Below are positions 1 through 39,767 of a stretch of DNA of 39,767 nucleotides, piece after piece; the first letter of the stretch is position 1; every line of letters starts with the position of its first letter. Origin of the DNA: Planctomycetota bacterium (lineage in GTDB: Bacteria > Planctomycetota > GCA-002687715 > DRQF01); assembly GCA_036479435.1 (NCBI GenBank), contig JAZGFI010000153.1, positions 1 to 39,767 of the forward strand, given 5' to 3'. Under the pieces are notes generated by a model. The model made no database searches and was not told the DNA's origin. It saw only the letters and a list, made by a program, of their open reading frames with translations. Both the position numbers and the translations under genes were made by a program.

Positions 1-100
1 ATCACTTAGCGAACCCGTCTAACGAGGAGCCGGATGCGTCAATCGCGCACGTCCGGATCTGTGGGGGGCTGGGGAGAAAAATCTCCCTGGTCTACCCGAC
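1..100 (+). mobile_element. 3' end of a group II intron (domain V at ~27-60, domain VI at ~63-97); the rest lies upstream of the window
   Basis: GAGCCGGATGCG-TCAATCG-CGCACGTCCGGATCT is a full-length domain V with an AGC triad and AC bulge. GGG-GGGCTGGGGAGA-AAAA-TCTCCCTGGTCT-A-CCC is a domain VI stem with a bulged A at 94. The segment ends CTACCCGAC (AY terminus) at 100. Confidence 0.9.
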
Positions 101-175
101 GACTAAATTCTCCCGCTTTTTTAGGTCAGACCTAAAAAAGCGGGAGAATTTAGTCTGACGCCGTACAGCCGGTTT
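101..175. repeat. Palindromic REP/MITE-like element, copy R1
   Basis: Perfect 26-bp inverted repeat 101-126/130-155 with loop CAG. On the minus strand it begins AAACCG-GCTGTAC-GGCGTCAG and aligns with 14128-14182. Confidence 0.9.
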
Positions 176-1599
176 TAGTTTTTGGCGGGGTGGGTGTCGA
201 GGAGTTTGTAGCGGTTTTGGGATAGCTGCATGGCGATGACGAAGTGGGCGGTGGTGAAGGCGGAGCCGTTGCCGCGGTCGGAGTTGCTCGACAACTGACG
301 GCTTTCTTTGGTGGGGCGGGAGGTGATCGCGCCGTCTTGGTCGCGCTGGGCCATGATGTAGTCGCGGTAGAGGAGCCAAAACTTTTCGTAGGACTTCTCG
401 CCTTTGACGGCGGCGGCGAGCGCGCCGTTGAGGATATGCATGGCGGGGCTCACGTGGCCCTGAGGGAGGGTGTCGAATTCTCGGTCTACGAAATTCCACA
501 TGCTCTTGGATGTCTTGCCACGACGGCTCAACTGGCGAAAAGCCCAATAGGCCCCGGCAGTCCGGCCTGCGTCACCGTGGCCGGCTTGGCCTTTGCGCGT
601 GGAGTAGGCGACGCCTCCGCCCGAGGTGCAGGCCTTTACGTATTCGATGGCCTTGGCCCTTTTGTCTTGGTCCAGCACGACGCCGACTCGCTCGGCCATC
701 CCCATGCCCGCCATGCAGAAGTTACTCATGATTTCGAGTTCGAGATACTTGAGCGCATTGGGGCCGCCGGGGCCGTGCGCCCAGCCGCCGCTTTGCTCCT
801 GGTTTTCCTGAATTTTGGCGACGACTTTTTTGAGCAGAGACTTGGTTTCTTTGCTTCGTTTTTGCGCCAAGGATTCGGATAGCAAGATCGCACCGTAGCT
901 AAGACTCCAGTTTGTCTGATTCCAATTCGCCCCTCCGCCTTGACTCATGCGGTCGTCGTCATCGAGAACGTGTCGTTTCACGTATTTGAGGGCGCGTTGA
1001 TAGTTTTTCTTGTACTTCTTCCCGGCTCCCAAAAACGCAGGCCCTGCGAGTGCCGCACCGGCTGTGCCTTGGTTTTGGTTGGCGAAGACGTCCTTGAATT
1101 TGCCATCGCCGTCCTGTGTTGCCTTCAAAAACTTGAGAGCGTCACTCAAGATGCTCTGACTGCGATGGCACTTGGCGGGGGTGTTGCCCTTGAAACTGCC
1201 GAGAGCCGCAACTGCGATCGCCAGCTTGACTTCCTTGCCCTTACGCCGAACAACGAGCTTTAGAATGCCCGTCTTCTTGTTGGGGGCTTTTTTCGCTTCG
1301 GCATTCATGACTTGCTGGCAAAAAGCGTCGATCAAGGGGTCGCCGGTACCCTTCAGTTTATTGCCGTTGACCTTCAAGATGCGGTCGCCGACTTTCAGTT
1401 TTCCTTTGTCAGCGGGACCTTTAGCGTGGATGCGGCGGATATCGATCGTGCCACTCTCCGACCCGGGGAGAGCCTGCGCCCCTATTCCACCTAAAGGATA
1501 GTAGTCGGATTTGTCGCGGCGCGGGCCCTGAGCCAACGACGAAAGTGCTAACGCGGCTAGGAGAAGGCAGGAGAACAAAAAGGAGCGGCAAGATGGCAT
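175..1599 (-). CDS. Secreted PDZ-domain plus alpha/alpha-barrel (prenyltransferase/DUF6288-like) protein
   Basis: Signal-peptide-like N-terminus, PDZ motif GPADKGKLKVGDRILKVNG, and QW-like repeats (QDGDGKF, QEQSGGWAH, QRDQDGA). Confidence 0.75.
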   Translation of the reverse strand: MPSCRSFLFSCLLLAALALSSLAQGPRRDKSDYYPLGGIGAQALPGSESGTIDIRRIHAKGPADKGKLKVGDRILKVNGNKLKGTGDPLIDAFCQQVMNAEAKKAPNKKTGILKLVVRRKGKEVKLAIAVAALGSFKGNTPAKCHRSQSILSDALKFLKATQDGDGKFKDVFANQNQGTAGAALAGPAFLGAGKKYKKNYQRALKYVKRHVLDDDDRMSQGGGANWNQTNWSLSYGAILLSESLAQKRSKETKSLLKKVVAKIQENQEQSGGWAHGPGGPNALKYLELEIMSNFCMAGMGMAERVGVVLDQDKRAKAIEYVKACTSGGGVAYSTRKGQAGHGDAGRTAGAYWAFRQLSRRGKTSKSMWNFVDREFDTLPQGHVSPAMHILNGALAAAVKGEKSYEKFWLLYRDYIMAQRDQDGAITSRPTKESRQLSSNSDRGNGSAFTTAHFVIAMQLSQNRYKLLDTHPAKN

Positions 1600-1709
1600 C
1601 GGTAAGTGCTCGCTGAATCGAAAGACTGAGCCGGGACGGGGAAGATAGCAAATGCGTTCAAGCTAGCCGCAAGTCGATGGATTTGTCATCCCCATCGAGA
1701 GGACAAGAT

Positions 1710-3692
1710 CTAGCGCAATCCCTCAAGAAGGTAGCGTGCGTTGTCGCGGATGGCTTTTGGTGCCCCTTCCGTATCGCAGCGTTTCAGCCAGCTCAGAGCT
1801 TCTTTGCGCCGGTCTAGCTGAATGGCGATCTTGGCCCGAAGGAGTTGGGCGGCCGGAAACTGTGCCGCGTCTTCTCCCAAGCCTTCCAGTACCAAGGCGG
1901 CGCGCCGGGGTTGGAGCGATAGGCGGCGTTGGCACAAAGCGAGCTTGCTCGCGACGAGAGCCTGGGCCTCGAAAGCGCGTTGTCGATCGGGGTCGCCCAC
2001 AAAGTCAGCTAGCCCCGAAGAGTCAGCAAACAGTCCCTGGGCGTCATCAAATCGACCTTCCGCGCCCGCCCGTTCAGCGAGGGCGATCATGACCGGGATG
2101 CGCAGCAGTTTCAGTTCGCGATCGCGCGACGCCAAAGCGCTTTGTTGCTTCATGGTCTGCTCGGCGCGATCCAAGGCCTGCAAGGCGGCGTTGAAGTCAC
2201 CGCTATCCATGTGTTTTCGCACGTCTTTCAAGGCGGCATTGAAGGCAATCGCGGCCGCGTTCTCAGTCATGGAGGCAGAATCGATGGTGTCGTTTGCGGA
2301 TTTCACGATAGCGCGGGCGCGTTCGCGATCCGTGCCTTGGAGCAGGCTAGCGGCTTGCTTGGCCAAACTCAGTTTTTCATCGAGACTGTCTGCCACTTCG
2401 GCGCGGCTAAGTAGTTCAAGACCTTCGAGGCGGCGGCGCTGTGCCTCGGACACCTCACCTTCGTTGGCGCCAATGTTATTCGTGTCTCCGTCATTCGCGT
2501 TCTGATTATCGCTGTCGGAGGGCTCGTCGCCGCCGCTGGATTTACGGTCAGCATCGGTCGTGCTGTCGACAGATTTCGCGAGCCCTAGGGCCTGAAGGGC
2601 TTTCTGCCGCAACTCGATGCCTTTGTCCTGCATCCCGAAAAACCAGCCCAAGGCGCCCAGCAAAGCCAATCCAAGGACGATCTTGGTGGGAAAGGAACGC
2701 TTTGTTTCGGTCGGCGAAATGACCACGGCCTCGGTTTCGCGCAAAGCTTGGTCGATGGCTGCTTGCAATTCAGCGCAGCTTTGAAAGCGCTCGCTGGGCT
2801 TTTTGGCGATGCAACGTTTGGCAACTTGCGCCACGGATGCCGGCAGACTGGGCACGCGTTCGCGCAAGTCCGGAGGCGAATTGAGCAGGTGTTCGGACAT
2901 GACGTTGCTTCCCGTGAAGGGAGCGCGGCCACTGAGCATGACGTAAGACATGCACCCCAAGGCATAGATGTCTGATTGAGCATCAGGGCTTTCGCCGTCC
3001 CATTGCTCCGGCGACATGTACATGGGCGTGCCGGCAAGCACATTGTTGTAAGAGGTCTGGCGCGTCTTCGGACCTTTGGCCACATGGGCGATACCAAAGT
3101 CGGTAAGTTTCAGACTTCCGTCTCGCGCGACAATGACGTTCTGCGGTTTCAGATCGCGGTGAATGAGTCCCGAGCGATGCGCAGCTTCGAGGCCGGCGAG
3201 AATCTGCTGCATGTAGCGCGCCCAGCGATCGACGGAAAGCCGGCCGACGTCTTTGATGAGGTGCGCGAGGCTACTGCCCTCGACGAGCTCCATGCAAATG
3301 AAGGGGCGACCCTGCCAAAACCCGCACTCGTAGACCGTCACCGCGTTGGGATGATTGAGGCGGGCGGCCTTGCGGGCCTCGTCGAGAATATCCGCAGCTT
3401 TCATGTCGCTGCGGCGATGCGGGAACTTGATGGCGACTTCGCGTTGCAAGTGGTTGTCGAAAGCCCGGCACACTTCGCCCTGACTGCCTTCACCCAAAAC
3501 TTGCGTCAAGGTGAAGCGATCATCAGCGGTCGTTCCGATCGGGCCTTCCGCGCCGCCAAGGGCAGGGTCAGCGCTGCCCTCGCCGTCGTCACGGGAGATG
3601 ATCGGCATGCGGGTCGTATCGCCCTCGCTGCGGCCGAGTATGGTTTTCTCGTCGTCTTCGGAGTGTTGATTTTTGGATTCTTCGTTGTTCAT
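1710..3692 (-). CDS. Membrane Ser/Thr protein kinase with extracytoplasmic TPR-like helical region
   Basis: Kinase motifs LGEGSQGEV, VAIK, HRDLKPQN, DFG, GTPMYMSPEQ and SDIYALG; TM segment IVLGLALLGALGWFF. Start placed at ATG 3692, though the ORF is open to 3800. Confidence 0.92.
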   Translation of the reverse strand: MNNEESKNQHSEDDEKTILGRSEGDTTRMPIISRDDGEGSADPALGGAEGPIGTTADDRFTLTQVLGEGSQGEVCRAFDNHLQREVAIKFPHRRSDMKAADILDEARKAARLNHPNAVTVYECGFWQGRPFICMELVEGSSLAHLIKDVGRLSVDRWARYMQQILAGLEAAHRSGLIHRDLKPQNVIVARDGSLKLTDFGIAHVAKGPKTRQTSYNNVLAGTPMYMSPEQWDGESPDAQSDIYALGCMSYVMLSGRAPFTGSNVMSEHLLNSPPDLRERVPSLPASVAQVAKRCIAKKPSERFQSCAELQAAIDQALRETEAVVISPTETKRSFPTKIVLGLALLGALGWFFGMQDKGIELRQKALQALGLAKSVDSTTDADRKSSGGDEPSDSDNQNANDGDTNNIGANEGEVSEAQRRRLEGLELLSRAEVADSLDEKLSLAKQAASLLQGTDRERARAIVKSANDTIDSASMTENAAAIAFNAALKDVRKHMDSGDFNAALQALDRAEQTMKQQSALASRDRELKLLRIPVMIALAERAGAEGRFDDAQGLFADSSGLADFVGDPDRQRAFEAQALVASKLALCQRRLSLQPRRAALVLEGLGEDAAQFPAAQLLRAKIAIQLDRRKEALSWLKRCDTEGAPKAIRDNARYLLEGLR

Positions 3693-3943
3693 AGCTTCGG
3701 CATCATAACGGGAGTGTAAACGCTTGCTTTCCTTTGGTTTGGAGGAATCCAAATACTCCACGGTGCGACGAATGATGTCTCTAAGGGCTCCAACGTTCAA
3801 GGTGTATCAATTATCGTGAAGGTGAAGGCAGGCAGGGGTTTAGGGCCTTCGGGTTACCGCAGGTGGGTCTCAATTCGGGTAATTTGTCGCTCTATATTGT
3901 TGTGGAGAAGGTGTGGGGAAAACGAGATCGCGAGGCCGGGGAC

Positions 3944-3977
3944 AAAAAAAGGTGCGGCGAAAGCCGCACCTTTTTTT
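3944..3977. terminator. Intrinsic terminator (bidirectional shape) after the sigma factor gene
   Basis: A7-GGTGCGGC-GAAA-GCCGCACC-T7. Confidence 0.9.
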
Positions 3978-4005
3978 CTGATTGCCACCCGACTCGTCGT
4001 CGAGG

Positions 4006-5214
4006 CTAGTTCGTTTCGAGCAATTCCGCGAGACGAAAACCGTCCGGGCCCGCCCGCAAACGCTCAAAGGCTGCCGCTTCGAGCTGGCGAACACGTTCGG
4101 CCGAGACGCCGATCTCCTTGCCAATTTCGCCGAGGGTGCAAGGACGTTCGGCGCCGATACCGAATCGGAGTTGGAGGATCTTTTGGTGACGCTCCGGCAA
4201 GGTCAGAAGTGAATCGCGAATCAAGTGACGGATGTCTTCTTGAATCACTTCTTGCTCGGGCATCGGCGTGTTCTTGTCACCGACGAGATCACCCAAACGA
4301 GTTTCGTCATCCGGTCCGGACTCCAAAGAGAGCACCGGACGGTTGACCGTGGGATTGGAGAGCATCTCGTTGAGTCTCATTCGAGCTTCGCCGAGCCCGT
4401 GATCGCCTTCTTCCATCATGGCTTCTTTTTGAGCCTTGCGGAGGTTCTGCGTCACGTTGACAGGGAGGCGAATCGTGCGGCTCTTTTCTTCGAGTGCGCG
4501 CAAGATGGCCTGCCTGATCCAAAGATAGGCGTAGGTCGAAAAGCGTACTGAGAAGCGAGCGGAGAAGGACTCGGTCGAACGAATCAAACCGAGGTTGCCC
4601 TCTTGAATGAGCTCAACGTAGGCCATCGGGCCGCCTTCGAACTTGCGTGCCACCGACAACACGAGGCGCAGGTTGCGTTCGATGAGCGGCCTTCGCTCCG
4701 CGATGAATTGCCGACGCAAGTGAGCGATCTTTTCTTCGAGACGGGTGCCGCCCTTGGCAATGGCCGACTGCTTGTAGCGTTCGAGCGGTGCGGGACGTAA
4801 GCCCACCCACAACAGGGCTCGAACCAAGGGGCACACGCCACCCTTGCGACCGCCTGAGAACGCCCGTTTGCGGCGTTTCGAGACCGTATCGAAGATCTTG
4901 TAGAGGCGCTCCGCGAGGGCCTCTACATCCTTGCCACCGGGCTTCGCCTTCGGCGGACCGGGGATGATCGACCGCGCGGAAATCTCGCCGGCCTTCCATT
5001 TCGTCAGGTCATCCCACACGGCATGGAGGCCCGCTTCGGTACCGAGAAAACTCTCGGTCCAACGGTGGCGAGCCATGATGAGGTTGCCGAGGAGCAAGTG
5101 CTCTTCGGAGGGGTCGAGCAGTTCGTGACTGCCGACTTCTTGCAGGTAGGCTCCGAGTCCGTCACCGGGTTGGATGCCACCGCTTTTGTCGTTGTAAGTA
5201 CTAAGTTTGACCAT
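4006..5214 (-). CDS. RNA polymerase sigma-70 factor, RpoD/RpoS-like (no region 1.1)
   Basis: Region 1.2 AYLQEVGSHELL; region 2 LIERNLRLVLSVARKF, LIQEGNLGLI, FSTYAYLWIRQAI, SRTIRLPV; region 4 TLGEIGKEIGVSAERVRQLE. Confidence 0.93.
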   Translation of the reverse strand: MVKLSTYNDKSGGIQPGDGLGAYLQEVGSHELLDPSEEHLLLGNLIMARHRWTESFLGTEAGLHAVWDDLTKWKAGEISARSIIPGPPKAKPGGKDVEALAERLYKIFDTVSKRRKRAFSGGRKGGVCPLVRALLWVGLRPAPLERYKQSAIAKGGTRLEEKIAHLRRQFIAERRPLIERNLRLVLSVARKFEGGPMAYVELIQEGNLGLIRSTESFSARFSVRFSTYAYLWIRQAILRALEEKSRTIRLPVNVTQNLRKAQKEAMMEEGDHGLGEARMRLNEMLSNPTVNRPVLSLESGPDDETRLGDLVGDKNTPMPEQEVIQEDIRHLIRDSLLTLPERHQKILQLRFGIGAERPCTLGEIGKEIGVSAERVRQLEAAAFERLRAGPDGFRLAELLETN

Positions 5215-5863
5215 GTTGTTTTCCGCGCTCCGTTCCCGGGAGCGCGCCTTGTCGTTTCGCGTTCTGCATTCAAATCCGTACGGGTGTCGCCAGCTCCATG
5301 AAGGCGCAACCCAAATTTATTCTTCGCTCAGGCCTTCGATCTTGCTAACGCAGAGATGAGAGGCGGTTGATCCTCGAGACATCGCGCTCGCGTTTCGCCG
5401 CTGGCGGGGACTCGTGTGCGCGTCCTTAGGCTTTCCGCGCTGGCTTCGGCAAGCGAAGCTGAATCCGCGGGTTGTTGTGTCGAGTCAGCGAATTGTCGAC
5501 TCCGTCCCCAGGGGGGATGGAGCCAGAGAGACCCTATAGCTCATCGCGGCAGTGCCCTGCGCCTTCGCGAAACCACGCGGCTTCGAAACTTCGCGCACAC
5601 CAAACTCTGCCGTGGCAAGAACTTTAGGTGGACTTCCCTCTCAGGACGACGGCCCTTTCGCAAAAAAGGTGATGCGCCGACTTCCTGGGATCTTTTAACT
5701 ACAGCTTGAGGCTGGACTTTACCAGTCCATTCCCGAGGAAATGCCATTCCTCAGTTTGCCCCGCCGAGTCAGCATGATACGACCCTCGGCGGTGGCGCAA
5801 AGCGATATTTTTCTTGAGCGATGATTTTTGCTCTTAAGGGCAGGGTCGGTTTGCGCCAAAAGC

Positions 5864-5899
5864 AAAAAAAGAGCGCCTTCGGATGACTCCGAGGCGCTC
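5864..5899 (-). terminator. Intrinsic terminator downstream of kynA and the candidate sRNA
   Basis: Minus strand GAGCGCCTCGGA-GTCA-TCCGAAGGCGCTC-TTTTTTT. Confidence 0.85.
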
Positions 5900-5990
5900 C
5901 TTAGTGAGAGAGTTTGTGGCTTTGCGACGGCGAGGAGATGAGTGAGTGAGAGAGAGAAGCTTTCCAGTTTCTCGCCGCCTCTCGGCTACA
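5864..5990 (-). ncRNA. Candidate small RNA with two CUCUCUCACU motifs
   Basis: Stem GGCGGCGAG/CUCGCCGUC encloses a CU-rich loop, with a second CUCUCUCACU just before the terminator. A promoter-like motif sits upstream at 5996-6022. Confidence 0.5.
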
Positions 5991-5995
5991 ACTGA

Positions 5996-6022
5996 TATTC
6001 GGAACAAGTCGCCGGCACTTGA
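5996..6022 (-). promoter_or_regulatory. Sigma-28 (FliA)-like promoter
   Basis: TCAAG-N14-TCCGAATA resembles the TAAAG/TCAAG-N14-GCCGATAA consensus. Confidence 0.4.
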
Positions 6023-6044
6023 CCCTCGAAGACAAATTTACCCA

Positions 6045-7133
6045 TCAATTCTCGTCGATGGCGAACCCTAGCCATTGAGGCTGCGGGATTTCGGGCAGTC
6101 GAGCCCGGTCCACCAAGTAACTCGTCGCCTTCAACAGATCGCCGAAAATACGGTACTGAGCCGCCGTAGCGTCCAAATAAGACACCCCGGAGCTTCCCCC
6201 GGTCCCGACGCGGAGGCCGATCATTCGTTCGACCATGCGGGCGTGCCGGAATCGGAAGAGGCGAAAGTGCTCCTCGAACTCGAGCACTCTTTCGAGAAGG
6301 GCATAAGGCCAAGCTAAGAGCGGTTCATTGCGGTAGCTCGCAATGAAGACAAAAGCCTGGTGGGCGCGATTAGTGACCTCGTCTCCCGACTCAAAAAAGT
6401 CCCGTGCGTCTTTTTTTCCGGACTCAACGCGCTTTTCGGTGATGGCGTGCTGTTCTTCGGACAAATTCGGATTGGCGCGCTGGATGGCGCACTGCTCATC
6501 GATGTAGGCGTCGTAGGTCTCAAGAAAGCGCTCGCCAAAGCCCGGGAAGGCGCGATCAAAGGGAGTGCGAGCGAGCCAAGCGAAGAGGGTGTCGCGGAGG
6601 CTCGGCTCGGCTTCTCGCCGCTTGACCTGCTCTCTCCGATTGGCGTCCAGGTGAGAATCGTAGGGTCGGCCCTGAAATTCGATGCGTTTGTCCGCATCGA
6701 GCCCGGCGACGATCTCGATCTCGCGAAACTGAAAGGACTGAAAACCACTTGCGGGCGCCAGTTGGTCGCGGAAACGCAAGAAGTTGGTGGGTGGCATCGT
6801 TTCGATCAAGGCGAACTGGTGACCAAGATGTTCCAAAGTCTTGGCGCAACGGTCCAAAAGGCGCGCGACTTCGGGAATCTCGGTCTCTGCGACCTCATTG
6901 TTCTCGCCGCGGGGCGTCATGCGATCCCGCGCGCTCGTCAGATCCGCCAGGATCATCTTCATCCACAATTCCATCGTTTGGTGGGTAATGATGAACAACA
7001 GCTCATCGTGGTGGATGAGAGGTCGGGTCGTTTTGGGGTCAGCGGCGGCCGGATCTGGGGGCAGCTGGCTTTCGAGGATGTGATCCAATTGTAGATAGCA
7101 GTGGTAGCTGACGGGGCGTTTTTTGGGGCTCAC
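6045..7133 (-). CDS. kynA: Tryptophan 2,3-dioxygenase
   Basis: YLQLDHIL, HHDELLFIITHQTMELW, ASGFQSFQFREIE and RHARMVERMIGLRVGTGGSSGVSYL. Confidence 0.95.
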   Translation of the reverse strand: MSPKKRPVSYHCYLQLDHILESQLPPDPAAADPKTTRPLIHHDELLFIITHQTMELWMKMILADLTSARDRMTPRGENNEVAETEIPEVARLLDRCAKTLEHLGHQFALIETMPPTNFLRFRDQLAPASGFQSFQFREIEIVAGLDADKRIEFQGRPYDSHLDANRREQVKRREAEPSLRDTLFAWLARTPFDRAFPGFGERFLETYDAYIDEQCAIQRANPNLSEEQHAITEKRVESGKKDARDFFESGDEVTNRAHQAFVFIASYRNEPLLAWPYALLERVLEFEEHFRLFRFRHARMVERMIGLRVGTGGSSGVSYLDATAAQYRIFGDLLKATSYLVDRARLPEIPQPQWLGFAIDEN

Positions 7134-7273
7134 GCGTATTCTCGCTCAAGATGGCCTTGGATGGGACATCCTACGGGTCGGTTTGGGGCGTAGCCAGAGC
7201 CAGGTTGACGCAAGGCCTTATGGAGGACACCGCCTGGTCCTGCTACTTTGGCTCCACACCGGAGCCCAAAACC

Positions 7274-7780
7274 ATGCCTAGCCATATCAGTCAGTTTCCC
7301 GCCGATTCCTATCTTCGGGTCTTTCATGCCCCGCGTCGCCTGATTGAAGCCGAACAAGCCAAGATCAGCAAAGTCATGGCCGCATTCCTGCCGACCTGGG
7401 TGGCCCACGAAGTTCCGATCACGGGCGACTTCGAAATTCTGCACGATCAATTCATCGTCGTGTCGGCCAACGAATCCATCACGCCTTTGTCCGGTTGTTC
7501 AAAGGACAGCCTCATCGGCGTCATCCGAGCCTTGAGTGCAGCGCTCGACCTCGATTTTGTCCACGGCCCGCCGCTCTGTTTTCGCGCGGGCGAAGAGATC
7601 CGCGCCGTCGATCGCAAGACTTTTGGCGATCTGGTGAAAGCCGGAGACGTCACCGGCGAGACCGTCGTGTTTGATTCGACGATCGCCAGCGTTGGTCCCT
7701 ACCTGGCCGGGAAGTTCGAAACCAAAGCCGCCGACTGCTGGCATGCGAAGGCCTTTCGCGATCTCGCCACTTCCGAGTGA
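7274..7780 (+). CDS. Conserved hypothetical protein with SGCSxD motif (family often mislabelled 'ABC transporter ATPase')
   Basis: WVAHEVPI...HDQFIVV...SGCSKDS...ETVVFDST...CWH pattern; GGAG RBS at 7261; stop overlaps the next gene's start. No Walker A motif. Confidence 0.7.
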   Translation: MPSHISQFPADSYLRVFHAPRRLIEAEQAKISKVMAAFLPTWVAHEVPITGDFEILHDQFIVVSANESITPLSGCSKDSLIGVIRALSAALDLDFVHGPPLCFRAGEEIRAVDRKTFGDLVKAGDVTGETVVFDSTIASVGPYLAGKFETKAADCWHAKAFRDLATSE

Positions 7781-9264
7781 GTGACAGCAAAAGATTCAAG
7801 CACGAACTGCCCGAAGCCAGGTGGCCAAGCCGCCAACAGGCCGAGGCTTCGCGCCTCTTCTCGCCGATGGAAATGGGCCCGCAGCTAAGAGTGGCTTCCC
7901 GGACTTGGGTACCGGCGATGGTGCCCTGGCGCGCCACCGACGAGGGCTTTGTTACCGACAACAACGTCGATTGGTACCGACGATTTGCCCAGGGTCGCCC
8001 CGGAGTTCTGGTGGTTGAGGCGACTGGTATTCGCGACATCCCCTCGGGCCCTTTGCTGCGCATCGGTCACGAGCGATTCGTCGCGGGCCTAAGGCGCATC
8101 ACGGACGCGGTGCACGAAGCGAGCGCTGGCGAAACCAAGGTCTTCATCCAAATCATCGACTTTCTGCAGATCCGTCGGCGACCCGAGCCCGAAAAGTTCT
8201 TCGAGCGCTTTCTTAATCTTAACGACGCTCACCGTCGCCGCATGGCGCTCATCGATCGCGGCGTCGATTGGCAAAAGGCCAGCGAACAAGAGCTACGGAC
8301 GCGACTGCTTGAACTCGATGAAGCGGGCCAAGAGGCGGTGCTCGCGCCGCGCGAGTTGGAAGCGCTTCGTTTCGGCGCGCGCGAACGCGTTTGGGATCTA
8401 GAACACGAACACATCCGCGAACTTCCCAAGGTCTTGCCGGCCCTGTTCGCCGACGCGGCGGGGCGGGCGAAGGACGCGGGCTTTGACGGCGTGGAACTGC
8501 ATTTCGCACACGCCTATACCATGGCGAGTTTTCTTTCCGCGCGCAATTGTCGCGACGATGGCTACGGCGGTACTCGCGAGAACCGCATCCGCTTGCCGCT
8601 CGAAGTCATCGCGGCCAGCCGTGCGAAAGTCGGCGCCGACTTCGCGCTCGGATGCCGCTTCCTCGGCGACGAAGTGATCGATGGCGGCAGTGATCTCACC
8701 GACGCCACCTGGTTTGCCGAGCAGTTCGCCCGTGCAGGGCTCGACTTTCTGTCGGTCTCAAAAGGCGGTAAGTTCGAAGACGCTAAACAACCTCGCGTGG
8801 GTTGGTCGGCCTATCCCTACACCGGCCCCAGCGGTCAAGAGTGCATGCCGACCGTTCGCATCGATGAGCGCGGGCCCTTCGGCCGCAATCTGCCTTTAGC
8901 GGCAGCGATCAAAAAGGCGGTCAACGCTGCGGGCTTTGACACTCCAGTGGTCGCTGCGGGTGGCATCTGCACTTTTGATCAAGCCGAAGCGGCCCTTGAG
9001 CGCGGCGATTGCGATATCGTCGGCGCCGCCCGCCAGTCCCTAGCCGATCCAGATTGGTGGGCGAAGATGCGCTCGGGGAGCGGCGCTGAGATCCGACGCT
9101 GTCTTTTCACCAACTACTGCGAAGGCCTCGACCAAAAGCACAAAAAGGTCACTTGCCAGCTTTGGGACAAGCTCCCGGCTAGCGCCTCCGGGCCCCTGAT
9201 CCCGATGTCCAGCGATGGACGGCGTCGTTTGCTCCCCCCGTCTTTTGAAGCTGCCGGCGAATAG
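7777..9264 (+). CDS. NADH:flavin oxidoreductase, Old Yellow Enzyme family
   Basis: PAMV, GVLVVEAT, AGFDGVELHFAHAY, RDDGYGGTRENRIR and ARQSLADPDW; Cys-containing C-terminus. Confidence 0.92.
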   Translation: MSDSKRFKHELPEARWPSRQQAEASRLFSPMEMGPQLRVASRTWVPAMVPWRATDEGFVTDNNVDWYRRFAQGRPGVLVVEATGIRDIPSGPLLRIGHERFVAGLRRITDAVHEASAGETKVFIQIIDFLQIRRRPEPEKFFERFLNLNDAHRRRMALIDRGVDWQKASEQELRTRLLELDEAGQEAVLAPRELEALRFGARERVWDLEHEHIRELPKVLPALFADAAGRAKDAGFDGVELHFAHAYTMASFLSARNCRDDGYGGTRENRIRLPLEVIAASRAKVGADFALGCRFLGDEVIDGGSDLTDATWFAEQFARAGLDFLSVSKGGKFEDAKQPRVGWSAYPYTGPSGQECMPTVRIDERGPFGRNLPLAAAIKKAVNAAGFDTPVVAAGGICTFDQAEAALERGDCDIVGAARQSLADPDWWAKMRSGSGAEIRRCLFTNYCEGLDQKHKKVTCQLWDKLPASASGPLIPMSSDGRRRLLPPSFEAAGE

Positions 9265-9321
9265 TCCGCGACGATGGCGAAGTGTCTTGAAGCTGGCGCA
9301 GCCCTGCCTAAGATTTGAACG

Positions 9322-10032
9322 ATGGTTCAAACCAAGCCCCAAGACATCACCCCGCGCAGCCTGGCCCGCAAGCGCACGATCCTCCTCGAGGCATCTAAAG
9401 CCTTTCGTGAAAAGGGTTTCCATGCCACGGGCATGCGCGATATCGCCGCGCGGCTCGACGTGACCGTGGGCAGCCTCTACTACTACTTCAACAACAAAGA
9501 GGAGCTGCTGATCTTCTGTCAAGAAGACACGCTCCTACGTCTTGAGAGCTATGTGGCTTGGATCGACGATCTGGGGTTACGGCCCGACACCCGGCTTCAC
9601 GCCCTTATTTCGAGCCATGTGGCCTGCCTTAACGTGGGAACCCGCGGCTCCTTAGCCCATTTGGAAGTGCCAGAGTCCGACACTCCTGAAAACCGCGCCC
9701 TGCTTCGAAAACGCAGCCACTACCGACGCGTCTTGGGCGAAGTCATCGAAGAGGGCATTCAGCGGGGAATCCTCGAGACTCCAGAGCCGCGCTTAGCCGT
9801 GATGGCGATCTTGGGTGCCGTCAACTGGACGGTGCGCTGGTACCAAGCCAAAGGCGATCGCAGCCCCCGAGAAATCGGCGAGAGCTTCGCGGATCAGCTG
9901 GTGCAAGGTCTGCTCGCCCCCGGAATCAAACTCGAACGACCCGTCCTTCAATGGCCGGGATTTGAATTGGCGGCGCCTTCTGTGCCGTCCTTGGAGTCAG
10001 CCAACCTTGACAAGGGAATGGACGATGACTGA
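9322..10032 (+). CDS. TetR/AcrR family regulator (KstR2/PaaR-like C-terminus)
   Basis: FREKGFHATGMRDIAARLDVTVGSLYYYFNNKEELL; ILGAVNWTVRWY. Confidence 0.93.
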   Translation: MVQTKPQDITPRSLARKRTILLEASKAFREKGFHATGMRDIAARLDVTVGSLYYYFNNKEELLIFCQEDTLLRLESYVAWIDDLGLRPDTRLHALISSHVACLNVGTRGSLAHLEVPESDTPENRALLRKRSHYRRVLGEVIEEGIQRGILETPEPRLAVMAILGAVNWTVRWYQAKGDRSPREIGESFADQLVQGLLAPGIKLERPVLQWPGFELAAPSVPSLESANLDKGMDDD

Positions 10033-10573
10033 TGGCATGACCACAGCAACTTTGACGATCAATGGCGAAGATCGCACGGTTGTTTTTCCCACGCACCACA
10101 CGCTGCTCGAAGTGCTGCGCGAAGAATGTGCCTTGACCGGCACCAAGCACGGTTGCGAGCTGGGCGAGTGCGGAACTTGCACCGTGTTGATCGAAGGCAA
10201 GCCCGTGCTTTCCTGTTTGGTCTTGGCGGTCGAAGTCGTCGGCCAAAAAGTCGAGACCGTCGAAGGCATGAAGACCGGCAACGAATTGCATCCACTGCAA
10301 AGCTGTTTTGCCGATATGGGTGCCGCGCAATGTGGGTATTGCACCCCCGGCATCTTGATGGCGGCGCAGGCTCTGCTCGAAGCGAACGACAGCCCGACCG
10401 AGGCTGAGATTCGCGAAGCGCTGTCGGGCAACATCTGCCGTTGCACCGGCTACAACAAAATCATTCAGGCGGTGGCTTGGGCCGGGGCCAAGATGCGCGG
10501 CGATCTGAACTACCGTCCGAGTGACGAAGACATCTTCGGCGCCGACATCCCGGAGGGCGTGACCCGTGGCTAA
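10025..10573 (+). CDS. hcrC: 2x[2Fe-2S] subunit of a 4-hydroxybenzoyl-CoA reductase-like (xanthine oxidase family) enzyme
   Basis: GTKHGCELGECGTCTV, QCGYCTPG and GNICRCTGY; AAGGGA RBS before ATG 10025. Confidence 0.85.
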   Translation: MTDGMTTATLTINGEDRTVVFPTHHTLLEVLREECALTGTKHGCELGECGTCTVLIEGKPVLSCLVLAVEVVGQKVETVEGMKTGNELHPLQSCFADMGAAQCGYCTPGILMAAQALLEANDSPTEAEIREALSGNICRCTGYNKIIQAVAWAGAKMRGDLNYRPSDEDIFGADIPEGVTRG

Positions 10574-13097
10574 GCAAAACTCATCGCACGAGCTCAAGGG
10601 TCAAAGCCTCGGGGCCAAAAAGCAGAACCTGAATCTCATCGGCAAGCCCTACCGGCGCGTCGATGGCGAGAGCAAGGTTACCGGCGGGACCATTTTCGCC
10701 GATGACTATCAGGCCCCGCGCACTTGCTTCATGCGGCTTGTGCGCAGCACCGTCCCGCACGCGACGATCAAGTCGATCGATACCACCAAGGCCGCCAAGA
10801 TGCCGGGCGTGCTCGGTTTTTTGACCGGACGCGAGATGCCCATCCCCTTTGGGATTTTACCGGTTTCTCACGATGAACACGCGCTGTGCATCGACAAGGT
10901 GCGCTTCGTCGGCGACCCCGTGGTCGCGGTAGCCGCCCTCACGGAAGACCAAGCCGCCGAAGCCGCCTTAGTCGTCGAGGTCGAGTACACGCCGCTTGCC
11001 ACGGTGGCGAGTGTCGTCGAGGCCATCAAAGAAAAAGACGACCTCATTCAGGACTACGGCGACGACGGCAATATCCACAAGCGCGTGTCGATGGAGTTCG
11101 GCGATGTCGACGCTGGGTTCGAAGATGCGGATGTCATTCTCGAAGATGACTTTTTCTTCGAGGGCAACACGCACTTACCCATGGAGCAGCACGCGACCGT
11201 CGCGATCCCAGAACCGGATGGCAAGGTCACGCTTTATTCTTCGACCCAGACCCCGCATTATTTGCACCGCTCGTTGACGAAAGTTCTGGAACTACCCGCG
11301 AGCCACATCCGCGTCATCGCCGCGCCGAACGGCGGCGGCTTTGGCGGCAAAAGCGACCCCTTCAACCACGAAGTAGCCGCGGCAAAGATGGCGCTGAAAC
11401 TCGGCCGCCCCGTGAAGATCGGACTCAACCGCGAAGAGGTCTTTTACTGCCACCGCGGTCGTCACCAAGTGCAGGGCTACATCCGCACCGGATTCAAAAA
11501 AGACGGCAGCATCACTGCGCAGCACCTAAAGACCGCCTTGGACGGCGGTGCCTACGGCAGCTACGGCGTCGCCAGCACCTACTACACCGGTGCGCTGCAA
11601 ACCGTGACCTACAAACTGCCGAAGTATCGCTTCGAAAGCCTGCGCGCCTTCACCAACAAGCCGCCCTGCGGACCCAAACGCGGTCACGGCACGCCGCAGC
11701 CGCGCTTTGGTTTTGAAACGCACCTCGACAAGGCGGCCCACAAGTTGGGCATCGATCCCGCGGACATCCGACTCAACAACCTCGTCGAACCGAATACGGT
11801 CACGGCGAACTACTTGAAAATCGGAACGATCGGTTTGCGAAAGTGCATCGAAGCCGTGATCGAAGGATCGGGTTGGCGCGAGCGCTACGGCAAACTTCCC
11901 GAAGGCCGCGGCCTCGGCTTAGCTTGCAGTTCGTATTTGTCGGGCGCGGGCCTGCCGATCTATTGGAATCACATGCCTCACTCGGGCGTGCAGATCAAGC
12001 TCGATCGCTCGGGCGGGGTCGCCGTCTTTTGCGGCGAGACGGAAATCGGGCAGGGCTCGGACACCGTGCTCGCGGCCTGCGTGGCCGAAGTGCTCGGCAT
12101 CAACCTCAAAGACATTCGCCTTTGCGTCGCCGACACGGACTTAACGCCGGTTGACCTCGGCAGCTACTCCTCGCGCGTGACCCTCATGGTCGGCAACGCT
12201 GCTATTCAGGCTGCCGAACGCGCCAAAGAAATGATCGCCAAAGCCGTGGCCAAAAAACTCGAAGTGCCGCCCTCGCGGCTTGGTTTTGCCGATCGCCGCG
12301 TCTTTGACGTCGAGAATCCCGAGACGGGAATGGACTGGCCCGAAGCCGTCATCGCCGCCGAGAGCGAGTTCGGAACTTTGGGCACCACGGGTTCTTACAC
12401 ACCGCCGCGCTCACCCGGTCGTTACCGCGGCGCGGGCGTCGGTCCCTCACCGGCCTATTCCTACAGCGCCTGTGTCTTGGAAGTCGAAGTCGACGTTCAC
12501 ACCGGGATGTACGAAGTCAAAGAAGTGTGGATGGGCCACGACGTCGGTCAGTGCATCAACGCCGCGAGCGTCATGGGCCAGATCGAAGGCTCGATCTACA
12601 TGGGCCTTGGCGAAGCGACGATGGAAGAAATGGTGTACCGCCGTTTGCCGAAGAATCGCTCGAACGCACTGGTCCACAAGTTTCCGTCCATGCTCGAATA
12701 CAAAAACCCGACCTTCCTCGACATGCCCAAGATGACGAGCTACGTCATCGAAGATCCCGACCCCAACGGCCCCTTCGGCGCGAAGGAAGTCGGGCAGGGA
12801 CCTTTGCTGCCGATGATGCCAGCCCTCGCCAACGCGATCTTCGACGCCGTCGGGGTTCGGATCGATCAAGTTCCGATCGGTCCGCACATGGTTCTGGACG
12901 CCTTGGAGAAAAAAGCCCGCGGACAAAACCCGCGCTTTGGCCCCAAGGCCTTTCCGACCTACGACTTTGGCACACCCCTGAACGTACCCACCGAAGCCGA
13001 AGGCGGCGATGGCAAGGCGACCAACGTCGAAGACGCCGGCTTAAGAAAAGATCGCGGCACCATGCCCGAACACAAAAAGGGAGGGGCTCGCTCATGA
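10566..13097 (+). CDS. hcrA: Molybdopterin-binding subunit, HcrA-like
   Basis: GGGFGGK, KRGHGTPQ, EIGQGS, GSYSSRVT, GQIEG and GPFGAKEVGQG; flanked by Fe-S and FAD subunits. Confidence 0.8.
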   Translation: MAKQNSSHELKGQSLGAKKQNLNLIGKPYRRVDGESKVTGGTIFADDYQAPRTCFMRLVRSTVPHATIKSIDTTKAAKMPGVLGFLTGREMPIPFGILPVSHDEHALCIDKVRFVGDPVVAVAALTEDQAAEAALVVEVEYTPLATVASVVEAIKEKDDLIQDYGDDGNIHKRVSMEFGDVDAGFEDADVILEDDFFFEGNTHLPMEQHATVAIPEPDGKVTLYSSTQTPHYLHRSLTKVLELPASHIRVIAAPNGGGFGGKSDPFNHEVAAAKMALKLGRPVKIGLNREEVFYCHRGRHQVQGYIRTGFKKDGSITAQHLKTALDGGAYGSYGVASTYYTGALQTVTYKLPKYRFESLRAFTNKPPCGPKRGHGTPQPRFGFETHLDKAAHKLGIDPADIRLNNLVEPNTVTANYLKIGTIGLRKCIEAVIEGSGWRERYGKLPEGRGLGLACSSYLSGAGLPIYWNHMPHSGVQIKLDRSGGVAVFCGETEIGQGSDTVLAACVAEVLGINLKDIRLCVADTDLTPVDLGSYSSRVTLMVGNAAIQAAERAKEMIAKAVAKKLEVPPSRLGFADRRVFDVENPETGMDWPEAVIAAESEFGTLGTTGSYTPPRSPGRYRGAGVGPSPAYSYSACVLEVEVDVHTGMYEVKEVWMGHDVGQCINAASVMGQIEGSIYMGLGEATMEEMVYRRLPKNRSNALVHKFPSMLEYKNPTFLDMPKMTSYVIEDPDPNGPFGAKEVGQGPLLPMMPALANAIFDAVGVRIDQVPIGPHMVLDALEKKARGQNPRFGPKAFPTYDFGTPLNVPTEAEGGDGKATNVEDAGLRKDRGTMPEHKKGGARS

Positions 13098-14122
13098 TGC
13101 GGCTACCGAGTTTTCGTTTCGCCCAAGTCGAGACCATCGAAGAGGCGGCAGCCCTGCTCGCCAAAGATCCCGACAACACCCGCCTCGTGGCCGGGGGCAC
13201 TGACCTTTGGCCCAACATGAAGCGTCGCCATCAACAGGCGGAAACTGTCGTGTCCTTGGCAAAGATCCCCGGCCTCACTGGCATCAGCGGTGACGGCAAG
13301 GCTGCCACCACCATCGGCGCCATGACCACCCTCACCGATATCGCCTCCAGCGAGTTCATGCAGGCCAACTACCCCGGAGTGGTGCGCGCGGTAGCTTCAA
13401 TCTCCGCCCCAGTACTGCGCAACATGGGAACGATCGGCGGCAACCTCTGCCTCGACACCCGCTGCACTTACTACAACCAAAACGAAGAGTGGCGGCGCTC
13501 GATCGACTACTGCATGAAGGAAAAGGGTTCGACCTGTTGGGTCGCTCCCAGTTCTTCGCGCTGTTGGGCGATTTCGGCCTCCGACGCCGCGCCGGTGCTC
13601 TGCGCCATCAACGCCGAAGTCGAACTGGTTTCCAAAAACGGCAAACGAACGATCCCCCTCGCCGACCTCTACCAAGACGACGGCATCAACTACTTGCTAA
13701 AAAGCCGCGACGAAATCCTCACCCGCCTCATCTTGCCCACGCCCGGCACTTGGAAAGCGACCTACTGGAAACTCCGCCGCCGCGGCTCCATCGACTTTCC
13801 CGTCCTCGGTGTCGGTGCCGCCATGAACTTCGCCCCCGACGGCAGCGTCCAAGACGCGCGCATCTTCCTCGGTGCCGTGCGCTCAGCTCCCACACGTTGC
13901 GAAGCCAGCGAACAAGCCATCATCGGCGCCCAACTCAACGAATCCAACATCGCCGAAGCCGCAACTTGTGCCCGCAAAGCCTCGTCCCCTCTCGACAACA
14001 CCGACTTCGTCGTCAACTGGCGAAAAAAGATGGTCGAGCGCTACGTCGAAGGAGCCCTCCGCGAACTCGGCAACCTCCCCGAAACCGTCAAGTCCCCTCC
14101 CCACGGCAACTGGGCCCAATAA
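13094..14122 (+). CDS. hcrB: FAD-binding subunit with [4Fe-4S] insertion, HcrB-like
   Basis: AGGTDL and RNMGTIGGNLC, plus the insert RCTYYNQNEEWRRSIDYCMKEKGSTCWVAPSSSRC typical of HcrB-type subunits; ATGA overlap with hcrA. Confidence 0.85.
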   Translation: MMRLPSFRFAQVETIEEAAALLAKDPDNTRLVAGGTDLWPNMKRRHQQAETVVSLAKIPGLTGISGDGKAATTIGAMTTLTDIASSEFMQANYPGVVRAVASISAPVLRNMGTIGGNLCLDTRCTYYNQNEEWRRSIDYCMKEKGSTCWVAPSSSRCWAISASDAAPVLCAINAEVELVSKNGKRTIPLADLYQDDGINYLLKSRDEILTRLILPTPGTWKATYWKLRRRGSIDFPVLGVGAAMNFAPDGSVQDARIFLGAVRSAPTRCEASEQAIIGAQLNESNIAEAATCARKASSPLDNTDFVVNWRKKMVERYVEGALRELGNLPETVKSPPHGNWAQ

Positions 14123-14127
14123 AACAA

Positions 14128-14190
14128 AAACCGACCATACGGTGTCAGACCAAATTCTCCCGCTTTTCTAGGTCAGACCTAATCATCCCG
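14128..14190 (+). repeat. Palindromic element copy R2 (left arm plus central hairpin)
   Basis: AAACCG-ACCATAC-GGTGTCAGACCAAATTCTCCCGCTTTTCTAGGTCAGACCTAATCATCCCG; close match to the reverse complement of R1. Confidence 0.88.
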
Positions 14191-14253
14191 AATAACTGCG
14201 ACCGGCACGAAACAGCATGCTCGAATACGAAAAGTAGGAGTGGATGCGTCAAA

Positions 14254-14712
14254 ATGGGCACAATGACGAATCAGTTTTATGGGCGCATTTTAGTGCCGGT
14301 CATGTTGATAGGTGCGATTGCCTATTTCATGGTGCTATTCGTCATTAGGGCAACTGGCGAATGTAGCAGCGGAATTGGAGACGCCATGTTGATCAATGGC
14401 GCATATAGAGTCGAGACTCTTGAAATAGTGGAAGCTGTTCTTGAAAATTGCGTTGTTGAGGCTAGAGACAATGGGCTGCGGACGTCCAAAGAGCTTGAGG
14501 GCTTTCTTGAGTCCGGGAGATTTCGGACGGGTTTCATGCCTAATAGAGGATGGGATCATGAAATTGGAATACGGCCCCGAGATCTAAATGGCAATCCTTT
14601 TCGAGTTTTCATCAGAACCGAGAGCTGGCCGATCGTCGTTACGGTGATTTCTGCGGGAAGAGACTGCGAATTCGGTACAGATGACGATATTAGTTTGTCA
14701 GAGAGCTTTTGA
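14254..14712 (+). CDS. Small membrane-anchored protein with a GspG/pseudopilin-like C-terminus
   Basis: N-terminal TM helix; DLNGNPF...VISAGRDCEFGTDDDI resembles the GspG motif DPWGNPY...SAGPDG...DDI. Visibly lower GC than its neighbours. Confidence 0.7.
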   Translation: MGTMTNQFYGRILVPVMLIGAIAYFMVLFVIRATGECSSGIGDAMLINGAYRVETLEIVEAVLENCVVEARDNGLRTSKELEGFLESGRFRTGFMPNRGWDHEIGIRPRDLNGNPFRVFIRTESWPIVVTVISAGRDCEFGTDDDISLSESF

Positions 14713-14719
14713 GACGTCG

Positions 14720-14793
14720 GAGAACGGAGTCAGTCTTCTTTCTCCCGCATTGCCAAATCAGATCCAGTGAACCGAAAGAAAGACGGCTGCCAC
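14720..14793. repeat. Degenerate palindromic element copy R3
   Basis: 14720-14747 matches 16580-16607 at 26/28 nt. AAATCAGATCCAG resembles AAATTAGGTCTGG, followed by a decayed right arm. Confidence 0.75.
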
Positions 14794-14844
14794 GACCGCC
14801 GCTGTCTCTGAATCCGTGACCAAGTCTCCCGTCACGATTCCGTG

Positions 14845-16381
14845 TCATTCCGGGCCGAAGATCTCAGCAAACTTCGATTCCAAGATTCCTACCTCTTCGT
14901 CGGTCAAGCCTTTGAGCTCTCCCGTTCTGTCGCGCTTGGATAGGCGACCGGAATTTTGGCGGAGGAAGCGGGTGGTGAGGTCGACCAAGCGGTCTGGCAT
15001 GTCCACGAGGTTTTTGATGAAGCGACTGAATTCATCGTGCTTCGCCAAGTAATTCACTTCTTCCGGCAGCGTCTTGGTGACCGTTTCTTCGACGAATCCA
15101 CACAGGAACTCTGCTTGCTTGCTGGCATCGAAGTATCGAAAAAAGTCAGCGGTCTCGTTCAGGACTTTGACGTTGCCCTCAATCGTCAGTCGCCAGTCTG
15201 TCAAATCGAGCCGCGGCTTGGAAAAGTGATCTAAGGTAGATTTGTAGGCTCCCAAGCGCTCAAGAATGGCGGCCGAAACCGGGAAGACAAGGCCCGGAGG
15301 GCCGAAGGCTCTCTCCGCCAAGATGTGGTGGAAAAGGTAGCGATGAAGGCGGCCGTTGCCGTCGACGAATGGGTGAATAAAGACAAACCCGAAGGCTATG
15401 ATCGTCGCTTCGAGTACGGGGTCATACTCACTGTTCTTAAGCAGCTCGTAGGTGTCGATGAGGCCCTGGAAGAGGTCTTTAAGATCCTTGGCTCGAGCAG
15501 AGATGTGGACGGGCATGGGCGCCTCCGTGCTCCGATCATGTTCACCAACAAAGCCCTCTTCGCGGCGGCAGCCCTGAGCCATGAAGCGATCGTCGGTGAT
15601 GACGATGCCCTGAGGTACTCAAACTCGTTGACGCTAAGCTCTCGCTGTCCCGCTTCGCCGATGATCCGCCCCCAGCGTTCGATGCGACTGTGCGCAGGTG
15701 TTTCGCCCTCGATGCGGTAAGAGGCAATCGAATCCTCCAGTAAGAGAAAAGCTGCGGCTCGACTCAAAAGTTCCGGGCGGGTTTCGCCGAGGTGATCGAC
15801 GGCGGCCCTTGAGATGTCTTGTGAGATGAACTTCTCGAGCTTCTTGGTCTTCCTAATGAGAGGGCAGAATTGCGGCGTGCCCGGCAAGTTGTTGCGAACC
15901 CGGTGGCGGCGTGAGTTCCTTGAGGGCCCCGGGTATTGGAACTTTTCGTTGACGAGGTCGACGTAGTTGCCGCGCGCGGCATTCTCGATCTTGAGGTCTT
16001 TGCCGGTGAGGCATTCGTAGAGAAACCAAAGTCGCCGACTGTAAGCCCCCGTCGGCTCGGCTCGAATAAGGTCAACAATCTGCTCGGCGTCGATGGCCAA
16101 GTACAGGGCCTTCAAGACTCCAAGGTCGAGGCCTTCGTGCTTCAGCGCGAAAGTAAGGTGGCCGCGCAGGCAATCTTTCGGCTGGTGCCGAATCGTGAAG
16201 ATGCGCCAGTTCCCAACCTCGCGTTTTTGGTGGGTGGGACCGATGGCGTACAGGTAGTCGGGAGTTGGCCCCAACCCTCAATCAATGCCGAATAACCAGC
16301 TAAGGCGATGGCACCCGGAACAGCAACCCCGTGAAAAACGGCGACTTCTCGTGAATTACGTTTATTGCCAGCCATTTCCAT
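14845..16381 (-). pseudogene. Fic family protein, frameshifted twice (near 16270 and 15613)
   Basis: Three consecutive frames join into one protein (GYSALIEG / PTPDYLYAIG...EFEYL / QGIVITDDRF...). The Fic motif HPFVDGNGRLHR is intact. Confidence 0.88.
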
Positions 16382-16478
16382 GAGTCTTTCCGACGAATAG
16401 GCCACGATCGCATGAAAAACGATTGTTCTCCATGAAAAGTGCTTATCTCGGCGATGAGACTCGAAAAATCATGAATTT
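16330..16478. promoter_or_regulatory. Array of C(A/G)TGAA motifs over the Fic start and promoter region
   Basis: Motifs at 16330, 16350, 16411, 16431 and 16470; 16330-16355 and 16411-16436 form an imperfect direct repeat. Confidence 0.5.
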
Positions 16479-16579
16479 CGGCGTGGCTCCATCCACTGCC
16501 CTGCCCCAGGATAGGTGTCGCGCATCTCCCTCGCTGCGGTGTGCTCACGTTCCAACCCGGTCGATCGGGCAAGCTGTAA

Positions 16580-16673
16580 GAGAACCGAGTCAGTCTTCTT
16601 TTTCCCGGGAAATTAGGTCTGGCCCTGACCTAATCAAGTGGGAGAAAGGAGACTGACACCAGTTAACCGGTTT
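16580..16673 (-). repeat. Palindromic element copy R4 (near full length)
   Basis: Minus strand AAACCG-GTTAACT-GGTGTCAGTCTCCTTTCTCCCACTTGATTAGGTCAGGGCCAGACCTAATTTCCCGGGAAAAAGAAGACTGAC. Confidence 0.88.
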
Positions 16674-17040
16674 ACTGGTTGCCGTCGAGGTCGGGAGCAA
16701 AGGAGCTGCCGCTGGTCGGCGATGCCTTGTCGACGGCGGGGGACCGAAAGCCGCGAAAAACAGGTCCGAGAAGTTCAAGAGGTTCGGGCCGCAGGCATTG
16801 TCGTTAATGCGGTAACGCCGGATTTCAGTGGTTCCGCTTCCAGCCCCCAAGACTTGGATGCCGCCCGCACCGCCAGCGACGAGGGTTCCGTGAATTCCCG
16901 TGTGATTGTCAATAGTGCAGCCACGATTCGTGGGTGAAGAACCCAAGCACAAGATCGCGCCGCCATCGGGAATCGTTTGCGAGGCCGCAGTCCCGAGCGT
17001 AGTTAAAAGGTCGATTGGGGGCTGGGGCTAAGTAGCAAAT
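16672..17040 (-). pseudogene. Remnant of a secreted beta-helix / choice-of-anchor-Q-like protein
   Basis: GGAILCLGSSPTNRGCTIDN, then after a frameshift SPAVDKASPTSGSSFAPDLDGNQ*. No credible start. Confidence 0.55.
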
Positions 17041-17151
17041 TCAGATCACAGCCTTGGGATCTGATGTGTGTTGCGTCGCGTAAGCTCTGCGGGCAGCGTT
17101 TGTTGAGCGAGAGTGGCTCGCGGCGATCGCTATCCACCGACGGAAAAGGGC

Positions 17152-18432
17152 ATGCTTCGATTCATCCATTTGGCCGACGTCCACCTCGATACACCCTTTC
17201 GCTCGCGCGACGCCGAGCTTCGGCAGGCTCTCGCCGAGGCGGGCCGTGAGGCTTTTCGCCGCGCGGTGACTTTGGCAGTTATTGAAAAGGCGCAGGCTTT
17301 TGTCATTGCGGGCGATCTCTTCGACAACGACCGACTTAGCTTCCGCACTGAAGTCTTGTTGCAAGAACAGTTCGAACGTCTCAACGATTCGGGGATCACC
17401 GTGGTCATCGCTACCGGCAATCACGATCCGGGGGGGCGCGATCTGCGCGCCTATCGGCGAGCTGACTCCTGGCCGAAGAGCCTTGTTTTGGCGCGCGGCA
17501 AAGACCTCGTCGAAACAACGATCCTCGATGGAAATGGTCGTGCCCTGGGAACCATCGCCGCAATCGGCCACGCGACGGCACGGGAAGCTGAGAATCTCGT
17601 GAGGCGTTTTGGTCGTCCCAACCCGAAACTCCCTTCTGTCGCCGTCTTGCACACTCAAGTCGAGTCGGCCGTCGCCGCCGCCAAGCACGAACGCTACGCT
17701 CCTTGTTCGCTTGAGGATCTGAGAACTCGGTCCTACGACTACTGGGCGCTCGGCCATGTACATCTTAGGCAAGAGTTGTCAAAGCAACCCGCCGTTCACT
17801 ACCCCGGCAACTTGCAGGGCCGACACTTTGGGGAAACCGGGGCCAAGGGGGCCTTGCTGGTCGAGATCGACGGCCCCGGGGAGCAGCCGCGCGTTTTTTT
17901 TCGCGACCTTGCGCCGATTCGTTGGGACCTTCTTCAGCTCAACGATCTATCAGGTGTCGAGAGTGCGACCGAGCTCATCGACCGTGCCGCACGGGCTTAC
18001 GACGGTATGCGTGATCATGCGGCGTCGGTGCATGGTTATCGCGGCGACGCTCGACACTTGTTGCGTATCAAGTTGATCGGGCCATGCCCAATGGCCGGGG
18101 CTTTGAATTTTCCAGAAGAAGCCAAAGCGCTCGGCGAGTTAGCGCGCGACGAGCTCGATGCCTTGCATGTGGAGTGGGACGTCAGCGAGTTGCGAGCTCC
18201 CTACGATGTTGCCTCTTTACGAGAACGTTCGCGCATTCTGGACGGCGCCTTCTCACTTCTAGAGGGCTTGCGATCCGGAGAGGTCTCATGGGACGAGCTG
18301 GGGACTGGCCCGCTCGCTTCTCTTGGAGCTAGCCACGAAGTTCGACATCGAGATTCCCTGGGCCGCGACCGAATTCTGTCGTCACTCGAAGAGCTTCTCG
18401 CCGAAGCCATGACCGACGAGGCTGGACCGTGA
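17152..18432 (+). CDS. SbcD/Mre11/YhaO-type metallophosphoesterase (DNA repair exonuclease)
   Basis: FIHLADVHLD, AGDLFD, GNHD, DYWALGHVH and YPGNLQGR. Confidence 0.93.
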   Translation: MLRFIHLADVHLDTPFRSRDAELRQALAEAGREAFRRAVTLAVIEKAQAFVIAGDLFDNDRLSFRTEVLLQEQFERLNDSGITVVIATGNHDPGGRDLRAYRRADSWPKSLVLARGKDLVETTILDGNGRALGTIAAIGHATAREAENLVRRFGRPNPKLPSVAVLHTQVESAVAAAKHERYAPCSLEDLRTRSYDYWALGHVHLRQELSKQPAVHYPGNLQGRHFGETGAKGALLVEIDGPGEQPRVFFRDLAPIRWDLLQLNDLSGVESATELIDRAARAYDGMRDHAASVHGYRGDARHLLRIKLIGPCPMAGALNFPEEAKALGELARDELDALHVEWDVSELRAPYDVASLRERSRILDGAFSLLEGLRSGEVSWDELGTGPLASLGASHEVRHRDSLGRDRILSSLEELLAEAMTDEAGP

Positions 18433-20249
18433 AAATTGATCGGATTCAGATCGACGCTTACGGCCGTCTCCGCGATTGGCGACATGGTGATCTGCAAGAC
18501 GCGAAGCTCATTGTGCTGCTGGGCGGCAACGAGTCCGGAAAATCTAGCGTGCTTAGTTTTCTAGAGTCAATGCTCTACGGCTTTGCGCCGGGGCGGGCCA
18601 GCGAACACCCCTACTTTCCTTGGGACGGCGGAGGGTGTGGCGGATCATTGCAGTTGTCGACCGAAGACGGCGAGTCCTTGGATCTTCGTCGTAGTCTAAA
18701 AGACCGTCCGCTATCTTGGCTTCACCGCGGCGCAGAATCCAAACCCATCGCCAACGCAGCTCTACTGAAAAATTGGCCGTCACGCTTGGCCTACCGCCGC
18801 GTGTTCTATTTAGATCACGAAGAGTTGGCCCGGCCCACGGCAGCCGTATGGCGTGAGCTCGAAACACGGCTGGCATCGGGCTGGGACGGTCCTTCCTTTC
18901 GCGATCCTTCAGAAGCGGTGGCATTGCTGCACCGTGAGGCCAAGGCGCTGTGGCGACCTGATCGTCGTGGTCGTCCGTCGGCGAGCCGACTTACAGAACG
19001 CCTCAATCGCCTCGCTGAACGCCGCCGTACCGCGCTTGGGGATCGAGACCGGATGGACGAACTAAAGCGACAATCCGAGGATCAGCGGCGGGCCCTCGAA
19101 TTGTCCACGGCGCGCAAACGGCAACTTGAAGAGTGGGGCGCGGAGGCAGAGCTGCGCCGTCCATTGAAGGGCATGCGCCAGCAGTTGAGGCTGCGATCCG
19201 CAGATTTGAGGCTCCTTGAAGATGAATTGGCATCGGCCGAGGCATCTGCCGTTGCCGACAATGTCATCGCCAAAAAGCCCCAACCCGTCATGCCCTGGGC
19301 GGCGGCGATCGTCGCGACCGTTGGCCTAAGCTTGCTCGGCTGGATGCATCCGGTCGTTGGCATCTTGTTGCTGGCTATGGCCGCAGTCTTCATCATCCAC
19401 CGTAGTCGGCGGCAGATGGTCAGCGCGCAGTTGACACTCGATACTCAAAACAAAGAGCGCATCGCGCGGCGACGGGCGTCAATGACTCGGGCGGCGGCAG
19501 CCATGACCGCCGAGAAATCCGAGATCGACAGGCTGGAGTCCACCCTCGGCCGATCGCATCCTCAAGGTCTTGAGCCCCGGGAAATGCGCGAGGAGATTTC
19601 AGTTTTGTCGCGCAGGATCAGCTCTTTACTCCAGGCTCAAGGTCGAGTGGATGCCGAACTCCGCCGGCTGTCGGGGGCAGCGTCCGTCGATGATATCGAT
19701 GGCGAGGTGGATGCGATCAAAGAAGAACTCGACGAGGTTAGACTGCAACGGGATCGAAGAAACGTCGCCGCGACTATCTTGGAACGAGTTCGTTGCGAAC
19801 TGGGCGATGGCCTATCGCCCCGCTTCGTCGAGCGCGCCTCCACGATCTTCAACGCGCTGACTCGCGGTCGCTACCAGGGGCTTTTCGCCCTTGAAGAGGC
19901 GGGGCGCCCCCGCCTTTACCTGCGCCGATCCAAGGGCACAGAGCCAGTCCCCGCGCAAGCTCCGGTTTCCCGCGGTACGGCCCAGCAGGCCTGGCTGGCC
20001 TTTCGACTTGCGCTCGTCGATGATCTTGACCGCGCGGCCGATCGGCTTCCCCTACTTTTGGACGAAGTCTTTTCGGAATGGGATCGGCATCGCATCGACG
20101 GTGCGGCCCAGATCCTCGAGGAGATGAGCGAACACCGGCAGATCTTCATTGCGACCGCGCGGCCCGAACTGGCTACCGCCTTTCGCCGCCGCGGGGCCGT
20201 GGTCATCCGCTTGGAGACCGAAGAAGAATCTGCCGGTGAGATCAGCTAA
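18429..20249 (+). CDS. YhaN/SbcC-like coiled-coil ABC-type ATPase (AAA_27)
   Basis: Walker A GGNESGKS, signature VSRGTAQQ, Walker B LLLDEVF, coiled coils and a central hydrophobic segment; GTGA overlap with the nuclease gene. Confidence 0.88.
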   Translation: MKIDRIQIDAYGRLRDWRHGDLQDAKLIVLLGGNESGKSSVLSFLESMLYGFAPGRASEHPYFPWDGGGCGGSLQLSTEDGESLDLRRSLKDRPLSWLHRGAESKPIANAALLKNWPSRLAYRRVFYLDHEELARPTAAVWRELETRLASGWDGPSFRDPSEAVALLHREAKALWRPDRRGRPSASRLTERLNRLAERRRTALGDRDRMDELKRQSEDQRRALELSTARKRQLEEWGAEAELRRPLKGMRQQLRLRSADLRLLEDELASAEASAVADNVIAKKPQPVMPWAAAIVATVGLSLLGWMHPVVGILLLAMAAVFIIHRSRRQMVSAQLTLDTQNKERIARRRASMTRAAAAMTAEKSEIDRLESTLGRSHPQGLEPREMREEISVLSRRISSLLQAQGRVDAELRRLSGAASVDDIDGEVDAIKEELDEVRLQRDRRNVAATILERVRCELGDGLSPRFVERASTIFNALTRGRYQGLFALEEAGRPRLYLRRSKGTEPVPAQAPVSRGTAQQAWLAFRLALVDDLDRAADRLPLLLDEVFSEWDRHRIDGAAQILEEMSEHRQIFIATARPELATAFRRRGAVVIRLETEEESAGEIS

Positions 20250-20722
20250 AGGCCAAAGAGCAGCTCCATTCCATTGGAGGTGCTTTCCAGCGGCGCGGTT
20301 TCGGCGACTTGGTAGTAAAGCACGATGCCCGCAAGGTTGGGGCGGTTCAAAAACTCAAAGAACCTGAACTCACCGTTTTGATCGGCGACCGTGGGTGCCG
20401 TCAGGAATAACTCGCCTGGAGCTGGCGAGATGTAGAGCGGAAATTGTATTCCGTTCGAAGTGAAAGTCGTGTTGACGGGAGCCAGGCTGACGCCGAAGAA
20501 GAGACTTCCAAAAGGTGAGGCTCCGGTGAGAGCAATGAACCCCGTGCGAGGTTTTTGCGGGCGACTTTCCCAGGCGAAGCTTAAACTATCGCTCAAGGAT
20601 TGACTGATAGCATAGCGGGTGACCTTCTGCCATTTTCTTGAGGCCCCCAAGCTACACCGTGATTCGCCATCTGCGCCAATGGCCTGGGCGGCGGCAATGA
20701 AAAACTCCACCTGGGTTCCCAT
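20246..20722 (-). CDS. Hypothetical protein or truncated gene resembling the C-terminal beta module of large secreted proteins
   Basis: The last ~100 aa look protein-like (ADQNGEF...PNLAGIVLYYQVAE...STSNGMELLFGL*); the N-terminus is unconvincing. Confidence 0.5.
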   Translation of the reverse strand: MGTQVEFFIAAAQAIGADGESRCSLGASRKWQKVTRYAISQSLSDSLSFAWESRPQKPRTGFIALTGASPFGSLFFGVSLAPVNTTFTSNGIQFPLYISPAPGELFLTAPTVADQNGEFRFFEFLNRPNLAGIVLYYQVAETAPLESTSNGMELLFGL

Positions 20723-20773
20723 TTGGGCGGCTCAGGTGGAGTTCGCTGAATCTGAACTAGATGGATCAGTTTC

Positions 20774-21187
20774 TTAGCAGTGCTCTTCGAACATGGCGAT
20801 GAGATCGTTGGCGATCTGAACCGGCATCTTGCCTTCGATATCGTGGCGTTCCATCATCGCGACGCAGGCGCCGTCTTTCATGAGGGCGATTTGCGGCGAC
20901 GAGGGCGAATAGCCGACGAAGTAGCTGCGGGCGCGCTCGACGGCATCTTTTTCCTGACCCGCGAAGACGGTGGTCAGCTTTTCGGGTTTCTTGTCGTGTT
21001 GTAAGGCGAGAGCCAAGCCCGGGCGGGCGCCACCTGCGGCACAGCCACAAACCGAATTCACGAACACCAAGGCAGTGCCCTCAAAGCTCTTCAGTTGTTG
21101 ATCAACGTCCTCGCCTGAGCGCATCTCAGTCGCGCCGAGTCGAGTGATTTCCTCCCGCATGGGAGCTACCATTTGTTCGTCGTACAT
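20774..21187 (-). CDS. Bacilliredoxin, BrxA/BrxB (YphP/YqiW) family
   Basis: VAPMREE, FVNSVCGCAAGGARPG, TVFAGQEKDAV, PSSPQIALMKDG and RHDIEG; GGAG RBS. Confidence 0.93.
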   Translation of the reverse strand: MYDEQMVAPMREEITRLGATEMRSGEDVDQQLKSFEGTALVFVNSVCGCAAGGARPGLALALQHDKKPEKLTTVFAGQEKDAVERARSYFVGYSPSSPQIALMKDGACVAMMERHDIEGKMPVQIANDLIAMFEEHC

Positions 21188-21389
21188 ATCTCGTTCTCCA
21201 GTGGGTACGCGGCGATAGGCTCGCGTCGGGAGGACAATCTAACAGCTGCGTCAAGCTGCTCCCAACCTTCCTCCCTGGCAGTATTGGAGACTATCCCTGG
21301 GCCCCGGATTAAAAGGGCCTACAATCAGAGCCATGGCTGGGATTGGGGCTGGGCCCAAGGCAGCGCAGATGCGGATGAGGTGCGGATAC

Positions 21390-22334
21390 GTGGACGTCGA
21401 ACCGAGGGAACGAGAGCCCGTACCGGTCACCATCGTCGGTGGCTTTTTGGGCAGTGGCAAGACCACGCTCTTGAACCGCGCCTTGCGCGGTGATCACGGC
21501 AGAAAAATCGCCGTCATCGTCAACGAACTCGGTGAGATTGGCCTGGATGCTGAACTTCTCGAGGGCGGCGAGAGCTTTGTCGAACTCGACAATGGTTGTT
21601 TGTGTTGCGCCCTCAAAGAAGACCTCGTTGCGACCTTGGGCGAACTCGGCGAACGCGAGGATCTCGACCAAGTACTCATTGAAACCACGGGCATCGCCGA
21701 CCCGCTACCCGTGGGAAACGCCGTCACCAGACCTGAACTTGAAGGGCGCTTCGCTTTGGACGCGGTCATCATCACCGTCGATTCGCTGAACTTAGAGCGC
21801 GCCTTCGAAGCCGGGCTCGAAACACAGATTCAAATTGGATGCGCAGACTTTCTCGTTCTGACGAAGACCGACGGACTAACAGCCGATCGCATGGAGTTTG
21901 TGCGGTCGACTCTGACCGCCATCAACCCTCGCGCTCACATGTTCGAGAGCTGCGAGCCCGGCGTGTTTCAACTGTTGCTTGGCGAAGCGCTCGTCGGGCA
22001 AGAATCATCGCTCTTCACGGAACCCAAGGTCTCAATCGACGATGGCCACGCCCACGGATTCAAAAGCCTCTCAGTTGACGTTGGTAATCGTTCGACCATC
22101 CGCCTGTGCTTCGAGGAATTCTTGGAGGAGCTGCCGCGCTCGGTCTACCGAGCTAAGGGCATCGTCAAGTTAGATGGCGAACGCGGCCGCCTCGTCTTTC
22201 AGCATGTTGCGGGACGTTGCGAATTGGAACACGATTCTGAACGCAGTGGCGACGGACGCCTGGTGTTTATCGGTAAGGACTTCGACCGCGAGAAACTCCG
22301 CACGGAGGTCGAGTCTCTTTTTGAGGTGTACTGA
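21390..22334 (+). CDS. COG0523/CobW-family G3E GTPase (metallochaperone)
   Basis: GGFLGSGKTT, NELGEIGLD, NGCLCC, IETTGIADP, TKTD, YRAKG and a short His motif. GTG start chosen from the GAGGTG RBS; the ORF is open from 21333. Confidence 0.92.
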   Translation: MDVEPREREPVPVTIVGGFLGSGKTTLLNRALRGDHGRKIAVIVNELGEIGLDAELLEGGESFVELDNGCLCCALKEDLVATLGELGEREDLDQVLIETTGIADPLPVGNAVTRPELEGRFALDAVIITVDSLNLERAFEAGLETQIQIGCADFLVLTKTDGLTADRMEFVRSTLTAINPRAHMFESCEPGVFQLLLGEALVGQESSLFTEPKVSIDDGHAHGFKSLSVDVGNRSTIRLCFEEFLEELPRSVYRAKGIVKLDGERGRLVFQHVAGRCELEHDSERSGDGRLVFIGKDFDREKLRTEVESLFEVY

Positions 22335-23443
22335 TGGTGTTGGAGAGCAAAGCCACCGCTTCGGCCGAAGACCTTGTCGCCGCTGAGCGGCGCGGCCCCA
22401 CGATGAAAGAAGCGCGCGAAATCTTAAGGGGTCTCTTTGATCATCGCCCTGGCGTCTATTGGATTGACTTCTTGATTTCAGTGACGGTGGCCTGGGGCGC
22501 TTTGGCCGGGGCGATCTCGCGAACGGCCATCGACTTTCAGATGGTGGCGTGCATCGTCATTTCATCCTTCGCTCTTCTGCGGGCGGTCCTCTTTCTCCAC
22601 GAGATCACGCATTTTCGTCGCGGCGTCATGCCGGGCTTTCAGTTGATTTGGGATTTGCTCGTTGGCGTGCCGATGCTATTGCCGTCGTTCATGTATGTGG
22701 GTGGCGCCCATACCGATCACCATAAGCGTCACCTCTACGGCACGATCAAAGACCCGGAGTATTTGCCGCTCGGATTTTTCTCCCGTTGGCGGATCATGGT
22801 GTTTCTGCTCGAAACCCTGTTCGTTCCCTTGTTGCTCATCTTGCGCTTCGGCTTGTTGGCACCGGTTTCTTGGCTGCTGCCGCCGTTACGTCGGCTCCTT
22901 ATTGAGCGCGCTTCAACTTTGGTGATCAACGTCGATTTTCGACGGCGCCAACCGAGCCCCGAAGACAATCGGCGTTGGCTGGCTTTAGAAGTCATGATGT
23001 TCACATGGGTCGTAGGCGTGGTGTGGATGTTGACGACAGGGGTCTTGCCGCTGCGGGCGCTCGGGATCTGGTATGCGATGGCGGCCTTCATGGCGCTCAT
23101 TAATCAGTTCCGTACTTTGACCGCCCACCTCTACGAAAACGATGGCGCGGGCATGAGCACCGAAGCTCAATTGCTTGATTCGGTGAATGTCCGCGGATGT
23201 TTCGGACTGACCGAATTGGTTTTTCCGGTCGGCCTAAAGTACCACGCGCTTCATCACTTTGTGCCCGACATGCCTTACCACAGCTTGGCGGAGGCGCACC
23301 AACGCCTGATGAAATCTCTACCCGTCGGATCGCTCTATCGCGACACCGAGTACGCTGGCGGCATCGCCGTCTTACTGAGGTTTTGGCGGCACGGCAAAAA
23401 CGGTGGGGCGGCCCCCGCAGCTTGGAAGAGAACGGAGTCCTGA
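22334..23443 (+). CDS. Membrane fatty acid desaturase family protein
   Basis: His boxes HEITH, HTDHHKRH and HALHH; several TM segments. Confidence 0.9.
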   Translation: MVLESKATASAEDLVAAERRGPTMKEAREILRGLFDHRPGVYWIDFLISVTVAWGALAGAISRTAIDFQMVACIVISSFALLRAVLFLHEITHFRRGVMPGFQLIWDLLVGVPMLLPSFMYVGGAHTDHHKRHLYGTIKDPEYLPLGFFSRWRIMVFLLETLFVPLLLILRFGLLAPVSWLLPPLRRLLIERASTLVINVDFRRRQPSPEDNRRWLALEVMMFTWVVGVVWMLTTGVLPLRALGIWYAMAAFMALINQFRTLTAHLYENDGAGMSTEAQLLDSVNVRGCFGLTELVFPVGLKYHALHHFVPDMPYHSLAEAHQRLMKSLPVGSLYRDTEYAGGIAVLLRFWRHGKNGGAAPAAWKRTES

Positions 23444-24438
23444 TGGAAGGCGGAGATCAGCCCAATTTCGATCCCGCCGCGCCAGCCAATCCCGCCGCGG
23501 GCATCTTTGGCATCGGGCGCGCGCCCAAAGACTGCGCTGTCCACTTGATCCCGGTGCCCTTTGAGGCGACGGCTAGCTATGGCACCGGCACATCTTTCGG
23601 GCCGGAGGCCATCGTGAAGGCCAGCGGCCAATTGGACCTATTTGATATCGACAACGGCCGTCCCTACGAAGTCGGCATCTGCATGCTGCCCGAACTAAGC
23701 GAGATACAGCAACTCGACCGCGCTTGTGCCGAAGATCGCAGTGCTGATGTCGTCAACGCCGCCAGTGCCCGGGTCAACGAACTGGTGCGAGCCCAAGCGG
23801 AGAAGTCTTTGGACCAAGGCTGTTTTGTCGGCGTTGTCGGCGGCGATCACGCCTCACCCTTTGGATTGATCGAAACCTTGGCCGCTCGGCATCCGGGGAT
23901 GGGGATTCTGCACATTGACGCACACCACGACCTTCGCCAAGCCTACGAAGGCTACACCTGGTCTCACGCTTCGATTCTGTACAACGTTGTCACGAAGATC
24001 GGCGGCTTGGGTCGCGTGGTCCAAGTTGGGGTTCGCGATTTTGCGGAAAGTGAGAAGCAGTTCGTAGAGGATTCTGAGCGCCGTATTGTCTGTTTTTACG
24101 ACCAAGAACTACGCAAGGCCGGCTTTGACGGACAGACTTGGACCGCTGTTTGCGAACTCATCGTCGCCCAGTTGCCGCAAGAGGTTTACATCTCCTTCGA
24201 CATTGACGGCTTGGACCCCAAGCTGTGCCCCGACACCGGGACTCCGGTTCCCGGCGGCCTAGATTTCGAAGAAGCCCTTCACCTTTTGCGCCTCGTGGTG
24301 GAGAGTGGGCGCAAGATTGTGGGGTTTGATCTTTGTGAAGTAGCCCCCGGCACTCCTGAGAGCGAATGGGACGCTAACGTCGGCGCGCGCCTGCTCTACA
24401 AGTTGATCGGATTCGGTTTGCGCTCTCGCCAGCGTTGA
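23443..24438 (+). CDS. Agmatinase / ureohydrolase family
   Basis: GGDHA, HIDAHHD, SFDIDGLDP, TGTPVPGGL and GFDLCEV; TGATG coupling to the desaturase gene. Confidence 0.9.
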   Translation: MEGGDQPNFDPAAPANPAAGIFGIGRAPKDCAVHLIPVPFEATASYGTGTSFGPEAIVKASGQLDLFDIDNGRPYEVGICMLPELSEIQQLDRACAEDRSADVVNAASARVNELVRAQAEKSLDQGCFVGVVGGDHASPFGLIETLAARHPGMGILHIDAHHDLRQAYEGYTWSHASILYNVVTKIGGLGRVVQVGVRDFAESEKQFVEDSERRIVCFYDQELRKAGFDGQTWTAVCELIVAQLPQEVYISFDIDGLDPKLCPDTGTPVPGGLDFEEALHLLRLVVESGRKIVGFDLCEVAPGTPESEWDANVGARLLYKLIGFGLRSRQR

Positions 24439-24445
24439 GGATTTC

Positions 24446-27400
24446 ATGAGCGAAGAATTGCCCGAGGAAGACTCAGCATCGGTCCCGCCCGCCGTGGATT
24501 GGATCGGAATCGAAATCGAGTTCGACGCCCGCATCAACTTTGCGATGGAGCAAAACGACGTCCCCGTCGTGAAGATCTTGCGCCTTTCGCGACTCGGCTT
24601 GGACGCTGAGAGCCGCGATGGTGGCGATGAGAGCGATGAGAATTTAGGGGCGTTCCGCGATCTTGAGATCACTATCGAGATCAAAGCCGATTTCGCCAAG
24701 CCGGTAAGGCTTCACCTGAGCCGGATCGATCCCGGTCAAACCGTGGTCTTGGACCGCGTCGATCTTCGGCCACGCCCCGAACGCTTGGCCCAACAAATCG
24801 AAAGCGAGTTCACCACGCTCACCACGACGGTGCGAGCGCAGGGTCGCATCTTGGGCCTAGACGAGCAGCGCTTAGAGATCTTGCCCTTTAATCACTGGCC
24901 CGCGGATGCTGCGCCACCCGAGATCCTGGCCGCTTTCTGCCTCCCCAATCACCCCGGCATCGAAGCGACCGTAGCCGCGGCGCGCCCGTACTTGGCCCGG
25001 CTGACCGGGTCCGACAGTTTCGACGGTTACCAATCAAAGGACTCACGGCGTGTTCAGGCAATGGTGCACGCGATATACATAGCGACCCGCGATCTGGGAT
25101 TTGGCTACGCCAATCCCCCGGCCAACTTCGAGACTCAAGGCCAAAAGGTCCGCCTCCCCGAACAAATGCTCGCCAACAAACTTGGCACCTGCATCGATTT
25201 GGCTTTGTTTTTGGCGGCCGCCTTAGAGCAAGCGGGGCTCGCTCCGATCTTGATTTTGCTGAACGGGCATGCCTTTGTGGGCTGTTGGCTGCACGAACAA
25301 CGCCTGCTCGAGCCCTCGATAAGTGACGGCTCCTACTTTCGAAAGTTCGCCAACCTCGGTGGTCTCGTCTTTGTCGAGGCCACGGGACTCACGACGGCGC
25401 CTCCCTTGGATTTCGAGGAGGCCGTTGAGGCCGGGCTTCGAGGTTTGTCCGACGAGCGAACGTTCCTTTACGGCATCGACATTAAGGGCTGCCGTGACGT
25501 CGGGGTTACGCCCTTGCCGTTTCGCCGCGAGGACGGTGTTTTGGTCATCGAGCCTCGGGCACGAGAAAAAACCGATCCCTCTTCCAAGACGGGCGAAGCG
25601 GAATCTCCTGAGGCCGGTGAGCCGGGGCTCAAGCTGCGCGAAGTCGTGCGAGGGCCCGCGCGCGTCGAGCACTGGAAACGGCGGCTGCTTGACCTTTCTT
25701 TGAACAACCGCTTCCTCAACTTTCGACCGACGAAGAAGACTCTCGCCCTCGAAGTTCACGACCTCGCGGTCCTCGAAGACGCGCTCGTCAGCGGCAGCAA
25801 GTTCACGATCTATGGCCGTCCCCAGGCCATCGAAGGCCAGGGCATTCGCGATCTTGACCGGCGGCTTGAGCAAACCGGTGAAGACCTTCGCCGCGACTAT
25901 TTCGTGGACCAATTCAAAGACAAACGACTGTTTTCGACGGTGGAACAAGGCGAGACCGAATCCAGGTTATTGGAGATCTATCGCCAAGCGCGGCGGACGC
26001 TCGAAGACACCGGTGCCAATACTCTTTATCTCGCCCTAGGTTTTTTGAAGTGGTCGGAAGTCGAAGGGGCTGAAACACGCCTTCGCGCCCCCATCCTTCT
26101 GCTTCCCGTGTCTTTGACCAGAAAGTCCGCACGCGAGGACTTTCGCCTGGTCCTAGGCGATGAGGAACCACGGGTCAACGTCACCTTGCTGGAGAAACTT
26201 CGGCAGGATTTCGGCCTGGATACGAAGGAACTCGAAGAACTCCCCGAGGACGAACGCGGTCTCGATATTGGCGAGATCTTAGCGCGCTGGCGTGCCGCGG
26301 TGCTGACGATAGCAGGCTGGGACGTCGAAGAAAGCGCGTCGCTAGCCCTCTTCACCTTCTCGAAGTTCATGATCTGGCAAGACCTTGAAAGCAATGTCGA
26401 AGCCCTCATGGCCAATGACTTGGTGCGGCACTTGATCGACCGGCCGGGCGAAGATTTCCGGCGGCAAGACCAAGAACCGCTAACTCCCGAGTCCCTTGAC
26501 CGCGAAGTAGCGCTGCGCGATATTTTCTGCCCCCGTGACGCCGACAGCACCCAGCTCGCCGCCGTGGTCGCCGCCACCCAGGGCCACTCTTTTGTGCTGC
26601 AAGGTCCGCCAGGGACCGGCAAGTCACAGACGATTACGAATCTGATTGCCCAGGCCTTGGCGGAGGGCAAGCGCATCTTGTTCGTGGCCGAGAAAATGGC
26701 GGCCTTAGACGTCGTGAAGGATCGTCTGGACGCCGAGGGCTTGGGCTTTGCGTGTTTGGAGATCCACTCCAACAAGGCGTCGAAACGAGTCGTCTTGGAT
26801 CAACTGCAAGAGGCGCTCGAGGTCAGCGAAAGCAAAAGCCCCGCGCGTTGGGAGCAAGCGGTGACGCGCTTCGAAACCTTGCGCGATGATCTGAACGCTT
26901 ACGTGCAAACCCTTCACGAACCGGGGAGTTTTGGGCTTTCGGTTTTCGAGGCAACCGGCCGCGTGGTGGCGCTGCGAGGTTCCTCGCGGGTACTGATAGA
27001 CGCCGCGACCCTCGCTGGCCTCGATGCCGAGACTTACGAGCAAGATGCTGAACTGACATCGGCCTTGGCGACCGCGGTCATGGCGGTTGAACAAGTAGCA
27101 CCCTTATCATCACACCCGCTTCAAGGAGTGGGCCTTGGCGATTGGCGGCCCACTTTGCCGAGGGATTTCCAGTCTCAGCTAAGAGCCCTTGAAAGTGCCG
27201 CGACCAAGGCCGAGGCCGGGTTCTCGGCTCTGGCCCCTGATCTTGAGCTAAACCCGGAAACTAATGCCAACCTCGATCTTTCGGCCCTACTCCCCGAGGC
27301 TCTAGAATTTCTCACCGGTCCGCGACCTTTGCTTGCAGAGTGGATATCGACGACGGGCTGGACCGAACGATGCGCCCGTGTCCATGAGTTGTTGGCCGAT

Positions 27401-30400
27401 GGTGAGCAGCTCAAGGTCATTGAGAATGATCTCGCCTTGCGATGGGAAGTTGGCGAAGAACCTCAGCATCCTTCACAGCTGGCTTCGCGCTGGCGGGACT
27501 TGGATAACAGCTTCTTCGTGGCGCGTTGGTGGGGGCGTCGCAAGATCATAAAAGAGCTTGAGCCTTGGCGTGGCGGCCGAACCTTACCGGATGCAGCGCA
27601 GGTCTTAGAGGATCTTGGCCACGCACAGCGGCTGCGTGAACTCCAAACGTCGATTGAAAAGGCGGATGAATCAGGCCGCGCGGCCTTTGGCGCGGCCTGG
27701 CTTGGGCTCAACTCAGATTGGCCCCGACTAAGATCCGCCTTCGAAGACGGAGAACGCCTACGCGCCACTCTGCAAACTATACGTCGGGCAAAACCCAAAC
27801 TCAGTCGGAACTTCGAAGACCGTTGGCTAGCCCTTTGCACCGACGCCGGCGATGAAGTAACACCGGGCGAAATCTTGGCCGATCGGGTGGCGGACCAAAT
27901 CCGTCTTGAGTCGGAGCTACTCCAAGCCCGGGAGGCGCTCGCCGACTTGTTGCAAGCTAGAGAAGGTGCCTTCTTCGCTGCAGGTGACGAAAAAGAATGC
28001 CTCTACGGCCGTCAGGTCCGCCGGGCTCAATGCTGGTGGGAAAGCCGTGAGGCTCTTCGCGATTGGTGCCACTTCCAGCGAGTTCTTACGAGCGCGAATG
28101 ATCGCGGACTTGGGGCGTTCTGCGACGCCATGCAGTCGGGAGATCTTAGGGCGTCCGAGCTGTCGCAAGTCGTGGAGCGCTCGCGATTGGAGACTTGGCT
28201 TGAGGACCGCTTCGAATCGCAGCCTCGGTTGCGGCAGTTCAATCGCGGAGCTCACGAGTCGAACTTGGCCGAGTTTAGGCGGCGTGACAAGGAGCTGATG
28301 GCCTTGAACCGTCAAGTCGTGGCGGCCCGCGTCCAGGCGCGTTTACCGAAGACCAGCGGTACTGAAGTCAAAGGCTCTGAGCTGGCCTTGCTTCGCCGCG
28401 AGATCACCAAAAAGGCCCGGCACAAATCGATCCGGCGCCTTTTGGCTGAAGCCCCGAATGTGATCGCTCGACTGAAGCCCTGCCTACTGATGAGCCCTTT
28501 GAGTGTCTCCCAGTATTTAGATCCCGCTCTTTTTGCTGCGGCCGATATCGTCGTCTTCGACGAAGCCTCGCAGATCCCAGTCTGGGATGCGATTGGAGCT
28601 TTGGCGCGGGGCAAGACGGCCGTCGTTGTCGGCGACACTAAGCAGTTGCCGCCAACCGCGTTCTTTCAACGCGCGCACACCTTCGTCGTTGACGACTATG
28701 ACCTCGATGCAAAGGCGGGTGATGACGAGGCCGCCGAGGAAGAGATTCCGGAAGACCTCGAAAGCGTTTTGGATGAGTGCCTACTGAACCTCCGTGAGAT
28801 GCGACTCGGCTGGCATTACCGCAGCCGTCATGAGAGTCTCATCGCCTTCAGCAATCACCACTACTACGGCAATAGCCTGTTTACTTTTCCCAGCCCCGGT
28901 GAAGCGTCTGATCGCGTTGGTGTCTCGCACCGATTCGTCGAGGACGGCGTCTACGACCGCGGCCGCAGTGCCGCCAACCGCATCGAGGCGGAAGCCTTGG
29001 TCGCCGATCTCCTCATCCGGCTGCGCGACGCTGAGGAAGATCGCAGTTTCGGGATCGTGGCTTTCAGTCAGGTTCAGCAGAAGACGATCGAGGACCTTTT
29101 GGAAAAGGCGCGGGCTCGCCATCCCGAGATTGAGCGGCATTTTCACGAAGGCGATGCCGAGGCTTTGTTCGTCAAGAATCTTGAGAATGTCCAGGGCGAT
29201 GAACGCGACGTCATCATGTTTTCGGTGGGCTACGGCCGGGATGATACCGGGCGCCTCATGATGAACTTCGGTCCTTTGAACCGACCGGGCGGCGAGCGAC
29301 GTCTGAATGTCGCGATCACCCGCGCCCGCGAACAGCTTGTGGTCTATTCCTCGATCCTGCCCGAAGACATTGACCTCAGTCGCACCCGGGCTTTGGCCGT
29401 GAAACATCTGAAGGTGTTTTTGGAGTACGCGCGGCGGGGCCCCTCGGTGTTGGCGCCGCTCGACGACGAGGTGGAAGCAAAAGATGAGGCCCAGAAAAAG
29501 GCGCCGTTGCGGAAGCTCGGGCCTGGCTTCGTTGAATCTCTCGGCGCAACCCTTCGAGCGCGCGGTCACGAAGTTGCCACGAGAGTTGGCTCGTCTTCTT
29601 ATCGAGTGGATTTAGCCCTTCGCGATCCCAAAAACCCCGATCGCTTTTGGTTGGGAATCGAGTGCGACGGCCAAAACTACCGCGATGCCGCCACGGCCAG
29701 GGATCGCGATCGCATTCGCCCTGAAGTCATGGGACATCTCGGCTGGGAGCTACACCGCGTGTGGTGCGTCGATTGGTGGCAAGATCCCGACGGTGAGCTG
29801 GATCGGATCGAGGCGCACTTGGCCGCGGTGGCCGAGGCCGCGGCGACCGAGGCCGCCGTATTCGAGATTGAGATTGAGGTTGAGGCTTCGTCCGATGGCG
29901 ACGCCAATGAAGATAGGGGAGATGACGACCCTGAGAATCCGGCTGAAGTCCACGAGACCGAAGAGGCCTATGGCGAAGCTCCGGCGGAATCTCCACGCTT
30001 CGCGGTCTACCCGGCCATTGCGCCCGCGCCCGAGTTAGGAATTGGAAAGGCGATCTACAGCAAGGAGATGAGCGCGAAAGTTGTAGAGCGCCTAGCCGAA
30101 GTCATCGACGCCGAGGCACCCTTGCATCTCGACCTTTTATGTCGTCGGCTGACCGATTGTTTTGAGGGCTCACGTCTCACCGACAAGTTGCGCAACTTTG
30201 TGGGCCATCACCTCGCGCTTCACGCCGAATCCTTTTCATCTGAGATCCGTGGCGATCAAGTCTGGCCACGCGGTTCCTTAAGCGAGCACTATGAACTTGT
30301 CCGCCAGCCCGAGGACGGCGAAAGCCGCGACCTCGGCGAGATCGCCACTGAGGAATTGGCTAACGCCGTGGTGCTCGTACTGCGCGACCAGATTGCGCTC

Positions 30401-30550
30401 GATCGCGGCGATCTCCATCGCGCCACGGCGGCCCTATTCGGAACCAAGAGGGTGGGGACCAAGGTCGCGGCGGCCGTCGATCGGGGATTGGAGGCCGTCA
30501 CCAGCAAGGGTCTCGCCCGCATCGAAGGCGAACGCGTGATCTACACCTGA
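24446..30550 (+). CDS. Large transglutaminase-like + DUF4011 + SF1 (UPF1-like) helicase + Vsr/MTES_1575-like nuclease + DUF3320 protein (Hhe-like)
   Basis: WKRRLLDLSLNNRFLN (DUF4011); helicase motifs QGPPGTGKS, FDEASQ, GDTKQLPP, HYRS, NVQGDERD and RRLNVAITRAR; nuclease RVDLA...GIECDG...RDRDRIR...GW..HRVW; N-terminal GTCID...GHAF. Confidence 0.88.
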   Translation: MSEELPEEDSASVPPAVDWIGIEIEFDARINFAMEQNDVPVVKILRLSRLGLDAESRDGGDESDENLGAFRDLEITIEIKADFAKPVRLHLSRIDPGQTVVLDRVDLRPRPERLAQQIESEFTTLTTTVRAQGRILGLDEQRLEILPFNHWPADAAPPEILAAFCLPNHPGIEATVAAARPYLARLTGSDSFDGYQSKDSRRVQAMVHAIYIATRDLGFGYANPPANFETQGQKVRLPEQMLANKLGTCIDLALFLAAALEQAGLAPILILLNGHAFVGCWLHEQRLLEPSISDGSYFRKFANLGGLVFVEATGLTTAPPLDFEEAVEAGLRGLSDERTFLYGIDIKGCRDVGVTPLPFRREDGVLVIEPRAREKTDPSSKTGEAESPEAGEPGLKLREVVRGPARVEHWKRRLLDLSLNNRFLNFRPTKKTLALEVHDLAVLEDALVSGSKFTIYGRPQAIEGQGIRDLDRRLEQTGEDLRRDYFVDQFKDKRLFSTVEQGETESRLLEIYRQARRTLEDTGANTLYLALGFLKWSEVEGAETRLRAPILLLPVSLTRKSAREDFRLVLGDEEPRVNVTLLEKLRQDFGLDTKELEELPEDERGLDIGEILARWRAAVLTIAGWDVEESASLALFTFSKFMIWQDLESNVEALMANDLVRHLIDRPGEDFRRQDQEPLTPESLDREVALRDIFCPRDADSTQLAAVVAATQGHSFVLQGPPGTGKSQTITNLIAQALAEGKRILFVAEKMAALDVVKDRLDAEGLGFACLEIHSNKASKRVVLDQLQEALEVSESKSPARWEQAVTRFETLRDDLNAYVQTLHEPGSFGLSVFEATGRVVALRGSSRVLIDAATLAGLDAETYEQDAELTSALATAVMAVEQVAPLSSHPLQGVGLGDWRPTLPRDFQSQLRALESAATKAEAGFSALAPDLELNPETNANLDLSALLPEALEFLTGPRPLLAEWISTTGWTERCARVHELLADGEQLKVIENDLALRWEVGEEPQHPSQLASRWRDLDNSFFVARWWGRRKIIKELEPWRGGRTLPDAAQVLEDLGHAQRLRELQTSIEKADESGRAAFGAAWLGLNSDWPRLRSAFEDGERLRATLQTIRRAKPKLSRNFEDRWLALCTDAGDEVTPGEILADRVADQIRLESELLQAREALADLLQAREGAFFAAGDEKECLYGRQVRRAQCWWESREALRDWCHFQRVLTSANDRGLGAFCDAMQSGDLRASELSQVVERSRLETWLEDRFESQPRLRQFNRGAHESNLAEFRRRDKELMALNRQVVAARVQARLPKTSGTEVKGSELALLRREITKKARHKSIRRLLAEAPNVIARLKPCLLMSPLSVSQYLDPALFAAADIVVFDEASQIPVWDAIGALARGKTAVVVGDTKQLPPTAFFQRAHTFVVDDYDLDAKAGDDEAAEEEIPEDLESVLDECLLNLREMRLGWHYRSRHESLIAFSNHHYYGNSLFTFPSPGEASDRVGVSHRFVEDGVYDRGRSAANRIEAEALVADLLIRLRDAEEDRSFGIVAFSQVQQKTIEDLLEKARARHPEIERHFHEGDAEALFVKNLENVQGDERDVIMFSVGYGRDDTGRLMMNFGPLNRPGGERRLNVAITRAREQLVVYSSILPEDIDLSRTRALAVKHLKVFLEYARRGPSVLAPLDDEVEAKDEAQKKAPLRKLGPGFVESLGATLRARGHEVATRVGSSSYRVDLALRDPKNPDRFWLGIECDGQNYRDAATARDRDRIRPEVMGHLGWELHRVWCVDWWQDPDGELDRIEAHLAAVAEAAATEAAVFEIEIEVEASSDGDANEDRGDDDPENPAEVHETEEAYGEAPAESPRFAVYPAIAPAPELGIGKAIYSKEMSAKVVERLAEVIDAEAPLHLDLLCRRLTDCFEGSRLTDKLRNFVGHHLALHAESFSSEIRGDQVWPRGSLSEHYELVRQPEDGESRDLGEIATEELANAVVLVLRDQIALDRGDLHRATAALFGTKRVGTKVAAAVDRGLEAVTSKGLARIEGERVIYT

Positions 30551-30665
30551 GGCTCCCACCACTTAGACCAAGCATGGACGGCCCTACATCCAGGTTGAAC
30601 CCTCAGGATTTTGAAAACCCAGCGGATCCGTTACTCTGCGGCTCCGATCGACCTCAAGGAGCCAA

Positions 30666-31244
30666 ATGGCCATGGGCACCAAAGCCACCGAAATTCGCAA
30701 GGGCAACGTTTTGGACATCGACGGCGATCTTTGGCTCGTCGTGACGCGCGAGCACATCGCCCCGGGTAACTGGCGCGCCATCAATCACTTCAAGCTCAAA
30801 AACCTCATGAACGGCAACACCAAAGCTCTTCGTTGTGGCTCTGGCGAAATGCTCGAAGTGGCTTTCATGGAAAAGCGCAAAGCTCAGTACCTCTATCAAG
30901 ACGGGACCACCAAGTCCTACGTCTTCATGGATCTCAAAAACTACGAGCAGTACGAACTCAACGAAGACGTCCTCAAAGACGCCATGAAGTTCGTCGTCGA
31001 ACAGCAAGAAGTCGACCTCACCTTCCACGGCGAGCGCGCGATCTCCATCGACTTGCCAGGCTCTGTAGCCATGAAAGTCACCGAGTCCGAACCGGCCATC
31101 AAGGGCAACACCGTTTCGAACCTCTTCAAACGAGCCGTCGTTGAAACCGGCCTCGAAGTCAAAGTGCCCTTGCACATCGACGTCGGCGAGATGATCAAGG
31201 TCAGCACTGAGACTGGCGAGTTTCAGGGCCGCTCCAAAGAGTAG
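30666..31244 (+). CDS. efp: Translation elongation factor P
   Basis: ATEIRKGNVL, HIAPGNWRA, QYLYQDG, FMDLKNYEQ, KGNTV, ETGLEVKVPLHI and TGEFQGR. The start could be 30672. Confidence 0.95.
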   Translation: MAMGTKATEIRKGNVLDIDGDLWLVVTREHIAPGNWRAINHFKLKNLMNGNTKALRCGSGEMLEVAFMEKRKAQYLYQDGTTKSYVFMDLKNYEQYELNEDVLKDAMKFVVEQQEVDLTFHGERAISIDLPGSVAMKVTESEPAIKGNTVSNLFKRAVVETGLEVKVPLHIDVGEMIKVSTETGEFQGRSKE

Positions 31245-31261
31245 ATCGGCGCCATCCATAC

Positions 31262-31296
31262 AAAACGGCCACGAATCGCTAGGCGATCCGTGGCCG
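31262..31296 (-). terminator. Intrinsic terminator between convergent efp and the secreted-protein gene
   Basis: Minus strand CGGCCACGGATCGC-CTA-GCGATTCGTGGCCG-TTTT. Confidence 0.7.
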
Positions 31297-31310
31297 CATC
31301 ACTTTGAGGC

Positions 31311-32330
31311 TTACTTGCCTCGACTGAGACTCGGTATCGGGATTTGGGGTCCGCAGATTTCGACGAGCATCAAGATGCTCCCGTCTTCGAGGTCGACCTC
31401 GGCCACGGTGCCGACTCCCGGAGCAAAGAACTTCTGTTCGGATGCACTTGGCTCCAGGGCGCTGCTATCCACGATCATGACGCAGCTGCTAAAGGTTCCG
31501 GCCGTGACCGTGATGGACGTCGTCGCTGAATGAGCCCTCGCCACGTCTTCCACCACGGCGGGAAGATACTCTTGGCGGTAGATGGCACCGGCCTGCGGAT
31601 TCGCGAGCATGGTGATCCCAGGCTGGGCGCCGTTTTTGCCGTAGCGCCAGGAGCCATCGAGATTGTCGAGGAAGCCGTTCTCGTAATTCTTGGTGAGTTC
31701 GCCGAAACTCCAGACCGTGCCTGAACTGTCTTGCGAGACCCACTCGACGGTAACTTCTTCTTCGTCGCCCGCGTGGTTCGTCGTCGTTTCGTTCACGACT
31801 CTGCAGGTGACGCCGTTAATGACTTGTGTTTTTTCGAGGACGGTGACTTCGATGGTCTCAAGGCCATCGTCGCTGTCTTTTTGATAGATGCGAGTTTGCC
31901 CGACGACGAGGGGATAGTAGGGGTTGCTGATGTTCGGGCTGAAGTTCGACGGGTCGATGCGCGGCTGGTAGGCCTCGGGACCAAGTTCATCGATCAAGTT
32001 AATGCGCGCCGCGAGTTGCTCCGATGCGAGAAACAGGACGTCGTTGTAGTGGCCGAAAGCCGCGGCGATTCTGGCGGAGAAGTCGGCGCCGTGACCGTTA
32101 TGGGCGACGGCGACTTCCAACCAAAATTCAGTCTCCGCGGCATTGAGGCTTGCGAAGTGCGACGCCTTCGCGGTCAGCATCGCGGGAGAAGCCGCAACGG
32201 TTCCATTTGAGGATGAGCTTGCGGAAACTCCATTGTTGGCGACCGTAATTCCAAAGATCAAGATGGCCATGAGGCCAGCGATCCCGAGGCGTGTGGCCCG
32301 AGAGAGTTCGAGGCTTGGGAAGGGAAGCAT
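31311..32330 (-). CDS. Conserved secreted hypothetical protein downstream of the two-component system
   Basis: Signal or TM N-terminus; NPYYPLVVG, WVSQDSSGTVWSFGE, GAQPGITMLANP, YRQEY and KFFAPGVG. Confidence 0.8.
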   Translation of the reverse strand: MLPFPSLELSRATRLGIAGLMAILIFGITVANNGVSASSSSNGTVAASPAMLTAKASHFASLNAAETEFWLEVAVAHNGHGADFSARIAAAFGHYNDVLFLASEQLAARINLIDELGPEAYQPRIDPSNFSPNISNPYYPLVVGQTRIYQKDSDDGLETIEVTVLEKTQVINGVTCRVVNETTTNHAGDEEEVTVEWVSQDSSGTVWSFGELTKNYENGFLDNLDGSWRYGKNGAQPGITMLANPQAGAIYRQEYLPAVVEDVARAHSATTSITVTAGTFSSCVMIVDSSALEPSASEQKFFAPGVGTVAEVDLEDGSILMLVEICGPQIPIPSLSRGK

Positions 32331-32454
32331 GAGTCATCTCCGGGGGTTGTCAGTCGAGGATTGGCGTGCGCATCGCCGAACTCTCGCTTTCAGCATGGCA
32401 AAGTTCGGGGCGGACAAAGTTATCGTTAGGTGATCTTGGTGAGTTCGAAATCGC

Positions 32455-33986
32455 TCATCGGCGACTCGTCGGAGGGCATTGCTTGCCGATAGATAGCTCT
32501 GCGACAAAGATGCCGTCTTCCAGGCGGTAGTATAGCTGCCCTCCGAGCAAGGTCGTGGTGCGCTCGGCGAGGGCCAAGCCCAAGCCGACATGCTCAGAGC
32601 GTGCCCGTGAGCCATCGCGGCACCAAAAAGGCTCGCTGAGGTGTTCCAGGTCGGCTTCGCTTAGGTCCCGAGCTTCGTTGGCGAGTCGCCAGCGCACACG
32701 GCCCTCGCCCTCGAAAAGTCGCGATTCGATTTTCGTACCCGCGTCGGCATGGAACACGGCGTTGTTGATCAAGTTTGAGATGACGATGCGCAACAAGGCG
32801 GGGTCGCTTTCGAGAATGGCTTGTTCCGCGGCACATTCAATCTCGATCTGACGGGTTTCCGCTTGGTGGAGTTGTTCTTGCCAGGATTCGTCAACGATGG
32901 CGCCCAAGTCGACCGGAATGCGCTCGACTTGAACTTCGCCCGACTCGATACGGGCCATGTGGAGCAAACCGTTGACAATGCGGTGCATGCGCCGGCTCGT
33001 CTCGGCGGCGACCTGCCGCAGGTTCTCCTCTAACTCCACATCTTGATTCCAACGTTCGGCGACATCACTCGCAGAGCGCAACTCGGCAATGGGGGTTCGC
33101 AGTTCGTGCGCGAGGTTGGCGGTGATGCGGCGCTCGCGCTCAAAAGAGGCATCCAGGCGTTCGAGCAAGTCGTTAAGCGTGCTGGCTAAAGTTTGGACTT
33201 CGCGATGAAGGCCGTCTTCGGGCATGCGGGCCTTGAGCGTGGTGACATTGACTTCGGAGGCGCAGCGCCCCAAAAGACCAACTGCGAAAGTCCGCGACCC
33301 ACGATGAAGCGAATGGAGAAAAGTCCCAGCAGGCCGAAGAGGAAAGCCCCCAGCCCCAGTCCCCATCGGAGTGTGTGCAGTTGGCCGTCCAGCCGTTCGC
33401 GGCTCCGCGCTACGGTAATGAAAGCGAGTCTTTTCTCCGGCGTCTTGGACGCGAGGACTTTTCCTTTTGCTGGTACCGCCGGAGCCCCCGCCGACACAAG
33501 TTCGCGCCCGCCCGGTCTGTTCTCCATCCCCTCGCCTTCGCCCTCGTCGCCATCCTCATCGTCTGGCGAGATTTCAAAACGGAGAACCAGGGAACGGCCG
33601 GGCCGTCCGTCGGGCAGAGTTAGATCCTGCGTTCGGTAGTTGCCATGACTGGCCGCGGCTTTGTCTTTACCCCAAATCGGAGGCTTGCCGCGCATTGAGG
33701 GGGAGCGCCCCAACTTATTCTCCGCCGGAACATAGATCTCAAAGTAGTTGGCACCGGTAACATCGGCATACTCCGGCAGACTGGAGGGGTCGTACTCAAT
33801 GCCAACCGTGCCGTCTTCGTAATCCAAAAAGGCGCTGATGGCTCGTGCCCGCGAAAGCGAAGTTTGATCGAACTCCTCGATCAGGGCCTTTTGCACCCAC
33901 CAATAAATGGAAAAGCCCGAGACCGCGGCCATCGACGTAAAACCCAGCACCAGCCAAAGCGACAAGAATCCCCGCAGCGATCTCAT
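32455..33986 (-). pseudogene. Sensor histidine kinase (CusS/CzcS-like) split by a 1-nt frameshift near 33284
   Basis: TM1-periplasmic-TM2 in one frame; HAMP, H-box NLAHELRTP, N-box NLINNA and G-box GLGLA in another. Adding one C gives GRGLSPVGLL. Confidence 0.85.
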
Positions 33987-34660
33987 GGTGCCTGCTCATC
34001 GAGGACGTAGCCAAGTCCTCGCCTCGTGTGAATAAGCGGCCGCGACGACTTCCCCCCGAGCTTATCCCGCAGCGTCGAGATCGCCGAAGGCACCACGTTG
34101 CTCATCGGAAAGTTCTCCTCACCATAAAGGTGGTCTTCGATCTCAATCCGCGAGACCGTTTCTCCCCGTCGATTCGCCAAGAAATTCAACAACGCAAACT
34201 CCCGCGCGGTCAGCGAAACGGCATCGCCTCCCCGCGTCACCGATCGGGTAGTGGTATCAATCACCAAGTCGCCAATCTCGGTAACCGCATTCAGTTTCCC
34301 GCAACGGCGCCGCACCAGGGCCTCAACACGCGCCACCAGTTCATCAAAGGCGAAGGGCTTCACCAGATAGTCGTCCGCCCCCATCCGCAGTCCTTTGATG
34401 CGATCGCTCACGCCATCCCGCGCCGTCAACAGCAGCACCGGCACATCGCTCCCCGCATTGCGCAAGGTCGTCAGAACCGCAATGCCATCCATCAGCGGCA
34501 GCATCAAATCAAGAACGATGGCGTCGTAGGGTTCGCGAAGGGCATAAGACAAGCCCTTTTTACCATCCAAGGCAACGTCCACGGCATAGCCCAGGCGCTT
34601 AAAGCCCTTTTTGAGCGAGAACACCAAGCTCTCAGAGTCTTCAACCAAAAGCAGACGCAT
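33983..34660 (-). CDS. OmpR-family response regulator
   Basis: MRLLLVED, YDAIVLDLMLP, LTARD, GADDYLVKPF, LTAREFALL and IHTRRGLGY. Confidence 0.95.
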   Translation of the reverse strand: MRLLLVEDSESLVFSLKKGFKRLGYAVDVALDGKKGLSYALREPYDAIVLDLMLPLMDGIAVLTTLRNAGSDVPVLLLTARDGVSDRIKGLRMGADDYLVKPFAFDELVARVEALVRRRCGKLNAVTEIGDLVIDTTTRSVTRGGDAVSLTAREFALLNFLANRRGETVSRIEIEDHLYGEENFPMSNVVPSAISTLRDKLGGKSSRPLIHTRRGLGYVLDEQAP

Positions 34661-34953
34661 ATCACCTTCCACGCAACAACCTGTCTCAAGCCCGGCAGCC
34701 TGCGCGACTCCGTCGCATCCCGAAAGCCATCACCATCCGCAAGCCCCGATTCTACCGGTCCACTCAACGAACCCCGCCGATCGAATCTCACTCCCAGCCT
34801 CGCCTTCCTCACTCAACTGTACGCCCTGCGCCCTCAGATCGGATTACGCCAGCATGATCGCCACCGCAGCTCATTTCCCCGCCAACGCAAGCCCCAACCC
34901 CTCCTCCGCTTAGGCCACAGCGTCCGCATCAAAACCCAAAAACTCCCCCAACC

Positions 34954-34981
34954 TTGAAGCTCCCGCACCCCTCCCTATACT
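34954..34981 (+). promoter_or_regulatory. Sigma-70 promoter for the tRNA
   Basis: TTGAAG-16 nt-TATACT, 10 nt upstream of the tRNA. Confidence 0.65.
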
Positions 34982-34991
34982 TCGATTCCAT

Positions 34992-35065
34992 CGGGGCGTG
35001 GCTCAGCCTGGTAGAGCGCTACGTTCGGGACGTAGAGGCCGGTGGTTCGAATCCACTCGCCCCGA
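34992..35065 (+). tRNA. tRNA-Pro (anticodon CGG), CCA not encoded
   Basis: Acceptor CGGGGCG/CGCCCCG, D-arm GCTCAGCCTGGTAGAGC, anticodon arm CTACG-TTCGGGA-CGTAG, T-loop GGTTCGAATCC. Confidence 0.97.
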
Positions 35066-35072
35066 CTCAAAG

Positions 35073-35113
35073 AACCCTCGGCATCGCACTGACATGCGCG
35101 CCGAGGGTTTTTT
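35073..35113 (+). terminator. Terminator after tRNA-Pro
   Basis: AACCCTCGGC...GCCGAGGGTT-TTTT. Confidence 0.8.
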
Positions 35114-35218
35114 CACGCGAAGACCGGTTTGGCGTTTTACACCAAGAATTCCACCAAACGTCATCTTGCGCCGCCACTGTTCTCGGTTTCTCCCACACTG
35201 ATAAGGGGAGTACCTACG

Positions 35219-35398
35219 ATGACCAGAAAGCAAAGAAGCGGCATCTACTCGGTAGCCAAGAACGGCCGCACTTACTGGAACTTCAAAGCCAAGGATCCAG
35301 AGACCGGCGAGTGGTTTTGCCAGTCCGTTTCCAAGAAGGGCGACATCGCCAAGGCCGCGCCGACAGCGCATCGAAGGTCGAACAGATCACGGAGGTGA
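35219..35398 (+). pseudogene. Possible N-terminal arm-binding stub of a tyrosine integrase
   Basis: Strong RBS (AAGGGGAG); MTRKQRSGIYSVAKNGRTYWNFKAKDPETGEWFCQSV has the look of an arm-binding beta domain; first ORF after the tRNA. No catalytic domain is present. Confidence 0.45.
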
Positions 35399-35401
35399 AT
35401 C

Positions 35402-35689
35402 ATGACCCGGCAGGCAAAGATCACACTAATGCTGGCAATCACTGCGATGGTCGTTCCTTTCCTCGGCTTGGCGTTTTGCTCGATGCAGAAGAGCGCCAGC
35501 GCGAAAAGAAGGCTCGGGTTTAGCGTTTCAAAGAGGAAGGGCGGAAGTGCCGTCAGGAACTCCAGGACGGCTTTAGGGGCTCAGAGTTCATGCAGCGAGC
35601 TCGCCAAGTCGTCGGCCCCTACGTCGCCAGCAAGGGATGTCCCCAAACTGGTCCGTGGCGTTAGGGATACCGGCAGGCTGAGCTGGTGA
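35402..35689 (+). CDS. Hypothetical membrane-anchored protein or fragment
   Basis: GGAGGT RBS and a hydrophobic N-terminal helix. Confidence 0.35.
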   Translation: MTRQAKITLMLAITAMVVPFLGLAFCSMQKSASAKRRLGFSVSKRKGGSAVRNSRTALGAQSSCSELAKSSAPTSPARDVPKLVRGVRDTGRLSW

Positions 35690-36114
35690 TCGAGCGGCGC
35701 GGCTACCCCAGAGCCGAGAGCGCAGTGATGCACCGAATGAGCCAGCCCGATCAAACCGGGAGGTACGGACGGCTGCGACGCCGTGCGGCCGGATTGGAGG
35801 TCTTCGATTCGGAGGCCTATGCCCTCAGAATGAAGTGGGAACGTTACGGAATGATGGAGACTTTGATGCTGCACCTCGAAAAGGAGGGCGAGCTTAGCGA
35901 CTTCCTCGATCGGTACCAGCGAGAGTAGCACGGGCCCGTAAGGGACCGGGAAATGGCGCTCCGGCGTCGACACCGCTGCATGACCAACTGGCTTGCCCAG
36001 TCAACGCCGACGTGTGACGGCCCAATCCAGTTCGACGACTCGATTTGGACCGAGTACGTCGACATTAGAGTCGGGGCCGCGAGGCACCGCCTCGCTTTCT
36101 ATTTCGAGACCGCG

Positions 36115-36399
36115 ATGTTCGACATCCAGATTGAAAACGTCATGCCCCTCGCCAAGGCCGCCGCCTTTGTCGGCAAGCTCAAGAACAAGAAGGTCCACAC
36201 CTCGACGATCTACAGGTGGATCAAAGTCGTAAGGAAAGGCTGCCGCCTCGAATGCATCTCCGTCGGTGGAACAATGTGCACGTCAGTCGAGGCTCTCCCG
36301 AGGTTCTTTGGGGAACTCAAGCGGCTGGAGCTGCCACAGGTGCCGAGGGTGACGGCAGATGAAGGACGTAGAGCGGAAACTGAACCGATTGAAGGCTGA
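36115..36399 (+). CDS. DUF1580 HTH (excisionase-like) protein
   Basis: ENVMPLAKAA...KVHTSTIYRWIKVVRKGCRLECISVGGTMCTSVEALPRFF, typical of planctomycete mobile elements. Confidence 0.8.
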   Translation: MFDIQIENVMPLAKAAAFVGKLKNKKVHTSTIYRWIKVVRKGCRLECISVGGTMCTSVEALPRFFGELKRLELPQVPRVTADEGRRAETEPIEG

Positions 36400-36414
36400 A
36401 CTGTTCCGGGCCAG

Positions 36415-37316
36415 TCACAGGCTTGTCAGGTACTCCACGACCTGTCGTTCATCCCATGGCAGGGAATGAGCTGGGTCGGCAATCACGTGCTCTGGCGCGG
36501 CATCCTTCAGTTCGGACTCGTCCTTCGCCGTGAACACGAGAAGCACGTACCCATCTCGGTGCTTGCCGGCCGCCCGACGTCAGCTTGATCCGAGTCTTGG
36601 TGCTCCTCCTGCCTTTGACCTCGTACCTCGTCTCATCGGTCTCGATGTCCCACCCGACGCAAAGGTGCGCGACGTCTTTGACGCGCTTCTTCGTGGTTTC
36701 CCTGACCCACTCAATGGCACGAAGTTCCGCCAGCTGCCCCCACTCCGAATCCGGGCTGGCGGAAGGCCTGGCTTCTTGTTCCTCATTACGCGGACGGCAT
36801 TGCCTGGTTGTCTCCGGATCTTGTCGATGTACTTGATGATCGCAGGGGCACCGGCTTCGATACGCGACACCGTCTGAATACCGCCGACCCGTGCAACACC
36901 GCCAGCGAGCTCACCGAGTTCAGCTGGAGTGAGCGCACCGTACCACTTCACGCTCCGGCGAAGTCGAAACGGGCAGCCGTCACGCGGACGGGGAACATAG
37001 TCCAACTCGCCGTCAATAACGCCGAGGTAGACCACCGCACCCTGGCTGTCGGGGGCAAGGACGTAATCCCCCTCGTTGATACGCGAGCAATAAGCCCAGA
37101 TCGAGGACGCGGCGGACGTCAGTTCTTTCGGGTACTTCGAGTAGTCAGGCCACGTTCGAAGGATGGATGCCCTAACGTCGTCGCGAGAAGCTGCCTCTCG
37201 AAGGTCGCCTACATCTTCCCAACCGATCGCGGCGTAGCCGTTCTTCCGGCAAGTGACGGCGATTCATCTTCAGCGCCTGGTCGTCGCAGAAAGACCTTCC
37301 AGAGAGTGGCAGCCAT
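36415..37316 (-). pseudogene. Restriction-type nuclease: COG4127/Mrr-associated N-terminal domain fused to DUF3883 (NOV_C), with three lesions
   Basis: RBS AGGAAGGA plus ATG 37316 (MAATLWKVFLRR); then NGYAAIGWEDVGDL...GDYVLAPD...YLGVIDGE...RRSVKW; then ELRAIEWV...VKDVAHLCVGWDIETDETRYEVKG...IKLT; then RAAGKHRDGYVLLV...EYLTSL*. Confidence 0.75.
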
Positions 37317-37526
37317 TTGGTCCTTCCTATTTCACCGCTGTCTCGACAGCTTGCGCAAGACCATGCGTTCTGTGACAAGTACTTGGTGCTGTGCTTCCTG
37401 TTTTTCGAAAAGCCACTCGACGGCGCTATGGTGAAAAAGGCAACACAAGATTATCGTCAGAAACAACTTAGAGAACGCCAATGGTGTCCCTCGAGAACTC
37501 CAACTTGAAGATGTTCCAAGAAATTA

Positions 37527-37541
37527 TTACCTATTAGGTAA
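37527..37541. promoter_or_regulatory. Putative HigA operator palindrome
   Basis: TTACCTA-T-TAGGTAA, about 25 nt upstream of higB and downstream of a TTGAAG -35 at 37505. Confidence 0.65.
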
Positions 37542-37565
37542 GGATGGTCAGGGCGAGGAGTCGAT

Positions 37566-37904
37566 GTGAAGATCGAATTCGGCGATCGGAAGCTTGAGAA
37601 GAGGTGCGCCTCGGAGGCGACACGCTTGAGAGCTTTTGGCAAAGTCCGCGCCAAGAAACTTGCAATCAGACTCACCTCGCTGGAGGCAGCTGAGATCCTG
37701 GGAGACCTCCGAAATGTCCCAGGTCGTTTCCATGAACTGACGGGCGACCTTGACGGAGAGCTCGCCGCTGACTTGGACCACCCATACCGCCTCATTTTCG
37801 AGCCGGCGATACCAGACCATGCCGAGGCTGCCCACGCAGATGGCCTCGCCTGGTCACTGATCAAGCACGTACGAATCCTCCGGATCGAGGACTATCATGA
37901 CTAA
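37566..37904 (+). CDS. higB: HigB/RelE-family toxin (plasmid maintenance system killer type)
   Basis: MKIEFGDRKLEK...PGRFHELTGDLDGELAADLDHPYRLIFEP...RIEDYHD; GAGGAG RBS. Confidence 0.88.
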   Translation: MKIEFGDRKLEKRCASEATRLRAFGKVRAKKLAIRLTSLEAAEILGDLRNVPGRFHELTGDLDGELAADLDHPYRLIFEPAIPDHAEAAHADGLAWSLIKHVRILRIEDYHD

Positions 37905-39000
37905 GCCATCACCAACCACAATCCAAGATCTCTCGCCGCCAGGCGACATCCTCGAAGAAGCTCTCGAAGATCGAGGAATGTCGAATGCCGAACTCTCGAG
38001 ACGAACGGGTCTCAGTGAGAAGCACATCAGCCAGTTGATCAACGCGAAGGTTCCACTCTCCATGGAGGTTGCGCTCCAACTTGAGCAAGTCCTGGGAGTC
38101 CCTGCTCGATTCTGGGCGGCCCTCGACTTCAATTACCGAAGCGAACAGAGGCGAAGAGAACAAAACGAGACTCTGAAGGACTCTGCTTCATGGATGCGTC
38201 AATTCCCCGTGGGAGAGATGATCAAATTGGGTTTCCTGCCTGATGTCGGACGAGCGGCAACTGATCGCGTACATGCTCTTCTCCGATTCTTTGGTGTGAC
38301 ATCGGAAGGAACTTGGGAGAACCAGTGGGATTCGGTCACGGCACGTTTTAGACAATCACCAGCGTTCAATCCGGATCGTTGCGCTTTGATCGCTTGGCTC
38401 CGCCAATCAGAGCTCCAAGCGCAAGAAATTCGATCCGCACCGTTCGACGAAAAGAAATTCAGAGCAGCGCTCTCCGAAATCAGGAAACTGACAACCACGG
38501 GGCCACGGGAATTTCAGCCGGCGCTGAGATCGCTCTGCGCACGCGCTGGGGTCGCGGTGACCATGGTTCCCGCGATTCCAAAGCTCGCAATTAGTGGCGT
38601 TACCCGCTGGCTCGGTTCTGATCGCGCTGCGATTCATCTCAGCCTTCGCCACCGCACCAATGACCAGCTGTGGTTCAGCTTCTTCCACGAAGCGTGCCAC
38701 GTATTGGAACACCGCACGCGCACGATCTTCATCGACTCGAAACAGGACCCGAACGAAGATGAGGATGAGCAGCGAGCGAATGAGTTTGCCCGGGATTTTC
38801 TGATTCCGCCGGACGTCTTTGCCGTGTTTGTCGCAAGAGGCCGCTTTGATCAAACCAGTATTACACGGTTTGCTAAGGCGACTGACATCGCACCCGGCAT
38901 AGTCGTGGGTAGGTTGCAGCACGAAGGGCACCTCCTCCACAACCAATGCAACAAGCTCAAGGTTCGTTTCGTCTGGAGCCACGAGGCCGATGACAAGTAG
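37897..39000 (+). CDS. higA: HigA-family antitoxin: XRE HTH fused to an ImmA/IrrE-type Zn-peptidase-like domain
   Basis: PPGDILEEALEDRGMSNAELSRRTGLSEKHISQLIN; WFSFFHEACHVL (HExxH); EQRANEFA. Confidence 0.9.
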   Translation: MTKPSPTTIQDLSPPGDILEEALEDRGMSNAELSRRTGLSEKHISQLINAKVPLSMEVALQLEQVLGVPARFWAALDFNYRSEQRRREQNETLKDSASWMRQFPVGEMIKLGFLPDVGRAATDRVHALLRFFGVTSEGTWENQWDSVTARFRQSPAFNPDRCALIAWLRQSELQAQEIRSAPFDEKKFRAALSEIRKLTTTGPREFQPALRSLCARAGVAVTMVPAIPKLAISGVTRWLGSDRAAIHLSLRHRTNDQLWFSFFHEACHVLEHRTRTIFIDSKQDPNEDEDEQRANEFARDFLIPPDVFAVFVARGRFDQTSITRFAKATDIAPGIVVGRLQHEGHLLHNQCNKLKVRFVWSHEADDK

Positions 39001-39479
39001 GTACGCGCTCGTGTCATTGGCTTGTCCAGCCACCGATCGAACCAGAGCGATGGCGTGTTAATCTAGCTGACAGTGTTGGTGCTCTTCTCGTATGGTGCTT
39101 TTGACCTGATCGCCAAAAAGGCTCCTGATCTCCTACTGCGTGTGAACATGACGATCAGATCATGGAGGCCCCGTCCATGCGATTTGAATACTAAAAGTGA
39201 TATCAAGCAAATGCGAGCGACCATAAGCTCGCTGAACTTCGGGACAGCGAGAAACGGTGGTGTAACTTCTCTTCTGTACTTTCCACTTCGGCCTCTCTTC
39301 TCAGCTGCGGGGCCCCGAGTGATGGCGAAGCCATTGCTTGGGCGCAGCCTGCATTTAGGCCCCCCAGTTCCATGCCCGTTTCGGGCATGGAATGAAGTTT
39401 GAGCCGAAGGAGCGAGCCATTTCCTGTCTCTTGCCAGTAGCCCCTAGCGATGAATGTGGGATGCCGAGCTGGCCGTGAC

Positions 39480-39665
39480 TTAGAGGATGATGAAGCGGTG
39501 GGAGTCAGCGCTTCCAACATTGATGAGGTTGATTCCTGGATCAATCACCAAGAGCGAAAAGATCGCTGAGAGCCCCATGCCGGTGAGCGATGTCGGTACC
39601 GTGCCTCCGAAGATTGCAGATGGAAGGCCAACTCCTTGAACTAGGCCTCGAACAAGCGAGCATTT
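39480..39665 (-). pseudogene. Remnant C-terminal module of a secreted protein
   Basis: A frame lacking an upstream start reads GGTVPTSLTGMGLSAIFSLLVIDPGINLINVGSADSHRFIIL*. Confidence 0.35.
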
Positions 39666-39767
39666 TTACTTTGGGTGCGTGACGACAAGGATTGCCGTCG
39701 AGGCGTAACGCGTCTGCATTACGTTGAAATCGGTCGGGTTCCATTTATCACGTTTGTGGCTCCTTTC

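Follow-up and report, generated by a model that had tools for sequence, protein, structure and literature searches.

According to the part of a 2015 review drawn on here, the target specificities of bacterial group II introns are three: homing sites, terminators and attC. For class C introns, the portions of PMC4424553 and PMC7923331 that we used describe a 3–4 bp IBS1, no EBS2 and the need for an upstream stem-loop. Introns have also been found at dispersed palindromes, a table in the part seen of PMC1525189, on REP-targeting IS elements, giving two of nine Pseudomonas putida group II intron copies (22%) as REP-associated. The word intron is absent from the available text of PMC3733652, on TIRtrons (TIRYT elements), and occurs twice in that of PMC6006769, the instance seen being general background. 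Judged from part of PMC4615759, the closest published precedent for the intron described here is RmInt2 in the inverted repeats of ISRm17. Our literature search, made mostly outside the subscription journals and the intron database, found no paper with TIRYT or REP repeats as the main intron homing site, and none in which a class E intron is said to target a TIR or REP.

The window, that is, the whole 39,767-nt stretch of DNA analysed, is contig C153 of a 5.5-Mb, 299-contig Planctomycetota assembly (G000), and its break falls inside a group II intron, here named intron A. The window opens with the closing codons of the intron's RT/maturase gene, including its TAG stop (1–9, + strand; full gene at C135:1236–2603); these precede domain V (27–61, +; 35 nt, with an AGC triad at 28–30 and a 5-nt terminal loop, UCAAU) and domain VI (62–100, +; bulged A94, 3′ splice site AC at 99–100), and Rfam family RF00029 (Intron_gpII) matches 25–100 with 42.9 bits against a cut-off of 40. 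The 3′ exon (101–155, +) is the inner part of a palindromic TIR pair, R1, whose arms (101–127 and 129–155) are 27 nt each and 100% complementary; its first base, G101, is IBS3 and pairs with EBS3 (intron C288). The right arm extends outwards (156–175, −) as TGACGCC-GTACAGC-CGGTTT, the mirror of the AAACCG-N7-GGCGTCA missing from the left arm, and holds an empty intron A site at 156^155 (−) and an empty site of the type used by a second intron, B, at 164^165 (+). The preliminary description had ended domains V and VI at base 100, begun the palindrome arm at 101 and noted that the left arm lacks the outer part kept on the right, all of which our analysis reproduces. Contigs of two public runs from two studies span the junction (X7, window 64–159; X8, 1–178), which is therefore no artefact of the G000 assembly alone; no empty allele of the locus was seen in four of the 12 listed sequencing runs.

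Elsewhere in the window, R2 (14128–14182, +) is a single empty TIR arm with a site at 14147^14148 and an IBS1, GTGTCA, that has one wobble pair with EBS1; R3 (14720–14767, +) is a diverged single arm with a site at 14732^14733 and an IBS1 mismatch at −5; and R4 (16580–16673, no strand assigned) is a palindromic pair, also diverged, in which two sites stand empty (16592^16593, +; 16654^16653, −). The empty site foreseen at 14147^14148 is thus present in R2, and the diverged one foreseen in R4 turned out to be two. The initial picture of an intron inside a multicopy palindrome holds for R1, but R2 is a single arm, and the palindrome is probably not what is recognized, because single arms are used as well. 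Among the genes of the window, a PDZ/DUF6288 gene (175–1599, −) ends at the R1 repeat, a Fic-domain gene (14845–15582) lies between R3 and R4, a gene for a 2,034-aa DUF4011 helicase-nuclease occupies 24446–30550, and a tRNA (34992–35065) is followed by DUF1580 and HTH/IrrE-like genes (to 39000), an arrangement which suggests that 34992–39000 is an integrated element.

Intron A is whole only at C135:664–2694 (2,031 nt), where it starts with GTGCG, a 5′ end of the GTGYG form that had been proposed as a search target. Its 455-aa RT/maturase scores 341 bits against TIGR04416 (cut-off 300), and in Pfam matches only RVT_1 and, weakly, GIIM, which indicates that it has no endonuclease domain. As expected of a group II intron, the element shows a DV catalytic triad, a bulged A in DVI, 5′ GUGYG and 3′ AY termini, and an RT/maturase within DIV. 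G000 contains 15 5′ ends and 14 3′ ends of intron A, all at contig breaks except those of the C135 copy, the sole whole assembled copy and also the sole one outside the repeat; the others are presumably full-length. The assembled ends (58–125 nt) differ at no more than two positions, and copies so nearly identical suggest that intron A has spread recently and may be active.

Class C introns have a short domain V with a CGC triad. With a six-base EBS1, a 3-base EBS2, a 35-nt domain V with AGC and an RT outside class C, intron A is by its sequence features not of this class, as the preliminary description had maintained. In the RT phylogeny that it had called for, we built two quick trees (the first with 12 duplicate and 3 short rows dropped, the second from 33 chosen rows), both with one class E reference and without basal F (Ge.ur.I1-type), g4, A, B, CL or ML references, and in these the RT part of intron A joined S.me.I4, named class E in PMC5894124, with SH-aLRT of 98 and 96. 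The resulting clade was sister to three class D references, a D+E layout that agrees with what we saw of PMC3552965; the C, g1, g2 and g3 references stood apart, with the sole class C reference on a long branch outside the D+E clade, and B.th.I3, Ni.ha.I1 and the A. caldus ORF (class F/g2/g3) fell outside the intron A clade. The lack of an endonuclease domain and the 5-nt DV loop fit class E, both features being common to class F too. Intron A thus probably belongs to class E; of the label E/F-like, given by eye, the E part stands, but the RT lies apart from the g2/g3 class F references.

For the 5′ exon of the C153 copy, arm complementarity gave an ambiguous partner and synteny settled on C207, the gene adjoining the DUF6288 orthologue corresponding to C207 in six of eight family genomes. 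C207 starts with the intron 5′ end, and its exon ends AACTGGCTATACGGCGTCA, 17 nt past the stop of a 95-codon ORF. In the C207–intron–C153 join predicted from this synteny, the 5′ exon therefore ends in the GGYGTCA-like arm that had been anticipated.

Across G000, intron A junctions fall at one arm position, GGHGTCA^GAC, for 14 of the 15 5′ ends and 13 of the 14 3′ ends, so that the junction first given as GGYGTCA^GAC is borne out with H in place of Y. All 15 5′ exons end G-H-GTCA, and further conserved exon columns are −14 G (14/15), −10 T (14/15), +1 G (13/14) and +3 C (14/14). Typical arms make up 13 of the 15 5′ exons; that of C18 is a variant arm with a mirror copy just upstream, matching the C144 3′ exon; and only the C135 site is in unrelated DNA, the one exception to the early expectation that the copies would not sit in unrelated sequence.

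Since single-sequence folding of intron A domain I gave no usable model (z = −0.5), covariation was used in its place: 80 related loci were retrieved and boundaries assigned in 42 of 81 loci including the query, giving 27 non-redundant introns. EBS1 (nt 223–228, UGACGC) is complementary to exon positions −6 to −1, as predicted for the 5′ exon arm, EBS3 (C288) to the G at +1, and the short EBS2 (199–201, UAC) matches −9 and −10 (plus −11 in G002, a genome of another genus of the same family). In the 26 other introns EBS2 pairs at −9, −10 and −11 in 17, 19 and 20, respectively, and EBS3 pairs in 22 of 24, counts that exceed all 2,000 shuffles (mean ~7, maximum 14) for columns chosen as best and among kin that are not independent; EBS1 covariation is partly circular, many 5′ ends having been picked by that match, which is not so for EBS2 and EBS3. 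Of the 15 G000 sites, 12 allow the EBS2 pair at −9 and 14 that at −10, and only four that at −11; the C201 mismatch in the other 11 counts against the retrohoming reading favoured below. An A at −5, mismatched with EBS1, occurs in one of 13 filled and 17 of 46 empty arms (p = 0.049; p = 0.10 when scored as C versus non-C), a marginal indication that intron A under-uses such arms. IBS1 and IBS3 alone occur 3,960 times in G000, and RNA pairing therefore does not account for the specificity; with G−14, Y−13, Y−12, R−11, T−10, W+2 and C+3 added, the list shrinks to 37 sites, of which about 30 look by eye like arms. A linear word appears enough to describe the target, in a purely descriptive sense given that the motif was drawn from the same sites. 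The conserved G−14 and C+3 may be contacts of the intron protein, or these columns may reflect the repeat's own conservation.

Positions 156–162 of the window, in the R1 right arm, include the EBS1 sequence itself, TGACGC. This stretch of the precursor RNA could compete with EBS1 for pairing with IBS1 (duplex energies, for different lengths, of −30.6 kcal/mol for right arm/IBS1 versus −9.5 kcal/mol for EBS1/IBS1), and the spliced exons fold back into the hairpin, by which re-insertion into RNA may be blocked.

A profile search of G000 with the reversed genome as control detected 58 arms and none in the control, which excludes chance; free arms number 46 to 58 depending on the threshold. Inverted arms at C289:21249 and 22381 flank a gene (C289:21303–22274) for a 323-aa Y1 HUH protein that is above the PF01797 cut-off and has the HFH and YIDANP motifs (in P0001). 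It scores 59.9 bits against the REP-associated tyrosine transposase model NF047646, under the cut-off of 80, gives a weak HTH signal near its C-terminus (Sigma70_r4_2 at 260–289, E = 0.0024, under cut-off), and matched no solved structure. The repeat core, GGHGTCAG, agrees with the TIRtron GGGGWSAS at seven of eight positions. On these sequence grounds we identify the repeat as the TIR belonging to a Y1 nuclease gene of TIRYT type. It is dispersed both as lone arms and as palindromic pairs, the latter being two TIRs without the gene between them. The REP/MITE-like family put forward in the preliminary description is accordingly right as regards a dispersed multicopy homing site, but it is a TIR family and not a classical REP, given the score below the NF047646 cut-off. 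Inspected by eye, one arm alone shows no self-complementarity; a hairpin requires two. Y1 homologues occur in four of the eight other family genomes, most with their own TIR variant; the strict repeat pattern was found in G000 only among nine family genomes, and a looser pattern found the G002 variant. About two thirds of the arms lie just behind a same-sense gene. A preference of the intron for such arms was considered and rejected: they account for 11 of the 15 filled arms and 32 of the 47 empty ones (compared to 9% of random places), and this likeness makes the position a property of the repeat.

Intron B (C24:2–1947, −; L178) encodes a protein 41% identical to that of intron A and 54% to that of S.me.I4, and its ends also occur on C172, C194, C185, C211, C237 and C247, in total three 5′ ends and five intact 3′ ends. 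Its site, TCTGAC(G/T)CCGT^A, lies 9 nt from that of intron A, in the same arm but with the strand reversed, and its EBS1, read by eye in the intron A register, is ACGGUG. All three 5′ ends start GATGCG, not GTGCG; at C145, GATGC stands at the intron B point of an arm with no intron behind, perhaps as a remnant. Another intron, on C191, has the same EBS1 as intron B and is located where a small inverted pair, similar to a second TIR family, ends. That family (CGGTGCCAGGCAC; 81 loose matches) flanks a Y1 gene at C144:44303–45259, and a multi-copy element has eight ends at one position of it (C18, C72, C74, C106, C136, C144, C151 and C193). The end of this element looks IS1111-like; an IS110 transposase for it was not found in the G000 assembly. 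In Tundrisphaera lichenicola, introns of a separate subclade with EBS1 UGUCAG are at TCTGAC(A/C)^CC in three of the five junctions seen, one of these three being immediately ahead of a Y1 gene and the other two within arrays of the repeat. Tandem arrays of AAGTCTGACCCC units are present in G061 (Tundrisphaera) at C1:327959–328853 and 3455686–3456136, one of them interrupted by an intron; these units gave 28 matches in Tundrisphaera and none in the control.

Among relatives of intron A, G002 has a 73%-identical intron, found in one copy, which shares the EBS1 and occupies the equivalent position in that genome's TIR variant, along with a Y1 homologue (44% identity) that has matching TIRs. The nearest introns in G006 and G008 have different EBS1s (GUGCAC and GUGCGU) and unrelated insertion sites, and lineage A would therefore have been re-aimed recently. 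Most of the 80 related loci have other EBS1s and, by eye, no such repeat. The aim of lineage A at TIRs thus seems narrow and recent, with re-aiming by ordinary retrohoming. The next-nearest relative, L011 (65%), is inside a different short palindrome, AGTCTGCAATTGC^AGACT; at L025:880–2950 two copies of a Halomonas intron stand in direct succession, the first of them preceded at a distance of ~14 nt by GGGGTCAGACCC; and related introns at L038 and L039 (Candidatus Eisenbacteria) and L007–L010 lie within coding sequence that is itself repeated (a recurring protein motif; transposase-like genes), further examples of multi-copy targets.

We consider it likely that the endonuclease-less intron A homes by ordinary retrohoming into the conserved core of a TIRYT-type Y1 TIR. 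EBS1, EBS3 and the short EBS2 match the exon positions given above; beyond this, the intron protein would read further bases such as G−14 and C+3, and the intron RNA would reverse-splice into DNA at a replication fork, where a nascent strand would prime cDNA synthesis, the route described in the literature for RmInt1 and RmInt2. Some 50 additional intergenic sites would be available in the TIR family. As most of these come right after a stop codon, an inserted copy should harm no gene and could be transcribed by read-through; this presumed neutrality is deduced from the sites being intergenic, and the same pattern could arise if copies were lost wherever they did harm. The site would be read as linear sequence with the hairpin incidental, and a hairpin does not appear to be needed for homing. 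Other intron lineages would have been re-aimed separately at the same core, since no other multi-copy intergenic word in such genomes is as conserved.

The main rival, especially for intron B, is that homing is assisted: the palindrome's hairpin or a stalled fork, or the TIRYT nuclease binding and nicking the TIR, would open the DNA or supply the primer missing in an intron without endonuclease, with the EBS fixing only the exact base. Folding of the rebuilt empty C207/C153 site gives a long DNA hairpin (−52 kcal/mol) whose stem includes IBS1; for the intron B 5′ ends (3/3) and for the C191 intron, a complete inverted pair immediately precedes the insertion, a placement shared with class C introns; and at least three intron lineages and one further element end up in TIRYT repeats. 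Yet three of the 14 filled intron A sites are single arms and one is outside the repeat, the G002 site and the eight G002 arms seen have no palindromic partner by eye, and an inverted partner arm comes after the site in 10 of 14 filled and 26 of 46 empty cases, with no significant enrichment (p = 0.37) in a test of little power. Moreover, introns A and B cut at different bases and on different strands, each where its own EBS1 predicts, and we find such assistance rather unlikely. A broader version, which we also regard as unlikely, would make TIRYT TIRs a fourth kind of group II intron target, on which endonuclease-less introns converge because the resident HUH nuclease, or the hairpin on which it acts, opens or nicks the repeat and so yields a single strand or primer that such introns are unable to produce. 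Separate captures of this help would then be intron A (inside the core, on the inward strand), the Tundrisphaera intron (likewise inside the core, on the outward strand), and intron B together with the C191 intron (at the stem edge, also outward).

The distribution might instead reflect which copies survive, with loose insertion at many IBS1-like sites and persistence only in harmless intergenic repeats. Selection against intron copies is a published idea (in the part of PMC4615759 used), G000 holds thousands of minimal sites, and the ectopic C135 site has a wobble in IBS1 and a mismatch at IBS3. That site nevertheless shares G−14, Y−13, R−11, T−10 and C+3 with the repeat, other intergenic DNA should be equally harmless and still 14 of 15 sites are repeat arms, and near-identical copies leave little time for purging, which renders survivor bias quite improbable. 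Least probable of all is a single entry into one repeat followed by copying of the intron-bearing repeat by the Y1 nuclease or gene conversion. The tie between the repeat family and a candidate mobilizing enzyme and the same 14 bases in seven of 15 5′ exons would suit such hitch-hiking, but filled arms are of several types that differ right at the junction (GGAGTCA, GGTGTCA, TTCGCGTCA; GTC or GAC) around near-identical intron ends, the same types also occur empty, and one copy is without any repeat; flank diversity has in our view largely refuted it.

Ordinary homing aimed at a tiny non-coding repeat family would give an intron dozens of harmless sites. The repeat would also act as a shared landing pad, where two introns that are 41% alike read overlapping six-base words from opposite strands. 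Filled and empty arms side by side in one genome make it testable whether convergence stems from copy number or from nuclease or hairpin help, and the TIR core is marked out as stable and accessible, a clue to TIRYT protein function.

In comparison with described systems, and as far as the portions of each source drawn on here go, intron A resembles RmInt2 (PMC4615759), likewise multi-copy and endonuclease-less, which has all its copies in inverted repeats of a mobile element, relaxed EBS2 pairing, protein-read distal exon bases and two opposite-strand sites per element. RmInt2 is of class D and targets a full insertion sequence, whereas intron A groups with class E, its target consists of dispersed short TIR arms and palindromic pairs, mostly geneless, and a second intron lineage uses the same target. 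With the class E introns S.me.I4 and Cl.be.I2 (PMC3753933) it has in common the RT grouping with S.me.I4, the missing endonuclease, the 5-nt DV loop, a six-base EBS1, EBS2 and EBS3, but it forms a sister subclade to S.me.I4 (45% identity), to which intron B is nearer. Class C/IIC-attC introns (PMC4424553, PMC7923331) are also endonuclease-less and intergenic with many sites next to inverted repeats, and intron B is like them in landing directly behind a hairpin; intron A differs in its longer EBS1, its short EBS2, its insertion inside the first arm and its distance in the tree. REP-targeting IS elements (PMC1525189) likewise use dispersed palindromes as repeated landing sites, but are DNA transposons, and the intron association there is partial and given no mechanism in that passage. 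The repeat itself matches TIRtrons (PMC3733652; subclass 2.1, PMC6006769) in a Y1 HUH gene with a long C-terminal part, flanking TIRs and a GGGGWSAS-like core, from which the core here has one difference, and TIRtron TIRs are, like the G000 arms, also dispersed as singles, dimers and clusters.

Follow-up and report, generated by a model that had tools for sequence, protein, structure and literature searches.

Genes and repeats of the locus

The window, by which we mean the whole stretch of 39,767 nucleotides that was analysed, belongs to a genome of 5.47 Mb (G000), and its positions are used for all local coordinates. The features considered here are collected in Table 1, where the strand labels of the repeats follow the arm model and are the reverse of those given in an earlier note on this DNA.

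Table 1. Genes and repeats discussed in the text, in window positions
Feature	Position	Strand	Basis or remark
Group II intron, 3' end (D5/D6)	1..100	+	Rfam RF00029 at 25-100, 42.9 bits
R1, near-consensus TIR dimer	101..176	.	Perfect 27-bp stem; left arm split by the intron
hcrB-like FAD subunit	13094..14122	+	TIGR03195 273 bits, under the cut-off of 404; conserved flank
R2, single near-consensus TIR arm with the dimer's central palindrome	14126..14182	-	Arm profile
Orphan low-GC ORF	14257..14712	+	Start uncertain: 14236, 14257 or 14263
R3, divergent single TIR arm	14717..14751	-	12/33 positions off consensus; outer end at the ORF stop
Fic-domain pseudogene, ~520-aa family	14845..16405	-	Host-like codon use
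R4, divergent TIR dimer	16580..16673	.	Left arm 16583-16609, right arm 16636-16660
Remnant of a decayed gene, with its end at R4	16672..17027	-	Weakly beta-helix/PMP-like
YhaO-like metallophosphoesterase and YhaN-like AAA/SMC pair	17113..20249	+	Conserved right flank; names as in the earlier note

The gene 175-1536(-) has its TAA directly at the right outer end of R1. The R2 arm proper covers 14126-14168, departs from the consensus at 4 of 33 positions and has its outer end 4 nt past the hcrB stop. R3 and the R4 left arm had been described as 26/28 direct repeats around the Fic gene, which was confirmed: even with 4 mismatches allowed, the 28-mer (14720-14747 and 16580-16607) occurs nowhere else in the 5.47 Mb. 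A donor of this variant was sought with a 21-nt pattern, whose two matches in a library of genome contigs both lay outside any repeat context and were read as chance. R2 and R4 had further been taken for the inverted ends of a 2.5-kb segment. They do face outward, but R2 and the right arm of R4 differ at 12 of 33 positions and are therefore no matched ends of such an element; the closest kin of R2 are copies on other contigs, with 4 differences. The description of the repeats as hairpin sites holds for R4 (z = -5.1, reached by 0 of 200 shuffles) and not for R2 and R3, whose folding was without significance (z = -0.2 and -1.6). A reading of R2 and R3 as decayed dimers was rejected, since random windows equal their best right-arm matches (15/33 and 16/33) in 40% and 19% of cases, respectively.

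The first gene of the interval is, as had been noted, a low-GC ORF with pseudopilin-like character. Its GC is 0.474, genes under 0.47 making up 0% of the 3678 called genes, and language-model features of the ESM Atlas are GspG/pseudopilin-like (0.94), which serves as a lead. The ORF is an orphan, as 18 candidates yielded only the ORF itself, and the 1.84-billion library returned itself and two weak partial matches. The Fic gene was correctly recognized as broken: all seven intact homologs (517-528 aa) align to it in two frames, with the switch near 15600-15640. A contig from an independent study (X3) spans the stretch with two substitutions and no gaps, which excludes an error of assembly as the cause of the break. 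From the ORF layout, the gene is probably broken again near 16270. The fragment that follows had been called a broken secreted-protein gene ending at R4. Its TAA (16672-16674, minus strand) does adjoin or overlap the right outer end of R4, but the identity as a secreted protein is weak, with no Pfam or NCBIfam match, a best blastx E of 0.4, and beta-helix/PMP-like Atlas features (0.91) whose recognition was below threshold. The last codons of the fragment are C-rich, with C at 11 of 16 fourfold sites. In its present state the locus amounts to an accessory patch in decay.

The repeats as TIRs of a Y1 transposase

The arm profile gave 85 matches in G000, 57 of them at E<0.01, at 53 loci; the reversed genome, taken as a control, gave two matches at E of at least 1.1, and the scores are inflated because the copies themselves trained the model. 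The family occurs as single arms, tandem arms and dimers of about 90 nt. Single arms in G000 do not fold (z = -0.34 and -0.20), and the consensus has no GTAG foot. One pair of outward-facing double arms exactly encloses a Y1_Tnp gene, located at C289:21303-22295 and encoding 330 aa. This ORF matches PF01797 with 33.4 bits (cut-off 23), contains the HUH motif THFHLL and the Y---NP signature YIDANP, and reaches 59.8 bits against NF047646, under the cut-off of 80. The ends of the gene are inverted over 50 nt (90%). The C-terminus of the protein shows a weak match to Sigma70_r4_2 (267-296, E 0.0025, under the cut-off) and none to Bac_DnaA_C. A second transposase gene on C144 has a repeat family of its own, with 34 exact motif matches against 0 in the control.

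Homologs of the transposase were found in 4 of 8 genomes of the same family; 14 further genomes from the order yielded none, and across the phylum 52 of 401 genomes sampled have one. Inverted ends were present at 26 of 30 scoreable TIRYT loci (33 in all, three being dropped at contig edges; two of the 30 are those of G000 itself). The motif enrichment test took in 5 of the 8 family genomes: three transposase-bearing relatives had 54, 276 and 118 TIR motif matches against 8, 17 and 10 in controls, and the TIRYT-less G001 and G005 had 3 and 5 against 12 and 16.

TIRtrons, their TIRYT transposases and dispersed TIR families were described by Di Nocera et al. (2013, PMC3733652), and the accessible text of Quentin et al. 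(2018, PMC6006769) treats TIRYTs as one and the same as TnpA-Y1 subclass 2.1 and RAYT group 1. According to the accessible text of PMC3733652, the system found here shares with TIRtrons the long HUH/Y1 protein, perhaps also its HTH-like C-terminal extension (here a weak match under the cut-off), the inverted-repeat flanks without a GTAG hairpin, the dispersal of the repeat as singles, dimers and groups, and the occurrence in one genome of two TIRYT genes and two families of TIRs. It differs in the core, which here is TACGG(C/A/T)GTCAG; its GG(C/A/T)GTCAG part fits the published GGGGWSAS at 7 of 8 positions, and that motif is a majority feature missing from some published TIRs (PMC3733652). In the same accessible text there is no stop-codon abutment, synteny-break enrichment, intron homing or flanking compositional gradient of the kinds reported below. 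Judged by sequence, then, R2-R4 are non-autonomous TIR copies of the C289 TIRYT (HUH/Y1, similar to RAYT group 1 and TnpA-Y1 subclass 2.1). With TIRs of a Y1 transposase at the locus, the proposal of a REP-mediated system was right in kind.

REPINs with their RAYTs are similar in that inverted doublets of about 90 nt occupy extragenic space, together with singlets and clusters, and are served in trans by a low-copy transposase; they are tied to group 2/3 RAYTs in the accessible parts of the sources (PMC3116915, PMC5581495, 10.1101/2021.07.10.451892). The G000 arms differ from REPINs also in lacking an internal hairpin (z about -0.3) and a GTAG foot, and in occupying about 50 loci instead of hundreds.

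Integron features and the group II intron

The locus had been proposed to be integron-like. Sites of the attC type lie directly behind stop codons, as the arms do here, group II introns land in attC, and integron cassette genes are often short low-GC orphans, as is the ORF at 14257-14712. G000 moreover encodes a genuine IntI (C63:3996-4937, 435 bits, cut-off 265), and R2-R4 could in principle be atypical attC sites served by it in trans, as a CALIN-like outstation. We regard this as very improbable. RYYYAAC/GTTRRRY boxes were found at 0 of 3 repeats (R2-R4) and 0 of 17 dimers; a looser degenerate-box scan flagged one perfect dimer. The contig of the intI gene is a different one and carries an attC array of its own. 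As the strict box scanner missed the real attC sites of G000, an nhmmer search was used in its place, which gave 10 matches of the attC family at E<=1; five of them fall on the intI contig, and the window has none. The repeats also flank a Y1 transposase, with HUH and not tyrosine-recombinase chemistry, and the dimers are symmetric. The ORF (+) and the Fic gene (-) converge on R3 and R4 is a dimer, so that there is neither a single orientation nor an order of one site per cassette. The integron reading is largely refuted.

The intron in R1 had been compared to the IIC introns that parasitise attC sites, and it does sit in a repeat. It is 2031 nt long, with a full copy on C135, and the stretch at 1..100 is 100% identical at 13 other contig places. 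The intron entered the core of the TIR, with GCGTCA on one side and GAC on the other (GTCA^GAC). Nearly all of its junctions are in TIR-like cores, and 15 of 15 5' junctions end in GTCA, with 13 of 14 3' junctions starting with G. The 5' region of the intron has, at nt 223 in a predicted loop, a single TGACGC; this EBS1-like hexamer is complementary to the TIR core. The first bases of D5 are GAGC (AGC triad). IIC introns, by comparison, insert after a DNA hairpin and have a short D5 with a CGC triad. Both the AGC-triad D5 and the EBS1-like match to the repeat set this intron apart from IIC-attC introns, and the latter suggests homing into the TIR core by sequence pairing rather than by recognition of structure. 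Among the papers listed, none dealt with intron homing into TIR or REP sequences by its title or the opening of its abstract, in a coverage that takes in little of the subscription literature.

Placement and clustering of the arms

For 37 of 59 outer ends of arms, a gene that points at the arm has its stop codon no more than 30 nt away, compared to 11-22% of random intergenic positions. R2, R3 and the right arm of R4 all obey this rule, R4-right being scored as a miss in the count because the broken gene is absent from the gene calls. Since the placement is family-wide, a repeat after a gene is ordinary behaviour of the family and does not indicate a special array. The local cassette-like array that the earlier note saw here was accordingly not upheld: its repeats are 3 of 53 genomic loci, and the locus has neither an ordered array nor a dedicated attachment site, and cassette orientation is not uniform. 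Genome-wide, the genes beside these repeats are host-typical, as 63 genes flanking TIRs in G000 were not atypical in codon score (P = 0.11) or GC (P = 0.14). TAA was used at 27 of 35 TIR-abutting stops in G000, an enrichment that was not replicated in G003 (0 of 34).

The loci are also clustered. Six close pairs occur among 50 loci in G000 (1.2 expected, P = 0.001), as well as one triple (P = 0.009). Neighbouring dimers share spacers at a similarity of at least 0.8 in 7 of 15 cases, compared to 8.8% of 793 distant pairs (P = 6e-5), and the seven similar pairs are inverted in four cases and direct in three. A duplicate of the latter kind is seen at R3 and R4-left, private to the locus and enclosing one gene. 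A comparable arrangement occurs in G003, where C11:27565-29242 has the form TIR-gene-TIR, with a secreted-protein gene between near-identical clusters in direct orientation. The corresponding G000 site is empty, and the G000 homolog of that gene (38% identity) is located elsewhere and also ends at a TIR.

Such direct repeats, together with arms that adjoin stop codons like attC sites, could be produced by a dedicated HUH cassette system in which the TIRYT cuts out arm plus gene as a single-stranded circle that goes back in at another arm, in the manner of integron cassettes but with no attC. We think this improbable, because four of the seven closely similar neighbour pairs are inverted, an outcome that integration of circles by a single crossover would not give, and because R2 and R4-right are unmatched. 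In addition, no TACGG-type TIR motif was found within about 1.5 kb of the Fic homologs in 11 other genomes and of the G000 paralog, the flanking genes are mostly core-like, and the array has no promoter or attI-like anchor and no transposase beside it. Among the papers listed, the nearest proposal concerns TnpA-REP of subclass 2.1 beside prochlorosin genes (Laurenceau et al., 10.1101/2020.03.09.984088). The subclass is the same, the element was proposed to diversify or mobilise its neighbours, and the genes face it; no TIRs were found there, however, and the cargo is one gene family. An added note of these authors states that there is no strong evidence for causation (10.1101/2020.03.09.984088).

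Comparison with relatives

The flank carrying yhaO/yhaN is linked to hcrB in G001, G003 and G005. The gene content of the interval does vary, as would be expected if genes were exchanged at the repeats, but it varies in genomes without TIRs as well. The G003 interval carries one internal arm and, at the end of hcrB where G000 has R2, a TIR dimer. In the TIR-less G001 and G005 it holds three other genes and no motif, and G006 differs again. A congeneric genome was not found, the best of 80 metagenome hcrB loci kept being at 62%.

G003 and G000 were compared over four whole G003 contigs (1.42 of ~5 Mb, 1055 called genes, 592 orthologs, 44 TIR loci), as one pair of different genera with one in-house gene caller. 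Counting junctions that touch a syntenic gene, and leaving out interiors of non-syntenic blocks and gaps <60 nt, 22 of 26 TIR-bearing junctions in G003 were non-conserved, compared to 156 of 294 others (Fisher P = 0.002). The enrichment persisted after stratification by orientation (OR 3.5, P = 0.039) and was not significant within single orientation classes (P = 0.24 and 0.10). Of 87 G003-specific blocks, 10 had a TIR on a border and 4 had TIRs on both borders. The sites themselves can be old. A TIR is present at the same gene end in G003 for 3 of 11 TIR-abutting genes of G000, compared to 28 of 592 (P = 0.013); the site was kept between the genera while the neighbours changed at the hcrB end and at the end of a gene on C56, and at the place of the G000 TIRtron, G003 has a TIR cluster and a different gene. 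The G003/G000 comparison cannot tell the order of cause and effect at the TIR-marked breaks. The claim of gene shuffling at the repeats finds indirect support in these breaks and in the R3/R4-left duplicate; a dedicated cassette system is spoken against.

Contigs from 4 of 11 sequencing runs (X2, X3, X7, X8) showed no joint skipping or circularising at R2-R4. Since run contigs lose rare variants, X2 is possibly the source of the assembly, and the coverage of X7 and X8 is patchy, this absence is no evidence either way. One skip (15409-15880, depth 3, side 26) is inside the Fic gene, and a joint at 12000/14121 is the reflection of another repeat copy.

With family identity, stop-codon placement, clustering, local duplication, site persistence between genera and synteny-break enrichment observed, the reading that we favour, at odds of about one in two, is that the TIRYT copies its own ends to gene stops, often nearby, and that the resulting long-lived sites of nicking and homology are preferred, non-exclusive junctions for opportunistic gain and loss of genes. 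The transposase would nick single-stranded TIR DNA and copy arms or dimers, often to gene ends close by; sites of nick and repair, along with homology between copies, would then be favoured junctions at which foreign genes enter or leave. At the present locus, a tolerant interval would lie between two old elements, the TIR behind hcrB and the dimer R4. The Fic gene may have come between two copies of the left arm of R4, and the low-GC ORF would be the last to arrive.

A rival account, less likely in our estimation but more probable than a cassette system, is that TIR copies hop locally, like REPINs or MITEs, into the gene-end space that ordinary horizontal transfer leaves, with no causal part, R3 being a local hop from R4. 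The variation of the interval in genomes without TIRs, the 77 of 87 blocks with no border TIR, the host-typical flanking genes and the neighbour duplicates in either orientation are all in keeping with it, as are the clusters and tandem copies that the accessible text of PMC3116915 describes for REPINs. It fits less well with sites that were retained between genera in spite of changed neighbours (at the ends of hcrB and of the C56 gene, and in the cluster at the TIRtron place), and with R3, which is highly diverged yet adjoins a gene with no signs of residence, having the lowest GC and none of the compositional shift described below. The arrival of a gene at an existing arm fits this combination better than a recent hop.

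Composition of genes ending at the repeats

Genes that end at an outer arm carry a compositional halo. In the last 20 codons of 34 such genes of G000, fourfold sites have 0.68 C and 0.12 G, compared to 0.44 and 0.26 in 3224 others; the shift fades by about 200 codons (P = 3e-8), and twofold sites shift to A and C too. A halo is present at three repeat families (33, 18 and 18 genes) and was seen neither in 117 genes with intrinsic terminators nor in 2035 other operon ends. It recurs in G003 (34 genes, P = 7e-5) and at TIRtron flanks of other genomes across the phylum, where the near part exceeds the far part in 13 of 15 cases (P = 3e-4). The last 80 codons of hcrB in G000 have one G among 45 fourfold sites, compared to a G fraction of 0.25-0.44 in 16 orthologs; no such end effect was found in 77 metagenome homologs. 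The low-GC ORF has no halo, which points to a recent arrival beside an old site, and it is probably the youngest arrival at the locus.

The evidence for a DNA-strand effect irrespective of gene direction is mixed. Eight G000 genes pointing away from the repeats are shifted to G (C.34/G.37 versus.44/.28), but no shift was found in a stricter set of 10 from the three families (P = 0.43) or in 11 genes of G003 (P = 0.76). As to the cause, nicking followed by strand displacement could leave a polar mutational scar; alternatively, selection may favour Rho loading ahead of a REP-like terminator. An E. coli REP is, according to the accessible text of 10.64898/2026.03.23.713779, a partly Rho-dependent terminator. 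No description of such a gradient was found among the papers listed or in their passages, in a coverage that takes in little of the subscription literature.

A broader proposal, doubtful at present, is that group-1 RAYTs/TIRYTs run a genome-wide, integrase-free gene exchange. Long-lived TIR sites at stop codons would be nicked again and again, neighbouring genes would be taken up or released with duplication of an arm, and the adjacent core gene would keep a mutational scar with a polarity, its G/T-rich strand directed outward and the effect lost over ~500 nt. If true, these domesticated transposases would do something for their hosts and leave a trace from which their activity can be read. 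The accessible text of PMC5581495 treats the host role of these transposases as an open question, and that of PMC3733652 calls for functional tests. A defined pair of enzyme and repeat is now at hand with three measurable correlates, namely the stop-codon placement, the breakpoint enrichment with local duplication, and the synonymous-site gradient, and these make REP-mediated gene capture a hypothesis that can be tested at the bench.

That the halo might be unique to TIRs was considered and rejected, a TIR motif being near only 10 of 80 strongly skewed windows. The strongest of these windows covers intI, and three end at tRNAs.

TIRtron sites and group II intron

A second gene for an HUH/Y1 transposase of the terminal inverted repeats (TIRYT) is found in the source genome, G000. 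It is 42% identical to the first TIRYT and has a dispersed repeat family of its own, with 34 exact motif matches. In G003, a relative of another genus, the site orthologous to the G000 TIRtron (L088) carries, in place of the transposase, a cluster of TIRs and a gene for an unrelated 600-aa protein; no right-hand TIR was found at this locus. Another G003 locus, L067, could be a cargo-carrying TIRtron: a TIR dimer, a 657-aa gene, TIRYT and a second TIR dimer follow one another, together with one more gene, and the insertion lies between two genes that adjoin each other in G000.

The group II intron of C135 has about 15 near-identical copies in contigs that are broken there, at TIR cores, and a third related repeat family also serves as its target. 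Three TIR dimers of G000, on C24, C172 and C194, are bordered on one outer side by identical sequence. This shared sequence probably marks where another multicopy element ends, which may be a second intron (C24:80-1564).

Composition, integron and right-hand region

Genes ending at TIR arms, in the window and across the G000 genome, show a synonymous gradient that is C-rich and G-poor. The gradient is present with three repeat families in G000, occurs also in G003, and was seen at 13 of 15 TIRtron flanks of other genomes. On the plus strand, C strongly exceeds G upstream of tRNA-Pro (skew +0.34 across 700 nt), and the skewed stretch crosses a response regulator gene on the minus strand, whose fourfold sites are G-rich on the coding strand. 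Like skew lies ahead of tRNA-Val (C90) and tRNA-Asn (C176), making three of the 44 tRNAs. The highest strand skew in G000 (0.55) belongs to intI of the C63 integron, which has five attC-like sites on the 3'-end side of that gene. Two G000 proteins are candidate matches to a Rho-like P-loop pattern. Downstream of tRNA-Pro the window is island-like, with lower GC.

Table. Coordinates of the features
Feature	Location	Size
Complete integron (L161)	G000:C63:1-4937
Second TIRYT gene (L022)	G000:C144:44285-45310
Orthologous TIRtron site (L088)	G003:C1:347847-349879
Possible cargo-carrying TIRtron (L067)	G003:C27, 5266-8638 in locus
Full-length group II intron, encoding RT	G000:C135:664-2694	2031 nt; RT 426 aa
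Candidate Rho-like protein	G000:C147:4668-5765
Candidate Rho-like protein	G000:C267:21104-22756
Synonymous gradient	window 13500-14122
DUF4011/helicase/REase_MTES_1575 protein	window 24446-30550	2034 aa
Skew upstream of tRNA-Pro	window 33983-35066
Island-like region	window 35066-39767
DUF1580 protein	within 35066-39767
HigB-like toxin and HTH/Peptidase_M78 gene pair	within 35066-39767
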